Positions 1 to 64,000 of a stretch of 64,000 nt of DNA are shown piece by piece. The stretch is from Nitrospirota bacterium. Its GTDB lineage: Bacteria > Nitrospirota > Nitrospiria > Nitrospirales > Nitrospiraceae. The stretch lies in the NCBI GenBank assembly GCA_963703955.1, contig CAVPGK010000011.1:128001-192000 (forward strand), read 5' to 3'. The notes under the pieces were generated by a model that saw only the letters and a program-made list of their open reading frames with translations, was not told the DNA's origin and made no database searches. Each line of letters begins with the position of its first letter. Positions within the stretch are counted from its first letter, which is position 1. The translations under genes and the position numbers were made by a program.

Positions 1-709
1 TCCCCAGCCTTTTGTTCCCGACGCCTGGCAAGAAGATGCGCTCGCTCACTTGGCTACGACGGACGTGATCGTCAGTGTCCCGACTGGCAGCGGGAAGACC
101 TACGTCGCCATCGAGGCCACAAAGCGAGCCATTGACGCCGATCGCACGGTCATTTATACCTCTCCGCTGAAAGCTCTCTCCAATACAAAATTTACAGAGT
201 TCTCCAAACTATTCGGCCCCGACTCCGTGGGGATTTTGACGGGCGACCGGCGGGATAACCCCCATGCCCCTCTCCTCATCATGACAACGGAGATTCTCAG
301 AAACCTGCTCTACGATGCGGCGGGCGGAGAGATTGATGTCCGCCTGGACACGCTGGGATTGGTGATCATGGACGAATCCCAATACATCGCCGATCCGGAA
401 CGCGGGGTGGTGTGGGAAGAAACCATCATCTTCTGCCCGGCGCAGGCTCGGCTGTTGCTGCTTTCGGCGTCGATCGGAAATCCCCAAGATATCGCGGACT
501 GGTTGACCAGTATTCGACCGACTCCCTGCCATTTGGTCCGGCACCATCGCCGTTCCGTCCCGCTGCGTGCGGGCTACCTCCATCCCAACGGGAAACTAGC
601 GCCGCTCTTTCGATCGGTAGAGATTCCACAGGGAGCGGCTGCCCCGCTTCATCCGGAAACCAAGCGCCTCTATGCCCACTACGAGGATGAAACTCTGCGG
701 TCGCGATGA
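1..709 (+). CDS. Ski2-like DEAD/DEAH-box helicase, N-terminal RecA domain only (5' end outside window)
   Basis: Frame open from base 2 (PDAWQEDAL Q-motif); PTGSGKT motif I, YTSPLKALSN motif Ia, TTEILRN, DESQ motif II, LSAS motif III; stop at 709. Confidence 0.85.
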   Translation, partial: PQPFVPDAWQEDALAHLATTDVIVSVPTGSGKTYVAIEATKRAIDADRTVIYTSPLKALSNTKFTEFSKLFGPDSVGILTGDRRDNPHAPLLIMTTEILRNLLYDAAGGEIDVRLDTLGLVIMDESQYIADPERGVVWEETIIFCPAQARLLLLSASIGNPQDIADWLTSIRPTPCHLVRHHRRSVPLRAGYLHPNGKLAPLFRSVEIPQGAAAPLHPETKRLYAHYEDETLRSR

Positions 710-739
710 ATGAGGAGGTCATGACTGAGAGGAGAACAC

Positions 740-1213
740 GTGCGCTCGGAGCTTAGGATGGAACTCCACATCGGATCGAATGTCTATCGGAATGCAAACG
801 GGGTGCTCAAGGTGCAGGAAAAAGAACAGGTCGTTCTCCAGATTCAGGCCGAGGACAACCGCCTGTTGCTGACGATGGACCTCTATGATTCGAGCGGGGA
901 CCACGTCGCCCATCTGCGAAGAAACGCGTGGGCATTCAACGCGAAGAACCGATATGAAGTCCGCACCAGCCCGGTCTCAGCCTCCCTCTTTACGTTTCCG
1001 GCATGTGTGAAGGTGCTCGATAATGAAACCGGGAGTCTGATCCTCGAGGCTAATTTGGTCGAAAAAGATACGATTCACATCCCGCTGGGAAACGTATTCA
1101 GCCACAAAGGCCAGCTCCTTGAAATCACTCCCCATTGCTGGCGTTTTCCTGGAAAACCGACCATGTTCGGAAGTGTTCAGGACCTACATGGCGGGAGCAT
1201 CGCGATGGGTTAG
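740..1213 (+). CDS. hypothetical protein
   Basis: 157-aa ORF, GAGGAG RBS upstream, directly follows the helicase. Confidence 0.7.
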   Translation: MRSELRMELHIGSNVYRNANGVLKVQEKEQVVLQIQAEDNRLLLTMDLYDSSGDHVAHLRRNAWAFNAKNRYEVRTSPVSASLFTFPACVKVLDNETGSLILEANLVEKDTIHIPLGNVFSHKGQLLEITPHCWRFPGKPTMFGSVQDLHGGSIAMG

Positions 1214-1422
1214 AGGACCTGTTCTTACTTCTTACCAAACTCGTGTTTGAAAAAAGTCACAGCGGTTGTAAATTTTGCAACGGTTTAACCCGAGACTTTT
1301 TGTCACCGGCTCAGAGAGCCCATAATATTAACCACTTGTGTTGACCTGGATTCGGCATTCCTTTTGCTCATCGTATCTTCTCCTGCACTTACTCTATTGC
1401 AGCAGAGGGCATGGTAGATTCG

Positions 1423-1950
1423 ATGAGAACATCACTAATCATTGTGGGTCTGGGGTTACTTTTGGCAGGATGCCAGACGGCCCAGTCAGTTGAGAAGTAT
1501 TCGGGGTTCGACAATACCGGTTTCATGACTTTATGGAACACCTATAGAAGCTGCGAAAGTGGTACCGATCTTGAGGCCATGCGTTCCGCCGCTCGGCATC
1601 TCCAGAAGCAAGCCTACGAGGCGGCCGTGACGAAAGCTGATTTCCACCTACCGAGGGCTATTGAACGGTGGGTGTCCGAGCCGCCTGCCCGTCTTGCCGT
1701 TGATCCCAAGGCCATGGCTGCGGCCTGCACTCTTCACACGGGGCACACTGCTCTCGAGGTGGGGCGTCCTGATGTAGCCGACGAAATGTTTCGAATCGTG
1801 CTGAAGAATCCCGCGGACACACTCTCATACTATGTTGAACAAGCTCGGGCAGGGCTTTCCCAGCTCAGTTCCACAAGTCAGGTCTCTCTTCAGTTTCCGC
1901 TGCCGGCGCCTCGATACGTCTCTCTGTCCACCGCGCCTGTGGGCAAATAA
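1423..1950 (+). CDS. hypothetical lipoprotein
   Basis: Signal peptide with lipobox LLAGC. Confidence 0.7.
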   Translation: MRTSLIIVGLGLLLAGCQTAQSVEKYSGFDNTGFMTLWNTYRSCESGTDLEAMRSAARHLQKQAYEAAVTKADFHLPRAIERWVSEPPARLAVDPKAMAAACTLHTGHTALEVGRPDVADEMFRIVLKNPADTLSYYVEQARAGLSQLSSTSQVSLQFPLPAPRYVSLSTAPVGK

Positions 1951-2002
1951 CGGCCATCCGTTCCTCAGCGACTTCCCGCAGTCCGTCAAGTCGGAGATCA
2001 GG

Positions 2003-3502
2003 CTAGTATTCCAATAGTCTCCGATAGAGAGTCTCGTAGGATTTCGCCGATCGTGTCCAGGACACATCGGTGCGCATCCCTGCCAACATGAGCGAGCGCC
2101 ACTCCGGCTTGTCTCGATAGATGCGCAGCGCCAGAAGCGCCGTCGTGAGAAGCGATTCAGGCGTCGCCTCGCCGAAGAAAAATCCCGTCGCACGCTCCTC
2201 AGCAATGGCGCGTGGCGAATAACCGACAACGGTATCCGCAAGCCCTCCGGTACGCCTCACGATGGGAACGGTCCCATATCGAAGACTATACATCTGACTC
2301 AATCCGCAGGGTTCATAACGGGACGGCATGAGAAACAGGTCGCTTCCGGCTTCGATCCGGTGGGCCAGGCCTTCGTCGAATCCGATCCGGAGGCCGATCT
2401 TCTTGGGATACTTCGCCTGCAGCGAGCGAAAGGACTCTTCAGCCGACGGATCGCCGGTCCCTAAGAGCACGACCTGTACGTCGAGCATCATCAATTCAGG
2501 GAGAATCTCAGCGACGAGATCAAGACCCTTTTGAAAGTCCAACCTTGAGACAACACCCAAGATTGGCCCGGCACGAACAGGAAGTTTCATCTCACGTTGC
2601 AAGGCCTGCTTACATTCCGTCTTACCGGACAGATCATCGGCGGTATACCGCGCCGGCAAGTGAGGATCAGTCGCCGGGTTCCATGTATCCGTATCGATCC
2701 CATTGACCACACCCGCCCACCGATCCCCTCGTTCCTTAATCACGCCATCAAGCCCGAATCCGAATTCGGTGGTTTGAATTTCCCGGCTGTACGTAGGGCT
2801 CACCGTATTCAACATATCGGCGAATATCAGTCCGCCCTTCAACAGATTGCACGAGCCGAAAAATTCCAGGGCTGCCGGCGTGAACAGACCGGGACCGAGT
2901 CCGGTCTTCGGATATTCCGAGGCAGGAAAAATACCCTGGTATCCCAGATTATGGACGGTGAACAGGCTTCTCATTTCGGCAACGGTCGGATGGGCGGCGT
3001 ACAGCGTCCGCATGTAGATGGGACACAAAGCTGTCTGCCAGTCATGCGCATGAAGAATATCCGGCGACCAATCGGACGATGCCTTCAGTACGGAGAGGAG
3101 TTCCATCACGGCTCGGCAAAAGAACGCGAATCGTTCCAGATTGTCGGGATAATCCACCCCTGCTTCCTGATACAGACCCTCCCGGTCGAAGTATGGATCG
3201 TATCGCACGGCCAGCGCTTGAACGCGCCCCTCGAAAAGGCGCGTCTCTTGCAAACTTGCGAGCAGAGGGCCCGACAGGGTCGGCACGTGAACCGCCGTCC
3301 ATAGCTTGAAGCCATGCGCCGCCCCATCAATTGCGCGATAGTGCGGGAGGACGACCCGGACGTCATGCCCCATGCGCGCAAGTTCCCGTGGAAGCGCCCC
3401 AGCCACATCGGCAAGCCCACCGGTCTTGGCGAAGGGGACCGCTTCGGGCGTCACAAGGAGAATCTTCAAAGGAGTCGTTGAGGAATGGACCGGTGCAGGC
3501 AT
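2003..3502 (-). CDS. glgA: glycogen synthase
   Basis: EAVPFAKTGGLADV, HAHDWQT, SRLDFQKG and PSRYEPCGL motifs; start ATG 3502 overlaps the upstream stop. Confidence 0.95.
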   Translation of the reverse strand: MPAPVHSSTTPLKILLVTPEAVPFAKTGGLADVAGALPRELARMGHDVRVVLPHYRAIDGAAHGFKLWTAVHVPTLSGPLLASLQETRLFEGRVQALAVRYDPYFDREGLYQEAGVDYPDNLERFAFFCRAVMELLSVLKASSDWSPDILHAHDWQTALCPIYMRTLYAAHPTVAEMRSLFTVHNLGYQGIFPASEYPKTGLGPGLFTPAALEFFGSCNLLKGGLIFADMLNTVSPTYSREIQTTEFGFGLDGVIKERGDRWAGVVNGIDTDTWNPATDPHLPARYTADDLSGKTECKQALQREMKLPVRAGPILGVVSRLDFQKGLDLVAEILPELMMLDVQVVLLGTGDPSAEESFRSLQAKYPKKIGLRIGFDEGLAHRIEAGSDLFLMPSRYEPCGLSQMYSLRYGTVPIVRRTGGLADTVVGYSPRAIAEERATGFFFGEATPESLLTTALLALRIYRDKPEWRSLMLAGMRTDVSWTRSAKSYETLYRRLLEY

Positions 3503-3984
3503 TAGGGAGCCGAAGGCGATGGGAGGTTTTTCTCCATCGGGGTCTTGAACAGGGACTCCCGCTTCCACATGTTTCCGATAGCGTGGACCTCTTCGGCGGA
3601 CATGGCCTCGCTGTAGACCAATCGGTCGTTGATGAAGCCGAGCAATTCGCCACGATCGGCGTACCCGAAGAACAGGGAGTCGTCCGAAACGACCGTGGAG
3701 TCCCAGTCGGTCGGCGCCTCGCCGATGGGGACTCGAAATCTCGGCACATAGTTGCCGTTCTTTACTGGATAGAACTGCATACGCTCCCGGACCTGATAGG
3801 TCGGCTGCCCCCAGGTCTCCAGAAAAGCGCGAGTTGTCAACGTCCGTGTGCGAAGGTCTCCGCTCAAAATGCGACCTTTTTGCTCCTCGATAGTAGGGGC
3901 GGTCTTGCACGCGGTGAGCGAGAGTGCCAACACGACGGAGGCAAAGACCAACAGAGAATTCACCCATGGTCGCGGGCCTTGCAT
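3502..3984 (-). CDS. hypothetical lipoprotein
   Basis: Lipobox LTAC; start and stop overlap neighbours in an operon. Confidence 0.75.
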   Translation of the reverse strand: MQGPRPWVNSLLVFASVVLALSLTACKTAPTIEEQKGRILSGDLRTRTLTTRAFLETWGQPTYQVRERMQFYPVKNGNYVPRFRVPIGEAPTDWDSTVVSDDSLFFGYADRGELLGFINDRLVYSEAMSAEEVHAIGNMWKRESLFKTPMEKNLPSPSAP

Positions 3985-4340
3985 CACAACAACCTCCTCG
4001 ATTTCGGCTGTTCCGGTTTCACCGGTACACAGATATCGCATTGGCACATCCGCCGCAGGATCGTGTACGAGTACAAACCGGTGTCGTGGCCGTCGCTCCA
4101 CGTGATCTTGAATGCGTACCGGCCGACCGCCTCAATATCGTCAAGCCGAATGAGCAAGGGAATATCGTCGGGCTTGATGCGCAGTTCGCCTGTCCACTCG
4201 TCCGTGCACGCCGCGCACGGGCAATGCTGGCGCAAATAACGGACGGGATAAACGCCCTTGTGCCCGTCGGACCATTCGATCCCGAGCACCCCCTTGTCGA
4301 TCCACTCCATGTCTTTGGGTTCGAGAACAGTTGTCGCCAT
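3984..4340 (-). CDS. DUF971 / gamma-butyrobetaine hydroxylase-like N-terminal domain protein
   Basis: WSDGH...YLRQHCPCAAC...VGRYA...WSDGHDTGLYSY..LR pattern. Confidence 0.88.
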   Translation of the reverse strand: MATTVLEPKDMEWIDKGVLGIEWSDGHKGVYPVRYLRQHCPCAACTDEWTGELRIKPDDIPLLIRLDDIEAVGRYAFKITWSDGHDTGLYSYTILRRMCQCDICVPVKPEQPKSRRLL

Positions 4341-4564
4341 GTTTCCAATTCTCTTACGATACGTTTCGTGAACTCTAACAGAAGGGAGGGAACCTTCACA
4401 AGCGTGATTGGACCGCAACAGTCCACAGCCTGGCGGTCAAAGTAACACTGAGTCCAATTGATGGCCAGTTGGTATCTGATTTTCCGATGACGGAAAGCTT
4501 CCTTCGGCAACTCGCTCTTTCGAATGCTTGCGAGTCTAGATCTTTGCAGGTTTCGTGAACGGAG

Positions 4565-5356
4565 TCACTTTCTGATTCCGTACACGGGTTCTTTCAGCTC
4601 AGCCGCGAGAAAATCAACCGGGGGCAGGCGCCTCCCCGCCACGACCGTGACATACGCCTCGATCGCGGTTTCCAGCTCTGCGCGGACTTGACCGGTCGCT
4701 TTCAGACGGGTGAGCGCCTCCGATGTCCATTGCAGGGTGTGTTGAAGGAGGCTCAGGCTGCCGGGTGACAAGGGAAGGCACCGGTCAGGATGGCGACCCA
4801 CACACGACACACAGACGATCCCACCTGATTGAGGAGAGAATGGGGTCGACCTTCCGGCGGCTGCGCTCCCCGCCTCCTTACCACAGGCGACACAGTGGTC
4901 GGTTTGCGGCCGAAAGCCGGTCTGTCCCAGAAGACGGATCTGAAAGAGAAGCGTTGTCAGGGAAGGCTCCCGACTCTCTCGCAACGTGCGGAGGCCTTGC
5001 AGAAGGGTGTCAAAAATCCGCGGGCCGGGATCGCCCTCCGCCGTCACGGCCGCCACCAGATTCACCAGCCGCCCAGCTCCCGACATCAGCATCAGATCCT
5101 CGCGTAGACCGGAGAAGGTCTCCAGAATGTCCGCCTGCGTGACCCGATACATCGGATCATGACGTTTCTCGAACAGGTTGAGGTCGCAATGGACGAACGG
5201 TTCGAGCGCGCTCCCGAACCGGCTCCTGAGCCGGCGGGCACCGCGTGCCACTCCCCGTAGCTTTCCGAACCGGAGCGTGTAGAAGGTGACGATCCGGTCA
5301 GCGTCGCCCCACTTGCGGCTCTTGAGTGTAATGGCGGGGGTCTTCAGTAGCGGCAT
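4565..5356 (-). CDS. recO: DNA repair protein RecO
   Basis: DADRIVTFYT...GKLRGVARGARR...RFGSALEPF; Zn motif CVACG...CVSC. Confidence 0.93.
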   Translation of the reverse strand: MPLLKTPAITLKSRKWGDADRIVTFYTLRFGKLRGVARGARRLRSRFGSALEPFVHCDLNLFEKRHDPMYRVTQADILETFSGLREDLMLMSGAGRLVNLVAAVTAEGDPGPRIFDTLLQGLRTLRESREPSLTTLLFQIRLLGQTGFRPQTDHCVACGKEAGSAAAGRSTPFSPQSGGIVCVSCVGRHPDRCLPLSPGSLSLLQHTLQWTSEALTRLKATGQVRAELETAIEAYVTVVAGRRLPPVDFLAAELKEPVYGIRK

Positions 5357-5502
5357 AACGGCCAGGATGACCGTTACATGTAGCATGAACGCCGATGAAC
5401 GGCAAGCCGCTCCAGTCTCCCATGACCTCCGACAAAACCCTCTATTCACACGTGGGTCGAACTAGGTATGATACGACGAGAGAGAGCCTTGGGGAGACCG
5501 GC

Positions 5503-6367
5503 ATGCGACACCGACGATCCTCGCTGCTTCTTCAAGCCGTGCTTGTCGTCGTGGTTCTTATTGAGACCAGTGGGTGCGCCGTCAATCCTTACACGAGGCG
5601 CTGGCAGTTTGTGGCCGTCCCGAAAAGCTACGAAAACAGTATGGGCACTGAAGCCTACGCGCAGGTTCTGAGTGACCCTAAAATCAAGATCTCCAATGAT
5701 CCCCGAGAGGTGGAACCGGTCAGACGCGTCGCCGACCGGATTGTCCAGGTTGCCAAACAGTCGAAGTACGCGGAGACGGCCAATGCCTTCGAATGGGACG
5801 TGAGCGTCATCAAAGATGATCAGACGAAAAACGCGTTCGCGCTGCCCGGCGGCAAGATTGCTGTCTACACCGGCATTTTCCCGATCGCTCGCAATGAAGC
5901 CGGATTGGCGGCCATTATGGGGCATGAGGTGGTTCATGCCCTCGCTCGCCACGGAGCCGAGCGCATGAGTCAGGGACTTGGCCACCAAAGTCGCTATGAT
6001 TGGCGCCGCGATAGGATTGGGGGCCTCCGGCATCGACGGGTACTCCGGCCAGGCAGCCATGCAAGCGCTTGGATTGGGCGCCCAAGTGGGTGTGTTGCTT
6101 CCCTTCAGCCGCAAGCACGAATCGGAAGCCGACTATATCGGCCTACTCTTTGCCGCCGAGGCAGGTTATGATCCCCAAGAAGCAGTCCGAGTGTGGCAAC
6201 GAATGCAAGCGGCGGGAGGAGAACAACCGTCTGAGTATTTCTCTACTCACCCTGGCCATGAGACGCGCATCAAGCAGATGCAGGAATGGATGCCTGAGGC
6301 CATGGCCTTGTACCAGCAAGCACGGCCCGCCCCTGTTTCCAACCTCCCGGGGGCCGCCGGTCCGTGA
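5503..6367 (+). CDS. M48 family metallopeptidase lipoprotein, frameshifted near 5975
   Basis: NAFALPGGK and GHEVVH in one frame; FSRKHESEAD and STHP in the next frame; one extra base. Confidence 0.85.
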
Positions 6368-6466
6368 TCAGTCTAGCCGCAGTGTTGACATACTGGACGG
6401 ATTTCGTTAGGTTCTCCTTCCGCTTTGGAAAAAGCCGGTCAACGAATCCTGACAACGGAGAAGCAG

Positions 6467-6709
6467 ATGCCCGATCGTGCCTATGTCTTGATTAATGTTT
6501 TGCCGGGACAGACCGTAAATGTCGTGAAGGCCCTTGCTGAGATCAAGGAGATCAAAACCATTGACCCCTGTTGGGGCAAGCCTGACCTGTTCACCCTCGT
6601 CGAGGTGGCTGATCAGGATGCGCTCTCGACGCTGGTCTTGGCAAAGATCCACGCAATTGAGGGAGTCGCACAGACCGACACCCATTTGGTCTATCGACTC
6701 AAAAAATAA
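6467..6709 (+). CDS. Lrp/AsnC ligand-binding domain protein
   Basis: AYVLINV...G.PDL...I.GV..T.T pattern, 80 aa. Confidence 0.8.
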   Translation: MPDRAYVLINVLPGQTVNVVKALAEIKEIKTIDPCWGKPDLFTLVEVADQDALSTLVLAKIHAIEGVAQTDTHLVYRLKK

Positions 6710-6720
6710 TAGCGGGCGAG

Positions 6721-7193
6721 ATGACGCACGTGCGACATGCCTTGCACTATGCAGTCCAAGGAGCAGTGTTTTTCCTCGTCCTTCTGTTCGGGTGCGCGAC
6801 AGGAAACGGCGAGCGAACGCCTGAGTCAATCGATGTTCTCCTCCCGTCACCTGAGGATGAAGTCCGGGCGGCGGTGATTCAAGTTCTGACAGAGGATGGA
6901 TACTCCATTCGCAGCAGCGCCGAACCAGGAACGGGTGATCAGCACGGACTATCGAGAGGAAATCAACGGTATCTGGGATCGACTCCTGGTCTACGTGTTT
7001 TGGCGTCGATCGCAGCCGGGTGGATGCCAGCCTCACGGCTGAAGATCAGACCCACACACGGCTGAGTATTCAGGTCACCTACGAAGCCAGATCGCATTTC
7101 TGGTCCTCCTGGCAAGAGGAGGACCCGGCCGCACTCGCCCGCAACCCCGCCACACAGGTCCGACAGGTCAAGAACGTTCTCGGCCTCTTGTAA
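6721..7193 (+). CDS. hypothetical lipoprotein with two apparent frameshifts
   Basis: Lipobox LFGC; protein-like reading continues after shifts near 6925 and 7000 to TAA at 7191-7193. Confidence 0.55.
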
Positions 7194-7258
7194 GGGCCGT
7201 TGTGAGTGATCAGTCTTGAGTTCGGGTTGTGTAAACTACCCCAAGGCTCATTCAAGAT

Positions 7259-8656
7259 TCATTCAGATATCTCCTCCCCTAATGCCAATCCGAAGCGTTC
7301 GGCCATGCGATACAGCGTGCGGCGATCGATCCCCAGGATTTTCGCGGCCCGCACCTTGTTGCCACCGGTTTCCCGCAACACTCTGACCAGGTAGCGCTTT
7401 TCCATTTCATCGAGCGGGACCAGATCGTGATCATGCCCTTCCAAGTCCCCGACCGCTCGAGTCAGGTCTTCCTTCTTGCCCTGCTTGAACTCATCCGGCA
7501 GATCTTCCGGGAAGATCAGGGGACCGGCGGCGAGGGACACGGCGCGCTCGATGACGTTTTCGAGCTCGCGGACGTTTCCCGGCCAGTGATACTGCTGAAA
7601 AAGCGTCATCGTCTCGGGCACAAAACCTCTGATCGGCTGCGGATTCGCCGACGAGACCTTTTGCAAAAAATAGTGAGCCAGCATGGGAATGTCATCCTGC
7701 CGCTTGCGCAAGGCCGGGAGCACGATGCGCACAACGTTTAACCGGTAGAACAGATCCTCTCGAAATTTCCCTTCCTTCACGAGCTGGGCCATATCCTTGT
7801 TCGTCGCGGCGATCAGGCGAACATCGACCTTCGTGGAGGTTGTTCCTCCCACTCGCCGGACTTCCTGTTCTTGGATGACGCGGAGCAGCTTGACTTGAAG
7901 CGCGGGACCGATATCTCCGATCTCGTCCAGAAACAACGTCCCTTCGTGCGCGCTTTCAAACAGCCCCTTCTTGGCGACGATGGCGCCGGTGAAGGCCCCT
8001 TTTTCGTGCCCGAAGAGCTCGGACTCCAAGAGCGTGTCCGGTAGGGCTGCGCAGTTGACCGGAACAAACGACCGATCACGCCGAGGGCCGTTCGAGTGAA
8101 TCGCCCGGGCCACGAGCTCCTTGCCCGTCCCGCTCTCACCTTCGATCAGCACTGTGCTCTTACCGGATGAGACGCGAGCGATAAGCTTGTACACCTCCAG
8201 CATGGGCGGAGTGTTGCCGACCAGACGGGATTGATCGTGGTGGTCCCGCAGCTCGTCCCGGAATCGGGCATTCTCACGGATCAACCGACTGTGCTCTAAG
8301 CTGCGACGGACCACTAACCTGGCATCATCCGGCTTGAAGGGTTTGGCCAGATAATCATAAGCGCCCTGCTTGATCGCCTCGATGGCGCCTTCCATCGAAC
8401 CGAAGGCGGTCAAGAGCACGACCGACGTGTCCGGGCTGCGCTGCTTGAAGTCACGCAGAACGGCCAGGCCGTCGACATCGCCCATGCGCAGATCCGTCAG
8501 CACGACGTCAAATGGCTTTTGCCGGCCGAGCTCGATGGCTTCGTCACCGCCAGCGGCTTCCTCGACCTCATAACCTTCCTTGCGCAGCATATCTGCGAGC
8601 GACCGCCGCGCATTCTCGTGGTCCTCGACCACAAGAATCCTACCCGGATTGTTCAT
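7259..8656 (-). CDS. sigma-54-dependent response regulator (REC-AAA-HTH, AtoC/NtrC family)
   Basis: REC domain, GESGTGKE, GAFTGA, WPGNVREL, Fis-type HTH. Confidence 0.95.
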   Translation of the reverse strand: MNNPGRILVVEDHENARRSLADMLRKEGYEVEEAAGGDEAIELGRQKPFDVVLTDLRMGDVDGLAVLRDFKQRSPDTSVVLLTAFGSMEGAIEAIKQGAYDYLAKPFKPDDARLVVRRSLEHSRLIRENARFRDELRDHHDQSRLVGNTPPMLEVYKLIARVSSGKSTVLIEGESGTGKELVARAIHSNGPRRDRSFVPVNCAALPDTLLESELFGHEKGAFTGAIVAKKGLFESAHEGTLFLDEIGDIGPALQVKLLRVIQEQEVRRVGGTTSTKVDVRLIAATNKDMAQLVKEGKFREDLFYRLNVVRIVLPALRKRQDDIPMLAHYFLQKVSSANPQPIRGFVPETMTLFQQYHWPGNVRELENVIERAVSLAAGPLIFPEDLPDEFKQGKKEDLTRAVGDLEGHDHDLVPLDEMEKRYLVRVLRETGGNKVRAAKILGIDRRTLYRMAERFGLALGEEISE

Positions 8657-9827
8657 CGGCTCCGTCCTTCCCATGCGTCGTGGTGTCGCTCGGCAGGGCA
8701 ATCTCAACCATCGTTCCCTTTCCAACCACGCTGTCGATCGACAGAGAGCCGCCATGGGCGACGATGATTTCACGGCTCAGAAACAGGCCCAAGCCGGTCC
8801 CGTCCCCGACGGCTTTCGTCGTGAAGAACGGCTCAAAGGCCCGTCCGAGATCCTCGTCGGCCATTCCACAACCCGTATCACGCACAGTCAGCGTGACCAT
8901 GGTCTCGAGCAGAAGTTCACCGGTCCCGCGGCGTTCTTCTAATTCTGCGAGCGTCGCCGCACGGCGTCCTACGATAATCACCACTTCACCGCCGGGCTCC
9001 GTTGCCGTCAGCGCGTTCGTCAGGAGATTGACCAGCACCTGTCGGAGCTGCTCCACATTGCCTAGAACGGCCACGGCTTGATTCCCGAGGTCTATTTTAA
9101 GCGCCACCCCCTTGCCCGCGAAAGAGGGCCGCATAAGCGTCACAACGGATTGGACCAACTGGTCAAGCTGCAGAGGCGAATGGGTCGGTTTGGGCTGGCG
9201 GGTGAGCGAGAGCTTTTCCCTGATGATGCGAACGACCCGATTGAGTTCCGACTCGATGATCTCGATGGTCTTCCGCATTTCCGGCGTCAGATGGATGTCT
9301 TCAGACAGCGACTGCACCTGCCAAGCGATCGAGTGCAGCGGCGTCCCTACTTCGTGCGCGACCGATGATGCGAGAAGACCCAACGCGGCGAGTCGCTCCG
9401 ATCGATTCAAGGCATCTTTGACCTCGACTAGTTGAGCATTGGCCTGCAACAGCTCCGCTCGAGCCGCTTCCTCACGAGCCTTTCGCTCCTCCCGGGTCAT
9501 GGCGAAATATGCGACGCCGAGCAGCACACCGGCGACGACGCTTCGGTTGATGACGGCGGCCACGAATCGTCCGGGTTTGGTGGGACTCAGCAAGCCTGCA
9601 TAGGTGGCTGCCATGCACAGCACCACTGTCAGGACCATGAGCCGGCGATTTCTAGTTGTCGCCACAAGAAGGATCGGAAGGACATACCCGTAGGCCACCA
9701 CCACGTTTGCCGGGGCGCCGACTTCGATGAGAACGATCGCCAGCATGAGAAACGCGGCGATCGTCAAGACCAGCAGGTGGCTGTGCGGCCCGGCTTTTCG
9801 CCTAGAAGGCCAGGGGAACCATGCCAT
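8640..9827 (-). CDS. membrane sensor histidine kinase
   Basis: TM segments, AHEVGTPL H-box, NLLTNA, DTGCG, FFTTK, GTGLGL. Confidence 0.92.
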   Translation of the reverse strand: MAWFPWPSRRKAGPHSHLLVLTIAAFLMLAIVLIEVGAPANVVVAYGYVLPILLVATTRNRRLMVLTVVLCMAATYAGLLSPTKPGRFVAAVINRSVVAGVLLGVAYFAMTREERKAREEAARAELLQANAQLVEVKDALNRSERLAALGLLASSVAHEVGTPLHSIAWQVQSLSEDIHLTPEMRKTIEIIESELNRVVRIIREKLSLTRQPKPTHSPLQLDQLVQSVVTLMRPSFAGKGVALKIDLGNQAVAVLGNVEQLRQVLVNLLTNALTATEPGGEVVIIVGRRAATLAELEERRGTGELLLETMVTLTVRDTGCGMADEDLGRAFEPFFTTKAVGDGTGLGLFLSREIIVAHGGSLSIDSVVGKGTMVEIALPSDTTTHGKDGADEQSG

Positions 9828-9870
9828 GTTTCTCAGTGATCGATGTCCATGTAACAGCAGAGGAGCGCCA

Positions 9871-12138
9871 CTACGATGGAGATGAACCCTGCTGAGGACG
9901 AATGTTCCGAAGTACGGCCGCCAATCGCTGAGGACGCGGATCGACTCGCAGCGCATCCAGCGCAAGAGGAATCTTAAGAGACCAGTTCGGATAGGCGTCC
10001 ACGGTGCCGGGAAGGTTGACCTGAGCCCGCTCACCGAGCATATCTTCGAGACTCACCAACAGCAGACGGGACGGCGTTCGCGCGACATACGCATGGACAG
10101 CCTCAGCGAGCTCCAGAGACCAGTCGAACGAATCCGACCATGTCTTGCTGTCGCCGGCCAACACCCCTTCAGTCAGCAACGCCTGCAGGATGCGCGCCTT
10201 GTCCCTTCGCCGTTCATCCAACGCGGCCCGATACGCCCCCTCCTCGGCATACAGACCGAGCTTCTGCCGGAGTTCGATGTCCTCTGTCGCCCAGTAGCCT
10301 GCCAGGGTCGGCAGGTCATGAGTGGACACCACCGCCAGGGCATCTTGGGGATACTCACGCACCGTTTTCCATTCTCCGTCCTGTTGTCGCTCGAAATAAA
10401 ACACGCGGTACGACAGCACTCGATAAGCAGCCAACTTTTCGCGGACGAAATCCGGCACGGTTCCCAGATCCTCTCCCACGATGACGGTGCGATGCCGGAC
10501 ACTTTCAAGCGCCAGGATACCCAGAAGGTCCTCCCACGGGTACCGCACGTAGGCGCCGGCCGACGCCGGCATCCCGCGAGGCACCCAGAACAGACGAAAT
10601 AGCGCCAAGACATGATCGATTCTCAGCGCGCCACCGTTGGTTAAATTGTTTCGCAGTAGGTGGATAAACATCCGGTACCCATCGTGGCGGAGGCGGTGTG
10701 GAATCACCGGGGGCAGCCCCCAGTTTTGCCCTTCGAGCGCGAAGTCGTCTGGAGGCGCGCCGCATTCGGCGCTCAGCGCCAGCACATCTTGAAACATCCA
10801 AGCATCACTGCCCGTGCGATCACTGCCGAGAGCTAGGTCATGATAGAGCCCGAGGGGCATCTCGAGTTCTTCGGCCCGCCGGGATACGGCCTGGAGCTGC
10901 TCCGACGCCACCCATTGCACATACTGATGAAATCGGATGAGCGGCCGATGGGCAGTTCGATAGGCTCCAACGGCCGGCGAACGGGCATCGCGATATTGCT
11001 CAGGCCATTCCTGCCAGACCCGGTGACCCGTTCCTTCCTGAGACAGCGTTTCGGATAGCGCCTGAAACACGGCAAACGTTTCCAGTAGGTCTCCCTGCTG
11101 CCGTACATAATGTTCGAAGGCGCGGCCCCGTGATGTGCGAGGCTCTAGTGTGTCGCCCTGCACCCCGCAGTGTCGCTCCTGAAAAGTCCCAAAGAGCGTC
11201 TTGAGGACCTTGCGCTTCACGGCGCACACCTGTTCATAGTTCACGGTTTCCTGCTCCCGCAATACCTCCAGCCTAGAACGAAATGGCTCGTCTTCCAGGA
11301 GTTGCTGAGCCTCGGGGCATTCGGACCATTCCGGAATCCGCTCTATAGCGAGGTAGAGCATGTTGAGCCACAACCGGCTGTCCGGAGAGTAGGGGCTGAT
11401 ATGGAAGGGCCGTGAATTTTTCAACGCATGGAGAGGATTGATTCCGATCATCCCGGCTCCGAGGTCCGTCGCGGCCCACTCTACGCAGTCCGCCAGGTCG
11501 CCGAAATCACCCACCCCCCAATTGGTCGAAGACCGAAGCGAATAGAGCTGCAAGGAGAGGCCCCACGTACGAACGCCCTCATCCAAGCGGGGGGGCATAT
11601 AACATTGTGTGGGGGTCAAGATAAGGCGCAGTCTGCCTTCGACACACCGCGAAGGAGCCGACCCGGTTGCGGTCAGATCGTAATAGCCAATCTCCAAACC
11701 TGTCGGGAGCGGAAGTTCGAACCGAACATAACGTTCGTTGTTGATGACATGTGTTTCCACTGGAATGAGGTTCAGCCCGGCTTCTTCCGTAACCCGACAG
11801 CCACCATTCTCATCCTGGATTGTCCACTCGATCCGTAGGGCCTGATCCTCGTCGGCCTTAGCCGGCATGCGGAATGACCACGTCTTAGCCCGCTCTTCTT
11901 CCATCCGGCAGACCAAGACAGGATCGCAGGGAGTCCGCCAGACCGCATCCTGAGACTCCGCCAACTCGCGAGCAACATCCTCCTCGGTCTCAACCTTTAC
12001 GCCCATAGCCCCAAGAATCGCGCGCTTGGTGTCCGCGCTGGTCACATGGCGTTGCCCAAAAATGTCGTGATAGTCGGAGACAATGCCGAAACGGTCTGAC
12101 AACTCGTCAAGCCTTGCCTGTGCGGGCGGCGAGGACAT
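9871..12138 (-). CDS. malQ: 4-alpha-glucanotransferase (amylomaltase)
   Basis: QLYSLRS, SPYSP, DLALG, GAPPD, QNWG, RIDH, GEDLG, STHD. Confidence 0.95.
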   Translation of the reverse strand: MSSPPAQARLDELSDRFGIVSDYHDIFGQRHVTSADTKRAILGAMGVKVETEEDVARELAESQDAVWRTPCDPVLVCRMEEERAKTWSFRMPAKADEDQALRIEWTIQDENGGCRVTEEAGLNLIPVETHVINNERYVRFELPLPTGLEIGYYDLTATGSAPSRCVEGRLRLILTPTQCYMPPRLDEGVRTWGLSLQLYSLRSSTNWGVGDFGDLADCVEWAATDLGAGMIGINPLHALKNSRPFHISPYSPDSRLWLNMLYLAIERIPEWSECPEAQQLLEDEPFRSRLEVLREQETVNYEQVCAVKRKVLKTLFGTFQERHCGVQGDTLEPRTSRGRAFEHYVRQQGDLLETFAVFQALSETLSQEGTGHRVWQEWPEQYRDARSPAVGAYRTAHRPLIRFHQYVQWVASEQLQAVSRRAEELEMPLGLYHDLALGSDRTGSDAWMFQDVLALSAECGAPPDDFALEGQNWGLPPVIPHRLRHDGYRMFIHLLRNNLTNGGALRIDHVLALFRLFWVPRGMPASAGAYVRYPWEDLLGILALESVRHRTVIVGEDLGTVPDFVREKLAAYRVLSYRVFYFERQQDGEWKTVREYPQDALAVVSTHDLPTLAGYWATEDIELRQKLGLYAEEGAYRAALDERRRDKARILQALLTEGVLAGDSKTWSDSFDWSLELAEAVHAYVARTPSRLLLVSLEDMLGERAQVNLPGTVDAYPNWSLKIPLALDALRVDPRPQRLAAVLRNIRPQQGSSPS

Positions 12139-12306
12139 GAGGTGAGTCTATCCTGGATATCCGCAAATATCCACTGTGGTAGACCCGTTGGCAAAAAACC
12201 ACAAGAAGGCGACCCGGAAGATGGCAGCGCAACGAATGATTGGAGTACAATCGCCCATAGGCAGGTCTGCCAGACAGGTAATCATCACGGGGTGGAGGAG
12301 GTGGCC

Positions 12307-12774
12307 ATGAACAGGCAGGTCACACGGTTCACAATCTTCATATTGGTCGGAGGGGTGGTAACAGCCTCAACCATGGGGTGCGTGGCCAGCGGGACTCATG
12401 AACAGGCGGTGCGGAACGTCGAGTTGCGGCTTCAAAGCGAACAACGGCTCGCTCAGGAGTTGATCACGAGTAACAAGGAATTACGGTTCCGTGTTGCCGA
12501 GCTGGAAGCCACGCTCCGCGGCCTGCGTGAGCAGTTCACGCGGATAGACAAAGACTGGAAAGACGCTCGCGACGAGCTCCTCAAAATCAAGATGGAAAAA
12601 GAGCAGACCACTCTCGGGCGAGAGCGTTTTAGTTACCTGGATCGACCGGATCTCGGACCGGAGAACCGGCTGAAGCCGCAAGAACGAGCAGAGGATGCCG
12701 TGCAACGGGCCAGAGAGTTGCTACGACAACTTCAGATCATTCTCGAACAATTTATCGGACGGGAGCCTCTCTAA
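12307..12774 (+). CDS. hypothetical coiled-coil lipoprotein
   Basis: GGAGGAGG RBS, lipobox TMGC, heptad pattern. Confidence 0.7.
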   Translation: MNRQVTRFTIFILVGGVVTASTMGCVASGTHEQAVRNVELRLQSEQRLAQELITSNKELRFRVAELEATLRGLREQFTRIDKDWKDARDELLKIKMEKEQTTLGRERFSYLDRPDLGPENRLKPQERAEDAVQRARELLRQLQIILEQFIGREPL

Positions 12775-12816
12775 CTAGAAGATCTCCCCGCGTAGAGGCT
12801 CCCTAGACTGCTGCCG

Positions 12817-13656
12817 TCACTGGCTGGCGGCCGATATCGGTGGAAGGTTGATCCCAATCTTTTCCATTCCCATGATGATGGTCAAAGCCGACGGAGCGTG
12901 TTTGACGATTTCTAGCTGGACTTCCACCCGCCTGAGATCGACAAACTCGGGTGCGGTCAATCCCAGGTGCTCCCGATACGCCCGATCGGCAATACCCCGC
13001 TGCTTTTCAGCCTTCTCTCTGGCTTCCTCGGCTTTTTGAGCCTCGACCATTGTGAGTTTCCGCTGCTCCTGAATAATCGTCTGGGCGGTCTGCTCCAGTA
13101 CGCCCTTCGGCGGTAAAATGCTGCCGATGACGACCCGATTGACTTTGACAGGGATAGCCTGTTTTTCAATGACCTTGGTCTTCACCTCCTGCTCGACAGT
13201 CTCCTGAAGTTTGGCCCGCGTAGCCGGCCTGGTGGTCAGTTCAAACAGCGGGTACTTCTGCACCTCTTCCCTGACGAACGTCCGGAAGGCTTCCTTGACG
13301 TTATTCATATACCAGTTGGGACCAAACTTGCTGACCAGTTCCGGCGTTCGCCCTTCGATGGCATTGGCGATCATAAAGGCATCGAACGAAACCGGCGCGT
13401 TTTCCGCCGAAATGATATCGAAATGCTCGGAGTGCTGAATCGGACGGACGTCCACATCGATCACCTCGGTTGTGAATGATACGAAGGCACGTCCGGTCTT
13501 GGCTGGCTCCGGGTCCACGCCGCCATGGCCGAATATAAGCGGTTTAGCCACCAGCACCCCTTCGTGGCCGGCATCGATCCCCGGCAGGATACAGCCTGTC
13601 GTCAGAAGTCCGAGCGCTCCCACGATTACTGAAAATCCCCGTCTTGCGCGTATCAT
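12817..13656 (-). CDS. SPFH (band 7/prohibitin) domain lipoprotein
   Basis: TTGC lipobox, DAGHEGVLV, C-terminal AE-rich coiled coil. Confidence 0.8.
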   Translation of the reverse strand: MIRARRGFSVIVGALGLLTTGCILPGIDAGHEGVLVAKPLIFGHGGVDPEPAKTGRAFVSFTTEVIDVDVRPIQHSEHFDIISAENAPVSFDAFMIANAIEGRTPELVSKFGPNWYMNNVKEAFRTFVREEVQKYPLFELTTRPATRAKLQETVEQEVKTKVIEKQAIPVKVNRVVIGSILPPKGVLEQTAQTIIQEQRKLTMVEAQKAEEAREKAEKQRGIADRAYREHLGLTAPEFVDLRRVEVQLEIVKHAPSALTIIMGMEKIGINLPPISAASQ

Positions 13657-13909
13657 GTGTACCTCCAGGTTTAACTGGCCCGCCTCAGGGGCCCATTGAG
13701 CCGATGGCCATCCTTCTCAGATATTCTACGGATCGAGTAATAGCGTAGATCTTGATTCAGCTTATGAGGAACTGCGCAGGGGTGTCAAATCTGCGATCTC
13801 TCAGAGGAGAATCAGACACTTAGAACACCTCTGGGCGGGGGCAAATGGGTCGAAGCGAGTGAGGGATGCGATGGGGGGAGGTTCGACTGAGTACTCTTTT
13901 CGCGTCGGG

Positions 13910-14314
13910 TCACATGATTCCCGCCTGGCGTTGTAACCACCTGACGTACTGGATGATCTGTTCCACATCGGTAGGAGTCACGCCTTCAATTTTGGGCATA
14001 TCGCCGAACTGCCAATGATGGGCGCGGACGCCGTTCGCAGCCGCGCGCTGAAATGCAAAATCCCCATGATGATTCGGTTCATAGATCTTGTGCACCAGTG
14101 GCGGCCCCTGCGCGGTCCCCGTCGCTTGCTGACCATGACACCGAGCACAATTCGTGTTGAATTTAGCTTCGCCTTGCTGAAATTCCATCGGCGCTTTGGC
14201 GGACTCCTGTTTTGCCACGCCTTCCACGACTGCAATCAACATGACCGCGAACCCGACCAGGCCAATGTTTATCAATCGGAAGCGGGCGCTTCCGACAGAG
14301 GTTCTCGACATCAT
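13910..14314 (-). CDS. monoheme c-type cytochrome
   Basis: Signal peptide, CARCH heme motif, GPPL, distal MP. Confidence 0.9.
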   Translation of the reverse strand: MMSRTSVGSARFRLINIGLVGFAVMLIAVVEGVAKQESAKAPMEFQQGEAKFNTNCARCHGQQATGTAQGPPLVHKIYEPNHHGDFAFQRAAANGVRAHHWQFGDMPKIEGVTPTDVEQIIQYVRWLQRQAGIM

Positions 14315-14484
14315 GTCCTCGATTCGACGTCCTTCGCCTTCTCGCCGTCTTCCTGCTGATGAAACTGCTCGTGGAGCATGTGTTTCACCTGTTTCATCGT
14401 AAGGTACCGGTAGATCCGTGCGGAGATCGGTACCATCACGATCAACGCAATAATCAGGTACATGAAAAATTCTTCCGAGGACAC
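14311..14484 (-). CDS. small single-TM protein (57 aa), absent from the ORF track
   Basis: AGGAG 8 nt before GTG; MSSEEFFMYLIIALIVMVPISARIYR...; stop overlaps cytochrome start (ATGA). Confidence 0.55.
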   Translation of the reverse strand: MSSEEFFMYLIIALIVMVPISARIYRYLTMKQVKHMLHEQFHQQEDGEKAKDVESRT

Positions 14485-14495
14485 TTCATGAACTC

Positions 14496-15173
14496 CTATC
14501 TGCCGACATATGCGATGGGATCTTGAATGCCCGCCGCCTCGAAGCCTTCAAGGCGAATTCGGCAACTATCGCATCGCCCGCAGGCCGCTGTCGTCGGATC
14601 ATAACAACTATGCGTGAGGTGAAATGGCGCGCCCAGGGACGCCCCGAGCTGAATGATCTCGGCTTTCGACAGACGGAGCAACGGCGCTCGAATTTCCACT
14701 CCCTGGCCCATGACTCCGGCGCGAGTACCGAGCCGCGCCATGTGTTCGAAGGCCGCCAGGTATTCCGGCCGGCAATCGGGATACCCGGAGTAGTCCACGA
14801 TATTAGCTCCAATGTAGATACGTGAGGCGCCCTCACTCTCGGCATAGGCCAGAGCCAGCGACAGAAAGACCGTGTTGCGTGCCGGGACATACGTTCCGGG
14901 AATGCCTTCCCGCCGCTGATGATCGGAGCGATCCTTGGGGACCTCCTGGTCCGCCGTGAGCGCAGAACCACCGATGGCCCGCAAGTCCACTTCCAACACG
15001 AGATGTTTGACTGCCCCCAAATCCGCCGCGATCTCACTGGCGCGTCTCACCTCGATTCCATGCCGCTGCCCGTACGCAACGGTCAGCAAATACAGGACAC
15101 ATCCCTCTTGCCTAGCCACGGCTGCGGTGACCGTAGAATCCAATCCCCCACTAGCCAGCACCACCGCCTTCAT
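14496..15173 (-). CDS. queC: 7-cyano-7-deazaguanine synthase
   Basis: SGGLDS, YGQRH, YVPARN, YPDCR, SCY...CGRCDSC. Confidence 0.96.
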
Positions 15174-15260
15174 CTTACTCTCTCAGGTGAGGAGGACGGG
15201 TGGGTTACCATTCTTGGCACACCCTGGCCATCTATCCCCGATCACAGATGAGGGGTGGTG

Positions 15261-15330
15261 GGGCTAGCCAACTGCGGCCGTCGAGTGAGCACAGTCTTAT
15301 CGTACGCGCTCCGGGAGCACTGGCTAGCCC
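15261..15330. repeat. intergenic palindromic (REP/MITE-like) element
   Basis: Perfect 10-bp inverted repeat GGGCTAGCCA/TGGCTAGCCC around a 50-nt interior. Confidence 0.45.
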
Positions 15331-15342
15331 TTCCGCTCCTCA

Positions 15343-15900
15343 TCAATCCCTTTCCTCACCTTTCTCAATCTTCTCAATCAATTCTTGCTGGGATTGGCAC
15401 TCCACGCAAAGTTTCGCGAACGGCACCGCCTCCAAGCGTCGTTCGCTGATTTCGGCCCCGCACTCCGCGCAGACACCATAACTGCCTTCTGCCACGCGCG
15501 TGAGCGCTTCGTCGATGAGCTGTCGCTTTCGGTTCTGCATCTCCAGCAAGGAAATCCCCAACTCCCGTTCTAGATCTATCATAGCCTGATCGCCCACATC
15601 CTTCGAGGATTCCGAGCGACGTTGCTCATCATCCGTCACCGACTGTCCCAGGATATCTTTGATCTGAGCAAGAATCTCTTGGCGTTTCTTCGTCAACATC
15701 AAATGCAAGGCCTCGCGGCGCTTGGCTTGAACCGAGTCGCCGCTTTTTCCCCTGCTGTCCGGCCCGGACTTTCTCGAGCCGGCGGCCTCGGTATGCGTTC
15801 CGTCAGCCGTGGTCGCGCTCGATCTGGCTTTCGAAGCGGTTTTTCTGTCCGACGTGGTTTGTTTCTTGACCTTGTCCGTCATGTCTCTGATTCGCTCCAT
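15343..15900 (-). CDS. TraR/DksA C4-type zinc finger protein
   Basis: DVGDQA coiled-coil tip; YGVCAECG..I...RLEAVP..LCVEC. Confidence 0.9.
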   Translation of the reverse strand: MERIRDMTDKVKKQTTSDRKTASKARSSATTADGTHTEAAGSRKSGPDSRGKSGDSVQAKRREALHLMLTKKRQEILAQIKDILGQSVTDDEQRRSESSKDVGDQAMIDLERELGISLLEMQNRKRQLIDEALTRVAEGSYGVCAECGAEISERRLEAVPFAKLCVECQSQQELIEKIEKGEERD

Positions 15901-16031
15901 CTGCTGATAAACATGATAAGAAAGTCGCGTATTCTAAACACGGAGGATCCCTTTTGACAAGGGTTCTGGAAACCTTTGGACCGTACCCCCGAGGTCAGGT
16001 GACGAGCGATTGACAGGAGAGTGCGGAGGGG

Positions 16032-16547
16032 CTAGGAATACGTAACGAGGGAGTGAATGTCGCAGCCATTGAGTTTCTCCCGCCCCTTTAGAGCGGCGAG
16101 CTCAACGAGAAAGACGAGTCCCACCATCTGGCCTCCGAGTTGGCGGACCAGCTTGACCGTCGCCGCAGCGGTTCCACCGGTGGCCAGAAGGTCATCGACG
16201 ATCAAGACCTGTTCTCCCTCTTCAATCGCGTCACGGTGGATCGTAAGCGAGTTTGAGCCATATTCCAAGTTGTACTGAACCTCAAAGGTATGGGCCGGAA
16301 GCTTGCCGGGCTTGCGAACCGGAATGAATCCTGCCCCGAGACGGTAGGCTAACGGCGCACCAAAAATAAACCCGCGCGACTCGATCCCGATGACCTTGGC
16401 GATACGTTTCTCCCGGTACCGGAAGGTCAGCTCGTCCACGATTGACCGAAATGCAGGAGCGTCTTTCAATAGGGTCGTAATGTCATAAAAGAGGATACCG
16501 GGCTTGGGAAAGTCAGGAACCTCACGAATCAGCGATTTGTAATCCAT
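16032..16547 (-). CDS. apt: adenine phosphoribosyltransferase
   Basis: [36 protein letters not shown]. Confidence 0.97.
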
Positions 16548-16570
16548 CCACCATCTCTCGGTGATGCTGG

Positions 16571-17548
16571 TTACAACAAGTCGTCCTGTTTCATCGTCTT
16601 TTTCTCTATGGTCGCGCGCAGCTTCACCAGGGCGGCCGTCTCGATCTGCCGGACGCGTTCACGCGTCAATCCCAAGGTTTGACCGATCTCTTCCAGCGTG
16701 TGCGCCTCGCCGCCGTCCAACCCAAACCGGAGCACAATCACGGTCTTCTCTTTTTCCGGCAATTCATGAATCCATTCCATCAGATTTTCGCGCCGCCGCA
16801 CGCCTTCCGCCGTCATCGCGGGAGAGACGCCTACTGGATCTTCGATGACGTCTCGCAAAAAGGTTCCGGTCCGCTCGCTGATCGGACTATCCAACGAATA
16901 GGTTGTCCGGATCAATTGCTTGAGATCGGTCACCTCCCGTTCCGAGAGCTTTAGACGCTCTGCAATTTCATGGACCTTCGGTTCTCGTCCAAGTTCCTGG
17001 ACCAGTTGCTCGAGTTCTGAGAGGTATTTGTTTAGGCGTTCCACTACATGGACGGGCAACCGGATAATCTTCGCTTGATTGATGATCGCCCGCTCGATGA
17101 ATTGCCGGATCCACCAGGAGGCATAGGTGCTGAACCGGAACCCTCGCTGGTAGTTGAATTTCTCGACTGCCTTGATTAGCCCGATATTCCCTTCCTCCAC
17201 AATATCCGAAAACGGGAGCCCCCGATTCATATAGCGCTTGCCGATACTGACGACGAGTCTCAGATTGGATTCGATCATTTGCTCGCGTGCGCGGAAGTCG
17301 CCCTCGGCAATCCGCTTGCCGAGCTCCTGCTCTTGCTCGAAGTTCAGGAGAGTCGATTTGCGGATATCTTTGAGGTAACTCTTGACGGCATCCAGGCCTT
17401 CATAGCGAGTGTCTTTGGAGTCCCGGCTTTCTCGATGGGGCGAATCGAACTCCGAGGACTCGCCGAGGGAAACCTCGTCTTCGTCTTTCTCGTCCTCTTC
17501 CGCGCCAGTGCCGATCGATTCGTTCAGATCATCGTCATCGCGAGCCAT
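16571..17548 (-). CDS. RNA polymerase sigma-70 factor, RpoS/SigA-like without region 1.1
   Basis: [42 protein letters not shown]. Confidence 0.93.
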
Positions 17549-17572
17549 GACTACTCCTGAATAGGGAATTGA

Positions 17573-17863
17573 TCAGTCAAACCAGATGTGAAACCCTGAG
17601 TCCCGACCCGTAGCGGTTACCCATCGGACCTCGAGATTGTCGACTCGAGCCAAGGGAGGACCGGTTCGAAGCGACAGGATAAGCCCTTCGATCGCTCGCT
17701 TTTCCCCTTCCACCTCGACCTCCACTCTCCCATCGGAAAGATTTCGCACGCCGCCGCTCAATCCATACTGTGACGCTCTCTTCTGTGTAAATGCACGGTA
17801 CGCCACTCCCTGCACACGACCGCTGACCCGAATGCACGCCCTTGCGGGAAGGTCATGCGCCAT
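17573..17863 (-). CDS. acyP: acylphosphatase
   Basis: VSGRVQGVAYR, VRNLSDGRVE, GPPLARV. Confidence 0.9.
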   Translation of the reverse strand: MAHDLPARACIRVSGRVQGVAYRAFTQKRASQYGLSGGVRNLSDGRVEVEVEGEKRAIEGLILSLRTGPPLARVDNLEVRWVTATGRDSGFHIWFD

Positions 17864-18161
17864 CAGCACCTCATCATGCGGGGCTCCAGGGGACAAGGCG
17901 AATGTGACTATACGGAAAGAACGAATAGGAGCTCGAAGGTACAGACATTGAGAGAAGCTTCGAACCTCCTACCACCATTGAAATCAGCCACAGGTGAGAA
18001 GTGACTGGCACGATCAACTCAGTTCGCCGGATGCTGCTCGAGGTCCTGTTCAGACGAATAATTAGGAGTCCGCCATTACTAGCTAAAATCAAGTAAAGAC
18101 GCTTGAGGTTTTTATCCGAGCGCCTCAAATTCATGGGCGCTCGGTACTCGCTAGCGTGGTC

Positions 18162-18238
<77 letters not shown>

Positions 18239-18251
18239 ATCGTCTGTCTTC

Positions 18252-19358
18252 TCATGGGTCCAGCGGTTCATACCGCAGACCATGTGCCTCGGCGACGGCC
18301 TTGCATGTAACACGTCCGTTGCTCACATTTACGCCCTTCGCGAGGCCGGGGTCGGAATGGATTGCCTGCTGCACACCAGCCGAGGCTAATCGGACTATAA
18401 ATGGAAGCGTGGCGTTGGTCAAGGCAAAAGTCGAAGTGCGTGGGACGATCCCCGGCATGTTGGCGACGCCATAATGTAGCACGCCGTTCACCTGATAGAC
18501 CGGATCAGAATGACTGGTGGGGCGGGTTGTTTCCAAACATCCGCCCTGATCGACAGACACGTCCACGACGACCGATCCCGGCCGCATGCGGGAGACGACT
18601 TCGCGAGACACCAAACGCGGCGCCCGAGCTCCGCGTGCCAGCACCGCCCCGATCACCAGATCGGCGTCTTCCACTTTCCGATCTATCCACGCTTGATTTG
18701 GCGCTTGCGTGATAATGCGGCCCCCGTACAGATCGTCCAAACGGCGAAGGCGCTCGAGATCCAGGTTGAAGACGGTCACCTGGGCGCCCATGCCGACTGC
18801 AACCTTTGCAGCCGCGCTCCCCACGACCCCCGCGCCAAGGATGACGACGTTTGCCGGCGCGACACCGGGGACTCCGGCCAGCAGCACGCCACGTCCTCCC
18901 TGAGGCGATTCGAGGTACCGCGCGCCGATCTGTATCGACATACGCCCGGCGATTTCGCTCATCGGCCAAAGCATCGGCAGACTGCGATCGTCCGACTCCG
19001 TCGTCTCATACGCGATCGCGGTGATCTGTGCATCGATCAGCGCGCGCGTGAGTTCGTCCGACGACGCCAAATGGAGGTAGGTAAAGAGGGTTTGCCTCGG
19101 GCGAAACAGGCGACACTCCGACATCTGCGGTTCCTTGACTTTGACGATCATTTCGGCTTCCTCAAAGATCTGCGCATGTGATTCCGCGATGTGCGCGCCG
19201 GCCTTACGATAGTCCTCGTTGGAGAACCCGCTCCGCTCTCCCGCCGCAGACTCAAGCCACACGGTGTGGCCGGTGCCGCACAACGTCCGCACGCCATCCG
19301 GCGTCATGCTCACGCGATATTCGTGGTCCTTCATTTCTTTGGGCACGCCGATGATCAT
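18252..19358 (-). CDS. ald: alanine dehydrogenase
   Basis: IGVPKE, VKVKEP, FTYLHLA, MSEIAG, DQGGC, VANMPG. Confidence 0.96.
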
Positions 19359-19525
19359 GACGCAGCCTCTTTCTGGATTGGTTGCCTCTTCGCATTATAC
19401 CCACTTTTGCTGCGGCGTGCTGCGTGTCACCATCCGCCGTTCCACCGCCCATCACAGGCGCGACGCCGCCCAAGCTGGACAGTCCGCAAATCAATGGTGT
19501 AAGATCGGAAATCTGAACCGAGGAC

Positions 19526-19960
19526 ATGACGATGACGTCAGCCGATGTCGAACCGGCGTTTTCTGCAGGCCACTGCGACGGCTGCGGAACAGGGCGAGGG
19601 CCGCTGATGAAGTTGTCGATGGGAAGAGATTTTTTCGGTCGATCCTACGACCGTCTCTCCCCTTCCTCCGATCAGAGTCCCAAGTGGTATTGTGAACATT
19701 GCTCTTTGCACAAGAACCTTCAACGCGACTTCCGGGACATCAGGGCTGAATTGGACAAGCTTGGCGGGGGGCAAGCTTCCGAACTTTCCAACCCCGATCA
19801 GCTCCAACGCGCACAGATCCGTCTTCGAGAGATCACGACGCTCTTATCCGCTCATGCGGGAGGTTCACGCCTGATCGAGTTGGCCGATGTGAGCGCGCTG
19901 ATCCATCGCATGCAGACCCTGTCGAGTTCGCCGTCGGCCGCCGGATCACCACCATTTTGA
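19526..19960 (+). CDS. hypothetical protein with CxxC...CxxC motif
   Basis: CDGC and CEHC; GAGGA RBS. Confidence 0.7.
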   Translation: MTMTSADVEPAFSAGHCDGCGTGRGPLMKLSMGRDFFGRSYDRLSPSSDQSPKWYCEHCSLHKNLQRDFRDIRAELDKLGGGQASELSNPDQLQRAQIRLREITTLLSAHAGGSRLIELADVSALIHRMQTLSSSPSAAGSPPF

Positions 19961-19967
19961 CCATACC

Positions 19968-20303
19968 GTGTCGACTTTCACCCATCACATCTTTGTGTGC
20001 GTGAACCAACGGCCGAAAGGCGATCCCCGCGGCTGTTGCGCCGATAACGGATCGGAACGCCTCCAAGCGTTCTTCAAGAAGGAAGTGGAGCGGCTAGGAC
20101 TGAAGGGGACCGTGCGGGCAAACAAGGCCGGATGCTTGGACCATTGTGAGTATGGCCCCAGCGTGGTGATCTACCCCGAAGGCACCTGGTACTGGGTCGG
20201 ATCCGAAGCGGACGTCACGGAGATCATGGAGCGCCATGTCAAGGCCGGTGAAATCGTCGAGCGACTGTTGATGCCGGGCCACCCACCGGGTCAGAAAGCC
20301 TGA
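19968..20303 (+). CDS. thioredoxin-like [2Fe-2S] ferredoxin
   Basis: HIFVC...C...GCLDHC..GP.VVIYPEG.WY. Confidence 0.92.
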   Translation: MSTFTHHIFVCVNQRPKGDPRGCCADNGSERLQAFFKKEVERLGLKGTVRANKAGCLDHCEYGPSVVIYPEGTWYWVGSEADVTEIMERHVKAGEIVERLLMPGHPPGQKA

Positions 20304-20333
20304 TCCCTCACACTCGCGAATCTAGAGGACAGC

Positions 20334-20747
20334 ATGCCGGTCGAAGAAAAATGGAAGGCTAACCAGGCGAAGGTAGCCTTCATGAAACAATTTCCCGGGT
20401 TGACGCTGGTGTGGGAGCGGCTGCATGGCAAGACCATCGAGACCGTGGCTGCACTCCCGTCCAAGCCGGGAGCAGCCGTGTTGGTTTTCTCGGACGGCTC
20501 GTTTACGGTGGCTCCTCCCCTGGCGCCCGAACCATGGGAATTGACGGAGGGATTGATCGTCGCGCGCGGGGTCCTCGAATCCAAGCACCGTGAAGCCTAC
20601 GCGGAGTATGACCGGTTGGTCCGAACGGATAAGGAGGCGTTACGCGCCGCCAGGTTGGAGAAGATACTCGGAGCGATTCAGAACAATCTGGAGCAGATCC
20701 CGGAGTTGAAAGACCGGCTCCGTGAGCTCGTCAAAAATTGGAAGTGA
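20334..20747 (+). CDS. hypothetical protein
   Basis: 137-aa ORF, GAGGA RBS, inside the operon. Confidence 0.75.
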   Translation: MPVEEKWKANQAKVAFMKQFPGLTLVWERLHGKTIETVAALPSKPGAAVLVFSDGSFTVAPPLAPEPWELTEGLIVARGVLESKHREAYAEYDRLVRTDKEALRAARLEKILGAIQNNLEQIPELKDRLRELVKNWK

Positions 20748-20759
20748 GGATCGCCGACT

Positions 20760-21044
20760 GTGAACATGTTGGAGATGTTTTCCCAAGCGCTGTTTGAGGG
20801 AGTCAAACCCATGATGGTGTCACGAGATCACCTGGTTCGCCATCCCGATCGCTGCACCCACAATGCCGTGTGCATCCCCGTCTGTCCGACCGGCGCATGG
20901 CTCTCCACGCCCCCGTTCAAATTTGATTCATCCCGCTGCCTCGAGACGTGCCGACTCTGCCTCGATGCCTGTCCCGCCCAAGCCATCTATGCCGTCTTCC
21001 GCAAGGGCGACAAGCTGCTTGAGCCGCAAACAAAAACAATCTAG
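20760..21044 (+). CDS. 4Fe-4S dicluster ferredoxin
   Basis: CTHNAVCIPVCP and CLETCRLCLDACP. Confidence 0.85.
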   Translation: MNMLEMFSQALFEGVKPMMVSRDHLVRHPDRCTHNAVCIPVCPTGAWLSTPPFKFDSSRCLETCRLCLDACPAQAIYAVFRKGDKLLEPQTKTI

Positions 21045-21246
21045 GCAAGCTACTCCGCTCAGGAAAGTATCTACTGCATCCGCCCACCCAAAGCGTTCTT
21101 TCACCCGCCCACCCCGCGCCGACCAAGGGCGGCGCTTTGCCGGACGCGCTCCTTCCCTCGCGAGGCCACAGGGAAGACAAAACTTCTAGCGTAGCTAAGG
21201 GCTACGTAGGGGATTTGTGGAGCCGAGAGCGAATTTGGGACCTTTT

Positions 21247-22302
21247 TCAGCAGCCTCCGAGAGACTTCCGCACCCGCCCCCAGTACGCTGTCGCCACATA
21301 CCCGCAACCTCCAGTCAGGGTCGTCAAGGCCATAATGACATAGACTCGGCGCTTCGATATCTTGACGTTAACGGAGGGAGCCAGCAGATCAGGAGAAGCG
21401 GCCACGAGGCGAAGGGTTTCGCCGGCGAACAGAATCGGCCACATACAGGCCAGCCGGAGCCGTAACTCCCGCCTGGGAATCGCCATGGTATAGAGCCAGC
21501 CTTGATCCAGATGATCTCGAGCGACAACGATCAATCTAGTGAGGATCGGTTGAAACGCGTGACGGTTGTTTGGGTTGAGGAGATCGCTCGGCTTCAAGCC
21601 CGCTTCATGCAGCAGCGCGCTCGGAACATAGCAGCGCCCTCTCTGTAAATCCCTGGCCATATCTTTCAACACGTTGGTGAGCTGGAGTCCCTTCCCGAAT
21701 CGCACCCCGATCGTGGCCATCTCTTTCACTTGCCAATTCGCCAATGATGGAAGATGGGCATGGACCATTTCAGTCCAAAACTCTCCCACGCATCCGGCGA
21801 CAAAATAGGTATAGCGGTCGAGATCGGCAAAGGTCTGAAGTGCGGTCAGGTCGTATACCGTATCACCTGGGAAGACCGTCAGATCCATATCCATCCCATT
21901 GGTGAGGGTTTGCATAAGCTGGCCGATGCGCAGCCGATCACCGGCGTCCAAGCTGAGATAGTGACGGAAGCAGTCGTCCAAACTTTCCAACAACCTGCGC
22001 TCGCCCGTGTCGGTCTGGTGCGGCGCAAGCGCTTCCTTGATCGCACGAATGTCGGACCAATTGATGCGCCCGGAGAATTGCGCTTTGAACCGCGTGAGAA
22101 ACCCCAGCCGGCGGTTGCGATCAATGAGGTCGGTGTCAGCAATTGTATCGGCAGCTCTGGCAAAGAGATAGGCCAATCCGACCTGTCGTCTTATCCCGAA
22201 TGGGATCACAGTCAGGGTCAGATAAAACGAGCGGGAGACCTGCTTGAGAATGTCTTCAAGCAAGTAGGAGTGTGTGGAAACGGTGTGGTCGATGGGAGTC
22301 AC
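21247..22302 (-). CDS. phytoene/squalene synthase family protein
   Basis: VSRSF, YLFARAADTIAD, YFVAGCVG, GKGLQLTNVLKD...RGRCY. Confidence 0.9.
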   Translation of the reverse strand: MTPIDHTVSTHSYLLEDILKQVSRSFYLTLTVIPFGIRRQVGLAYLFARAADTIADTDLIDRNRRLGFLTRFKAQFSGRINWSDIRAIKEALAPHQTDTGERRLLESLDDCFRHYLSLDAGDRLRIGQLMQTLTNGMDMDLTVFPGDTVYDLTALQTFADLDRYTYFVAGCVGEFWTEMVHAHLPSLANWQVKEMATIGVRFGKGLQLTNVLKDMARDLQRGRCYVPSALLHEAGLKPSDLLNPNNRHAFQPILTRLIVVARDHLDQGWLYTMAIPRRELRLRLACMWPILFAGETLRLVAASPDLLAPSVNVKISKRRVYVIMALTTLTGGCGYVATAYWGRVRKSLGGC

Positions 22303-22763
22303 TGCCGAACTTCTAAGCGGCCTTCCATGCCCTTTTCCCGATGGCTCGCAAAGAAGAGCAGCTTCTTATCACAATAGAAGGTAAAGACGCCGATTTGCTC
22401 CGGTGTGAAACGAATCGTCAGGCTTTTCCCGGCACTGACATTCTGGTCCACCATGAGTCCCGCGGCCGGCTCCTTTATGACAAAGTTATGCGGCGTGAGG
22501 ACCGTCACGCTGGTGAGAGTTAACTCCACCGGCTTTCCAACCTGGACGATCAGATGGTTGGGCGCATAGGCATAACTGTCCAGCGTTATGGCGGCGCGTT
22601 GCACACCATCCGCGCCGGCTTCCAGGACAACAGGAGGCGCCGTTGTGGGCTGATCGCCGGCGAACACCGTCGTCGCAAGCAGCCCGCAACACGTTAACAT
22701 GCTCGGGCTGGACATGAAGAATCGCATGGGACTCCTTCTATCAGAAGCGACATGGCTCGTCAA
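22299..22763 (-). CDS. cupredoxin-domain protein
   Basis: PHNF...FYCDK...HREKGMEG copper ligands; signal peptide (start uncertain). Confidence 0.85.
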   Translation of the reverse strand: MTSHVASDRRSPMRFFMSSPSMLTCCGLLATTVFAGDQPTTAPPVVLEAGADGVQRAAITLDSYAYAPNHLIVQVGKPVELTLTSVTVLTPHNFVIKEPAAGLMVDQNVSAGKSLTIRFTPEQIGVFTFYCDKKLLFFASHREKGMEGRLEVRQ

Positions 22764-22931
22764 TGATAACCCCGCAATTCTTCGAGGCCGCTAGACTCTT
22801 GACCCTTGACGGAAGATGGCTATCTGCATGTCGTTCGTGCTTTGAACCATCAATGATTTTTCTGCCAGAGGATTGTATAATATCTCCGGCGGATACACGC
22901 CAGGCAACCGTGGCGAAAAAGGAGAACGCAG

Positions 22932-23816
22932 ATGAAATCGCTGAAGGGTATCGGGTTACTGCTGATCGCCAATGTCCTGATCTTCGTAACCCTATCGATT
23001 ACGTTCAATATACTCGTGAATTTTGTTCTGCCCGCGTTGGGAATCGACGTGCGCGGCGCAGTGAATCAGCAAGATTTGGTCTGGGCGATGGTCCTCGGAT
23101 TTGGTGGCGCGTTCATCAGTTTGGCTTTTTCCAAACAGATGGCGAGATCGATGTTGGATTGTTCTCAAATCACGCAGCCCCGCACGCAAGCCGAACATGT
23201 CATTTATGGAGCCGTGCAGGAAATTGCCCGGCGACTCAAAATCAAGATGCCGGAAGTCTGGGTGTATGAATCTCCGGATCCGAATGCCTTTGCAACGGGT
23301 CCGAGTAAGAATAACTCCATGGTGGCGGTCTCCACGGGTCTACTGAACAATCTGAACGAGGAAGAAGTGCGGGCCGTGCTGGCTCACGAGATGGGGCACG
23401 TCTATAACGGCGATATGTTCACCACAACCGTTTTGGCCGGCCTCATGAACACGTTCGTATACTTCATCAGCCGCTGGGTCTACCGTAACCTGCAAGAACG
23501 GAATGAGGCGCTCGCGTTCGCGGTGTACATGATCCTCCAGATCCTGCTGTCGTTCCTGGCGATGATTCCGATCAGTTGGTTTTCGCGCCGTCGGGAGTTC
23601 GCAGCCGACGCGTTCTCCGCGCGTGTCTATGGAAAGAATGCCATGATTTCGGCCTTGCAGGCGATAGATCGCTGGATCAACCGGGCGCAGGTTGAATACA
23701 GCACACAAGACCCGCTAGCGACCATGAAGATTTCCGGTAAGACCAGGGGTGTGTTCCATGTTTTTGCGACGCATCCGCCGATCGACGAGCGCGTTGCGGC
23801 TCTTCAACGCCTCTGA
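22932..23816 (+). CDS. htpX: membrane zinc protease HtpX
   Basis: PNAFATG, LAHEMGH, FSRRREF.AD, THPP. Confidence 0.95.
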   Translation: MKSLKGIGLLLIANVLIFVTLSITFNILVNFVLPALGIDVRGAVNQQDLVWAMVLGFGGAFISLAFSKQMARSMLDCSQITQPRTQAEHVIYGAVQEIARRLKIKMPEVWVYESPDPNAFATGPSKNNSMVAVSTGLLNNLNEEEVRAVLAHEMGHVYNGDMFTTTVLAGLMNTFVYFISRWVYRNLQERNEALAFAVYMILQILLSFLAMIPISWFSRRREFAADAFSARVYGKNAMISALQAIDRWINRAQVEYSTQDPLATMKISGKTRGVFHVFATHPPIDERVAALQRL

Positions 23817-23838
23817 AGTCACATTCACGGAGGGAACC

Positions 23839-24474
23839 ATGAGACTTCTCAAAGGCGCATTCACCACTGTAGTAGCGCTGGGCATCATCGCTGGTTGCTC
23901 CCCGGGTTACTTCTGGAGTCCTCCCGATGCCCAAGCGGACGAAACGCGAACACCTGTTCAGTCGGAGGGAGTCAGGATGGCCTCGCAATCGGGAACTATT
24001 TACCAATTTACCTTGGACGACATCGACGGAAAACCCGTGTCGCTCAGCCAGTTCCGTGGAAAAGCCCTGCTGGTGGTCAACACGGCCAGTTTCTGCGGCA
24101 ACACGCCGCAGTATGCCGACCTTCAGACGATGTATGAACGCTATCGGGATCAGGGCTTTGAGATTCTGGCTTTTCCAGCCAACAACTTCGGTCGGCAGGA
24201 GCCGGGAACCAACGAAGAGATTAAGAGCTTTTGCTACACCAAGTATAGTTTGACCTTCCCGCTCTTCAGCAAGATCAGCGTCAAGGGCGACGACAAGCAC
24301 CCGCTCTATCGGTATCTGACCGAACAGAGCCCCTTCCCGGGCGAGGTTGAATGGAATTTCCAGAAGTATTTGGTGGACCGGACCGGGAATGTGGTCGCCC
24401 GGTACCATCATCGCGCCAAGCCGCTTTCCGAAGATATTGTGCGGGACGTCGAGCGCACGCTAGCGAAGAACTAA
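23839..24474 (+). CDS. glutathione peroxidase family protein with N-terminal lipoprotein signal
   Basis: VNTASFCG.TPQY, FPANNFG.QEPG, WNFQKYLV; lipobox IAGC. Confidence 0.92.
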   Translation: MRLLKGAFTTVVALGIIAGCSPGYFWSPPDAQADETRTPVQSEGVRMASQSGTIYQFTLDDIDGKPVSLSQFRGKALLVVNTASFCGNTPQYADLQTMYERYRDQGFEILAFPANNFGRQEPGTNEEIKSFCYTKYSLTFPLFSKISVKGDDKHPLYRYLTEQSPFPGEVEWNFQKYLVDRTGNVVARYHHRAKPLSEDIVRDVERTLAKN

Positions 24475-24494
24475 CCCACGATGCTATGCCTTCA

Positions 24495-24767
24495 TCAGCT
24501 TTTCTTCACGAAATTGATGTGAGCACGATACTCCTCAATGGCTGCAGCCAGGGCGTTTGAGCCCAGTGGAATGTTCACTTCGAGAGCCTCCTCCACGTCT
24601 TGATCATCGATCACAACCTCGTAGCGGTCTTGGACACGCGTCAAGACCATGCCCTTCCCGGCATCCCGCGGCAGGAAGATTTCATGCCAGATCTCTTTCT
24701 CAATCAGACACACATCTTTGAACCGCTCATATAGCAGGGCAAGTTTCGCCGGATCGGTTTCGTTCAT
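24495..24767 (-). CDS. hypothetical protein
   Basis: 90-aa ORF with RBS, follows the FmdB gene. Confidence 0.7.
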   Translation of the reverse strand: MNETDPAKLALLYERFKDVCLIEKEIWHEIFLPRDAGKGMVLTRVQDRYEVVIDDQDVEEALEVNIPLGSNALAAAIEEYRAHINFVKKS

Positions 24768-24790
24768 CCTTCCTCACCGCACCCAATTAG

Positions 24791-25072
24791 CTAATGTCCG
24801 TGGCCGTCGCTGCATCCACCCTCCCCGCCCGAAAACCCTGTCATCCCGGTGGGCGGCGGCATGCCGGTAATATTCAGCGGCGTAGGATCAGGGGAAGAGG
24901 CACCGACCTCACCGGAACGAGCGGCAAACGATGAGAGGATTTTTCTGAGCGGCGCGCCACACTCCCTGCAGGCCGTCAGGGCCGGTTCCGACAATGACTG
25001 TAGATATTCCTTTCGGCATGAACAAGGCGGCTCTCGGTGACAGCGTGTTGTCACGTACTCGTAGATCGGCAT
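24791..25072 (-). CDS. FmdB-family zinc ribbon protein
   Basis: MPIYEY...C...CRECG..LRKILS. Confidence 0.85.
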   Translation of the reverse strand: MPIYEYVTTRCHREPPCSCRKEYLQSLSEPALTACRECGAPLRKILSSFAARSGEVGASSPDPTPLNITGMPPPTGMTGFSGGEGGCSDGHGH

Positions 25073-25109
25073 GTCTATCGTATCTCGAGAGCCAAGAGCG
25101 GAGTCGACT

Positions 25110-25766
25110 CTACTTCGCCGTCGAAGTCCCTGAGGCCATCGGTTGATCGACGATCCTAAATTGCATCGTCCCGACCTGGTTCACGGCATGGAACGCCTGT
25201 TGTCCCAGCGGTGTGACGAAAATCTTGACCAGATAGTTGCCTTTCGGCCATCCTTCCGGTGGACTCTTCAGTTCCAAAAAGCCCCATCGACTGTGGCCTG
25301 GCAATTCCAGCACGTCCCGCCCCATGGGAGACTCTGAAATTTTTCCCTTTTCATCCTCCAGGAACCATTGGGCGCTGAACTGCCCCGGGTCTTCCTGGGG
25401 CGCAGCCTCAAAGACGATGTAAATGGCCGGCGTGTCCGGGGCGAAAACCGTGGTCCCGGGTTCGATCGCTTTGACTCTAGGATCCTGCGTATACCATCCT
25501 TGACGACCGAAACTGTCCCACTCGACCTCATAGCCTTTCGCCATCTGTATCCATACGAACAAGGCCTGGGGAATTCCCCGTTTCTGGGAGTCCAGAGATG
25601 GCAACTTGGTCTCGTCATACTCCGTCACCCCTTGCTCCTTTTGAGGCAACAGTTCCCGGGCCCCGACAAGCCCGTTCGTGGTCCATCCGCCTACAAGAAA
25701 GAACAACGCCAAACCGGCTTTGACCAACACTCGGCACGGACGCACGCTCTCCCTTTGACGGTTCAT
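25110..25766 (-). CDS. exported hypothetical protein
   Basis: Signal-like N-terminus, GGAGG RBS. Confidence 0.7.
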   Translation of the reverse strand: MNRQRESVRPCRVLVKAGLALFFLVGGWTTNGLVGARELLPQKEQGVTEYDETKLPSLDSQKRGIPQALFVWIQMAKGYEVEWDSFGRQGWYTQDPRVKAIEPGTTVFAPDTPAIYIVFEAAPQEDPGQFSAQWFLEDEKGKISESPMGRDVLELPGHSRWGFLELKSPPEGWPKGNYLVKIFVTPLGQQAFHAVNQVGTMQFRIVDQPMASGTSTAK

Positions 25767-25904
25767 CGTGCACCTCCACTTCTCCAAAACAAGAGGTCTT
25801 AACACTGCGAACCCTCTTTACACGCTACCGCACACCAACCGACCGAAGCAACCCGCTCCTTGCTCCTCAGGATCGTGTGGTGACGAAGGTCTGGGTTGGG
25901 GCGG

Positions 25905-26141
25905 TTATGGTGCCGGCGCGACCGAGCTTGTCCCTTGCTCACGCTCTTCCTGCTTCATCTTATCGAAGAACCGGTCCGAATTTCCCCTGACTTCCTTCTG
26001 GGTGGGTGCTGAGGAGGTCGGACGATCCGCGGCACAGCCCAGGAGGACCATTCCGCCCGCAACGACAGCGAGAGCCAGAAGTAATCGCACGTTTTCTGCC
26101 CCGTTCCAGCACCGCATCGCGACATCCTGCTTGAGTGCCAT
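25905..26141 (-). CDS. small lipoprotein
   Basis: Lipobox LLGC. Confidence 0.55.
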   Translation of the reverse strand: MALKQDVAMRCWNGAENVRLLLALAVVAGGMVLLGCAADRPTSSAPTQKEVRGNSDRFFDKMKQEEREQGTSSVAPAP

Positions 26142-26279
26142 GCTCCGATTCGGCTGCCTCGTGTCAATGATCTTACTCCACCGGCGCGGTAAAAACCACA
26201 GCGGGCGCGCAGCCCTTGACTCACCATCTGTCCAAGGCTATCCTCACGGCGCAATCCTACCCACTCGACCAGGAAGCCG

Positions 26280-26729
26280 ATGATGTCCCTCCATGAGCGG
26301 CTCACCCAGGAACTGAAAGACGCCACGAAGGCAAGGGACCAACTCCGGATGGATGTCATCCGCATGATCAAAGCCGCCTTATTGAACAAGGAGTTGGAGC
26401 TCAAGAAGGAGCTGGATGACGCGGAGATGGGCCGCGTCATGACCATACTCGTCAAACAGCGCAGAGAGGCTGCTGAACAGTACCAGAAAGCCAACCGCAA
26501 CGACCTTGCCGGAAGGGAATTACAAGAGATTGGCATCATCGAAGGGTACCTGCCTAAGGCGCTCTCGCCGGAGGAAGTCACGCGGCTCGTGGAGGTGGTC
26601 ATCCGCGAAAGCGGCGCCACCACGCTCAAGGACATGGGGCAAGTGATGAAAATCGTGCTGAGCAGATTGGCAGGCCAACTTGTGGACGGCAAACAGATCA
26701 GCGACCTTGTTCGATCGAAGCTTGGCTAA
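26280..26729 (+). CDS. GatB/YqeY domain protein
   Basis: KQRREAAEQY...GYLPK.LS...KDMGQVMK. Confidence 0.92.
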   Translation: MMSLHERLTQELKDATKARDQLRMDVIRMIKAALLNKELELKKELDDAEMGRVMTILVKQRREAAEQYQKANRNDLAGRELQEIGIIEGYLPKALSPEEVTRLVEVVIRESGATTLKDMGQVMKIVLSRLAGQLVDGKQISDLVRSKLG

Positions 26730-26854
26730 CACCTCCCGGTGAATTTCTGTCCGACCTCCATGCGCTTTTCCGCCCTCTATTTGACCAACTTGTAGACCGC
26801 TGATATACATTAGTAACCGGATGTTATTCATGGACAATCTGCCATAGGAACAGC

Positions 26855-27829
26855 ATGAGCATTTTGATTATTGATGACTCCAGGGACGATTGTCTCCTGC
26901 TGCAATCCATTCTGGAATCGGCGGGCTATCGGGAAACCATCGTCGCCGAATCGTTTGACGCAGGCTTTCAGCACCTGAGCAAATATGATCCCTCCAACGT
27001 ATCTACGAAAATCGATTTGATTTTGCTGGATGTCCTGATGCCGGGGACCACCGGTATTCAGGCGTGCAGGCGAATCAAAGCCATTGAGCGGCTTCGGGAT
27101 ATCCCCATCATCATGATCAGCGTGCAAACCGATCCCGGCAACCTGCAACTGGCATTCGCGGAAGGCGCCATCGACTACATCAGAAAACCGGTGATTAAAG
27201 CCGAGCTTTTGGCCCGGGTCCGCTCCGTGCTGAAATTGGCTCAGGAGATCGTGCGACGGAAGGCCCGCGAGCAAGAACTCGTGGAGGTGACGCAACAATT
27301 GGAAGCCGCGAACCATCGGCTGCGGCAGATGTCTAGCCTCGATGGGCTGACGGAAATCAGCAATCGTCGCCGGTTCGATGAGTTTTTCCAAACGGAGTGG
27401 AAACGGGCAGCGCGGGAACTCATCCCTTTTTCGTTGATTCTTTTCGACATCGATTTTTTCAAGAAATTCAACGACACCTATGGACACCTAACCGGCGACG
27501 AGTGTTTGAAACGAGTGGCCACTGCAGCGAAAGGGACGCTCAATCGTGCGGGCGATCTGGTGGCTCGTTATGGAGGAGATGAATTTGTGGTAGGGCTCCC
27601 TGGGACGCCTGCCGAGGGCGCCACGCGCGTCGCCGAGACACTCCGCAAGACGGTCGAAGAGTTGGAAATAGGAGTGACCTTGAGCCTGGGCGTCGCGACC
27701 AGTTTCCCGGATCTGAATGCGTCACCCGCCGCGCTCATTGCCGCCGCCGACGAAGCGCTGTTTCGAGCAAAACAAGATGGCCGGAATCGTGTGCGCGTGG
27801 TCGATTCGATGAGCCAGACTCCGCGGTAG
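26855..27829 (+). CDS. response-regulator diguanylate cyclase (REC-GGDEF)
   Basis: REC domain; DGLT, DIDFFKKFND, RAGD I-site, RYGGDEF. Confidence 0.95.
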   Translation: MSILIIDDSRDDCLLLQSILESAGYRETIVAESFDAGFQHLSKYDPSNVSTKIDLILLDVLMPGTTGIQACRRIKAIERLRDIPIIMISVQTDPGNLQLAFAEGAIDYIRKPVIKAELLARVRSVLKLAQEIVRRKAREQELVEVTQQLEAANHRLRQMSSLDGLTEISNRRRFDEFFQTEWKRAARELIPFSLILFDIDFFKKFNDTYGHLTGDECLKRVATAAKGTLNRAGDLVARYGGDEFVVGLPGTPAEGATRVAETLRKTVEELEIGVTLSLGVATSFPDLNASPAALIAAADEALFRAKQDGRNRVRVVDSMSQTPR

Positions 27830-27917
27830 TACAGATCAGCCATCATCGAAGCTCCTTGCCCCAAAAATCGCTCAATTCAACGTCGGCTGCCCAATCTGCC
27901 CCCCTTCCAAACGCCCT

Positions 27918-30245
27918 CTACGAAGCGCGTTGGTGCGCCTCCTTACTCTCTGTAATGTCGATGGCAATCCCGCATACGGCGTAAGCCTTTCCAGAAGCAT
28001 CGACCAGGGGGAACTTCAAGGAGCGAAAGGTATGTTCGCCATCGTCCAGCAAGACTACTTCTTCAATCTCCAACGGCCGCCGACTTTCGATTACTCGCAG
28101 ATCGTTGCCTCGCAAGATATCCGCGATCCCCTTGGGGAATACGTCGTGAACCGACACGCCGGAGATGTCACGACGGGAACGGTGAAATAACGTCTCCCAT
28201 CGACTGTTGACGAGCAGATAACGCCCATGAAGGTCTTTGACCTGAATCACGGCAGGGCAGAGATCGAGAATCGATTGGAGCCACTGTTCGCTGTGGTGCA
28301 ACGCCTCCTCCGCCCGCTTGAGCTCGGTAATGTCCTGGGCGATACCGCCGATGCACCGCTGTCCCCCCGCGCTCTTGATTGGAAACTTGACGAGCCAGGC
28401 AAACCGGAGATCCCCCTGAGCATCAGGAGCCATTTCCACTCCTTCCACCGGACCATTGGTCTCTAACACCTGCCGATCACTTTGGCGACACGTCGCGGCG
28501 GTATCCGGAGGCCAGAGTTCTTCATCTGTCCTTCCCATCCACTCAGTGTGAGTCCTGTTAAAGTGCCGTTCCCACGTTCTATTGACGTAGAGGTAATGAC
28601 CCTCCTCATCTTTGATGAAGGCGAGAGCCGGGCTATTGTCCATGAAGGCACGAAAGCGTGCCTCACTCGCCTGCAAGGCCTCCTCGGCCTCCCGACGCTC
28701 CGTGATGTCCTGCGCAAAAACCAACACCCCTACCACGGTGCCTTGGGCATCACGGTATGGGACCTTGTCTGTCTGGACCCACCGCTTTTCTCCGGATGCC
28801 GTTTGGTACAACTCCATGATGCCGAGCTTTGGCTTCCCTGACGTGATGACCGCCAGATCATCCTGGTAGTACTTCTCGGCTTCTTCCGGATAAAGATCAT
28901 ACGTGGATTGCCCTTCCACTTCGGCGATGGTTCGGTTGATCGATTGCGCCGCCAGCCGGTTGGTTCGGATGATTCTGTTGTGGCAGTCCTTGTACCAGAC
29001 CATGGCCGGCATGAGGTCCAGCAAGACCTGCTGCTCGATCTGCCGCTGGGAAAGCTGCGCCTCGGCTCGCTTCCGTTCGGTAATGTCCTGCACAGTTCCC
29101 AACAGACGGATGGCTCGCTCGCCTGCGCCACGCACTACACGACCTTTACAGCCGAGCCATCGAACCTCTCCATTTGGCCAGATGATGCGGTGTTCGATCT
29201 CGTACTCCATTCCTTTCTTCAAAACATGAGCAATGGCCGTCTCCACCGAGCTACGATCTTCAGGATGGATCAGGTCCAAAAACGCGGCGGAAGTTCCCCG
29301 GAAAGCGTCTTGAGGCACCCCGAACAGACGACAGACGTGTTCCGACCACATGACTCGGTCACTCGCCACTTCCCAGTCCCAAGTACCCATATTCGCCGCC
29401 ATCAGCGCGAGCCGAAGTCGTTCCTCGCTTTCTTGGAGTCGAGCCTGCGCCTCCCTACGTTCCGTGATGTCTCGGATGAACCCGCTGTAGAAGGTTCCTT
29501 CGCTAGACTTCCAGAATCCCAAGCAAAACTCCGCCGGAAACTCCGTTCCATCTTTCCGCAAGCCGTGCAGTTCAACTGTTCGTCCCACGAAGCGACGTTC
29601 GAGGATTCCCGCTACCTGATCGAGACTATCCTGGCCCCCCCGCCGATACCGGCCGGGGAACAGCAGGCTGAACGGCTTGCCGATCACCTCATCGTCGGTA
29701 TAGCCAAAGAGCTGCCGTGCGGCTTGATTCCATGACACAATGTAGCCCCGCTGATCAGCCAGCATGATCGCATCGGTGGCAGCCTCCATGACCGATTGGA
29801 ACCGTTGCTCACTGTCGCTCAACGCGCGTTCGATCTGCTCGGCCTTCAGTGAAAGGGATTTGACCCCAACAGCGCGCGCCAGCGTCGCTTTGAGCTGCTC
29901 CTTGTTATAAGGTTTCGTCAAATAGGCATACGCTCCTTGGCGCAACAACCCAGTGGTCTTCTCCTCAGCGGTAAATGCTGTGAGAATAATAACGGGCAGG
30001 TGGGAATCCAAGTCGGTCAGAGTTCGGAGCACCGAGGCACCGTCAATATCCGGCAAGCCAAGGTCCAAGATGACTGCAGTAAACCGAGTAGCCTTAGCCT
30101 TGGTAATTGCCTCGGTCCCTGTCCCAACATAGTGGACCCGATAGCCCTCGTGTTCGAGTAGATCCGATAGCGCACGACAAATGTCTGCGTCGTCATCCAC
30201 AATCAGAACCGTGGCCTCAGCTACATCGCTAGATTGAACAGTCAT
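27918..30245 (-). CDS. REC plus five PAS/PAC domains, no output domain
   Basis: N-terminal REC; five repeats each ending DITE; stop 9 aa after the last. Confidence 0.88.
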   Translation of the reverse strand: MTVQSSDVAEATVLIVDDDADICRALSDLLEHEGYRVHYVGTGTEAITKAKATRFTAVILDLGLPDIDGASVLRTLTDLDSHLPVIILTAFTAEEKTTGLLRQGAYAYLTKPYNKEQLKATLARAVGVKSLSLKAEQIERALSDSEQRFQSVMEAATDAIMLADQRGYIVSWNQAARQLFGYTDDEVIGKPFSLLFPGRYRRGGQDSLDQVAGILERRFVGRTVELHGLRKDGTEFPAEFCLGFWKSSEGTFYSGFIRDITERREAQARLQESEERLRLALMAANMGTWDWEVASDRVMWSEHVCRLFGVPQDAFRGTSAAFLDLIHPEDRSSVETAIAHVLKKGMEYEIEHRIIWPNGEVRWLGCKGRVVRGAGERAIRLLGTVQDITERKRAEAQLSQRQIEQQVLLDLMPAMVWYKDCHNRIIRTNRLAAQSINRTIAEVEGQSTYDLYPEEAEKYYQDDLAVITSGKPKLGIMELYQTASGEKRWVQTDKVPYRDAQGTVVGVLVFAQDITERREAEEALQASEARFRAFMDNSPALAFIKDEEGHYLYVNRTWERHFNRTHTEWMGRTDEELWPPDTAATCRQSDRQVLETNGPVEGVEMAPDAQGDLRFAWLVKFPIKSAGGQRCIGGIAQDITELKRAEEALHHSEQWLQSILDLCPAVIQVKDLHGRYLLVNSRWETLFHRSRRDISGVSVHDVFPKGIADILRGNDLRVIESRRPLEIEEVVLLDDGEHTFRSLKFPLVDASGKAYAVCGIAIDITESKEAHQRAS

Positions 30246-30781
30246 CTGGCACTTCAAGGCTAGTCGCTCTTGGTACTGACCGGACCCGGGGGAGTGACTG
30301 GAGTGAGCCCAGTACACGCTCGGGAATAATCCGACAGTTCCTCTTGCCACAAATCCTTCACCGAGTCAATGGACTTGGACGCGTCCCAATCTTAAGTGGG
30401 CAAGACTGATACGTCATTGAGCGTGAAAGAGAGCCGGATGAATGTCAGAAGCCGTTGATTATCCTACTTAGGCATTATCGTGAGGATAACTGCCACATTG
30501 GGGTAGAAGGTGATCACCATGCCACCAACACTTACTTGTATATGGATTTTTTCTGGCGGTCATACCGACCTTGATCGCTGCGCGGTTCACTAATGAGATA
30601 CGCGACATTATCCTTTTCGATACGATGCTTTCACACGAGAAACATCCACCATTTCCTTGTTAATCGCGCTTCTTCAACACGTTGGCTTTCATCGATCGCG
30701 AACGTCAACACGGGTGCGTTCTTTGCTCATAGTACAAAGTAATTAGGATTACAGAGCACTCTAGAATTCCAGGAGGCTGCC

Positions 30782-31156
30782 ATGAAGAACTCACTTACAA
30801 CGATTGGTTGCATATGTCTCTTGCTAGTCCCTGTTGCCTGTGCCCATCACACATGTAGCGGCAAGGAAATGGTGGACATGAAGGACAAGGGATTCACTGT
30901 GGACCAGATCGATAACATGTGCACCAGCTACAAGGTGCCCGACGAAACGGTCAATGCGATGAGTCAGATGGCGCAGACGCTTACGCAGACCCTGACAAAG
31001 ACACCAGTTGCTCAGAATTCCAACAGCCGGGCCCAGACTGGAGCAACGACCTGTTCTACACAATACGGGAGCTGTCCACTGATGCAACCGGGGAGCAGCG
31101 GTGCTCCATGTGCATGCTTCACTCCTAACGGAGCGATCCCTGGGGTAATGCGGTGA
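30782..31156 (+). CDS. Cys-rich hypothetical lipoprotein
   Basis: AGGAGG RBS, lipobox VAC, C-terminal CSTQYGSC...CAC. Confidence 0.7.
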   Translation: MKNSLTTIGCICLLLVPVACAHHTCSGKEMVDMKDKGFTVDQIDNMCTSYKVPDETVNAMSQMAQTLTQTLTKTPVAQNSNSRAQTGATTCSTQYGSCPLMQPGSSGAPCACFTPNGAIPGVMR

Positions 31157-31282
31157 GCAGGCCGCATCCACTTGTGATTAACTCCTGTGGCGAATGTTCG
31201 GAATTCGTAGTGCTTCCTCGTGTCTATGGTGGCAATCTCTCATGGTATACCCTTTCCGTAAGAGTATGCCGGAGGTGATCCT

Positions 31283-31687
31283 ATGAATAGCATGAATCCA
31301 GGGAACGGTGTGTTCCGAGGGATAGGGTGGCTTGTTGGAAGTGCCATCATGTTGCTCTTCATCAGCGCGGGACTGACGCTATTGGGGAACCGGGCGCTCG
31401 GCCACACCGATGTGTCCACCGTGCTCCTGCTTTTCCATTTCGCTGCCTGGTCGTATGTCGCGGGTATCCTCGGGTTGGTTTTCCCGTCAGTGTCGTGGCT
31501 GCTCCTTGGCATGACACGGCGTGCCGTGAGACGCATCCCTGCGGAGTGGAGTTATCGACGGCCCGAACATTCGGAATTGGACGCTCATCAATTTCTTGAG
31601 CACGGCGTGGCGAAGGGTATTGCGAATCGATCGGCCAGGGCGGGTCGTGAAGAGAAGGAGGCAACTAGCCTCACTAGAGTCGCCTAG
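31283..31687 (+). CDS. hypothetical membrane protein
   Basis: GGAGG RBS; hydrophobic segments. Confidence 0.6.
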   Translation: MNSMNPGNGVFRGIGWLVGSAIMLLFISAGLTLLGNRALGHTDVSTVLLLFHFAAWSYVAGILGLVFPSVSWLLLGMTRRAVRRIPAEWSYRRPEHSELDAHQFLEHGVAKGIANRSARAGREEKEATSLTRVA

Positions 31688-31987
31688 CAGGTTATACGGC
31701 TCATGCAAGGAGTATTGTGAAATGACTTGGCTCGTAACCTTCTGCACGATCGTGTTTCCCGGACTGCTCGTACTGGTCATGATTCTCGATTGTTTCAACC
31801 CGACGGTCGTTTCTCGATCCCACAATTCCAACAAAACGTCTCAGGCGGAGCAGGAAATCCTATGACATCGTCTTCTTCCCTTGTGGGTGGACTCCATGAC
31901 GTTGTGATCACGCACGCTTGGTAATTTCACCATCGGCATCTTTTGATCAAATTTAGCGTTTTGTACAAAATGAAGAGAGGCAAACGT

Positions 31988-32230
31988 ATGACCCACATTG
32001 CTGCAAGTAAAGTCAGGCAGGATCTCTCGGATACCCTGAATCGAGTTGCCCATGGAAGGCAGCGAGTCGTCCTTGTGCGCCGCGGGAAGGAGATCGCGGC
32101 TTTGATTCCGATTGAAGATCTGCGATTGCTTGAGGCCTTGGAAGACCCTATTAACCTGGCCGACGCACGCGCCTCACTCGCCGAGGCCAATAAGATCCTT
32201 GAGGTCATCATGAAGGAACTTGGTCTCTAA
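31988..32230 (+). CDS. Phd/YefM-family antitoxin
   Basis: ASKVRQDLSDTLNRV...VVLVRRGKEIAALIPIED. Confidence 0.85.
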   Translation: MTHIAASKVRQDLSDTLNRVAHGRQRVVLVRRGKEIAALIPIEDLRLLEALEDPINLADARASLAEANKILEVIMKELGL

Positions 32231-32241
32231 GGCTTACCCGC

Positions 32242-32490
32242 TTGGCTTATTCGGTTCATCTCGCCCCCACCGCTGAGCTCAACTCGGAGCTCTCGACAAA
32301 CCTGCCCGACAGAGGATCGTTCGTTGCCTTCGGATGCTAGAGGACAATCCGCGCCCGCGCGGGATCCAGAAGCTCACTGACCCGGAGAATTTCTACCGCA
32401 TCCGAGAAGGCTAAAACATCAAGGACAAAGATGATCATTCTCATCGTCAGAATTGGGCATTGGAAAGATGTACGTACGGTCCAGCTACTG
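32242..32490 (+). pseudogene. RelE/ParE-family toxin pseudogene
   Basis: MAYSVHLAP / LDKPARQRI...DNPRPRGIQKL...YRIREG* / ILIVRIGHWKDV split by frameshifts and a stop. Confidence 0.75.
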
Positions 32491-32621
32491 AAGACTTATC
32501 CTCCCGCCCTAATCATTAGGCGGTCAGTACACGTCAAGCGGGGAAGGAGATTAGAATTCCTGGAGGGATTTCTCTCCGCTCGCTCAATAGAATAGGCGAG
32601 CGGTTCAAACGAAGTTTGGTA

Positions 32622-32647
32622 TGGTGGAGGGTACGGGAGTCGAACCC
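32622..32647 (-). repeat. divergent tRNA-Ala-like 3'-end fragment
   Basis: Reverse complement reads GGGTTCGACTCCCGTACCCTCCACCA (T-loop to CCA). Confidence 0.7.
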
Positions 32648-32785
32648 CCTCCCTCGCGGGCTCGGCTCTGAAACTTGCCTCGCCTGCTCTTACAAAGGGG
32701 CCAGCCCCCTCGCATGCTCCCCGCGAAGGGGGCTCACCCCCTTCGTAACCCCCGGTCGGGGGTTCAAATCTTATTCATCTTTTTT

Positions 32786-32798
32786 TGGTGGAGGGCAG
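32786..32798. repeat. att core, distal junction of element 1
   Basis: TGGTGGAGGGCAG, identical to the last 13 nt of tRNA-Ala (antisense). Confidence 0.9.
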
Positions 32799-32926
32799 CC
32801 GATAAATGATTTATTGAGACCGGCAATTCGCATTCCGTTGCGCGCTCACAGCGCGGCCGTCAACGAGCAAAAGTAGCGCAAGATTGATCCGCGAGCCAGG
32901 GCGAGGAAGACACAAGTGCCGCTGTA

Positions 32927-33109
32927 TTACTTGGGCGGGGACTGAGGCATCGCTGCCACGGCGGATGCAGTGGACGTCTGCATGGATGCCTTCAATTCTT
33001 GAATGGCTCTCGCGACGTCACCCTCGGTCGATCCGAATCGGTCTTCCATTACTTTGATGGCCTGATTAATCGCCTTTGTCATTTTTTTGATCTGCTCCTC
33101 AGGTGTCAT
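32927..33109 (-). CDS. small hypothetical protein
   Basis: TAAGGAG RBS, 60 aa, helical. Confidence 0.6.
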   Translation of the reverse strand: MTPEEQIKKMTKAINQAIKVMEDRFGSTEGDVARAIQELKASMQTSTASAVAAMPQSPPK

Positions 33110-33214
33110 GGAACGTCTCCTTATGGGCGTTCTAACTCTATTCGACGATGGCCCTTGTAATCAAACGTGAGTCAGGATCGCCTGGAAATACAGCTAGAGG
33201 GTATACCTCTGAGC

Positions 33215-33452
33215 CAATGCAGTCAGGTTAAAATTGCTCAGTTTTCAAGAACCACGAGCCTCCTGTCCGATCTTCTCAGGGATCTCGAAGGATTGCAAGA
33301 GGTCAGCACGCAAAAGCTGGCAGTCATGCCAGTCAGCCGCCGAAGGCGCGGGAATGATGACCTGCGGGTTTGTTTGTTCGCTGGTCGCAGGGGTTGTGGT
33401 CGGGTGATCCTGGTGCCACGCGTCCACCAGTAAGGTGAGGGTATGGGCATAG
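33215..33452 (-). mobile_element. possible IS4-family end remnant
   Basis: CAATGCAGTCAGGTTAA resembles IS4-type terminal repeats; a minus-strand ORF tail stops at 33245 just inside it. Confidence 0.3.
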
Positions 33453-33453
33453 G

Positions 33454-33894
33454 CCAGTTGCTCGTTTCGCTGGCTGGAAGGGGATGAGTGGGCGAGCCGT
33501 GTCAAGAACGCATTCGACCAAAATTTCTTGAGTGCGAGTGTGGGCCTGACCGTCCAGGAGCATGAGCCGAACCGGCTCGGCGGGGTCAACATCCTGAAGA
33601 GCGAACTGGTCGAATTTTCCCGCCTTCATGTTTGCGGACGACGACACCCGGGTCCGCATCATTGACGACCCGTTGCATCTACGTGATGACCGCACCCGGC
33701 AGCACATTGGGGAGCGCATGGAGGGGGTGATGCGGCGGGGCCTCGCACAGAACGAACCCATCTACCGAGTCGATCCGGCCGTCATGCGGGAGGCGGCCAA
33801 AACGCTCGCCTCACGACTCGAACGATATACGTACGACCTCATTGCGCACGAGGTCCATGCGGCCATCAATGCCATCCGAGGACGCGTCGATTAA
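33454..33894 (+). pseudogene. HK97-type prohead protease-like fragment
   Basis: FRWLEGDEWASRVKNAFDQNFLSASVGL...GGVNILKSELVEFS, then a frame change into ORF 33628-33894. Confidence 0.45.
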
Positions 33895-33925
33895 ACGACG
33901 GATCACACCACAGGAGGGACTGCCG

Positions 33926-34153
33926 ATGAGTGATCTCTCTGACCTGACCCATGAAACGAGCAACAGTCTTCGGGAGGAAATCTTCGAGAACCAACGCAAA
34001 AGCATGGCCCGCCGCGAGGCGATCCGCCTACTGGAACCGGTGTTGAGACGCGCACAGCAGCGGGCGATCGAGGAGGCGCGGCGGCCTATTAAGCTCTATT
34101 ACATCGAAGGGCTTCAGGACTTTGACCCGTCGCTACGGCTGTGGCCACTGTGA
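33926..34153 (+). CDS. hypothetical protein
   Basis: AGGAGG RBS, 75 aa. Confidence 0.6.
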   Translation: MSDLSDLTHETSNSLREEIFENQRKSMARREAIRLLEPVLRRAQQRAIEEARRPIKLYYIEGLQDFDPSLRLWPL

Positions 34154-34189
34154 GTCAGGCCGATACCAACACGTCAGAAGGGAGGCGTC

Positions 34190-34755
34190 ATGTTGAGGAG
34201 TAAGAATGGGCCCGCCACGATGCCGGACCTCGAGGTCCCGATCGATCAATACCCGGACGTCATCACGGCGCGAGAGGGCTTGCAGGCCGCGATTGAACAG
34301 CAAGAGAGGCTCTCTGCCGAATGGGCGACGGTGCAGGAGACGCTCAGGACGGACATCCCGACCTCCTCGTCGAGACGCTTGTCGTCGGCAGAGGAGAAAA
34401 GACTCGCGCTCAAGCGGCGCACGAGTTTACTAGACGAATTCGAGCAGGCCGAAGAGGCCGTCGCGCTGGCCCGCGCCCGACTCGCACAGGCGCGAGCCGA
34501 CGCAAAACAGATGTTCTTGGATATTCATCTGCCGAGGCTGCGTGAGCTGTTCCATGAGGCGTGCGCCCCGCTGGATGAGGTGGCCGAACGCGTCGATGCC
34601 TCGGGGAGTGGTATCGGCAGCTGTGCGACCTCGGGCAACTGAACGACGCGGACCGGGCCAGATTTCAATATCCGTTGAGTCATTTCATCTTGACGTATGG
34701 CAGCCCGCACTGGCACGAGACCCGACAGATGTTTCGCGAGCAGGGATTGCTGTGA
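34190..34755 (+). CDS. coiled-coil hypothetical protein, frameshift near 34600
   Basis: GGAGG RBS; adding one C at GCC-TC restores reading to TGA 34755. Confidence 0.55.
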
Positions 34756-35224
34756 CAGCCGGGGGCCAACAGACGGTGCGGGATTCGGCGCCGACGATCT
34801 GGGCTGCGCGCCCCCGGTGATTACGTGGCGCACCCAGAACGGATCAAGTGGAGGAGCCCGCACGGCGTGGTCGCCGTCGTGCGTTGTGCGACCCAACCGC
34901 TCACCTGCCTCCAATCGGTACCTCCCGCAATCGACCGGGTGAGCGGGCGCGACCTCTTTTCTCTCCTACCCATGTCAGGAGTCGGGAGTTGGGAGATCGT
35001 CGCTGGAAGCGCCCGTGGGTGGGGGGAATCTGAGCGGCACGACCGTGTGTGTCAGGGGTACGGCATGAGCGATCTGTCGAGCGTGTTCATTTGCATAGAG
35101 CGCGTCATGAGGAATCGCCGTGAGGTGGGCCTGGAAGGCGCTAGGACGAGCCGGACGCTATCATCCCCTGAAGTTTGGGGTAGGATCAATCACCTTGAGC
35201 TAACTGCATGCGACGGGGCGGTGG

Positions 35225-35485
35225 TCAGTTTGAGTTCATCCATGTTATCGCCATGGCCAATGCAGCATCATTCGCCTCTTCGTTGGAAGCAAAAGGCTTA
35301 GTAGTGTCGCCATAAATCGGGGTTATGGTTTCTATGCGTTCATCAGTGGATTCCCGAATCTGAGCCGCAGGAATCCAGCCAACTCCAGGGCGTTCATAAG
35401 ACACAAGGCGAAATCGACGATTGTTATAAATGACCCATTCATGCATTTGAAGAATCTCCACGTGCTTCGTCTCTGCCCACTTCAA
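35225..35485 (-). CDS. hypothetical protein
   Basis: 86-aa protein-like ORF, lower GC. Confidence 0.5.
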   Translation of the reverse strand: MKWAETKHVEILQMHEWVIYNNRRFRLVSYERPGVGWIPAAQIRESTDERIETITPIYGDTTKPFASNEEANDAALAMAITWMNSN

Positions 35486-35512
35486 GGGTTGATGGGTGCG
35501 TTGGGGTTTCCG

Positions 35513-35755
35513 TCATGGTTTCTTCCTTTCATCATGGAGCAGCCAGCTCGCCGGAATCACCGCCTGTTGCCCGGTCAAGGGATGATGCACCCGGATCTGC
35601 CGTCTCCCCACTGGTTCGAGAAAGACACCTTCCAAACGACCGAACAGCGGACTGTCCCAACTCACGCCTTGAACGGCTGTCAAGGGTGGGACGAGTGCGG
35701 TCATAAGCCGCTGGACCTTGTCTTGTTCATCGCTCAGTATCTCAAACAGGCTCAT
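35513..35755 (-). CDS. hypothetical protein
   Basis: GGAGG RBS, 80 aa. Confidence 0.5.
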   Translation of the reverse strand: MSLFEILSDEQDKVQRLMTALVPPLTAVQGVSWDSPLFGRLEGVFLEPVGRRQIRVHHPLTGQQAVIPASWLLHDERKKP

Positions 35756-36317
35756 TCATCAACCTCCCCGGCGAGGCAGGCTCTATGGTTTTGGATTGCT
35801 TTCGCGTATGGTCCTGGTCGCTTGAGCTTATTGATATGGCCACTCGTGTAGTATGGTAGAAACTCGCGTATCGTCATTGCTTAGACATCCTAATGGTTAA
35901 GTAGTGGTGCAGGGTACCACACTACGTAACATATCGCTCATTTTCCTTATCTGGCAAAATAGGAGGCTAGTGTAGGTACTTATGCCATGACATGCTGTCA
36001 AAACAGGAGGGTGTCCGCTTTCCGGCATACATCGTGCTGGTCGGGGTCAGCTTGCTCCTCTGGGCCCTGGTCATCGTGCTGCCGTGGGCACGGACGCGAC
36101 GGCGGAAACCGTAAGGGACGCTCCGAGACGAAGTAACGACAAGGACGCGGGCGCACGCACAAACAAATATCGTCATGTAACGATATTAAATTGCCGAAGC
36201 AACTCAACGATGTGATGTAGCGCAGACGAATCGAGGACGGGACCGGGGGTCCATCTCTATCCGAGGTGCCCCCTTTTTCTGTATCGTAGGTACGTCTAAA
36301 CGCACGCAGGAGACACG

Positions 36318-36650
36318 ATGAGGCGGTGTGAGCAGTGCCACACAGACTTTGAGCCGAAACACCCCAGAGCGCGATTCTGTTCGTCCCACTGTCGGGGGGC
36401 CGCGTGGTATGGGCAGCGGCACATGAGGCTGATGACCCTCCGGGGCCTGGTCGTGCGGGTGATCGAGGAAGTGGATGGGCGGGCAACTGTCCGTGAGGAC
36501 CACAAAAGTGTTTTGGCGGAAGAGCCGAAAGAACATCGCCACAATCTCGAACACGAGACGCGTGAGTGGTCGCGACCCGAAGCGCTGCGCCTTTTGCGGG
36601 CAGAAGGCCTGGGCCGGACGCACCGACCTCAGCGGGGTGTTTCTCTGTGA
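36318..36650 (+). CDS. small zinc-finger protein (CEQC...FCSSHC)
   Basis: AGGAG RBS; CxxC-x11-FCSxxC motif. Confidence 0.55.
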   Translation: MRRCEQCHTDFEPKHPRARFCSSHCRGAAWYGQRHMRLMTLRGLVVRVIEEVDGRATVREDHKSVLAEEPKEHRHNLEHETREWSRPEALRLLRAEGLGRTHRPQRGVSL

Positions 36651-36711
36651 ATCGTGCTGCCAGCGGGGCGAGCGACTACTGAAAGAACGGAGACTCAAGA
36701 AGGAGGAGTGA
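36475..36711 (+). CDS. ClpX-type C4 zinc-finger small protein
   Basis: CAFCG...VFLCESC; ends at the RBS of the next gene; overlaps the previous ORF (start uncertain). Confidence 0.45.
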   Translation: MGGQLSVRTTKVFWRKSRKNIATISNTRRVSGRDPKRCAFCGQKAWAGRTDLSGVFLCESCCQRGERLLKERRLKKEE

Positions 36712-36714
36712 GCG

Positions 36715-37026
36715 ATGGCACTCGCCGACTGGCTGATTCGCATCGGAGGCATCATGACGCTTGACAACTGGCTGATCCTCATCGGAGCCATCATGATGCT
36801 CATCGGACTAGGACTGGCCTTCGTCTCGACTCGCATGATTGCAGAGGTGGGAGCAGCCCGTAGGGGCCTTCTTCTCTTCGGACTCGAACCAGGAAGTCCT
36901 AAGGAGATTGAGCGGGCTCGCTTGCTGAAACGGTCTGACGTAGCATTTTGGTTGGGATTGGGATTCACGGCTGCCGGCATCATCTTCCAGACCGTCGGCG
37001 CGCTGTTAGCGGGAAACCCTCATTAA
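36715..37026 (+). CDS. small membrane protein
   Basis: AGGAGGAG RBS; two hydrophobic helices. Confidence 0.6.
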   Translation: MALADWLIRIGGIMTLDNWLILIGAIMMLIGLGLAFVSTRMIAEVGAARRGLLLFGLEPGSPKEIERARLLKRSDVAFWLGLGFTAAGIIFQTVGALLAGNPH

Positions 37027-37039
37027 GGGAGGATTGACC

Positions 37040-38772
37040 ATGAACGTCGCCCTGTACGCTCGATTCAGCAGTGAACACCAACGGGAGACCTCCATTACCG
37101 ACCAGTTTCGGAACTGCGAGCAATACGCAGCGCGCCAAGGCTGGACCGTCACGCATCGCTACGAGGACAAGGCGATCTCCGGGGCGACGGCCGAGCGTCC
37201 CGGCTATCAGCAGATGCTGAAAGATGCGCAGGCGCATCGGTTCGACGCGCTGTTGATCGACGACTTCTCGCGCCTCTCGCGTGATCAGGTCGAGACGGAG
37301 CAAGCCCGACGACGGATGGTGCACTGGAAGGTGCGGCTGATCGGCGTCTCCGACGGCATCGATACCGCCGCCAAGGGGCACAAGCTGCTCTCCGGGTTCA
37401 AGGGGATCATGAATGAAGTCTTCCTCGACGATCTGAAGGACAAAGTCAGTCGCGGGATGGTGGGGCAAGCCCTGAAGGGCTATCACTGCGGCGGGCGGTC
37501 ATATGGCTACACGCTCAAATCCGACTATGATGCGAGCAAGCCCGATCAGGCACGATCGGCGATTCTCGGCTCTCGGCTGGCGATCCATCCGGAGCAGGCG
37601 CGATGGGTCCGGTGGATTTTCCAACAGTATGCGGACGGCTGGTCGCCGCTGAAGATCGTCAACGAACTCAACCGCAAGGCGATTCCTCCGCCTGGCGCCG
37701 CCTATCGCCGCACGTCCACGCGACGCCCCTCCTGGTGCGCCAGTGCGCTGCACGGCGATCTGAATCAAGGCACGGGCTTGCTCAATAACCCGCTGTACAT
37801 CGGGCAGTCGATCTGGAACCGGTCGCGGTGGGAGAAAGACCCCGACACCAAGCGCAAGAACGCTTCCTGCGCGACCGGAGCGAGTGGGTGGTCACCCCGG
37901 CCCCGCATCTGCGCATCGTGACCGACGATCTCTGGGAGCGCGTCAAGGCGCGCCAGCGGGAGATCAGACACAGCAGTGCGGCGATCCGTGAGGCGTTGCA
38001 CGTCAACGCCCGGACCGGGCGCGGGCCGAAGTATCTCTTCTCCGGGCTGCTCATCTGTGGGGCGTGCGGCGGGAAGTACGTCATTACCGAACCGCATCGC
38101 TACGGCTGTAGCACCTGGCTCTATCGCGGCGAGTCGGTGTGCGCCAATACGGTGAAGGTCTCACGGACATTGGTCGAGACGTTGCTCCTGGAGTCCATCC
38201 AGCGCGACCTCTTCACCGACGAGGCGCTCGCCCTCTTCAAGCAGGAGACGGCCCGATTATTAGCAGAGCGGCGACAGGCGCAGACGCCTGATCTCGTGCA
38301 GGCCAAGGCCCGCCTCGCGCAGGTGGAGCAGCAGATTGCACACATGCTGGCGGCGATCAAGGAGGGCTTCCGATCCGACACGCTCAAGCAAGAGTTAGAG
38401 GAGGCGGAACGGGAACGCGCCCGGCTACAGACCACGATCCACGGGCAGCGCCAGACGCTCGACAAGGTGGCCGACGTCCTCCCCAACGCGGTGGCGCGAT
38501 TCAAGACGCTCGTCGAGAATCTGTCCACCGTGACGCAGAAGCAGGTCGATAAGGCGCGTGGGATTCTTCGGGACTTGGTGGGGAAGCAGATTCCGTTACA
38601 CCCGACCACCCACGGCACGGAGCGGTATCTGACGGCGGAATTGTCCGGGGATTATGCGGGGCTGATCCGGCTCGTCCTGGGTCAAAATAAGTTTGGTGGA
38701 GGGCAGGTGTTACGCCCGTGGTTGGCAACATCACTTTCTTTTGAACTGAAGGGCACTGCGATTGCTGCCTGA
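37040..38772 (+). CDS. large serine recombinase (resolvase, recombinase, Zn-ribbon, coiled coil), frameshift near 37860
   Basis: GGAGG RBS; YARFS catalytic motif, DDFSRLSR, LLNNPLYIG, LRIVTDDLW, LFSGLLICGACGG; ORF runs through the att core. Confidence 0.92.
38694..38706. repeat. att core, element 1/element 2 junction
   Basis: TGGTGGAGGGCAG. Confidence 0.9.
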
Positions 38773-38934
38773 GCTTGATAGAGGCAATACGGGTTCAAAT
38801 CCCCAACGGGATATTTCCCAAGGGGGCCATGCAGTTATCCCATTCTTCCTAAACATCACCGTGAGCGCAGTGTGGGTCAAAACGATGCGTTCACATCCTT
38901 GAGAATCGAGCCAGAAGCCCAATCCCCGCAATAC

Positions 38935-39265
38935 CCAAGCATGGGCTTACCCGATGAAACGTGCCCTGAGGGAGCACGGTACACGGGCAATAGACCGCAG
39001 AACCAGCCTTGGGAAGGCGCTCGACCGTTGGGGATCAACTGGTCTCTGACCTGGGCGGACTTGAACAGGTTTCGACTCAACAGCACGCCATCATCAATGT
39101 CGCGGTCAAAACCAAGCTACTACTCGATAGCATTGACGCCTGGCTCTTGCAGCAACCTAGCCTCATCAACCCTCGCAAGCGATCCGTTCATCCGGTAGTC
39201 CTTCAGAGACAGCAACTTGCCGATAGCCTCATCCGCGCAATGGACCAGCTCGGCTTAGATGGCTC
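38935..39265 (+). pseudogene. fragmented phage/satellite-type protein (DLGG..STQQ family, small-terminase-like)
   Basis: KRALREHGTRAIDRRTSLGKAL / DLGGLEQVSTQQHAIINVAVKTKLLLDSIDAW across frameshifts. Confidence 0.4.
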
Positions 39266-39480
39266 TGCAACCTGTCTCAATCCTGGTCGTACTCATGGTT
39301 ATCCTTCCAGTCATTATCCATCAGCGTCGAATGTTTCGCCTTCCGGCATCTGCTCTCCCAACAGGAGTTGCCGGCCCACCCATGGAGCGCTGTCTGCGCT
39401 CTATGCGTCACGTCGAGCCCAACGGTGTACGGACCAATCCGGTCACCTCACGACCGCCGTTTGGAATCGATCCCGGCCCA

Positions 39481-39681
39481 CTAGATTGGCTGAACCGTCG
39501 CGCCAGCCGGTTCTCGATCGGTCTCGGATCGCGATCGCCGCCGTCTGACCCCCTCCGGCTCTTCCTTCAGCGACCAGAACACTCCTGCGGCCATCGCGAG
39601 TGCGACCAAGCCAACTATTATGAGAGAGAAGGACTCGGTTGGAGGAAGTCCGTTCCAGAACTCGACAGTGCGCGAACCCAT
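39481..39681 (-). CDS. small membrane protein
   Basis: AAGGAG RBS; one TM helix; downstream of hsp20. Confidence 0.45.
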   Translation of the reverse strand: MGSRTVEFWNGLPPTESFSLIIVGLVALAMAAGVFWSLKEEPEGVRRRRSRSETDREPAGATVQPI

Positions 39682-39742
39682 TGCATCGCTCCTTCGGCAT
39701 CTGACATGGCATGGGAGGTGACAGGTCTCGCCCGCATCTCGG

Positions 39743-40192
39743 CTATGCCACTTTCACCTCGATCGCTTTCGGTTTCGCCTTTTCGGACTTCGGTAGGTGG
39801 ACATGCAGCACGCCATCTGTGAACTCCGCCATGACCTTCATGTCGTCGGCATCGTCCGGCACGGTGAAGCTCCTCACGAATGTTCCATATGTCCGCTCGA
39901 TCCGGTGATACTTCTTCCCTTTTTCCTCCTTCTCTTGCTTTCGTTCGCCCTGGATGGTCAACACCCCGTCCTGCACCGTGACTTTCACGTCTTCCTTCTT
40001 CACTTCGGGCAGTTCGGCTTTGATCACATATTCTTTGGCGTCTTCGCTGATATCCACGGCTGGAGACCAGTCCGCCACGGTCAGTGTCTCCTTGCTACCC
40101 TCCTGCCGTGCCGGTAATCGACCGAGTAGGCGGGTGAACCGCTCGCTCATTTCCTCAAGCTCCCGAGATGGATCCAAACGCAACAGATTCAT
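39743..40192 (-). CDS. Hsp20/alpha-crystallin small heat shock protein
   Basis: WSPAVDISE, AELP, LTIQGER, YGTFVRSF, DGVLHVHLPK. Confidence 0.96.
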   Translation of the reverse strand: MNLLRLDPSRELEEMSERFTRLLGRLPARQEGSKETLTVADWSPAVDISEDAKEYVIKAELPEVKKEDVKVTVQDGVLTIQGERKQEKEEKGKKYHRIERTYGTFVRSFTVPDDADDMKVMAEFTDGVLHVHLPKSEKAKPKAIEVKVA

Positions 40193-40327
40193 GGCGACCT
40201 CCTTTATACTTTTATATTGTTCCCCACACCTCGATATGGTACCGGATGCTCTATCCTCCTGGATCCGACATACGTTCCTACAGGCTGATCCTGGCTGCCT
40301 CCCTCGAGACCAAGGCTGCTGCTATGA

Positions 40328-40740
40328 TCATGCGCCCTGCATGGCGGCCGTGAGTTCCGGGCGCGGAACACCTCCCATCGTGAGACCATCACTGCCGCGG
40401 TCCACAACCACCCGCTGCCCGGGCCGGATCTCGCCTGCAATGATCTTCTCGGAGAGCGGCTCAAGGACATGCTCTTGGATCGTCCGTCGCAGCGGACGCG
40501 CGCCGAACGCCGGCTCGTACCCCACCTTCGCTAGGAAGTCTTTGGCGGACTCCGTCAGCTCGATCTCCAGGTCGCGCTGGGCGATCAACCGCGCCATGCT
40601 CCGCATCTGGATATCCACGATCTCGCGGATTCGCCGCGCATCGAGCCGCTTAAAGACGATGGCGGCATCGATGCGGTCAAGAACTCCGGTCGGAACGTGG
40701 CCCGCAATGCCTCGAGCACCCGTTTTCTCGGCCTCCCACC
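40328..40740 (-). pseudogene. ClpB C-terminal fragment
   Basis: FRPEFL / RIDAAIVF...GYEPAFGARPLRRTIQ; N-terminal part absent. Confidence 0.85.
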
Positions 40741-40862
40741 GGTAGGGTTTAGCGTCATACAGTGTTTCAATAACAGAAATTTTCTGAAACGAACAAAAAG
40801 AACATAAGTAATCTCTCAATCACCGATTCCATTACTCGGCTCACGAAGGCGGTATGACGCGT

Positions 40863-41117
40863 TCACGAGGCCTTTGGTTCGGCATCTTGGTATCCCGCAC
40901 CCACATAGCTTCCGGCCCAGTGGGCATACCGACGGTTAACCCAGGTCATGACCTCATCCTTCTGTGCCTCGCCATACCGTTTCTGAAGCACGCTGCCAAA
41001 CGTGGCGAGATTGCCCTCGATCTCGAGAAGATCCTCATCCGTAATCTTCTCCCACTTTGCCTTGAGGAGCGCTTTGAGTTGGGTCCAGAACTGTCCGAAC
41101 TGTTCCTGATTCATCAT
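40863..41117 (-). CDS. CsbD-like stress protein
   Basis: W.QLK...KAKWEKITDEDL..IEG....LQKRYG. Confidence 0.8.
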   Translation of the reverse strand: MMNQEQFGQFWTQLKALLKAKWEKITDEDLLEIEGNLATFGSVLQKRYGEAQKDEVMTWVNRRYAHWAGSYVGAGYQDAEPKAS

Positions 41118-41249
41118 GTGCTCCTTGGTTATGGGTGATGGAATCGCAGACCGCTCCGCCTCCTCACGACGGTCGAAACGCATGAACACGATCCAGACCT
41201 CGTCGTCGAACACGGACACGCTGGCGCAGAAGCGGTGCAGACCGTGAAA

Positions 41250-41904
41250 TTAGTCGTGCAGAACGACGTTGAGGAGGGAGCTGTGCACATGGAAGCCACC
41301 ATTGTAGTCCAGGAAGCCAAGTTTACGGAACCTATTCATGAAGAAACTGACGCGGGACCGCGTGGTGCCGATCATCTCAGCCAGCGTTTCTTGACTGACC
41401 TTCGCAATGACCGGCTCCGGCTTACCTTCTTTCCCAAAGTGGGCCAGCAGTAGGAGGATCCGCGCCAGCCGCTTCTCGGCTGAATTAAAGAGTTGATCCA
41501 CCAAGTCCTCTTGGATGCGAATATTGTTCGCCAGCAGATAGGACATAAACAGCTCGGCGAACGTGGGCTCCTCGTGAAGCGCGCGGATCATGGCGTCTTT
41601 GTCGATGCCCACGATCTTGGAGTCTTCCAGGGCGGTCGCGGTGGCCGTCCGAACCGTCTGCCCGGCGAGGCAGGATTCTCCAAAAAAGGCACCCGGTTCC
41701 AGAATCGCGACGACAGCTTCTTTGCCCTGTTGCGAGACCACGGTCAGCTTGACCGTGCCCGCCTGGATATAGAACACGGCTTCCGCCGCATCCCCTTGCG
41801 AAAAGAGAATCTGCTTCTTTCGGACCTGGCAGGGTCGTTTTTCCGCTGCCGACTTGTGTGAGGAACGTCTTGGGATGAAACGGCGTGGTTCGTTTGCGTG
41901 CCAT
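41250..41904 (-). CDS. Crp/Fnr family transcriptional regulator, frameshift near 41830
   Basis: FSQGDAAEAVFYI, FFGESCL, EKRLAR, SQETLAEMIGTTRSRVS. Confidence 0.88.
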
Positions 41905-42216
41905 CGGCCTACTCGCCTTGACTTCTCCGCCACTCTTTGTGTGAGCAGATGGGAGTAGCGGGGCATCAGACCAGGCACCCGATCGATCTTTTTTTTTGGT
42001 GTCCCGGGGAAGATGGGACGTGGACATGGCAGCTCCTTCCCTTCATCGTGTGAAAGATCTGATAATTCTGTAAGGGAGAGTCCTACCGAATCGTGAATCT
42101 GCATGTGGAATGCCAGCCTACAGCGGACGTGCAGCGCGCCCCAATCCCTTGGAATCATGAGTAAAGGCCGTACTCAGCGGCATGGAACACCGGCAAAGAG
42201 CCTGTGGCATTATGGG

Positions 42217-42521
42217 TCATGGAAAAGCGAGGCTCTGTCCTCTAATTCCACATTGCTTAGTGCGTGGCGGCTCACGACTTAGAAAGACTATGTGCAGTTC
42301 AGCGAGAAGGGAGGTTTCTGATCTGATAAGTGGTAAGAGATCCTGGCCATTTACGTTGACCGTTTCTAAAAATGGATTCAAGCCAATAGCTTTGTAACCC
42401 TGAATCGGTGGATACATCCAGAGCTGTCGTAACTGCGGATCCAGATACAGTATTATTTTATGCTTATCTTCCTTGCCTCCATTGGCCTTGAGTGGCCCCC
42501 TATACGTCAGCCTAACTCCAT
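42217..42521 (-). pseudogene. fragment of a hypothetical protein
   Basis: ME / RLTYRGPLKANG..KH....PQLRQLW...PLI...LHIVFLSREPP; frameshifted and truncated. Confidence 0.4.
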
Positions 42522-42865
42522 AGAGAAAGCTCCCAGCCGCAACCTATGCAATAAGCAAGGGAGAAGCGGAAGGTCTTGAAAACACTGGAGCCGGTCTTCG
42601 GCGGCTGATCTGCCCCTATCTGCCTCAATAACCTCGCCGGCCCAAACCTGCTGGTATTCGTCCTTTCTTCAGAATCTCTTGGAAGTCCACAAATATCCCA
42701 TCTGGTCCTCTCCGGCTATCATCTGGCACCGGGCATGCTTAATCATGAACAAGTGTGTCTAAACGCCGAAACGGAAATGTTGCGGCGTGATGAGAAAAAA
42801 GACTAATGGGAGTCTCAAGTTGATCATACTATTGTAACTAAGCACCGAAGCGGATCGGGCACGAC

Positions 42866-43125
42866 ATGGATATATCTGCGCCAGTCATTCGTCTCGACGG
42901 AGTTGAAAAGGCTTTTGCTGCACAGGAGATGTTGTAAGGGGCTGAACCTAAAGATCCTGCGCGGAAAGGTCACCACGGTCGTTGGTCTCAGCGGCGACGG
43001 AACAAGTGTGTGATTGAAACACATGATAGCCTGACCGGCCCGACCATGGGCAGGTGCTGGTTGATAAGGAGGAAATCGCATGACTGGAAGGACGCGCGCT
43101 CAATGACGTGTGGAAGAAATTCCGT
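42866..43125 (+). pseudogene. MlaF-like ABC ATPase 5' remnant
   Basis: VIRLDGVEKAF / GLNLKILRGKVTTVVGLSGDGTSV*LKHMI / PDHGQVLVD with stops. Confidence 0.6.
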
Positions 43126-43247
43126 TCGCATTAGGGTCGACACCGTTTGACTCCCTGTAGGTATGTGACGAAGTAGCCTTCCCTTGACTGGCTGGAAGCG
43201 GAGGAGCTCATTCCGGATAACGAGAGAGAGTAGCGTAGGGGGGATGT

Positions 43248-45851
43248 ATGGACATGAACCGCGTGACGCTGAAGCTTCAAGAGGCACTGCAGGCTGCCTC
43301 AGCCCACGCGATGCGCCGAAGCCATCAAGGCATTGACATCGAGCACCTGCTGCTGGCGCTGATGGAACAAGAAGCAGGTCTGACCGGTCCGCTGTTTGAA
43401 CAGGCGGGGGTCTCTGCGGCCGCGGTACAGAAGGCCGCCGAGGCGGCCTTAGACAGGCTTCCACAGGTGGAGGGGCCCGGATCAGCGCCTGGACAGGTCT
43501 ATGTGACCCAGCGCTTGTCGTACGTGCTGACCCAGGCCGAACAGGAGATGCGAGGACTGCACGATGAATATGTGAGCGTGGAGCATGTCCTTCTCGCGAT
43601 GGTGGTAGAAGGGGGTATTTTTAGACAGCTCGGATTAACCCGCGATCGTCTGTTGTCCGCGCTTCAACAAATACGGGGGAACCAACGGGTGACAAGTCAG
43701 GACCCCGAAAGCACCTATCAAGCGCTTGAGAAGTACGGTCGTGATCTGACCAGACTAGCCGGGCAAGGTAAGCTGGACCCGGTCGTGGGACGGGACGAAG
43801 AAATCAGACGGGTGATTCAGATCCTGTCCCGACGGACGAAAAATAATCCGGTACTCATCGGTGAGCCCGGCGTAGGGAAGACGGCGATCGTGGAGGGATT
43901 AGCCCAGCGAATTGTCAAAGGAGATGTGCCCGAAGGCCTGAAGCACAAACGCCTCATCGTGCTCGACATGGGAGCCTTGATCGCTGGAGCCAAGTATCGT
44001 GGCGAATTCGAGGACCGCCTTAAGGCGGTCCTCAAGGAAGTCCAGTCGGGACATGGGCAGATTCTGATGTTCATCGATGAGTTGCATACAGTAGTTGGCG
44101 CGGGTGCGGCTGAAGGAGCGATGGATGCGGCCAACATGCTCAAGCCCTTGCTGGCCCGCGGCGAACTGCACATGATTGGGGCAACCACACTCGATGAGTA
44201 CCGCAAGCATATTGAAAAGGATGCTGCGCTCGAACGCAGGTTTCAGCCTGTCATCATCGGTGAACCGACGGTTGAGGACACGATCTCGATCCTACGAGGA
44301 CTCAAAGAACGATACGAAATCCACCACGGTGTGCGTATCAAGGATGCCGCACTGATCGCAGCCGCCAAACTATCGCACCGATACATCGCGGACCGCTTCT
44401 TACCGGACAAGGCCATTGATCTGGTGGATGAGGGAGCCGCCCGTCTCCGGACTGAGATCGACAGTCTACCGGCAGAGCTGGACGAGATCTCGCGGAAGGT
44501 GCTGCAGTTGGAGATTGAGCGCGAAGCGCTCCGCAAGGAAAGCGACCCCGCCAGCCGCACACGATTAGCGGCGCTAGAAGAGGAGTTGGCCGAAAAGGTA
44601 CGCGATCGGGATGTGCTGAAGACCCACTGGGAAACAGAGAAAGTGTCTGTTGGTCGTCTGCATAAGTTTCGTCAACAGATCGAAGCCATGAAACAGGAGA
44701 TGGAACGGGCCGAACGGGCCTACGACCTGAATCGGGTCTCGGAGTTGCGGTATGGCGAATTGCCCAAGTTGGAGCGGCAACTCGCCGCAGAGGAACAGCA
44801 CCTGGTGAAGAAGCAAAACGGACATCGGTTGCTGAAGGAGGAAGTGGATGAAGATGACATTGCGGAGGTCGTCAGCCGCTGGACGGGCATTCCCGTCGCT
44901 CGCCTGGTGCAAGGTGAGATGGAGAAGCTGCTGCATCTGCAGGACCTCTTGCACAAGCGTGTGGTCGGTCAGGAGGAGGCGGTTCGGGCCGTTGCAGATG
45001 CTGTGATACGCGCTCGGTCGGGAATCAAGGATCCCTCCCGGCCGATCGGCTCATTCCTGTTCCTTGGTCCAACGGGCGTTGGGAAAACAGAGCTCGCACG
45101 TGCCTTAGCTGCAACACTCTTCGATGATGAAGCGAATCTCATTCGCATTGATATGTCGGAATATATGGAGAAACACACCGTCGCTCGGCTCATCGGCGCT
45201 CCGCCCGGCTATGTGGGGTATGAGGAAGGCGGCCAACTCACAGAGGCGGTCCGGCGTCGTCCGTTTTCCGTGATTCTGTTCGATGAAATCGAGAAGGCCC
45301 ACCATGACGTGTTCAATGTGTTGCTCCAGGTGATGGATGACGGCCGACTCACCGACTCGCATGGTCGCACCGTGGACTTCAAAAATACGGTGTTGATCAT
45401 GACCTCGAATATCGGAAGTCAGGACATCTTGGAGGCCCAGCAGCGACAGGTGCCGTATGAAGAGATGAAGAAGGTGGCCATGACTGACCTCCGCCGGCAC
45501 TTCCGGCCAGAGTTTTTGAACCGCGTTGATGAGACGGTGGTGTTCCATCCGCTCTCCACGGCGCAGTTGGTCAGGATTGTGGACATCCAGTTGACTCGTC
45601 TGGAAGAGCGTCTGGCCGAGCGGAGGATTTCTCTTGAACTCACTGCTCAGGCGAAGGCTGACCTCGCTCAACGCGGCTATGATCCTGTGTACGGCGCGCG
45701 GCCACTCAAGCGATTGATCCAGCAGGATCTCGAAACACCAATCGGTTATGTACTCGTGAGGGGTGAGCTACGGGACGGCGGTACGGCTCATGTGGAGCTC
45801 AAAGACGGGAAGATCGTGGTGATACCGACAGGTCGGGCCCAAGTTGCGTAA
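43248..45851 (+). CDS. clpB: ATP-dependent disaggregase ClpB
   Basis: Two AAA modules ([16 protein letters not shown]), middle coiled-coil domain, GYVGYEEGG, 867 aa. Confidence 0.97.
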
Positions 45852-46109
45852 AGAAAGCAAGATGCACCGGAAGAGATGCTCGGTTACTGAGTACAGTTGA
45901 CGGACACAGTCGCACAAACATCCGAGTGTTCAGCTCCGATACGCAGTTTGCCTCGCGATGTATGGGCAGCCATTGTGGCCAGCTTCGTCATGGACATCTC
46001 GAGCCAGAAGGCCATCAGGAGCGCTGCAAGCAGCGCCAGCGCTCCGTCGAACAAGAACGGTGCAGGCGTCCGTCGAATCCGGACCAGGGTCCGACCCCTT
46101 GCCATAGCA

Positions 46110-46699
46110 CATCCGCGATCACCGAAGCCTACGATCGGCTAAGCGACGGCAGTTCACGATCTTGTGGACGTGGCGGTTCGGAGCAGCGCGACGGCGGAAG
46201 ATTTCCCTGACGCGAGCTTTGCCGGCCAGCAAGAGACCTACCTCAATGTTCAAGGACATCAGGCGTTGTTGGAAGCGTGCAAACCGTGCTTTGCCTCGCT
46301 GTTTACCGATCGCGCCATTTCGTACCGAGTGGACAAGGAGTTCGACCATCTGAAGATCGCGCTGTCAATCGGCGTGCAACGGATGGTGCGCTCCGATCTG
46401 GCGACGTCAGGCATTATGTTTTCCATCGATACCGAAACGGGATTCAAGGATGCCGTCTTGATCAATGCGTCCTATGGGTTGGGGGAAAATGTCGTCCAGG
46501 GTGCGTGGTTGCCAGCGTCATCAAAGTTGCGAAGGCGAAGGGGAGAAAGATCGGGATCTGTGGTCAGGTCCCCAGTGACTATCCGGACTTCGCGAAGTTT
46601 TTGGTTGAGCAGGGCATTGATAGCATCTCGCTCAATCCCGACGCGGTGATGAAAACCACCGCCATGATCCTGGAACTAGAACAGTCTGTGCGGAGATGA
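46110..46699 (+). pseudogene. ppsA: phosphoenolpyruvate synthase remnant with large internal deletion
   Basis: [23 protein letters not shown]...GLGENVVQG joined at ~46500 to [24 protein letters not shown]. Confidence 0.85.
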
Positions 46700-46786
46700 C
46701 AGAGGTAGGTTCATCGCTACGCTCGATATCGTAATGGCATCAACAACCCCCGACGTGGTCGATTGAACAGCTAGAAACGAAGTGAC

Positions 46787-47719
46787 ATGGAATTCAAGGA
46801 CTACTACAAGCTTCTCGAGATTGAGCGCACGGCGACGGCCGACGACATCAAAAGCGCATACCGCAAGCTGGCGCGAAAATATCATCCGGACGTGAGTAAA
46901 GAGCCGCAAGCGGAAGCGCGCTTTAAGGAAATCGGCGAAGCCTTCGAAGTGCTTCAGGACCCGGAGAAGCGCGCCGCCTACGACCAACTCGGCAATCGCT
47001 GGCGGGCGGGGCAAGAATTTACCCCTCCGCCGGACTGGGCTGCGGGCTTCGAGTTCACCCCCAGCGGCGCTTCCGCGGCGGATGCCACAGACTATAGCGA
47101 CTTCTTCTCCGCCCTGTTCGGCAACTTCTCCCGTCACAGCACATCCACCCGTGCTCATGGCGAGGACCATCATGCCAAGATCTTCATTGCACTCGAGGTT
47201 GCGTTTCACGGCGGAACACACACGATTACCCTGCGTTCACCTCAGGTGAATGAGCAAGGTCAGCTGGTGCTGCAGGAGCGGTCGCTCAACATACAGATTC
47301 CCAAAGGCATCCGTGAAGGCCAGCATATCCGACTGACGCGGCAAGGCGCGCCGGGAGCCAACGGAATGCCCGCGGGTGACCTCTATCTCGAGATCTGTTT
47401 TCACCCCCACCCCCTGTACCAGTTACAAGGCCGCGACCTGTCTCTCTCATTGCCGCTTGCACCGTGGGAAGCGGCCCTCGGGGCCACGGTCAAAGCGCCG
47501 ACCCCAACCGGTGTGGTTGAAGTTAAAATTCCCCCGGGCTCGCAGAGCGGGCGAAAGCTAAGACTTAAGGGACGCGGCATCCCCGGCGAACCGGCGGGCG
47601 ATCTCTATCTTGTCCTGGAAGTGGTCCTTCCGACAGCGGACACGGAGCAGGCACAACAGATCTATCAAACCATGGCGCGGGAACTGGCCTTCAATCCGCG
47701 CCAAGCACTGGGGGTCTAA
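46787..47719 (+). CDS. cbpA: DnaJ-class curved DNA-binding protein
   Basis: KDYY, YHPD J-domain, APWEAALG, no Zn finger. Confidence 0.92.
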   Translation: MEFKDYYKLLEIERTATADDIKSAYRKLARKYHPDVSKEPQAEARFKEIGEAFEVLQDPEKRAAYDQLGNRWRAGQEFTPPPDWAAGFEFTPSGASAADATDYSDFFSALFGNFSRHSTSTRAHGEDHHAKIFIALEVAFHGGTHTITLRSPQVNEQGQLVLQERSLNIQIPKGIREGQHIRLTRQGAPGANGMPAGDLYLEICFHPHPLYQLQGRDLSLSLPLAPWEAALGATVKAPTPTGVVEVKIPPGSQSGRKLRLKGRGIPGEPAGDLYLVLEVVLPTADTEQAQQIYQTMARELAFNPRQALGV

Positions 47720-47721
47720 TT

Positions 47722-48042
47722 ATGGATAGGGAGGAGGAGCTTCTGACAGGAAGCGTGATCGGTGATGAGGGTGTGCTGTCGATCGAGGAGTTGGCGAGAG
47801 CCTGTAGCGCGGAGGCGCAGTGGATCATCGAATTGGTGGCCGTGGGGGTGCTGGAGCCGCAAGGTACGGAGACCTCGCGCTGGCGATTCCGTGCGACGGA
47901 TCTTACCTGTGCCCGCCGAGTGGCCCGCCTCCAACGGGATTTTAATGCCAGTCTCGATGCGGCCGCAGTGATGCTCGATCTGCTCGATCAGATCGAACAG
48001 TTGCGCGCTCGGCTGAAGCGGGCCGGCCTGGATGTGGAATAG
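47722..48042 (+). CDS. cbpM: chaperone modulator CbpM
   Basis: MerR-like ELARAC...ELVAVGVLEP...RLQRDF; follows cbpA. Confidence 0.9.
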   Translation: MDREEELLTGSVIGDEGVLSIEELARACSAEAQWIIELVAVGVLEPQGTETSRWRFRATDLTCARRVARLQRDFNASLDAAAVMLDLLDQIEQLRARLKRAGLDVE

Positions 48043-48170
48043 GTCTGCAGCACAAGGGACGCGGGGGGAGCTGACTCGTCGTGCCGCTCTTAGGTCACTG
48101 CCGTTGCCTGCTTCTGGCACCTGGGCAGCCGTTGGCGATTTAATGATCGGCACTCTTACGGACATGAGCC

Positions 48171-48605
48171 ATGAGTGATATGATGCGTGTTCTGTGCCCC
48201 CGGTGCTACACCATCAATCGCGTCCCGGCAGCACGCTTCGCGGATCGCCCTAAATGTGGCCAGTGCCACGAGCGGCTGTTCACCGGACACCCGATTGCGC
48301 TGACGGCGGCGGACTTCGACATGCACGCCACCCGAAGCGACATTCCGCTGGTCGTGGATTTTTGGGCGCCGTGGTGCGGGCCCTGCCGAATGATGGCTCC
48401 AGCGTATGAGCAGGCTGCCAAGATTCTGGAGCCACACCTTCGCCTGGCCAAGGTGAACACGGAAGAGGAACAGGCGCTTGGGGCCCGCTTCGGCATTCAA
48501 AGTATCCCGACCGTGATATTGCTTCGCGGAGGGCATGAAGTGGCGCGGCAATCCGGGGCCCTCGGCGCGCAGGACATCGTGCAGTGGGTCCGTGCCCATC
48601 TGTGA
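48171..48605 (+). CDS. trxC: thioredoxin 2
   Basis: CPRC..NRVP...CGQC Zn domain plus WCGPC. Confidence 0.93.
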   Translation: MSDMMRVLCPRCYTINRVPAARFADRPKCGQCHERLFTGHPIALTAADFDMHATRSDIPLVVDFWAPWCGPCRMMAPAYEQAAKILEPHLRLAKVNTEEEQALGARFGIQSIPTVILLRGGHEVARQSGALGAQDIVQWVRAHL

Positions 48606-48734
48606 TTCGAACATTCGACGCGCGCGACTTCTCCTGTTACGGGTATGGTGCAGTCTGAGGCCGGATTGAGGAAAGGGGCATAGCACGAGCGTGAGCCTAT
48701 GTGCCCAACCGGCCAGAGCCTGCCATAGAGGAAT

Positions 48735-49260
48735 GAACTACCCCCTGTGGCTAGACCAGCCGCCATGTGAGTCAGGCACCACACGGGGCAGTTCCTCAAG
48801 GTGCCGCTGGCCTACGTTTCGTGTTTTGGGCAGGTCCCTAGACGAGACAACCACGGCAGCTTGAAAGGCGCTCAAAGTTCTCAACGATGAGGGGTGCTTC
48901 CCCTCCCACCCCTGCGACTGCGTGAGCGATTGTCTACCACGCCTGGCTGTCTCGGGCTCGTTGATTTCGAGGAGAGAATGATTATCTAAGAACTGAAGGA
49001 GGTGGAGTGAGAGTTGAGGCGTTTGAGTTTGACCCACCTTTGTGTAGCCAGCGTGCATAGGGCATCGCTTCTGCTTCAGTGGCGGGGTGGGTTCAAGGTA
49101 CACGCTCTCGATCGTCGGTGCCGCTAGGTGCAGCCGTAGATGCGAGTCTGAACCAAAAGTGAAGCGTGGGGCAATCAGCCTTAGGCGACTGAAGGATTGC
49201 TGGACCTGGCCCCGTTCGGATGGCAGCCCCGGTGTTCCACACAAGGGCGGGCCGTTTTGT
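48735..49260 (+). ncRNA. candidate large structured RNA, HEARO/omegaRNA-like 5' part
   Basis: Series of nested stems, ending in a stem plus T-rich tract; no credible CDS. Confidence 0.35.
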
Positions 49261-49573
49261 GTGTGACCGCATGGTTCCTTCCTCGCACTTTCTCCATCTT
49301 CATGAGAGCCTGCAGAATTATCCCCTACAGCGAATAACGACATATGGGTCTCATAAAAGCAACACCACATGATTATGATCGAGGGAATTCGCGAGGAGGA
49401 TAATAAAAAAACGAAGCGGAGGCCAGTCCAGAGAGCTCTGTGTCGATTGTGGAAGTCTTGGAGGGGTTTTAGGCTTCCCGCTCATCCTGGCGGGCCTGCT
49501 CACCGCCCCTGCGCTTGACCTCGATTCCCTTGAGTGTTCCTCTCCCCGAGTCCTCCGCTCACTTATAAGATAA

Positions 49574-49729
49574 CCGTCCGTCGCGAGAAATCAATCGGTG
49601 GAGCGGCCCCGTTCAGTCAAGACCGTTCCCTGACTCACGGTGGCAGGCGGTCTCCTGTTCCCAGGATCAATCGTCGGCACCAGGGCACCTGAACGGTGGC
49701 CTCACAGCTGGGGGTAGATCACGGGACGG
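49574..49729. repeat. long imperfect palindrome, possible IS110-derived MITE
   Basis: CCGTCC/GGACGG ends; CCGTTCAG (49609) pairs with CTGAACGG (49689). Confidence 0.35.
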
Positions 49730-49935
49730 TGGCTCGGTGACTATCAAAGTCTTGCATACTTCTTAGCACAGCACGCGGTGGATACGCATTGGGCTTTCCA
49801 GTAGACTGACCTCCCAACGAATGGCGGACTCTGGTGGGCCATGCTGCAAAGGCCGACCGTAGCCGACGTGCCAGTTGCGATGCCGTTCGTAACTTCTTGA
49901 GGCAGATGCGTATTCGTATAACTAGGAGGCACGAG

Positions 49936-50391
49936 ATGAACGATCAAGACACACAACGTGCGGTTGGGATTCTCAACCACATTATGGAGCATGAGTTGGC
50001 AGGAGTCGTACGGTATATGCATTACTCCCTCATGATCTATGGCTATAATCGCATTCCGATCGTGTCTTGGCTGAAAAGTAATGCCGACGAGAGCTTTGCA
50101 CATGCACATAAAGCCGGAGAACTGGTCACCTTGCTAGGCGGCCACCCGTCGCTGAGAATTGGGGCACTCTTGGAAACTGAGAAGCATGATGTGGGAGACA
50201 TCCTCGAGGAAAGCTTGGAGCACGAGAAGGCTGCCATCGCCTCCTATTACGAACTCCTGAAAGTCTCCGAAGGAAAGTCCGTGCTGTTGGAAGAATATGC
50301 ACGAGAGATGATCGTCAGCGAAGAGCTGCACCTTGACGAGGCGAACAAGATGTTGCGGAAGTCAGGTGATGTTCAACCATTTCGCTCCTGA
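49936..50391 (+). CDS. bacterioferritin / ferritin-like protein
   Basis: AGGAGG RBS; ELAGVVRY, ESFAHA, HE, EELH diiron ligands. Confidence 0.88.
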   Translation: MNDQDTQRAVGILNHIMEHELAGVVRYMHYSLMIYGYNRIPIVSWLKSNADESFAHAHKAGELVTLLGGHPSLRIGALLETEKHDVGDILEESLEHEKAAIASYYELLKVSEGKSVLLEEYAREMIVSEELHLDEANKMLRKSGDVQPFRS

Positions 50392-50634
50392 CCTAACCCT
50401 TCAATCCACCGGGCAGGAAAACGTGGAAAGAAACGAGTGTGGGGAGCTAGTGTCGTCTCGGCCGCGCTGGGAGACCAAAATGGTTTCCCGCCGATACCCC
50501 ACGCGCCGCTCTTGGCTTCTTCCACCAGTACCCACGTTGCGTCACGCAGCTGTTCTCCGCTGCTCGCGCCCGATTCAAAAGAAACTGCTGAAAAGGAAGT
50601 TGGCGTGAGTGCGCGAACGATTTCGGAACTTTTC

Positions 50635-50751
50635 TTAACGAGAATCCAGACCTAACCTTAAGCGCTGGAAAATGAGAAGGCGAGTCTCATCGGACAAGGC
50701 GTGAAACAATCGGGCGGCCTTCTCAGGATGCTTGATACTGATGGTCACCAT
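50635..50751 (-). pseudogene. ArsR/SmtB regulator 5' fragment
   Basis: AARLFHALSDETRLLI, truncated before the HTH. Confidence 0.7.
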
Positions 50752-50759
50752 AGAGCATC

Positions 50760-50787
50760 TTACACATCAATAATAGTTGATGTGTAA
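50760..50787. promoter_or_regulatory. ArsR-type operator palindrome
   Basis: TTACACATCAA-N6-TTGATGTGTAA perfect inverted repeat between divergent arsR and arsI/cadI remnants. Confidence 0.7.
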
Positions 50788-50887
50788 AATCGCGTCATTT
50801 CGGATTCTGCATCCTTTTCGACCGATCTCCGTCTATAGAAACGAAGGCAATGGGGCCTTCACTCGAAACAAAGATAAGGAGACCGCC

Positions 50888-51049
50888 ATGAGACTACATC
50901 TGTCCCTCGACGTCCGTAGCGTCCCAGAATCAGTGGAGTTCTATCAAAAGGTGTTTGGAATCACCCCGCAGAAGCAAACCAGCGACTATGCCAAGTTTGA
51001 TCTGTCCCGTCCGGCTTTGAACCTGTCTCTTGTCTCATCGACAGGCTGA
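50888..51049 (+). pseudogene. ArsI/CadI glyoxalase-family 5' fragment
   Basis: MRLHLSLDV....SVEFY..VFG..P.K...DYAKFDL..PALNLSL, stops at 53 aa. Confidence 0.75.
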
Positions 51050-51252
51050 ATCAAAAGAACTGGACGATACTTCGCTCGGATCACAAGAAATTCTTCATTC
51101 GTTTCAAGCATTGGAGTCTGCATCGGAATGGAGCGCTTAAACGCATCCTTGCCCGCAGGCTCGATATGAAATTTTGAAGCGAGGGTCTTCCTGGATCCGC
51201 GATCTGTCCTGTCTCGGGGGTCGGGGTGATTAAGCGGGAAAGTACAGTTCTC

Positions 51253-52113
51253 TCAGGGAACCACGATAATGGGACAGGGAGCCTGATGCAGAACGGCGTG
51301 AGAGACGCTGCCGAGCAAGAGCCGTTCCACTTTGCCCGGACGCCGAGTCCCTACGAGAATCAGATCCGCCGCGGTTTCAGCCGCCCATCCAGAGATGGCC
51401 ACCTCCGGTCTGCCCACCGTTACGACGCTGGTGGCACGATAACCGATCTTCCTCAGCCGCGAGACCACCTCATCGACGAATTGCCGGGCCACCTCTACGA
51501 TCTTCTTGTTGACGCTGTCCGCTGTCTCGATCCCCACCGGCCATAAGAGAGGGAAGAGCACGACGGTCAGGGCCGTGATCTCGACAGCCTCGGGAAACGG
51601 TTTGGCAGTCAGAAACTTGAACACTGCCTCAGCATCTGCCACCCCGCTCAGCGCGATGACAAGACGACGAAGTCCTTGCATGGGCCTATTGACCATCCAG
51701 ACCGGGCAGTGAGAGTGTAAGATGACGTTGTGGGTAACACTCCCCAGTACCAGTTCCTTGAGTGAACCAAGCCCCCGACTGCCCAGGACGATCAAATTCG
51801 ACCGTTCTTTTGCCGCCGTGGCAAGAATGACTTCAGCAGCCGTGCCCTTCTCTACACGGGTTGAAACCGCCTGGACAGTAGAGGGCAGGAGGGATTGCAT
51901 TTGTTGGATCAGGTGTTCGCCGTCTTCCTGACGCTGTTGCTCCAACGTGGTATACAGCCCTGAAGAGATCTCTGGGACAATCGTCGGGTACGTCCACGTT
52001 GGAATATCCAATACGTGCAGGACCGTCACTGATTGCATGGGGGCCAAGTAGCTGAGGGAGCGTGCGGCTTCTCGGGCTTCCTCCGATCCATCTACGGCGA
52101 GCAAAATGCGCAT
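51253..52113 (-). CDS. universal stress protein (tandem USP)
   Basis: ILLAVDGS, LIVLGSRG..LGSV, LLGSVSHAVLHQAPCP. Confidence 0.93.
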   Translation of the reverse strand: MRILLAVDGSEEAREAARSLSYLAPMQSVTVLHVLDIPTWTYPTIVPEISSGLYTTLEQQRQEDGEHLIQQMQSLLPSTVQAVSTRVEKGTAAEVILATAAKERSNLIVLGSRGLGSLKELVLGSVTHNVILHSHCPVWMVNRPMQGLRRLVIALSGVADAEAVFKFLTAKPFPEAVEITALTVVLFPLLWPVGIETADSVNKKIVEVARQFVDEVVSRLRKIGYRATSVVTVGRPEVAISGWAAETAADLILVGTRRPGKVERLLLGSVSHAVLHQAPCPIIVVP

Positions 52114-52681
52114 GACCCCCTCCATAATCAGGCATGTCGCTTCTATGCAGGTGAGAGCGAACACTTGCTGTATAGCATAGAGAGGTGGTGTTTCGACACT
52201 CCCCCCTGCTCTCTTGCGCCCCACCGCTTGACGTCGAGAGACCTCTGAACGTGTACGCAAAGCATGGTTCTCACTAGTGCCGGTTGACCCAAAACCACAA
52301 ACCTGGACCGGGTAGAGCAATACGATCCTGCCCTACAAATTAATTGGCTTTGGATACCTGAACCCCTTGAGTAGCCGCTAGAAATACTTTTATGTAGTTG
52401 ACAGGTATCAAAAATTGTTTCCTGCCGCGTAATCCTCTTGTAATACCGCTTGAAGCGGTTCAGCGCTTCAAGACATGAGCGGCAATCCATTCTTTGGCTT
52501 CATGTGCAACGGTCACCGGAGCCTCAAGGTCATTGAGACCGAATGAGGTGCCGTTGCGCCAAGCGCCGGACTGATCTCTGAACGGCCGTGAGAATCGCGA
52601 TGAGAGAGAAACCCGGCCGCAGTGGGCCCTGGAAGGCTATCGCCGGCCGATCAGGACAGGTGGCCCAGTGGCTTTAGACGG

Positions 52682-52912
52682 TTAGAAAGGATATTTTCGC
52701 GAAGGCCTGTGCATCGAAGGACTGGGAACTCGGTCATTTTCCTCTTCTGGAACGATCTTAATTTCTAATTCTTGAGGATGCGGAATTAGCCCTTGTGTTA
52801 GTCCGAATGTCTCTTGGGACATGGCTAGCGCCGCCTTCTGTTCCGTGGTTAAGTCTAGCATCGTTTCGGGGTCCATCAGAAAATCAGTATCCCAAGAATA
52901 CTTCTCTATCAT
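52682..52912 (-). CDS. hypothetical protein or fragment
   Basis: 76-aa ORF in a low-GC segment. Confidence 0.35.
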   Translation of the reverse strand: MIEKYSWDTDFLMDPETMLDLTTEQKAALAMSQETFGLTQGLIPHPQELEIKIVPEEENDRVPSPSMHRPSRKYPF

Positions 52913-53224
52913 CCCTCCGAAATCGATCTCCTCAATTCCAGCTGATGCGGGGATGGCCCGTATTTACTGATGCATCAGCGTTGTTCAACACCCTTCAATA
53001 CTTTAACCTCTCTTTACCTCACTTTGCCGCTTCTTTCCTTAATTTACCTCTCTCGCTAACACCGTAATAACACTACCCGGGTGGCACCCTTGTTACGGTA
53101 GCAAGGTGGTCGTCAGGCACCGGTAGGGTACAGAGGCGTACAGTATTTTACGATAGATTGTTTTGGAATGAAAAAAAAGACTTTGGAGAGCATTAGCCAC
53201 TTTGTAGTCAATGAAGGCAACTAA

Positions 53225-54737
53225 CCTTAATCCGAAAATAAAAAATTCGGGTTTTTGCTGAACCGGATCAACAAAAAAGGCCTCCTGTGTGGTAAAGAGA
53301 GCGGGCGCGCCAACGCACGACTCTCAACGCAGGAGGCCCCGAAAATGCGCTTGAGACTAGCAAGCCTACGCCGCATTGTCAAAGGTGATCTCCGCGTGGA
53401 ATTCGTCCGCCAGGAGTTGACCTCGTACAGTGGATTGGAACTGCTGCGCCGGTACTTTGCCTTGCTCGATTTGCATCGCCGCATCCGACAGGCCTTCAGC
53501 GCCTACGGACTCGCCGGCGACTATGGGTGTGGGCGCCTGGTCCTGCTGATCATCGCCCTGCTCGTCGTCGGCGCGCGCCGGCTGGAGCATCTGCGCTATA
53601 TCGCCCATGATCCGCTCGTGGGGCGACTGTGTGGCCTCGCACGGATTCCCTCGGATCGTACGGTCGTCAACTGGCTCAAGCAGTTTACCCAGGAGGCCCT
53701 GCAGGCGCTGATCACCCTCAATAGCGCACTGCTCTATCGAGCAAATCGAGCGGCTGGGCTTGAGCCGACTGACCATTGATGTGGATGGCACGGTCGTGCG
53801 GACTGGCGGCGCGGTCGCGTGGGCCTTTCGGGGCTTCAACCCCCATCATCGCAAAGATCCCAGTTACTATCCGCTGCTGGCGCATCTGGCGCAGACCGGC
53901 CAGATCCTGCGCCTGCGCAACCGGCCGGGCAACGTGCATGACAGTCGGGGCGCCGTCACCTTTGTGCGGGACCTGGTCCGTGAACTGCGCGGCCGGTTCG
54001 GGCGTGCCCTCCCGCTGGAATTCCGTATGGACGCGGCCTTCTTCCAGCAGGAGATCCTGGCGCTGCTGGTCCGGGAGGGCTGCGAGTACGCCATCAAGGT
54101 CGGCTTCTGGACCTGGCTGGACCTCAAGGCACGGGTCGCCGCTCAGACCCGCTGGGACCGTGTCGACGACCAAGTGAGTTGCTGTGAGGCCAAGGTCCCC
54201 GTTGAGCCCTGGGGCCTGACATTGCGGGTCGTCCTCTATCGCAAGCAGGTCCGCCACGAGACCCGCAAGAATTTCCAACTCGATCTCTTCTCCCCCGATG
54301 ACGGACACTTCGAGTACTCGGCGGTGACGACCAACAAGGCGCTCAGCGGCCCGTCGCTCTGGGCCTTCATGGCCGGCCGCGGGGCCCAGGAGAAGACGTT
54401 GGCGGAACTCAAGGGCGAATTCGCGCTGGACGTGGTCCCCACGAACCACTACGGCGCCAACAGTGCCTGGCAGCAGCTCAGCGTGCTGGGCCATAACCTG
54501 CTGCGGAGCTTCCAGCTCCACACGCTGGCGACGCTGAAACCCCGAACACGCAAGCGCACCTACGCCTATGTCTTGCAGAGTATGCGGACCTTGCGTTTCC
54601 TGTTCATCAACCGGGCTGGCCGACTGACGCGGATCGCCGACCACCAGGTGCTGCGAATGACCAGCAATCCGGCTACGGAGGCGCTGTACTCGCAAGTCTC
54701 CCATGCCTTGGTGACCTAATTTATTTTCGGATTAAGG
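53225..54737 (+). mobile_element. IS1380-family insertion sequence
   Basis: Perfect 18-bp TIR CCTTAATCCGAAAATAAA (53225-53242 / 54720-54737); 4-bp TSD CTAA on both sides. Confidence 0.92.
53345..54719 (+). CDS. IS1380-family transposase, frameshift near 53740
   Basis: LTSYSGL, TIDVDGTV, SYYPL, RPGNVHD, RMDAAFF; one extra base. Confidence 0.88.
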
Positions 54738-54907
54738 CTAATTCGGCGAGCGTCATATACAAACAAAGATGAGCGAAGATGCTTGATAGCATCGTCAAGA
54801 TCCGCCCTGTCTGAACAGTCAAGCGGAGTGTCAACGGTCAGAAGATGGATGAGCCGGTTCGTCGCGACAAGAAACTCACTGATCTCATGCTTCCGTTCCA
54901 TCTTCAC
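54716..54907 (-). CDS. small hypothetical protein whose 3' end is interrupted by the IS1380
   Basis: ORF reads into the IS right TIR; removing the IS gives ...RRISCLH*. Confidence 0.45.
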   Translation of the reverse strand: MKMERKHEISEFLVATNRLIHLLTVDTPLDCSDRADLDDAIKHLRSSLFVYDARRISLNPKIN

Positions 54908-55518
54908 CCAGTCAGCAGGACCCCTTTTGAACCGGGGGTGATCGTTAGTAGATCATAATACGTAAATAAGAAGAGTCAATATAACCAACAAGGAAAATTC
55001 AGCAGGCTATTCTTTGGGTGATGAAGACGTTCGTTCCTCCGGTTTGCCCCACATGGCCCGGAACACCCCGCACTGGTCAGGCGTTATTTCCCGACCTGAA
55101 CCATCAATTCCATATCGGATCAGTTGGAGGTTCAGCGAGCGGAGGCGAGTGGGAGCAAGGTGGTCGCACGAGCGCGAGTCCGGGAGGAAGGGGCCGCGAC
55201 CCAGCCGCAACCTACCTGCCCCGTAACGATGGGCACACCCCCCACCGGGCATCAGCTTGGGTCCCATTTCTGGCTTGCATAGGATTGGCAAAAGCAAGGG
55301 GTAACTATCTCGTCTCTTGACAGCAGTGTCCAAAAAGCTTACTTGGATGCTGCCCTGCTCACCAAGGAGGGCAATATGACATTTGTCGCAAGCCGACTTG
55401 TTTCTGGGTGACGTTCTGTTTCGCTGGAGGAGATGAGCTATATGACAAAGGAGAAAATGGCAGCTCTTGAAGGTAATCGCAGGAGCGGCGCTAGCAGTCA
55501 TCATAGCGGTCTACTCTA

Positions 55519-55671
55519 AGGAGAAAATCAAGAAGAAGACATTTGTGAAGACCACCCTCAAGCCGGGCGAGCATGTCCTGTACAAAAAAATACGCTGCCA
55601 GAGAAGTGGAGGGCAACGACGAAGAGTTGGTGCTGGTTCGTGAAGAGGATGTCTTGGGTTATCTTCGGTAA
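55519..55671 (+). pseudogene. GroES C-terminal fragment
   Basis: LKPGEHVLYKK / YAAREVEGNDEELVLVREEDVLG. Confidence 0.65.
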
Positions 55672-55726
55672 TTGACATTCTTCACAGAAAGAGAATTGGT
55701 CTCAAATCGGGGCCAGGAGAGCGATC

Positions 55727-56038
55727 ATGAAGATGCTGACCATTGTCTGCGGGGAGAAGCTTGAAGAGGAGATCCTCGCCGTGTTTAAGGACCTGGGAAT
55801 CAAAGGCTATACGGTCATTTCGGGCGTGGGAGGCAGTGGTCAGACCGGAACGGTATCCGGGACCGGCGGCTGGACCGATCGAAATAAGCTGTTCATGGTC
55901 GCGCTCGAAGATGATCACATTCACATGACACAGGTGCTGAACGCCGTGAGGGAGATCCATACCAGGCATGTTCACGGGTACCGTGGCCTTGAGATCCCGC
56001 TCAAAGTATTCCTTCAACCCTGCGAAGTCATCCTCTAA
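55727..56038 (+). CDS. P-II-like protein
   Basis: MKMLTIV....E......LGIKGYTVI..V.GSG..G. Confidence 0.75.
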   Translation: MKMLTIVCGEKLEEEILAVFKDLGIKGYTVISGVGGSGQTGTVSGTGGWTDRNKLFMVALEDDHIHMTQVLNAVREIHTRHVHGYRGLEIPLKVFLQPCEVIL

Positions 56039-56085
56039 CGATCGTATGCCCGAATCCTTGACCGACTTGAGAATGGCGAAGAGGA

Positions 56086-56634
56086 TTGGATATCCTCGAC
56101 TCGGCTATCCTCCACGCCATGAACGAGGCTCTCGATGAACGAGTCCTCGAAGCCTCGGTTGCAGCTGCCCTGGAACGGATCAGGAATGAGCAGAAGAAGT
56201 TCCCGGATCAACGCGGGGCTCTTGAACGGGAGCTTTCATTGATTCAGACGCGCCTACATCATCTCGTGGAACTTGTCGCCAACGGCAAGGGGACTGATTC
56301 GGTAGTCGCATCGCTGCATGAGGAGGAAACACGGAAGAAGGTCTTGGTGGACGAACTTTCGAGACTCGATAACCTCGCCCAAGTGGTTTCCCTGGACGAG
56401 AAGCGTCTAGCCAAGGAACTTCGAAGCCGTCTGGGAGACATCCCCGCCCTCTTCGCTCGCCACGTACCTCTAGCCCGCCAGATGCTTAGGAAGCTTCTGG
56501 ACGGGCACATCGTCTGCGAGCCGATCTTGGAAGGCGGGAAACGAGGTTATCGGTTCACGGCCACAGGGACCTTCGACCGTTTACTGACCCGCGTGAAGGT
56601 TGTCAACGAAAGTGGTGGAGGGCAGGGGATTTGA
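56086..56634 (+). pseudogene. large serine recombinase C-terminal fragment
   Basis: Coiled coil, ARQMLRKLLDG.I.CEP...YRFTATG; ends GGGQGI inside the antisense tRNA; parallels the 37040 recombinase C-terminus. Confidence 0.8.
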
Positions 56635-56688
56635 ACCCCCGACCCCGACGTTGCGAACGTCGTGCTCTCCCAACTGAGCTAGCCCCCC
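56613..56688 (-). tRNA. tRNA-Ala(CGC), integration target
   Basis: 76-nt cloverleaf GGGGGGC...GCCCTCC-ACCA with G3:U70; anticodon arm CGACG-TTCGCAA-CGTCG. Confidence 0.97.
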
Positions 56689-56808
56689 ACCCTGCCGTGA
56701 TCCGAGCGTCACCTTCTTGAGCGCGGGAATGCCGGCGGAATTACCTCCAGCCGTTGGCCGCGAAGGAGACGAGAAGAAGATTATATACCAGCCTATTCGC
56801 AGACTCTA

Positions 56809-57072
56809 CTAATTGATGGAATCCATCACACCCCAGGTCGCCAGAGCTCGCTCATTCAGGAGTCGCATGAAACGGGCGCGCAGGATCAGGTCGAACACGT
56901 CGCCTTTGGTCGGACATAGTTCAACGATGATCTCGCGCGCATGCTCAATGACCGCCAAGGCTTCTTGGCGGCTCATGGCCGTGTAGCGAAGTCGGTACGA
57001 CGTCAGGTCCGCAAGCAGGCGCACTTGGGTCATCCGCACCTGTTCATCACGAACCTCTTCGGGGCTGATCAT
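56809..57072 (-). CDS. hypothetical protein
   Basis: 87 aa, ATGA overlap with purN. Confidence 0.75.
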   Translation of the reverse strand: MISPEEVRDEQVRMTQVRLLADLTSYRLRYTAMSRQEALAVIEHAREIIVELCPTKGDVFDLILRARFMRLLNERALATWGVMDSIN

Positions 57073-57749
57073 TGTGACGACTCACCTGGACTCATCAGGG
57101 AACCCTCCGCCATTTCAGGAACCCCCGTGAGAAGAACCCGCCGTCCGTCTACTCGCAAACTACCGTCGGCGTACAGTTGAACCGCCTTCGGATAGATCTT
57201 GTGCTCCTCGATCAGAATTCGTGCTGATAGGGTCTCGGCGGTATCGTCGTTGAGAACGGGTACGGCCGCTTGAATGATGATCGGCCCTTCGTCAACTCCT
57301 TCCGTCACAAAATGCACGGTGCACCCGGCGAGCTTCACCCCCCAGTCCAGAGCTTTCCCTTGCACATCCAATCCCGGAAAAGCCGGTAGGAGCGACGGAT
57401 GGATATTCATCATGCGGTTCGGAAATGCGCCGATCAGAACCTTCGTCACAATCTTCATGTAGCCAGCGAGCAGGACAAGCTCGACCTCATGCTTTCTTAG
57501 GACTTCCAGGATCGCGCGATCGTACGCCTCACGGCTGTCGGCCCGAGCGGTATAGGGCTTGGGATCGAGGAACACGCCGGTGAGGCCGTGCTTGCGGGCC
57601 CGTTCAAGCGCCTGGGCGTCCTTCTTGTTGCTGACGACCACCGCAATCTCGGCCGTGAGCGCGCCGGATTCAATGGCGTCAATGATCGCCTGAAGGTTCG
57701 ACCCGCGGCCCGACGCCAGCACGCCGATGCGAAGCTTACCGGTTCGCAT
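57069..57749 (-). CDS. purN: phosphoribosylglycinamide formyltransferase
   Basis: [37 protein letters not shown]. Confidence 0.96.
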
Positions 57750-58785
57750 GAGCCCCAACGTACTCCACTCGCGCATCCCCCTCCCCGGCCACAATCTCGC
57801 CGATCCGGTAGGCCTGGTCTCCCAACTCAGCCGCGCGCGCGATGACTCCGGCTACATGATCAGCCGCGACGGTGAGCACAAGACCGATTCCCATGTTGAA
57901 GACCCGGTGCATCTCGTCTTTATGAATACGGCCGCGCTGTTCGAGAACAGTGAGAATCGGCGGTACCGGCCATGTCCCTCGATACAGCTTGGCCACACAG
58001 TGTTTCGGGAGGACCCTTGGAATATTTTCCGTCAAGCCCCCGCCCGTAATATGCGCTATGCCTTTGATCGGAAACGCGGCGGCTAACGAGAGAATCTGTT
58101 TGGCGTAAATCCTGGTCGGCGTCAGGAGCGCCTCGCCCATGGATCGATCCAATTCAGAGAGCCGGCTGTCGACCGTGAGGCCGGCCTCCTCGAGCAATAC
58201 CCGCCGGGCTAAGGAATAGCCGTTGCTGTGTAGGCCGGTGGAGGCCAGCCCAATGACGGCGTCACCTGGGCGGATCTCGTGCCCGTCGATAATCTTCGCT
58301 CGATCTACCACCCCGACGGCAAAGCCCGCAAGGTCATATTCGCCGTCAGCGTAGAAAGACGGCATTTCCGCGGTCTCGCCGCCGATCAACGCGCATCCGG
58401 CTTGCCGACAGCCTTCGGCAATGCCTTTGACGATTGCTTCTCCCTTAGGGACGGACAGTTTCCCCGTCGCCAGATAGTCCAGAAAAAAGAGTGGCTCTGC
58501 CCCACTGACCGCGACGTCGTTCACGCACATCGCGACCAGATCGATGCCCACCGTGTCGTGCTTGTCCATCAGGAAGGCGATTTTGAGCTTCGTCCCGACC
58601 CCATCGGTCCCTGAGACGAGGACGGGATCTGAATACCGTGACGCCTCGAACCGGAAGAGACCCCCGAACCCACCTAGGTCGGTGAGTACTTCCGGTCGGA
58701 AGGTGGATCGCACCAAGGGGGTAATCCGGCGCACGAATTCGTTGCCGGCTTCGATATCGACTCCAGCTTGTTTATAAGTCGCCAT
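57736..58785 (-). CDS. purM: AIR synthetase
   Basis: [38 protein letters not shown]. Confidence 0.97.
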
Positions 58786-58820
58786 CGGCGCGGCATCTTA
58801 CCGGAGCCTGTCGGGATAGG

Positions 58821-60119
58821 TCAACGTGCCAGCTCGACCAGCGTTTCTACATGCGCGGTCTGCGGAAACATATCAAAGGGCTGGCACCGGGACAGGCGGT
58901 AGCCGTCGCCAGAGAGCCGGCCGAGGTCACGGGCGAGCGTGGGAGCATCGCAGGAGAGGTAGAGGATTCGTGGGATGTCCAACCGGCCGAGGGCTTGTAG
59001 GCATTCCCGGTCCAAGCCAGCTCGCGGTGGATCGACCAGCGCAACATCATACTCCCCGTTGTGGACTGACTCCAGCATGGTCTCCGCCTGCAGAGGCCGA
59101 AACCGGCAACGTCCGATATGGTTTGTTTTCGCCGCATAACGCGCATCCGCCAGGGCATAGGGATTCGATTCGACTTCAGTCACCAGAGCGCCGCGCCGCG
59201 CCAGGGGAAGGCCGAATGAGCCGATCCCCGCATACAACTCGAGCACGCGAAGGCCCGGGGCAGGCGCAACCCAGCCGGTAACCGTCCGCGCAAGCGTCTC
59301 GTTCAACAGCCAGTTCGCTTGCATGAACGACCGGTCGCTGATGCGGAAAATCAGCTCATCCAATCTGTCGGCAATCCAGTCCTGTCCCTCAACCCATCGT
59401 TGCCACCGTCCAGGTTTACCGGCGGTGATTACTAGGCCCACGATATCCGGGATATCACGAAAGAGCCCGAGGAGCGCACGCGCCTGTTCACGGGTGGCAG
59501 GACCGGTCCGGAGTGCGAGCAGTGTCGAGCCAAACGAGACCGACCGCCGAACCTCGAGCGCGTCAATCCGAAGTGGAAGCCGATGTTGTTCCGCCAAACG
59601 TCTGGTGACCTCTTGAACGATCCCGCGGGTCGCCTCGGGCACCAGCAGGCAGGACGAAGCCTCCACCGGTTGATGGGTGCGCTGTTCGTGAAGTCCCAGC
59701 GCAAAGCCCGCGCCTTGACGGAAGACCGCAAATCGGATGGTGCTGCGATACCCATATGGACTTGGAGACGCAACGACCGGAGGGATCTCCTCAATCCGGA
59801 GCTTGCCCACACGCGCCAGGGTTTCTCTAAGAATCTCCCGCTTCTGAGCAAGCTGAGCCTCATATCGAATGTGCTGGAACTGACAGCCACCGCAGACTTC
59901 GTACACCGAACAGGGCGGCGCGACGCGGTCCGGCGAGGAAACCAGCACGCGAGTAACCGCGGCGTCCTGAACACCCTTGTGGATGGCCCCACCTGCAACC
60001 GACACCGTCTCCGACGGGATCGCTCCCCGCACAAACAAGATCTGCGAGCCAAGACGGGCCAGGCCCCGTCCTCCCTGCACCAGCTTTTCGATTGTCACCG
60101 TGGGTTCCTGTTCAGCCAT
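58821..60119 (-). CDS. rlmD: 23S rRNA (uracil-1939-C5)-methyltransferase
   Basis: TRAM domain, CGGCQ, SFMQAN, VDPPRAG, YLSC, DMFPQTAHVE. Confidence 0.88.
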   Translation of the reverse strand: MAEQEPTVTIEKLVQGGRGLARLGSQILFVRGAIPSETVSVAGGAIHKGVQDAAVTRVLVSSPDRVAPPCSVYEVCGGCQFQHIRYEAQLAQKREILRETLARVGKLRIEEIPPVVASPSPYGYRSTIRFAVFRQGAGFALGLHEQRTHQPVEASSCLLVPEATRGIVQEVTRRLAEQHRLPLRIDALEVRRSVSFGSTLLALRTGPATREQARALLGLFRDIPDIVGLVITAGKPGRWQRWVEGQDWIADRLDELIFRISDRSFMQANWLLNETLARTVTGWVAPAPGLRVLELYAGIGSFGLPLARRGALVTEVESNPYALADARYAAKTNHIGRCRFRPLQAETMLESVHNGEYDVALVDPPRAGLDRECLQALGRLDIPRILYLSCDAPTLARDLGRLSGDGYRLSRCQPFDMFPQTAHVETLVELAR

Positions 60120-60354
60120 GAGCATCATGCGCACCCAACAACGATTGCTTGCCAAAGAACATCTGATCCTGTAGAACCAACTACATCAGCCGCAACTAGG
60201 CAGCGGCTTAGGTCCTGGCTATTGCCCTGACAGAGACAGCAGTTGGCAGCCTTGCCCCGACGAGAAGCGCTGACGATCACCAATCGCCGACGAGGCACAT
60301 CACGGAGCATTATACACTTCACGGCGCTGATTCCATGGTCATTATGGACGCCCC

Positions 60355-60993
60355 ATGCGTATCTTGATTGTCGATGACTCCTCAGATGAACGATTGTTGA
60401 TTCACCGTATTCTCAAGGATGCGGGGTGTGGAGAGTTACTCAGCGCCACATCGGCTGGTCACGCCCTGGAATTACTTGGCGTAAAAACTCCTGCAACCCG
60501 CGAGGCGACGGTTGACCTCATTTTGCTGGACATCAGGATGCCCGATATGGACGGGATCGAAGCCTGCCGGCGGATCAAGGCCGATGACCGCTACAAGGAT
60601 ATTCCCATCCTCATGGTTACGGTCAAGGACAAGACCCAATTTCTGGAAGCGGCGTTTGAAGCGGGGGCGATGGACTACATCAGCAAACCCATCGATAAGG
60701 TCGAACTGATGGCGCGCGTCCGATCAGCATGGAGGCTGAAGCAGGAAACGGACCGCCGCAAGGCCTGGGAGGCTCAATTGACAAAGAACATCCAGGACTT
60801 GACTCACTCACTCCGACAGGCCGAGGCGTTCCAGGGAATTATCCCGATCTGTTCGTCATGCAAGAAGATCCGCACAGACCAGACTTCGTGGCAGCCACTC
60901 GAGGAATACATCCAAGCCCACTCTAAAGCCAAGTTCAGTTACGACCTTTGCTCCGAATGCTGCGCCAAACTCTACCCCGGCGCCGGCGCGTAG
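60355..60993 (+). CDS. response regulator with C-terminal Cys motif
   Basis: REC domain plus IIPICSSCKKIR...LCSEC tail. Confidence 0.88.
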   Translation: MRILIVDDSSDERLLIHRILKDAGCGELLSATSAGHALELLGVKTPATREATVDLILLDIRMPDMDGIEACRRIKADDRYKDIPILMVTVKDKTQFLEAAFEAGAMDYISKPIDKVELMARVRSAWRLKQETDRRKAWEAQLTKNIQDLTHSLRQAEAFQGIIPICSSCKKIRTDQTSWQPLEEYIQAHSKAKFSYDLCSECCAKLYPGAGA

Positions 60994-61115
60994 CTCGAGG
61001 TGCCTGGGTTTGCGTCTCGGAATGCGCTTTTCCATTTGCCGTCCATAGTTCCTTCGCCTATACTGAACACTCTCACCTTCATCGTCCCACTTCCCCTTCG
61101 CAGAAAGGATACAGC

Positions 61116-61715
61116 ATGACCAGCATGGTTCTCCTCTCCACCGGCATCGCAGCCGTTGTGTCGGCCTTGGTGGCTTGGCGGGTGACGGCGGCGATGGGGT
61201 CCGCGCAAGGCAACGCTGAGGCCGCGGTTCCACGACATCGGACACTGCAGGCCGAGCAGTTCCTGCTGACGGACGAGAAGGGCAGGATTTGCGCTGAACT
61301 CAGCACACAGGCCGGCTTGCCTCAGCTCGTTTTCTTCAACCAGGAGGGAAAGAAGCGCGCTACCTTCAGGGTGCACGCCGACAATGGGCCGGCGCTTCTC
61401 TTTCTGGACAATGCGGAGAATCCGCGGACTTTCTTGGGACTCGACGCTCAGAGCTTTTCCAAATTGGCTCTTTCGAGCATGGATGGGAAAGAACAGGTGG
61501 TGCTCACCGGCCAAGACAACGGCTCCGCGCTCCTGCTCTGCGATCGAGCGGGTCAGCATCGAGTAGGACTGATCGCGGGAGAAGACGGCCTGTCGGGCCT
61601 CAGCCTCTTCGACGGCAGCAACACCAACCGAGCCACCCTCTCGGTCATCGAGAAAGGCATCTGCTCCTTCGTCCTCATGAACGAAACTGGTAAGGTCGTC
61701 TGGCAAGCACCCTAA
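61116..61715 (+). CDS. membrane-anchored beta-repeat hypothetical protein
   Basis: AAAGGA RBS, N-terminal TM, repeated L.L.D..G..R units. Confidence 0.7.
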   Translation: MTSMVLLSTGIAAVVSALVAWRVTAAMGSAQGNAEAAVPRHRTLQAEQFLLTDEKGRICAELSTQAGLPQLVFFNQEGKKRATFRVHADNGPALLFLDNAENPRTFLGLDAQSFSKLALSSMDGKEQVVLTGQDNGSALLLCDRAGQHRVGLIAGEDGLSGLSLFDGSNTNRATLSVIEKGICSFVLMNETGKVVWQAP

Positions 61716-61935
61716 AGAACAAATGAGGTAGTATTTCGTCTCGAGGAGGGCAATGCCTCGGCCCAATCGAAAATTATTTCAGTACCATTGCGGCTGTATT
61801 TCACGAAGTTTTCATGGAGAAGGAAAACGGAAACTGACCGAGTCTTCGAGGGAATTTCCGAAGGCTTCCCTCGACGAAGCCTCAGTGGGCCGCTCCGGAG
61901 GCGCGGGAGCGTCGAGCCCTGGCACACCCTCTTTC

Positions 61936-63333
61936 CTAACTTTCCGGACGCAGTTCAATATTGAGTAATTTTATCTTCCGGTGGAGGTGGCTGCGCTCGA
62001 TCTGCAGATCATCGGCTGTGCGCGAGACGTTCCAACTGTGCTCGCGCAACTTGCGGCTGATGTATTCCCGTTCAAAGGCGTTCCGCGCGTCGCGCAGAGA
62101 CTCATAGTGCTTGGCCGCCAGCACGCTCATGCTGGACGTGCCGGAGGATGCTCCCATGGGCACCCCAACGCGAGACTGCAGAAACATCGCGGCATGCGAG
62201 GCTTCGATCACGGCCCCGGGGACCATGATCATCAAACGCTCGATTAGGTTGCGAAGCTCTCGAATATTCCCCGGCCAGTCGTATTGTTTCAGAACCTCCA
62301 TCGCTTCCGGCGTGACCTCTTTGACCTTCAACCCCTGTTCCTCCGCGTGGGTTTGCAGGAAATGCCGGACCAGCAATGGGATATCCTCACGCCGGTCGCG
62401 AAGCGGCGGCACCTCCATCGGCAGCACGTTCAGGCGGTAGAACAGATCGTCGCGAAAATGTCCCTTTTCGATTTCCTGCGCGAGGTTCTTGTTCGACGCC
62501 GCGATGACGCGCACATCCACCTTGATCACCTTGATGCCGCCCACCCGCATGAATTGCTGCTCCTGCAACACCCGTAACACCTTTGCCTGTGTGTTGAGGC
62601 TCATGTCCCCGATTTCATCCAGAAACAACGTACCGCCGTCCGCCTGCTCGAATTGGCCCCGCTTCTGAACCGTGGCCCCTGTAAACGCGCCGCGTTCGTG
62701 CCCGAGCAATTCGCTTTCGATCAAATTTTCCGGGATGGCTGCGCAATTGACCGCCACGAAGGGTTTGTCCCGCCGGGGACTCTGCTGATGAATAGCGCGG
62801 GCGACTAATTCCTTTCCCGTTCCGTTCTCTCCTGAGACGAGGACGCGGCCGTTGGTAGGTCCAGCCGTTGCGATCAACTGGCGGAGTCGCTGCATGGCCG
62901 GAGACGTCCCGACCAGCTCAAAGCGCCGTTCGACCTTTGCGCGCAGCGTGAGATTCTCTTCCTCCAACCGATGTTGGTCAAGCGCATGGCGCACACGCAG
63001 CGTGACGTTTTCCAGCGACAGCGGTTTCTCGATGTAGTCATACGCGCCTAGTTTAATGGCTTTGACCGCCGTCTCGATGGACCCGTGCCCCGACATCATC
63101 ATCACTTGCAATCGCGGGAACTGCTCGCGCGCGCGCTTGAGGGTTTGCAAGCCATCCATCTCAGGCATCCAGATGTCCAGCAGCAACAGATCGGGCGGGT
63201 CCGCCGCCATCACTTTCAGCGCCTCTCCCCCACTCTTGGCTACGGTGACCCCATAGCCTTCGTCCTCCAGCACGCGGCTCAGGGAATTGAGGATGGGTTC
63301 CTCATCGTCGACGATCAGAATTGACTCCGCCAT
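61936..63333 (-). CDS. ntrX: NtrX-like sigma-54 response regulator
   Basis: LLDIWMP, MMSGHG, GENGTGKE, GAFTGA, ERSHLHRKIK. Confidence 0.85.
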   Translation of the reverse strand: MAESILIVDDEEPILNSLSRVLEDEGYGVTVAKSGGEALKVMAADPPDLLLLDIWMPEMDGLQTLKRAREQFPRLQVMMMSGHGSIETAVKAIKLGAYDYIEKPLSLENVTLRVRHALDQHRLEEENLTLRAKVERRFELVGTSPAMQRLRQLIATAGPTNGRVLVSGENGTGKELVARAIHQQSPRRDKPFVAVNCAAIPENLIESELLGHERGAFTGATVQKRGQFEQADGGTLFLDEIGDMSLNTQAKVLRVLQEQQFMRVGGIKVIKVDVRVIAASNKNLAQEIEKGHFRDDLFYRLNVLPMEVPPLRDRREDIPLLVRHFLQTHAEEQGLKVKEVTPEAMEVLKQYDWPGNIRELRNLIERLMIMVPGAVIEASHAAMFLQSRVGVPMGASSGTSSMSVLAAKHYESLRDARNAFEREYISRKLREHSWNVSRTADDLQIERSHLHRKIKLLNIELRPES

Positions 63334-63433
63334 GGGCACCTTATGCAAAGGTTTCAGAGATCAGGCGTCGGCGTCGACTTCTGATTAGTGACTCAAAGCT
63401 GAACGTTGAACGCTGATCAATGGATTGTTGTCG

Positions 63434-64000
63434 CTACACTGGTAATTCAAAGGTAAAGACCGCACCTTTGGGTTGATTATTGGCGGCCCGGATATGGCCA
63501 TCGTGATCCGTGATGATCCGATGGACAATGGCAAGGCCCAGGCCGGTGCCGGTCTTCTTGCGCGAAAAGTAGGGGACAAACAAGCGTTCCTGGTCTTCCG
63601 GATTGATGCCCATCCCTTCATCGGCCACGCTCACCACAGCCCGGTGCCGCTTGTAATCGTGCTTCGTCGAGACCCACAGACGGCCCTTTTGGTTCATCGC
63701 CTGGACCGCATTATCGAACAGGTTCACGAACACCCGCTTGAATTGCTCGCGATCGAAATTCAGCAACGGAAGTGCCTCCTCCAGATCCACGACAAATTCG
63801 ATATCTTTGTGAGCCCCGCCGTAGAGCGTGACGACTTCCCGAATCACGTCGTGAATGGATTGCCGCGCCATCTGCGGCAGAGGCATCCGCGCGAACTTTG
63901 AGAATTCATCGATCATGTGTTTGAGACTGTTGACCTCATTGACGATCACGTCGGTTGACTCGTCAAAAATGCTTTCGAAGTCGGACGACTTCTCATAGAA
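63434..64000 (-). CDS. ntrY: NtrY-like histidine kinase, C-terminal part (5' end outside window)
   Basis: EFSKFARMP, NLFDNA, PYFSRK..GTGLGLAIV. Confidence 0.8.
   Translation of the reverse strand, partial: FYEKSSDFESIFDESTDVIVNEVNSLKHMIDEFSKFARMPLPQMARQSIHDVIREVVTLYGGAHKDIEFVVDLEEALPLLNFDREQFKRVFVNLFDNAVQAMNQKGRLWVSTKHDYKRHRAVVSVADEGMGINPEDQERLFVPYFSRKKTGTGLGLAIVHRIITDHDGHIRAANNQPKGAVFTFELPV

Follow-up and report, generated by a model that had tools for sequence, protein, structure and literature searches.

Large serine recombinases (LSRs) of phages and ICEs, such as LI/A118, SPbeta SprA, PhiC31 and Bxb1, act on an attP site that lies outside their coding sequence. The stretch of Nitrospirota DNA analyzed here (64,000 nucleotides, hereafter the window) raises the question of what follows when attP spans the 3' end of the recombinase gene. 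Does the reaction exchange the C-terminus of the very enzyme that carries it out, and does the exchanged peptide matter?

Two tandem islands in the 3' end of a tRNA-Ala gene

The 13-mer TGGTGGAGGGCAG is present in exactly three copies in the window (at 32786, 38694 and 56613; Table 1); 0.09 copies are expected by chance, and three or more were reached in none of 100 shuffles. The third copy makes up the 3' end, including CCA, of a tRNA-Ala(CGC) gene found by ARAGORN and Rfam; it supplies the last 13 nt of the tRNA (56613-56625) and is contributed by island A. In one plus-strand frame each of the three copies translates as GGGQ, and the coordinates and peptides listed in the initial annotation proved exact: GGGQ at every core, the ending GGGQGI* on the tRNA side (56614-56634) and the two longer endings, GGGQ-PINDLLRPAIRIPLRAHSAAVNEQK* (32787-32876) and GGGQ-VLRPWLATSLSFELKGTAIAA* (38695-38772). 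The three cores delimit two tandem integrative islands, A and B, in the tRNA-Ala(CGC) gene's 3' end, each put in by its own LSR. The direct repeats of the tRNA end around the islands have the appearance of footprints left by attP x attB integration by these LSRs.

Table 1. Features of the two-island array, in window coordinates
Feature	Position	Strand	Remarks
Core copy 1	32786..32798	+	displaced tRNA-Ala 3' end, distal end of the array; exact match
Type I tail segment	32799..32876	+	25 codons (PINDLLRPAIRIPLRAHSAAVNEQK) and TAG stop
Island B	32799..38706	.	5.9 kb; B-type LSR at right end, small ORFs
B-type recombinase, N-terminal ORF	37034..37921	+	Resolvase and Recombinase domains (Pfam)
B-type recombinase, C-terminal ORF	37828..38772	+	other frame than the N-terminal ORF
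Core copy 2	38694..38706	+	island B/island A junction; exact match
Type II tail segment	38707..38772	+	21 codons (VLRPWLATSLSFELKGTAIAA) and TGA stop
Island A	38707..56625	.	17.9 kb, decayed, contains an insertion sequence
IS transposase DDE_Tnp_1_4	53255..54719	+	split in two frames: 53255-53779, 53760-54719
A-type recombinase, 3' fragment	56038..56634	+	last ~192 of ~561 residues
tRNA-Ala(CGC)	56613..56688	-	ARAGORN, Rfam

Core copy 1 is the attL of island B, with the predicted crossover dinucleotide CA at 32796-32797 (56623-56624 in core copy 3). Its GGGQ stems from the displaced tRNA end and stands in the frame that a circle would create; upstream of it the window holds no recombinase. A contig of the public run X5 spans 32683-32947 with no differences. 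No joint between cores was seen on 32600-38900 in the contigs of public runs X1, X2, X3 and X5, which are of low depth and blind to rare circle-junction or empty-site forms.

The small ORFs of island B gave no family matches (eight ORFs had no PHROGs family). Island A carries stress-type cargo, namely ClpB-like, DnaJ-like, ferritin-like and Usp proteins and a Crp-family regulator, and its IS transposase sits upstream of the truncated A-type recombinase. Two scans for relatives among viral contigs, one with alignment A2 and one with P0242, found none.

Both recombinase genes of the window are defective

The two recombinases are named here by the residues leading into the core: B-type enzymes read ...GQNKF-GGGQ and A-type enzymes ...VKVVNES-GGGQ. 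Gene B encodes an LSR by its domain order, Resolvase, Recombinase (DBD1) and a zinc ribbon (DBD2) with an inserted coiled coil. PF00239 (Resolvase) matches the N-terminal ORF with an E-value of 6.6e-27, the motif YARFSSEHQ being visible in the translation, and PF07508 and PF13408 match the B-type recombinase as well. In an AlphaFold2 (AF2) model of the window's 314-aa ORF, two long antiparallel helices (131-178 and 184-232) separate the strands of the zinc ribbon from a C-terminal hairpin. The best Foldseek matches in the PDB, which are weak (E about 1e-3), are serine integrase-att complexes and 4KIS. The C-terminal ORF runs through zinc ribbon, coiled coil, hairpin and GGGQ and then into island A's type II tail.

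The full-length relative P0002 aligned to gene B by tblastn in two frames, residues 1-273 to 37040-37855 and residues 278-563 to 37867-38706; gene B thus carries a single frameshift, located in the interval 37855-37867. Over this region (37743-37893) the window is matched without differences by a contig of run X3, which may be its own source. By tblastn the A-type fragment aligns over 56038-56628 with residues 370-561 of the full-length homologue P0242, the two being 83% identical. It ends ...VKVVNESGGGQGI*, with a P arm, GTTGTCAACGA, at 56599-56609. This stump has no Resolvase domain; one is present in the intact A-type gene of genome G076. The C-terminal parts of the A-type and B-type enzymes share only 25% identity. 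Since both recombinase genes are defective, any switch in this window is a fossil. As it stands, gene B reads into the non-cognate type II tail of its neighbor, island A.

The predicted crossover lies within a glutamine codon

Each tail segment in Table 1 is the left end, or P' arm, of its island, and in the tRNA-Ala LSRs the P arm encodes the ...NKF/NES-GGGQ stretch at the right end. We scored the dyad symmetry between arms as matches out of 20, over positions 11-30 from the CA center. B-type P arms (37 distinct) score 11.6/20 against type I P' arms and 6.9 against type II, and the A-type P arm scores 10.8/20 against type II and 7.6 against type I; shifted registers give 9.0 at most. Because the arms are dyad-symmetric about the C|A of GGGCA, the crossover is predicted to fall within the Gln codon, and cleavage probably occurs at the CA of GGGCA itself. 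The pairing also assigns the tail at 32799 to the recombinase of island B and that at 38707 to the recombinase of island A. The motifs concerned are TTTATTGAGACC at 32810-32821 in the type I P' arm, GGTCAAAATAAGTT at 38680-38693 in the B-type P arm and CGTGGTTGGCAAC at 38717-38729 in the type II P' arm.

With strand exchange at this CA, the far-end tail is swapped on integration for two tRNA-encoded residues; in the integrated form, the antisense strand of the tRNA gives two residues and a stop (GS* or GI*). The initial annotation had proposed a tailed isoform from the excised circle and a tail-less one from the integrated element. This reading of the DNA is supported by the geometry of the ends and well backed by the comparisons across the family given below.

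Cognate ends recur in other arrays. Six (the window, G003:C17, L072, L017, L004 and L055) have a type I end on the left and a B-type end on the right; five (the window, G003:C5, G076, G116 and G132) have type II on the left and A-type on the right, and of these the last three have full-length A-type genes and span 16.6-20.5 kb. The B-type gene of the L004 array is also full-length. In three exceptions (L012, L021 and L074) it is a B-type remnant that comes after the type II left end, at a distance of only 139 bp in L021; these are tentatively read as deletion derivatives. At the outermost left ends the core is preceded by chromosomal flank and no gene, so the tail frame is joined to a gene only in a circle or in an array. 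A candidate third type of right end (...ARF or ...MRF before GGGQ) was set aside: in G076 and G116 it stands ahead of the outermost left ends, so it is more likely to be native flanking sequence downstream of the tRNA.

Gene ends across the family

We gathered 360 homologues (94 + 147 + 119). About 220 of them end in tRNA-antisense peptides as classified by a purpose-made regular expression; such endings include GGGQGS, VAGxGFEPxTFGL, GSGGRI and GAGGQNRTGYARLFRAALYQ. Proteins matching P0242 at E<=1e-60 occur in 25 of 151 genomes, a tally that includes the unpublished genome G011, which enters no other result, and 5554 homologues of the tRNA-targeting clade were found at E<=0.001. An ORF runs through the core in the window, at 52 B-type junctions, in the A-type genes and in those of a clade at tRNA-Glu described below. 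Across the family, the P' arm and the next ~40-60 nt encode an LSR tail of 21-28 residues and its stop.

From 71 genome and metagenome loci and the window, 52 distinct B-type gene ends were obtained. Thirty-seven adjoin tRNA-Ala(CGC) or tmRNA (tmRNA sites were found at four loci among Nitrospira relatives), eight run into a type II tail, four into a type I tail (one of them cut by the contig end) and three into other sequence. A full-length gene with its own cognate tail was not found among these loci: those ORFs that do carry a tail come from junctions within tandem arrays and are for the most part non-cognate (a B gene with a type II tail) or truncated, among them a 297-aa C-terminal remnant (L033) and a 242-aa remnant (L011).

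With 12 of the 52 B-type gene ends running into a neighbor's tail, as gene B of the window does, the tails might act mainly in arrays, where the 3' fragment of the next island would complete the recombinase and selection would act on chromosomal junctions. Such completion was raised as a possibility for DsiB in the accessible text of McMurdie et al. (2011, PMC3146451). At most array junctions, however, the dyad symmetry marks gene and tail as non-cognate, and many genes on the upstream side are truncated; moreover, all five single tRNA-Glu elements and three A-type elements have conserved far-end tails with no gene in front. We regard this account as scarcely probable at all.

The tails evolve as coding sequence

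Type I tails resembling that of the window were found at nine loci (L021, L011, L033, L072, L017, L087, L004, L055 and L074) and in two proteins (P0261 and P0316), with variants such as PLPDLFRPTILVPLRATQGDPKRANAKQ and PIPDLFRPTIRVPLKTPQAEPKRGNTMK; type II variants elsewhere include PLHPSLMPALPFKIEGIALAA, AIQPSLEPFLRFEIQGVALAA and AIHPSLVAGFSFKIEGVAVAA. In every one of the 15 type II left ends, GGGQ/H is followed by exactly 21 codons and a stop, which is TAG in seven, TGA in six and TAA in two. Over these 15 tails, the mean pairwise differences at codon positions 1, 2 and 3 are 7.7, 5.2 and 11.6, and pN/pS is 0.50 in frame. The two alternative frames give 1.01 and 1.31 and contain 15 and 12 stops, whereas the tail frame contains none. 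The mean identity of 0.61 within the tail drops to 0.27 in the 60 nt past the stop. Type I tails give a pN/pS of 0.42 (7 ends, 16 codons), with no stop in frame against 5 and 6 in the other frames. An antisense ORF beneath the tails was considered and rejected, because stops occur in all antisense frames.

These patterns indicate that the tails are conserved families under purifying selection which evolve as coding DNA. The initial annotation had named distal tails random in length and sequence across homologues as an outcome that would speak against its reading; this is not what we see, since there are conserved families, a fixed stop, coding-type substitutions and relatives at tRNA-Glu. As the tails evolve as coding sequence and have a gene in front only in a circle or a tandem array, it would follow that the tailed isoform is necessarily produced and of consequence. 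We are accordingly quite confident of the structural and evolutionary part of our interpretation, that is, an attP that spans the gene end, a tail swap, selection at the coding level and a tailed isoform that matters.

The conservation could also reflect a constraint on DNA alone, in which the P' arm of attP and its adjoining sequence are maintained, a variable C-terminus is tolerated and the tail has no function as protein, which is what was offered as the trivial explanation for DsiB. The first ~8 type II tail codons double as the P' half-site, and their pN/pS is only 0.69; at L056/L057 and L071, similarity to type I DNA is retained despite a broken frame; and the C-terminus of the integrated form varies freely, from 2 to 18 residues, so that the tail-less state may be tolerated rather than used. 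The ends of DsiB are likewise divergent in length and sequence in what is accessible of McMurdie et al. (2011, PMC3146451). The coding signature, however, is strongest in the distal 13 codons of the type II tails (codons 9-21, 37-75 nt from the core start), where pN/pS is 0.42 and the differences at the three codon positions are 5.0, 2.9 and 7.9. An LSR attP half-site usually extends ~25 bp per side. The strongest coding signature thus lies outside the usual half-site, which argues against a pure DNA constraint. So do the position of the stop, which is constant even as the stop codon varies and beyond which conservation ceases, the related tail peptides in a clade with another tRNA target and core, and the specificity of tail docking in the models presented below. 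A purely DNA-level explanation is therefore highly unlikely in our judgement.

Related tails at tRNA-Glu, and their alanine ends

A related recombinase overlaps tRNA-Glu(TTC) in all five loci examined in the same bacterial family, counting elements whose recombinase frame is open for at least 499 aa. These enzymes are 43-54% identical to the A-type, and their core differs. In all five genomes the tRNA-Glu end occurs as a pair 6.6-24 kb apart, with a third copy on another contig in G073. Read in the recombinase frame, the distal copies give TSQRGTTPFTFEIDVIVKVA*, SKEGNSNFCFSIDVLALAA*, HQTTERPLSFTIDLLVVAA*, AVCSGAFGTWGVPFNGFVEAA* and RLCQDGIPLWGIPFQGMVEAA*, with far-end tails such as ...FCFSIDVLALAA* and ...LSFTIDLLVVAA*. 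Judged by eye, three of the five resemble the type II tails, following F-x-F-x-I-x-x-hydrophobic-A-L-A-A. In G144 the reading frame through the tRNA differs as well.

The A-L-A-A ending brings to mind the ssrA tag, whose last two alanines are the protease determinant. The tail could therefore be mainly a C-terminal degradation tag (ssrA-like ...ALAA-COOH) that sets the lifetime of the enzyme rather than its directionality, the circle form being quickly cleared by ClpXP/ClpAP-type proteases and the tail-less form being stable. Thirteen of the 15 type II tails have alanine at the C-terminus (LAA in five, FAA and LVA in two each, and IAA, VAA, RVA and RIA in one each), all five tRNA-Glu-clade tails end in VA or AA, and 17 of 51 non-tRNA tails in the wider family have a terminal A; these counts come from phylogenetically non-independent tails. 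The tmRNA tag of related Nitrospira, ANQELALAA by ARAGORN, shares its last four residues with tails ending GIALAA and GVALAA; no complete tmRNA gene was found in the window's own genome, whose assembly is 82% complete. Against a general degron, the type I tails have basic ends (NEQK, NAKQ, NNKE and NTMK) and no AA. A degron, moreover, needs no conserved amphipathic strand upstream of the terminus, and in the AF2 model the terminal tail residues lie within the docked strand. Degradation as the main role is distinctly unlikely in our estimate, and it is compatible with docking.

The tail is modelled as an additional strand next to the coiled coil

The AF2 model of L033, the B-type remnant with a type I tail, has a mean pLDDT of 86.9 and places a strand at TIRVALR (residues 281-287; block pLDDT 76). 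In that of the window ORF, which carries a type II tail (mean pLDDT 87.8), a short helix (297-302) is followed by a strand at 306-313 (FELKGTAI), with pLDDT of 68-78. The strand falls on tail residues 9-15 in type I and on 13-20 in type II. The initial annotation had noted a pattern common to the two tails of the window (positions 2, 6, 10, 12, 14, 15, 16 and 20); the pattern is literally present, but the models leave position-by-position homology of type I and type II tails uncertain.

We also modelled the window's B domain (residues 1-293) in complex with its own type I tail piece (32763-32873). The pair scored 0.62, against 0.05 for the best of three controls. Among solved complexes 116 of 157 come up to this mark, and among mismatched pairs 2 of 215; these calibration counts are only approximate here because purpose-made alignments were used. 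The runs share at least 52% of contacts; the pLDDT of the partner is at least 48 but below 50, so its own fold is uncertain. Residues 17-28 of the tail piece are predicted to contact domain residues 267-278, 257-262 and 111-140. The first of these ranges is the second strand of the hairpin, and 111-140 comprises the helix before the coiled coil and the first turns of the coil. The complex model supports binding of the tail to the B domain, with moderate pLDDT for the tail.

According to these models, the hairpin behind the coiled coil would gain an extra beta-strand from the tail, which would lie at the DBD2-CC junction. Recombination directionality factors (RDFs) are described as binding this junction, mostly by strand addition to DBD2, in the accessible text of PMC12286644. 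The modelled position is thus consistent with a role in directionality.

A recombination-toggled C-terminus as a possible directionality switch

These observations can be combined into a cycle. In the circle, the tail strand would join the hairpin behind the coiled coil and touch the base of the coiled coil, and the tailed enzyme would be set for integration, either insensitive to an excision factor or independent of it. Integration then moves the tail segment to the far end of the island and joins the gene to the antisense strand of the tRNA. The resulting tail-less enzyme would have its RDF site free for the excision reaction. For the composite statement, a tail swap at an attP-spanning gene end together with docking at the RDF site and a fossil of the system in the window, the balance of probability is modestly favorable. 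Taken by itself, the mechanism of RDF-site occupancy, in which the tailed form integrates and the tail-less form is open to excision, is a tentative proposal that we consider somewhat doubtful. The more far-reaching version, according to which the tail is a cis-encoded plug of the RDF junction, attached and removed by recombination, tRNA-targeting serine integrases are self-directional and the ssrA-like ...LAA speeds clearance, appears rather unlikely.

The intact A-type island of G076 (20.5 kb) bears on two of these points. It codes for a Rep_trans initiator, an ATPase of the Zot family, a ParA-like protein, a DNA methylase (N6_N4_Mtase) and a protein of the HTH_17 family. Rep_trans together with Zot points to an episome that is filamentous-phage-like or of the rolling-circle kind, which makes a free circular stage, with a tailed gene, plausible. 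Among the matches of the HTH_17 protein are excisionase families (phrog_66, E 7e-9), and a separate directionality factor may therefore exist. The suggestion of the initial annotation that control is exerted without a separate RDF has thus become doubtful.

Serine integrases are leading tools for the writing of large DNA into genomes, and their one-wayness and its reversal by RDFs form a central design problem. If our interpretation is true, the tails would represent a novel means of building directionality or enzyme lifetime into one gene, toggled by the enzyme's own reaction, and a natural, state-dependent directionality switch within one protein. It would also account for an oddity that has awaited an explanation ever since the description of the DsiB islands. 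The tRNA-targeting LSR clade is large and, in the literature searched, largely undescribed. There is also a consequence for annotation: these genes are routinely given arbitrary tRNA-antisense ends, and the far-end tail is left unannotated.

Comparison with known systems

In the full-text literature open outside subscription journals, no paper describing conserved, selected tails or their docking in this clade was found. A preprint on tycheposons mentions large serine recombinases, and a gene/att overlap is absent from it; the layout is also absent from the accessible part of the Integrase-On-Demand paper. Serine integrases were not known to target tRNA genes according to Islander (2014), and integration in tRNA genes by serine recombinases was called rare by Ghinet et al. 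(2011).

The initial annotation drew an analogy with Mx8 and SSV, whose attP lies within the integrase gene. Their enzymes are tyrosine recombinases, of unrelated fold and mechanism and without the coiled-coil/RDF logic. The SSV integrase gene is split on integration, not re-tailed. Both integrases extend across attP (Islander 2014); the accessible text of PMC6070905 states that int of Mx8 (IntP/IntX) contains attP and that integration gives it a new 3' end and altered properties.

For a serine recombinase, the attP-spanning layout is already in print with DsiB of the Dehalococcoides islands. In the accessible text of McMurdie et al. (2011, PMC3146451), the 3' end of dsiB always overlaps attL, its stop codon falling within ssrA or the adjoining island, and it is speculated that DsiB is fully functional only on the circle or beside the 3' fragment of a neighbor. 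As far as that text goes, the two systems are alike in having an LSR gene end over an att repeat and tandem islands at a tRNA-like gene, a likeness of layout. They differ in their target, which is ssrA for DsiB and mostly tRNA-Ala or tRNA-Glu here, and in their gene ends, which are divergent and given no function in that text for DsiB, whereas the tails described here are conserved, under purifying selection and docked in models. A Pfam search of the window islands found no DsiA/RecF/ParB/Mom module; in G076 the ParA-like, Rep_trans and Zot proteins are present instead, along with the DNA methylase (N6_N4_Mtase).

The SCCmec recombinases have permanent C-terminal strands that, in the accessible text of PMC12286644, could block the RDF site. 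The beta-strand extensions of these Ccr proteins are not toggled by recombination, unlike the tails described here. With LI/A118, SPbeta SprA, PhiC31 and Bxb1, the LSRs of the window share the same domain order, and the tail is modelled at the site where those enzymes receive their RDF. The phage and ICE enzymes rely on a separate directionality factor, whereas the candidate modulator proposed here would be part of the same polypeptide and would be removed by the reaction itself.

C-terminus of the integrated form and the sequence around the type II tail

In integrated islands the recombinase gene is joined to the antisense end of the tRNA. Where the tRNA T-loop lacks an antisense TGA, the recombinase frame runs backwards through nearly the entire tRNA, as illustrated by the end GGGQGDRTPDLVVANDALSQLS*. 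This read-through was found in the metagenome loci L022 and L023 and in the homologous proteins P0001, P0003, P0248 and P0310. Thus, the integrated-form end is unconstrained in length.

In the window, the plus strand shows a motif resembling a T-arm (...aatacGGGTTCAAATCCCCaacggg) at 38773-38815, shortly past the stop of the type II tail (the 21-codon segment at the left end of A-type islands); the other type II left ends do not have this motif. Two further loci (L021, 5371-5521; L074, 2995-3124) harbor miniature "elements" of about 120-140 bp between two cores. Each contains nothing but a type II tail segment and the 3' end of a B-type recombinase gene (its final ~20 codons). These elements might be what deletions left behind, or else non-autonomous att cassettes.

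Other remnants in the genome

About 20 nt past the distal core, on the same strand as the tRNA, lies a tmRNA-like 3' fragment (32622-32770, minus strand), of which 32622-32709 matched RF00023 in cmscan (13 bits, E 0.009). The window's assembly, which is 82% complete, yielded no complete tmRNA gene. A tmRNA is also the site of some B-type recombinase relatives. The same genome carries a third large serine recombinase remnant (L002, G000:C17:219828-220400), with an open frame of 225 aa and 45% identity to gene B, the recombinase gene of island B, over residues 67-260; no tRNA was present within the 3.6-kb locus that holds it.

Gene content of the A-type islands

The cargo of island A (39259-52320) looks like a stress set.

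Cargo genes of island A in window coordinates
Feature	Position	Strand
Crp-family regulator	41250-42158	-
ClpB-like ATPase	43248-45851	
PPDK fragment	46164-46649	
DnaJ-like protein	46787-47719	
Ferritin-like protein	49834-50391	
Tandem-Usp protein	51253-52320	-

An intact A-type island (L153/L154) occupies G076:C1:659729-680293 in another genome. Since it encodes Rep_trans, a Zot-family ATPase, a ParA-like protein, a DNA methylase and an excisionase-like HTH_17 protein, its content suggests an inovirus-like or rolling-circle episome with a large serine integrase at tRNA-Ala.
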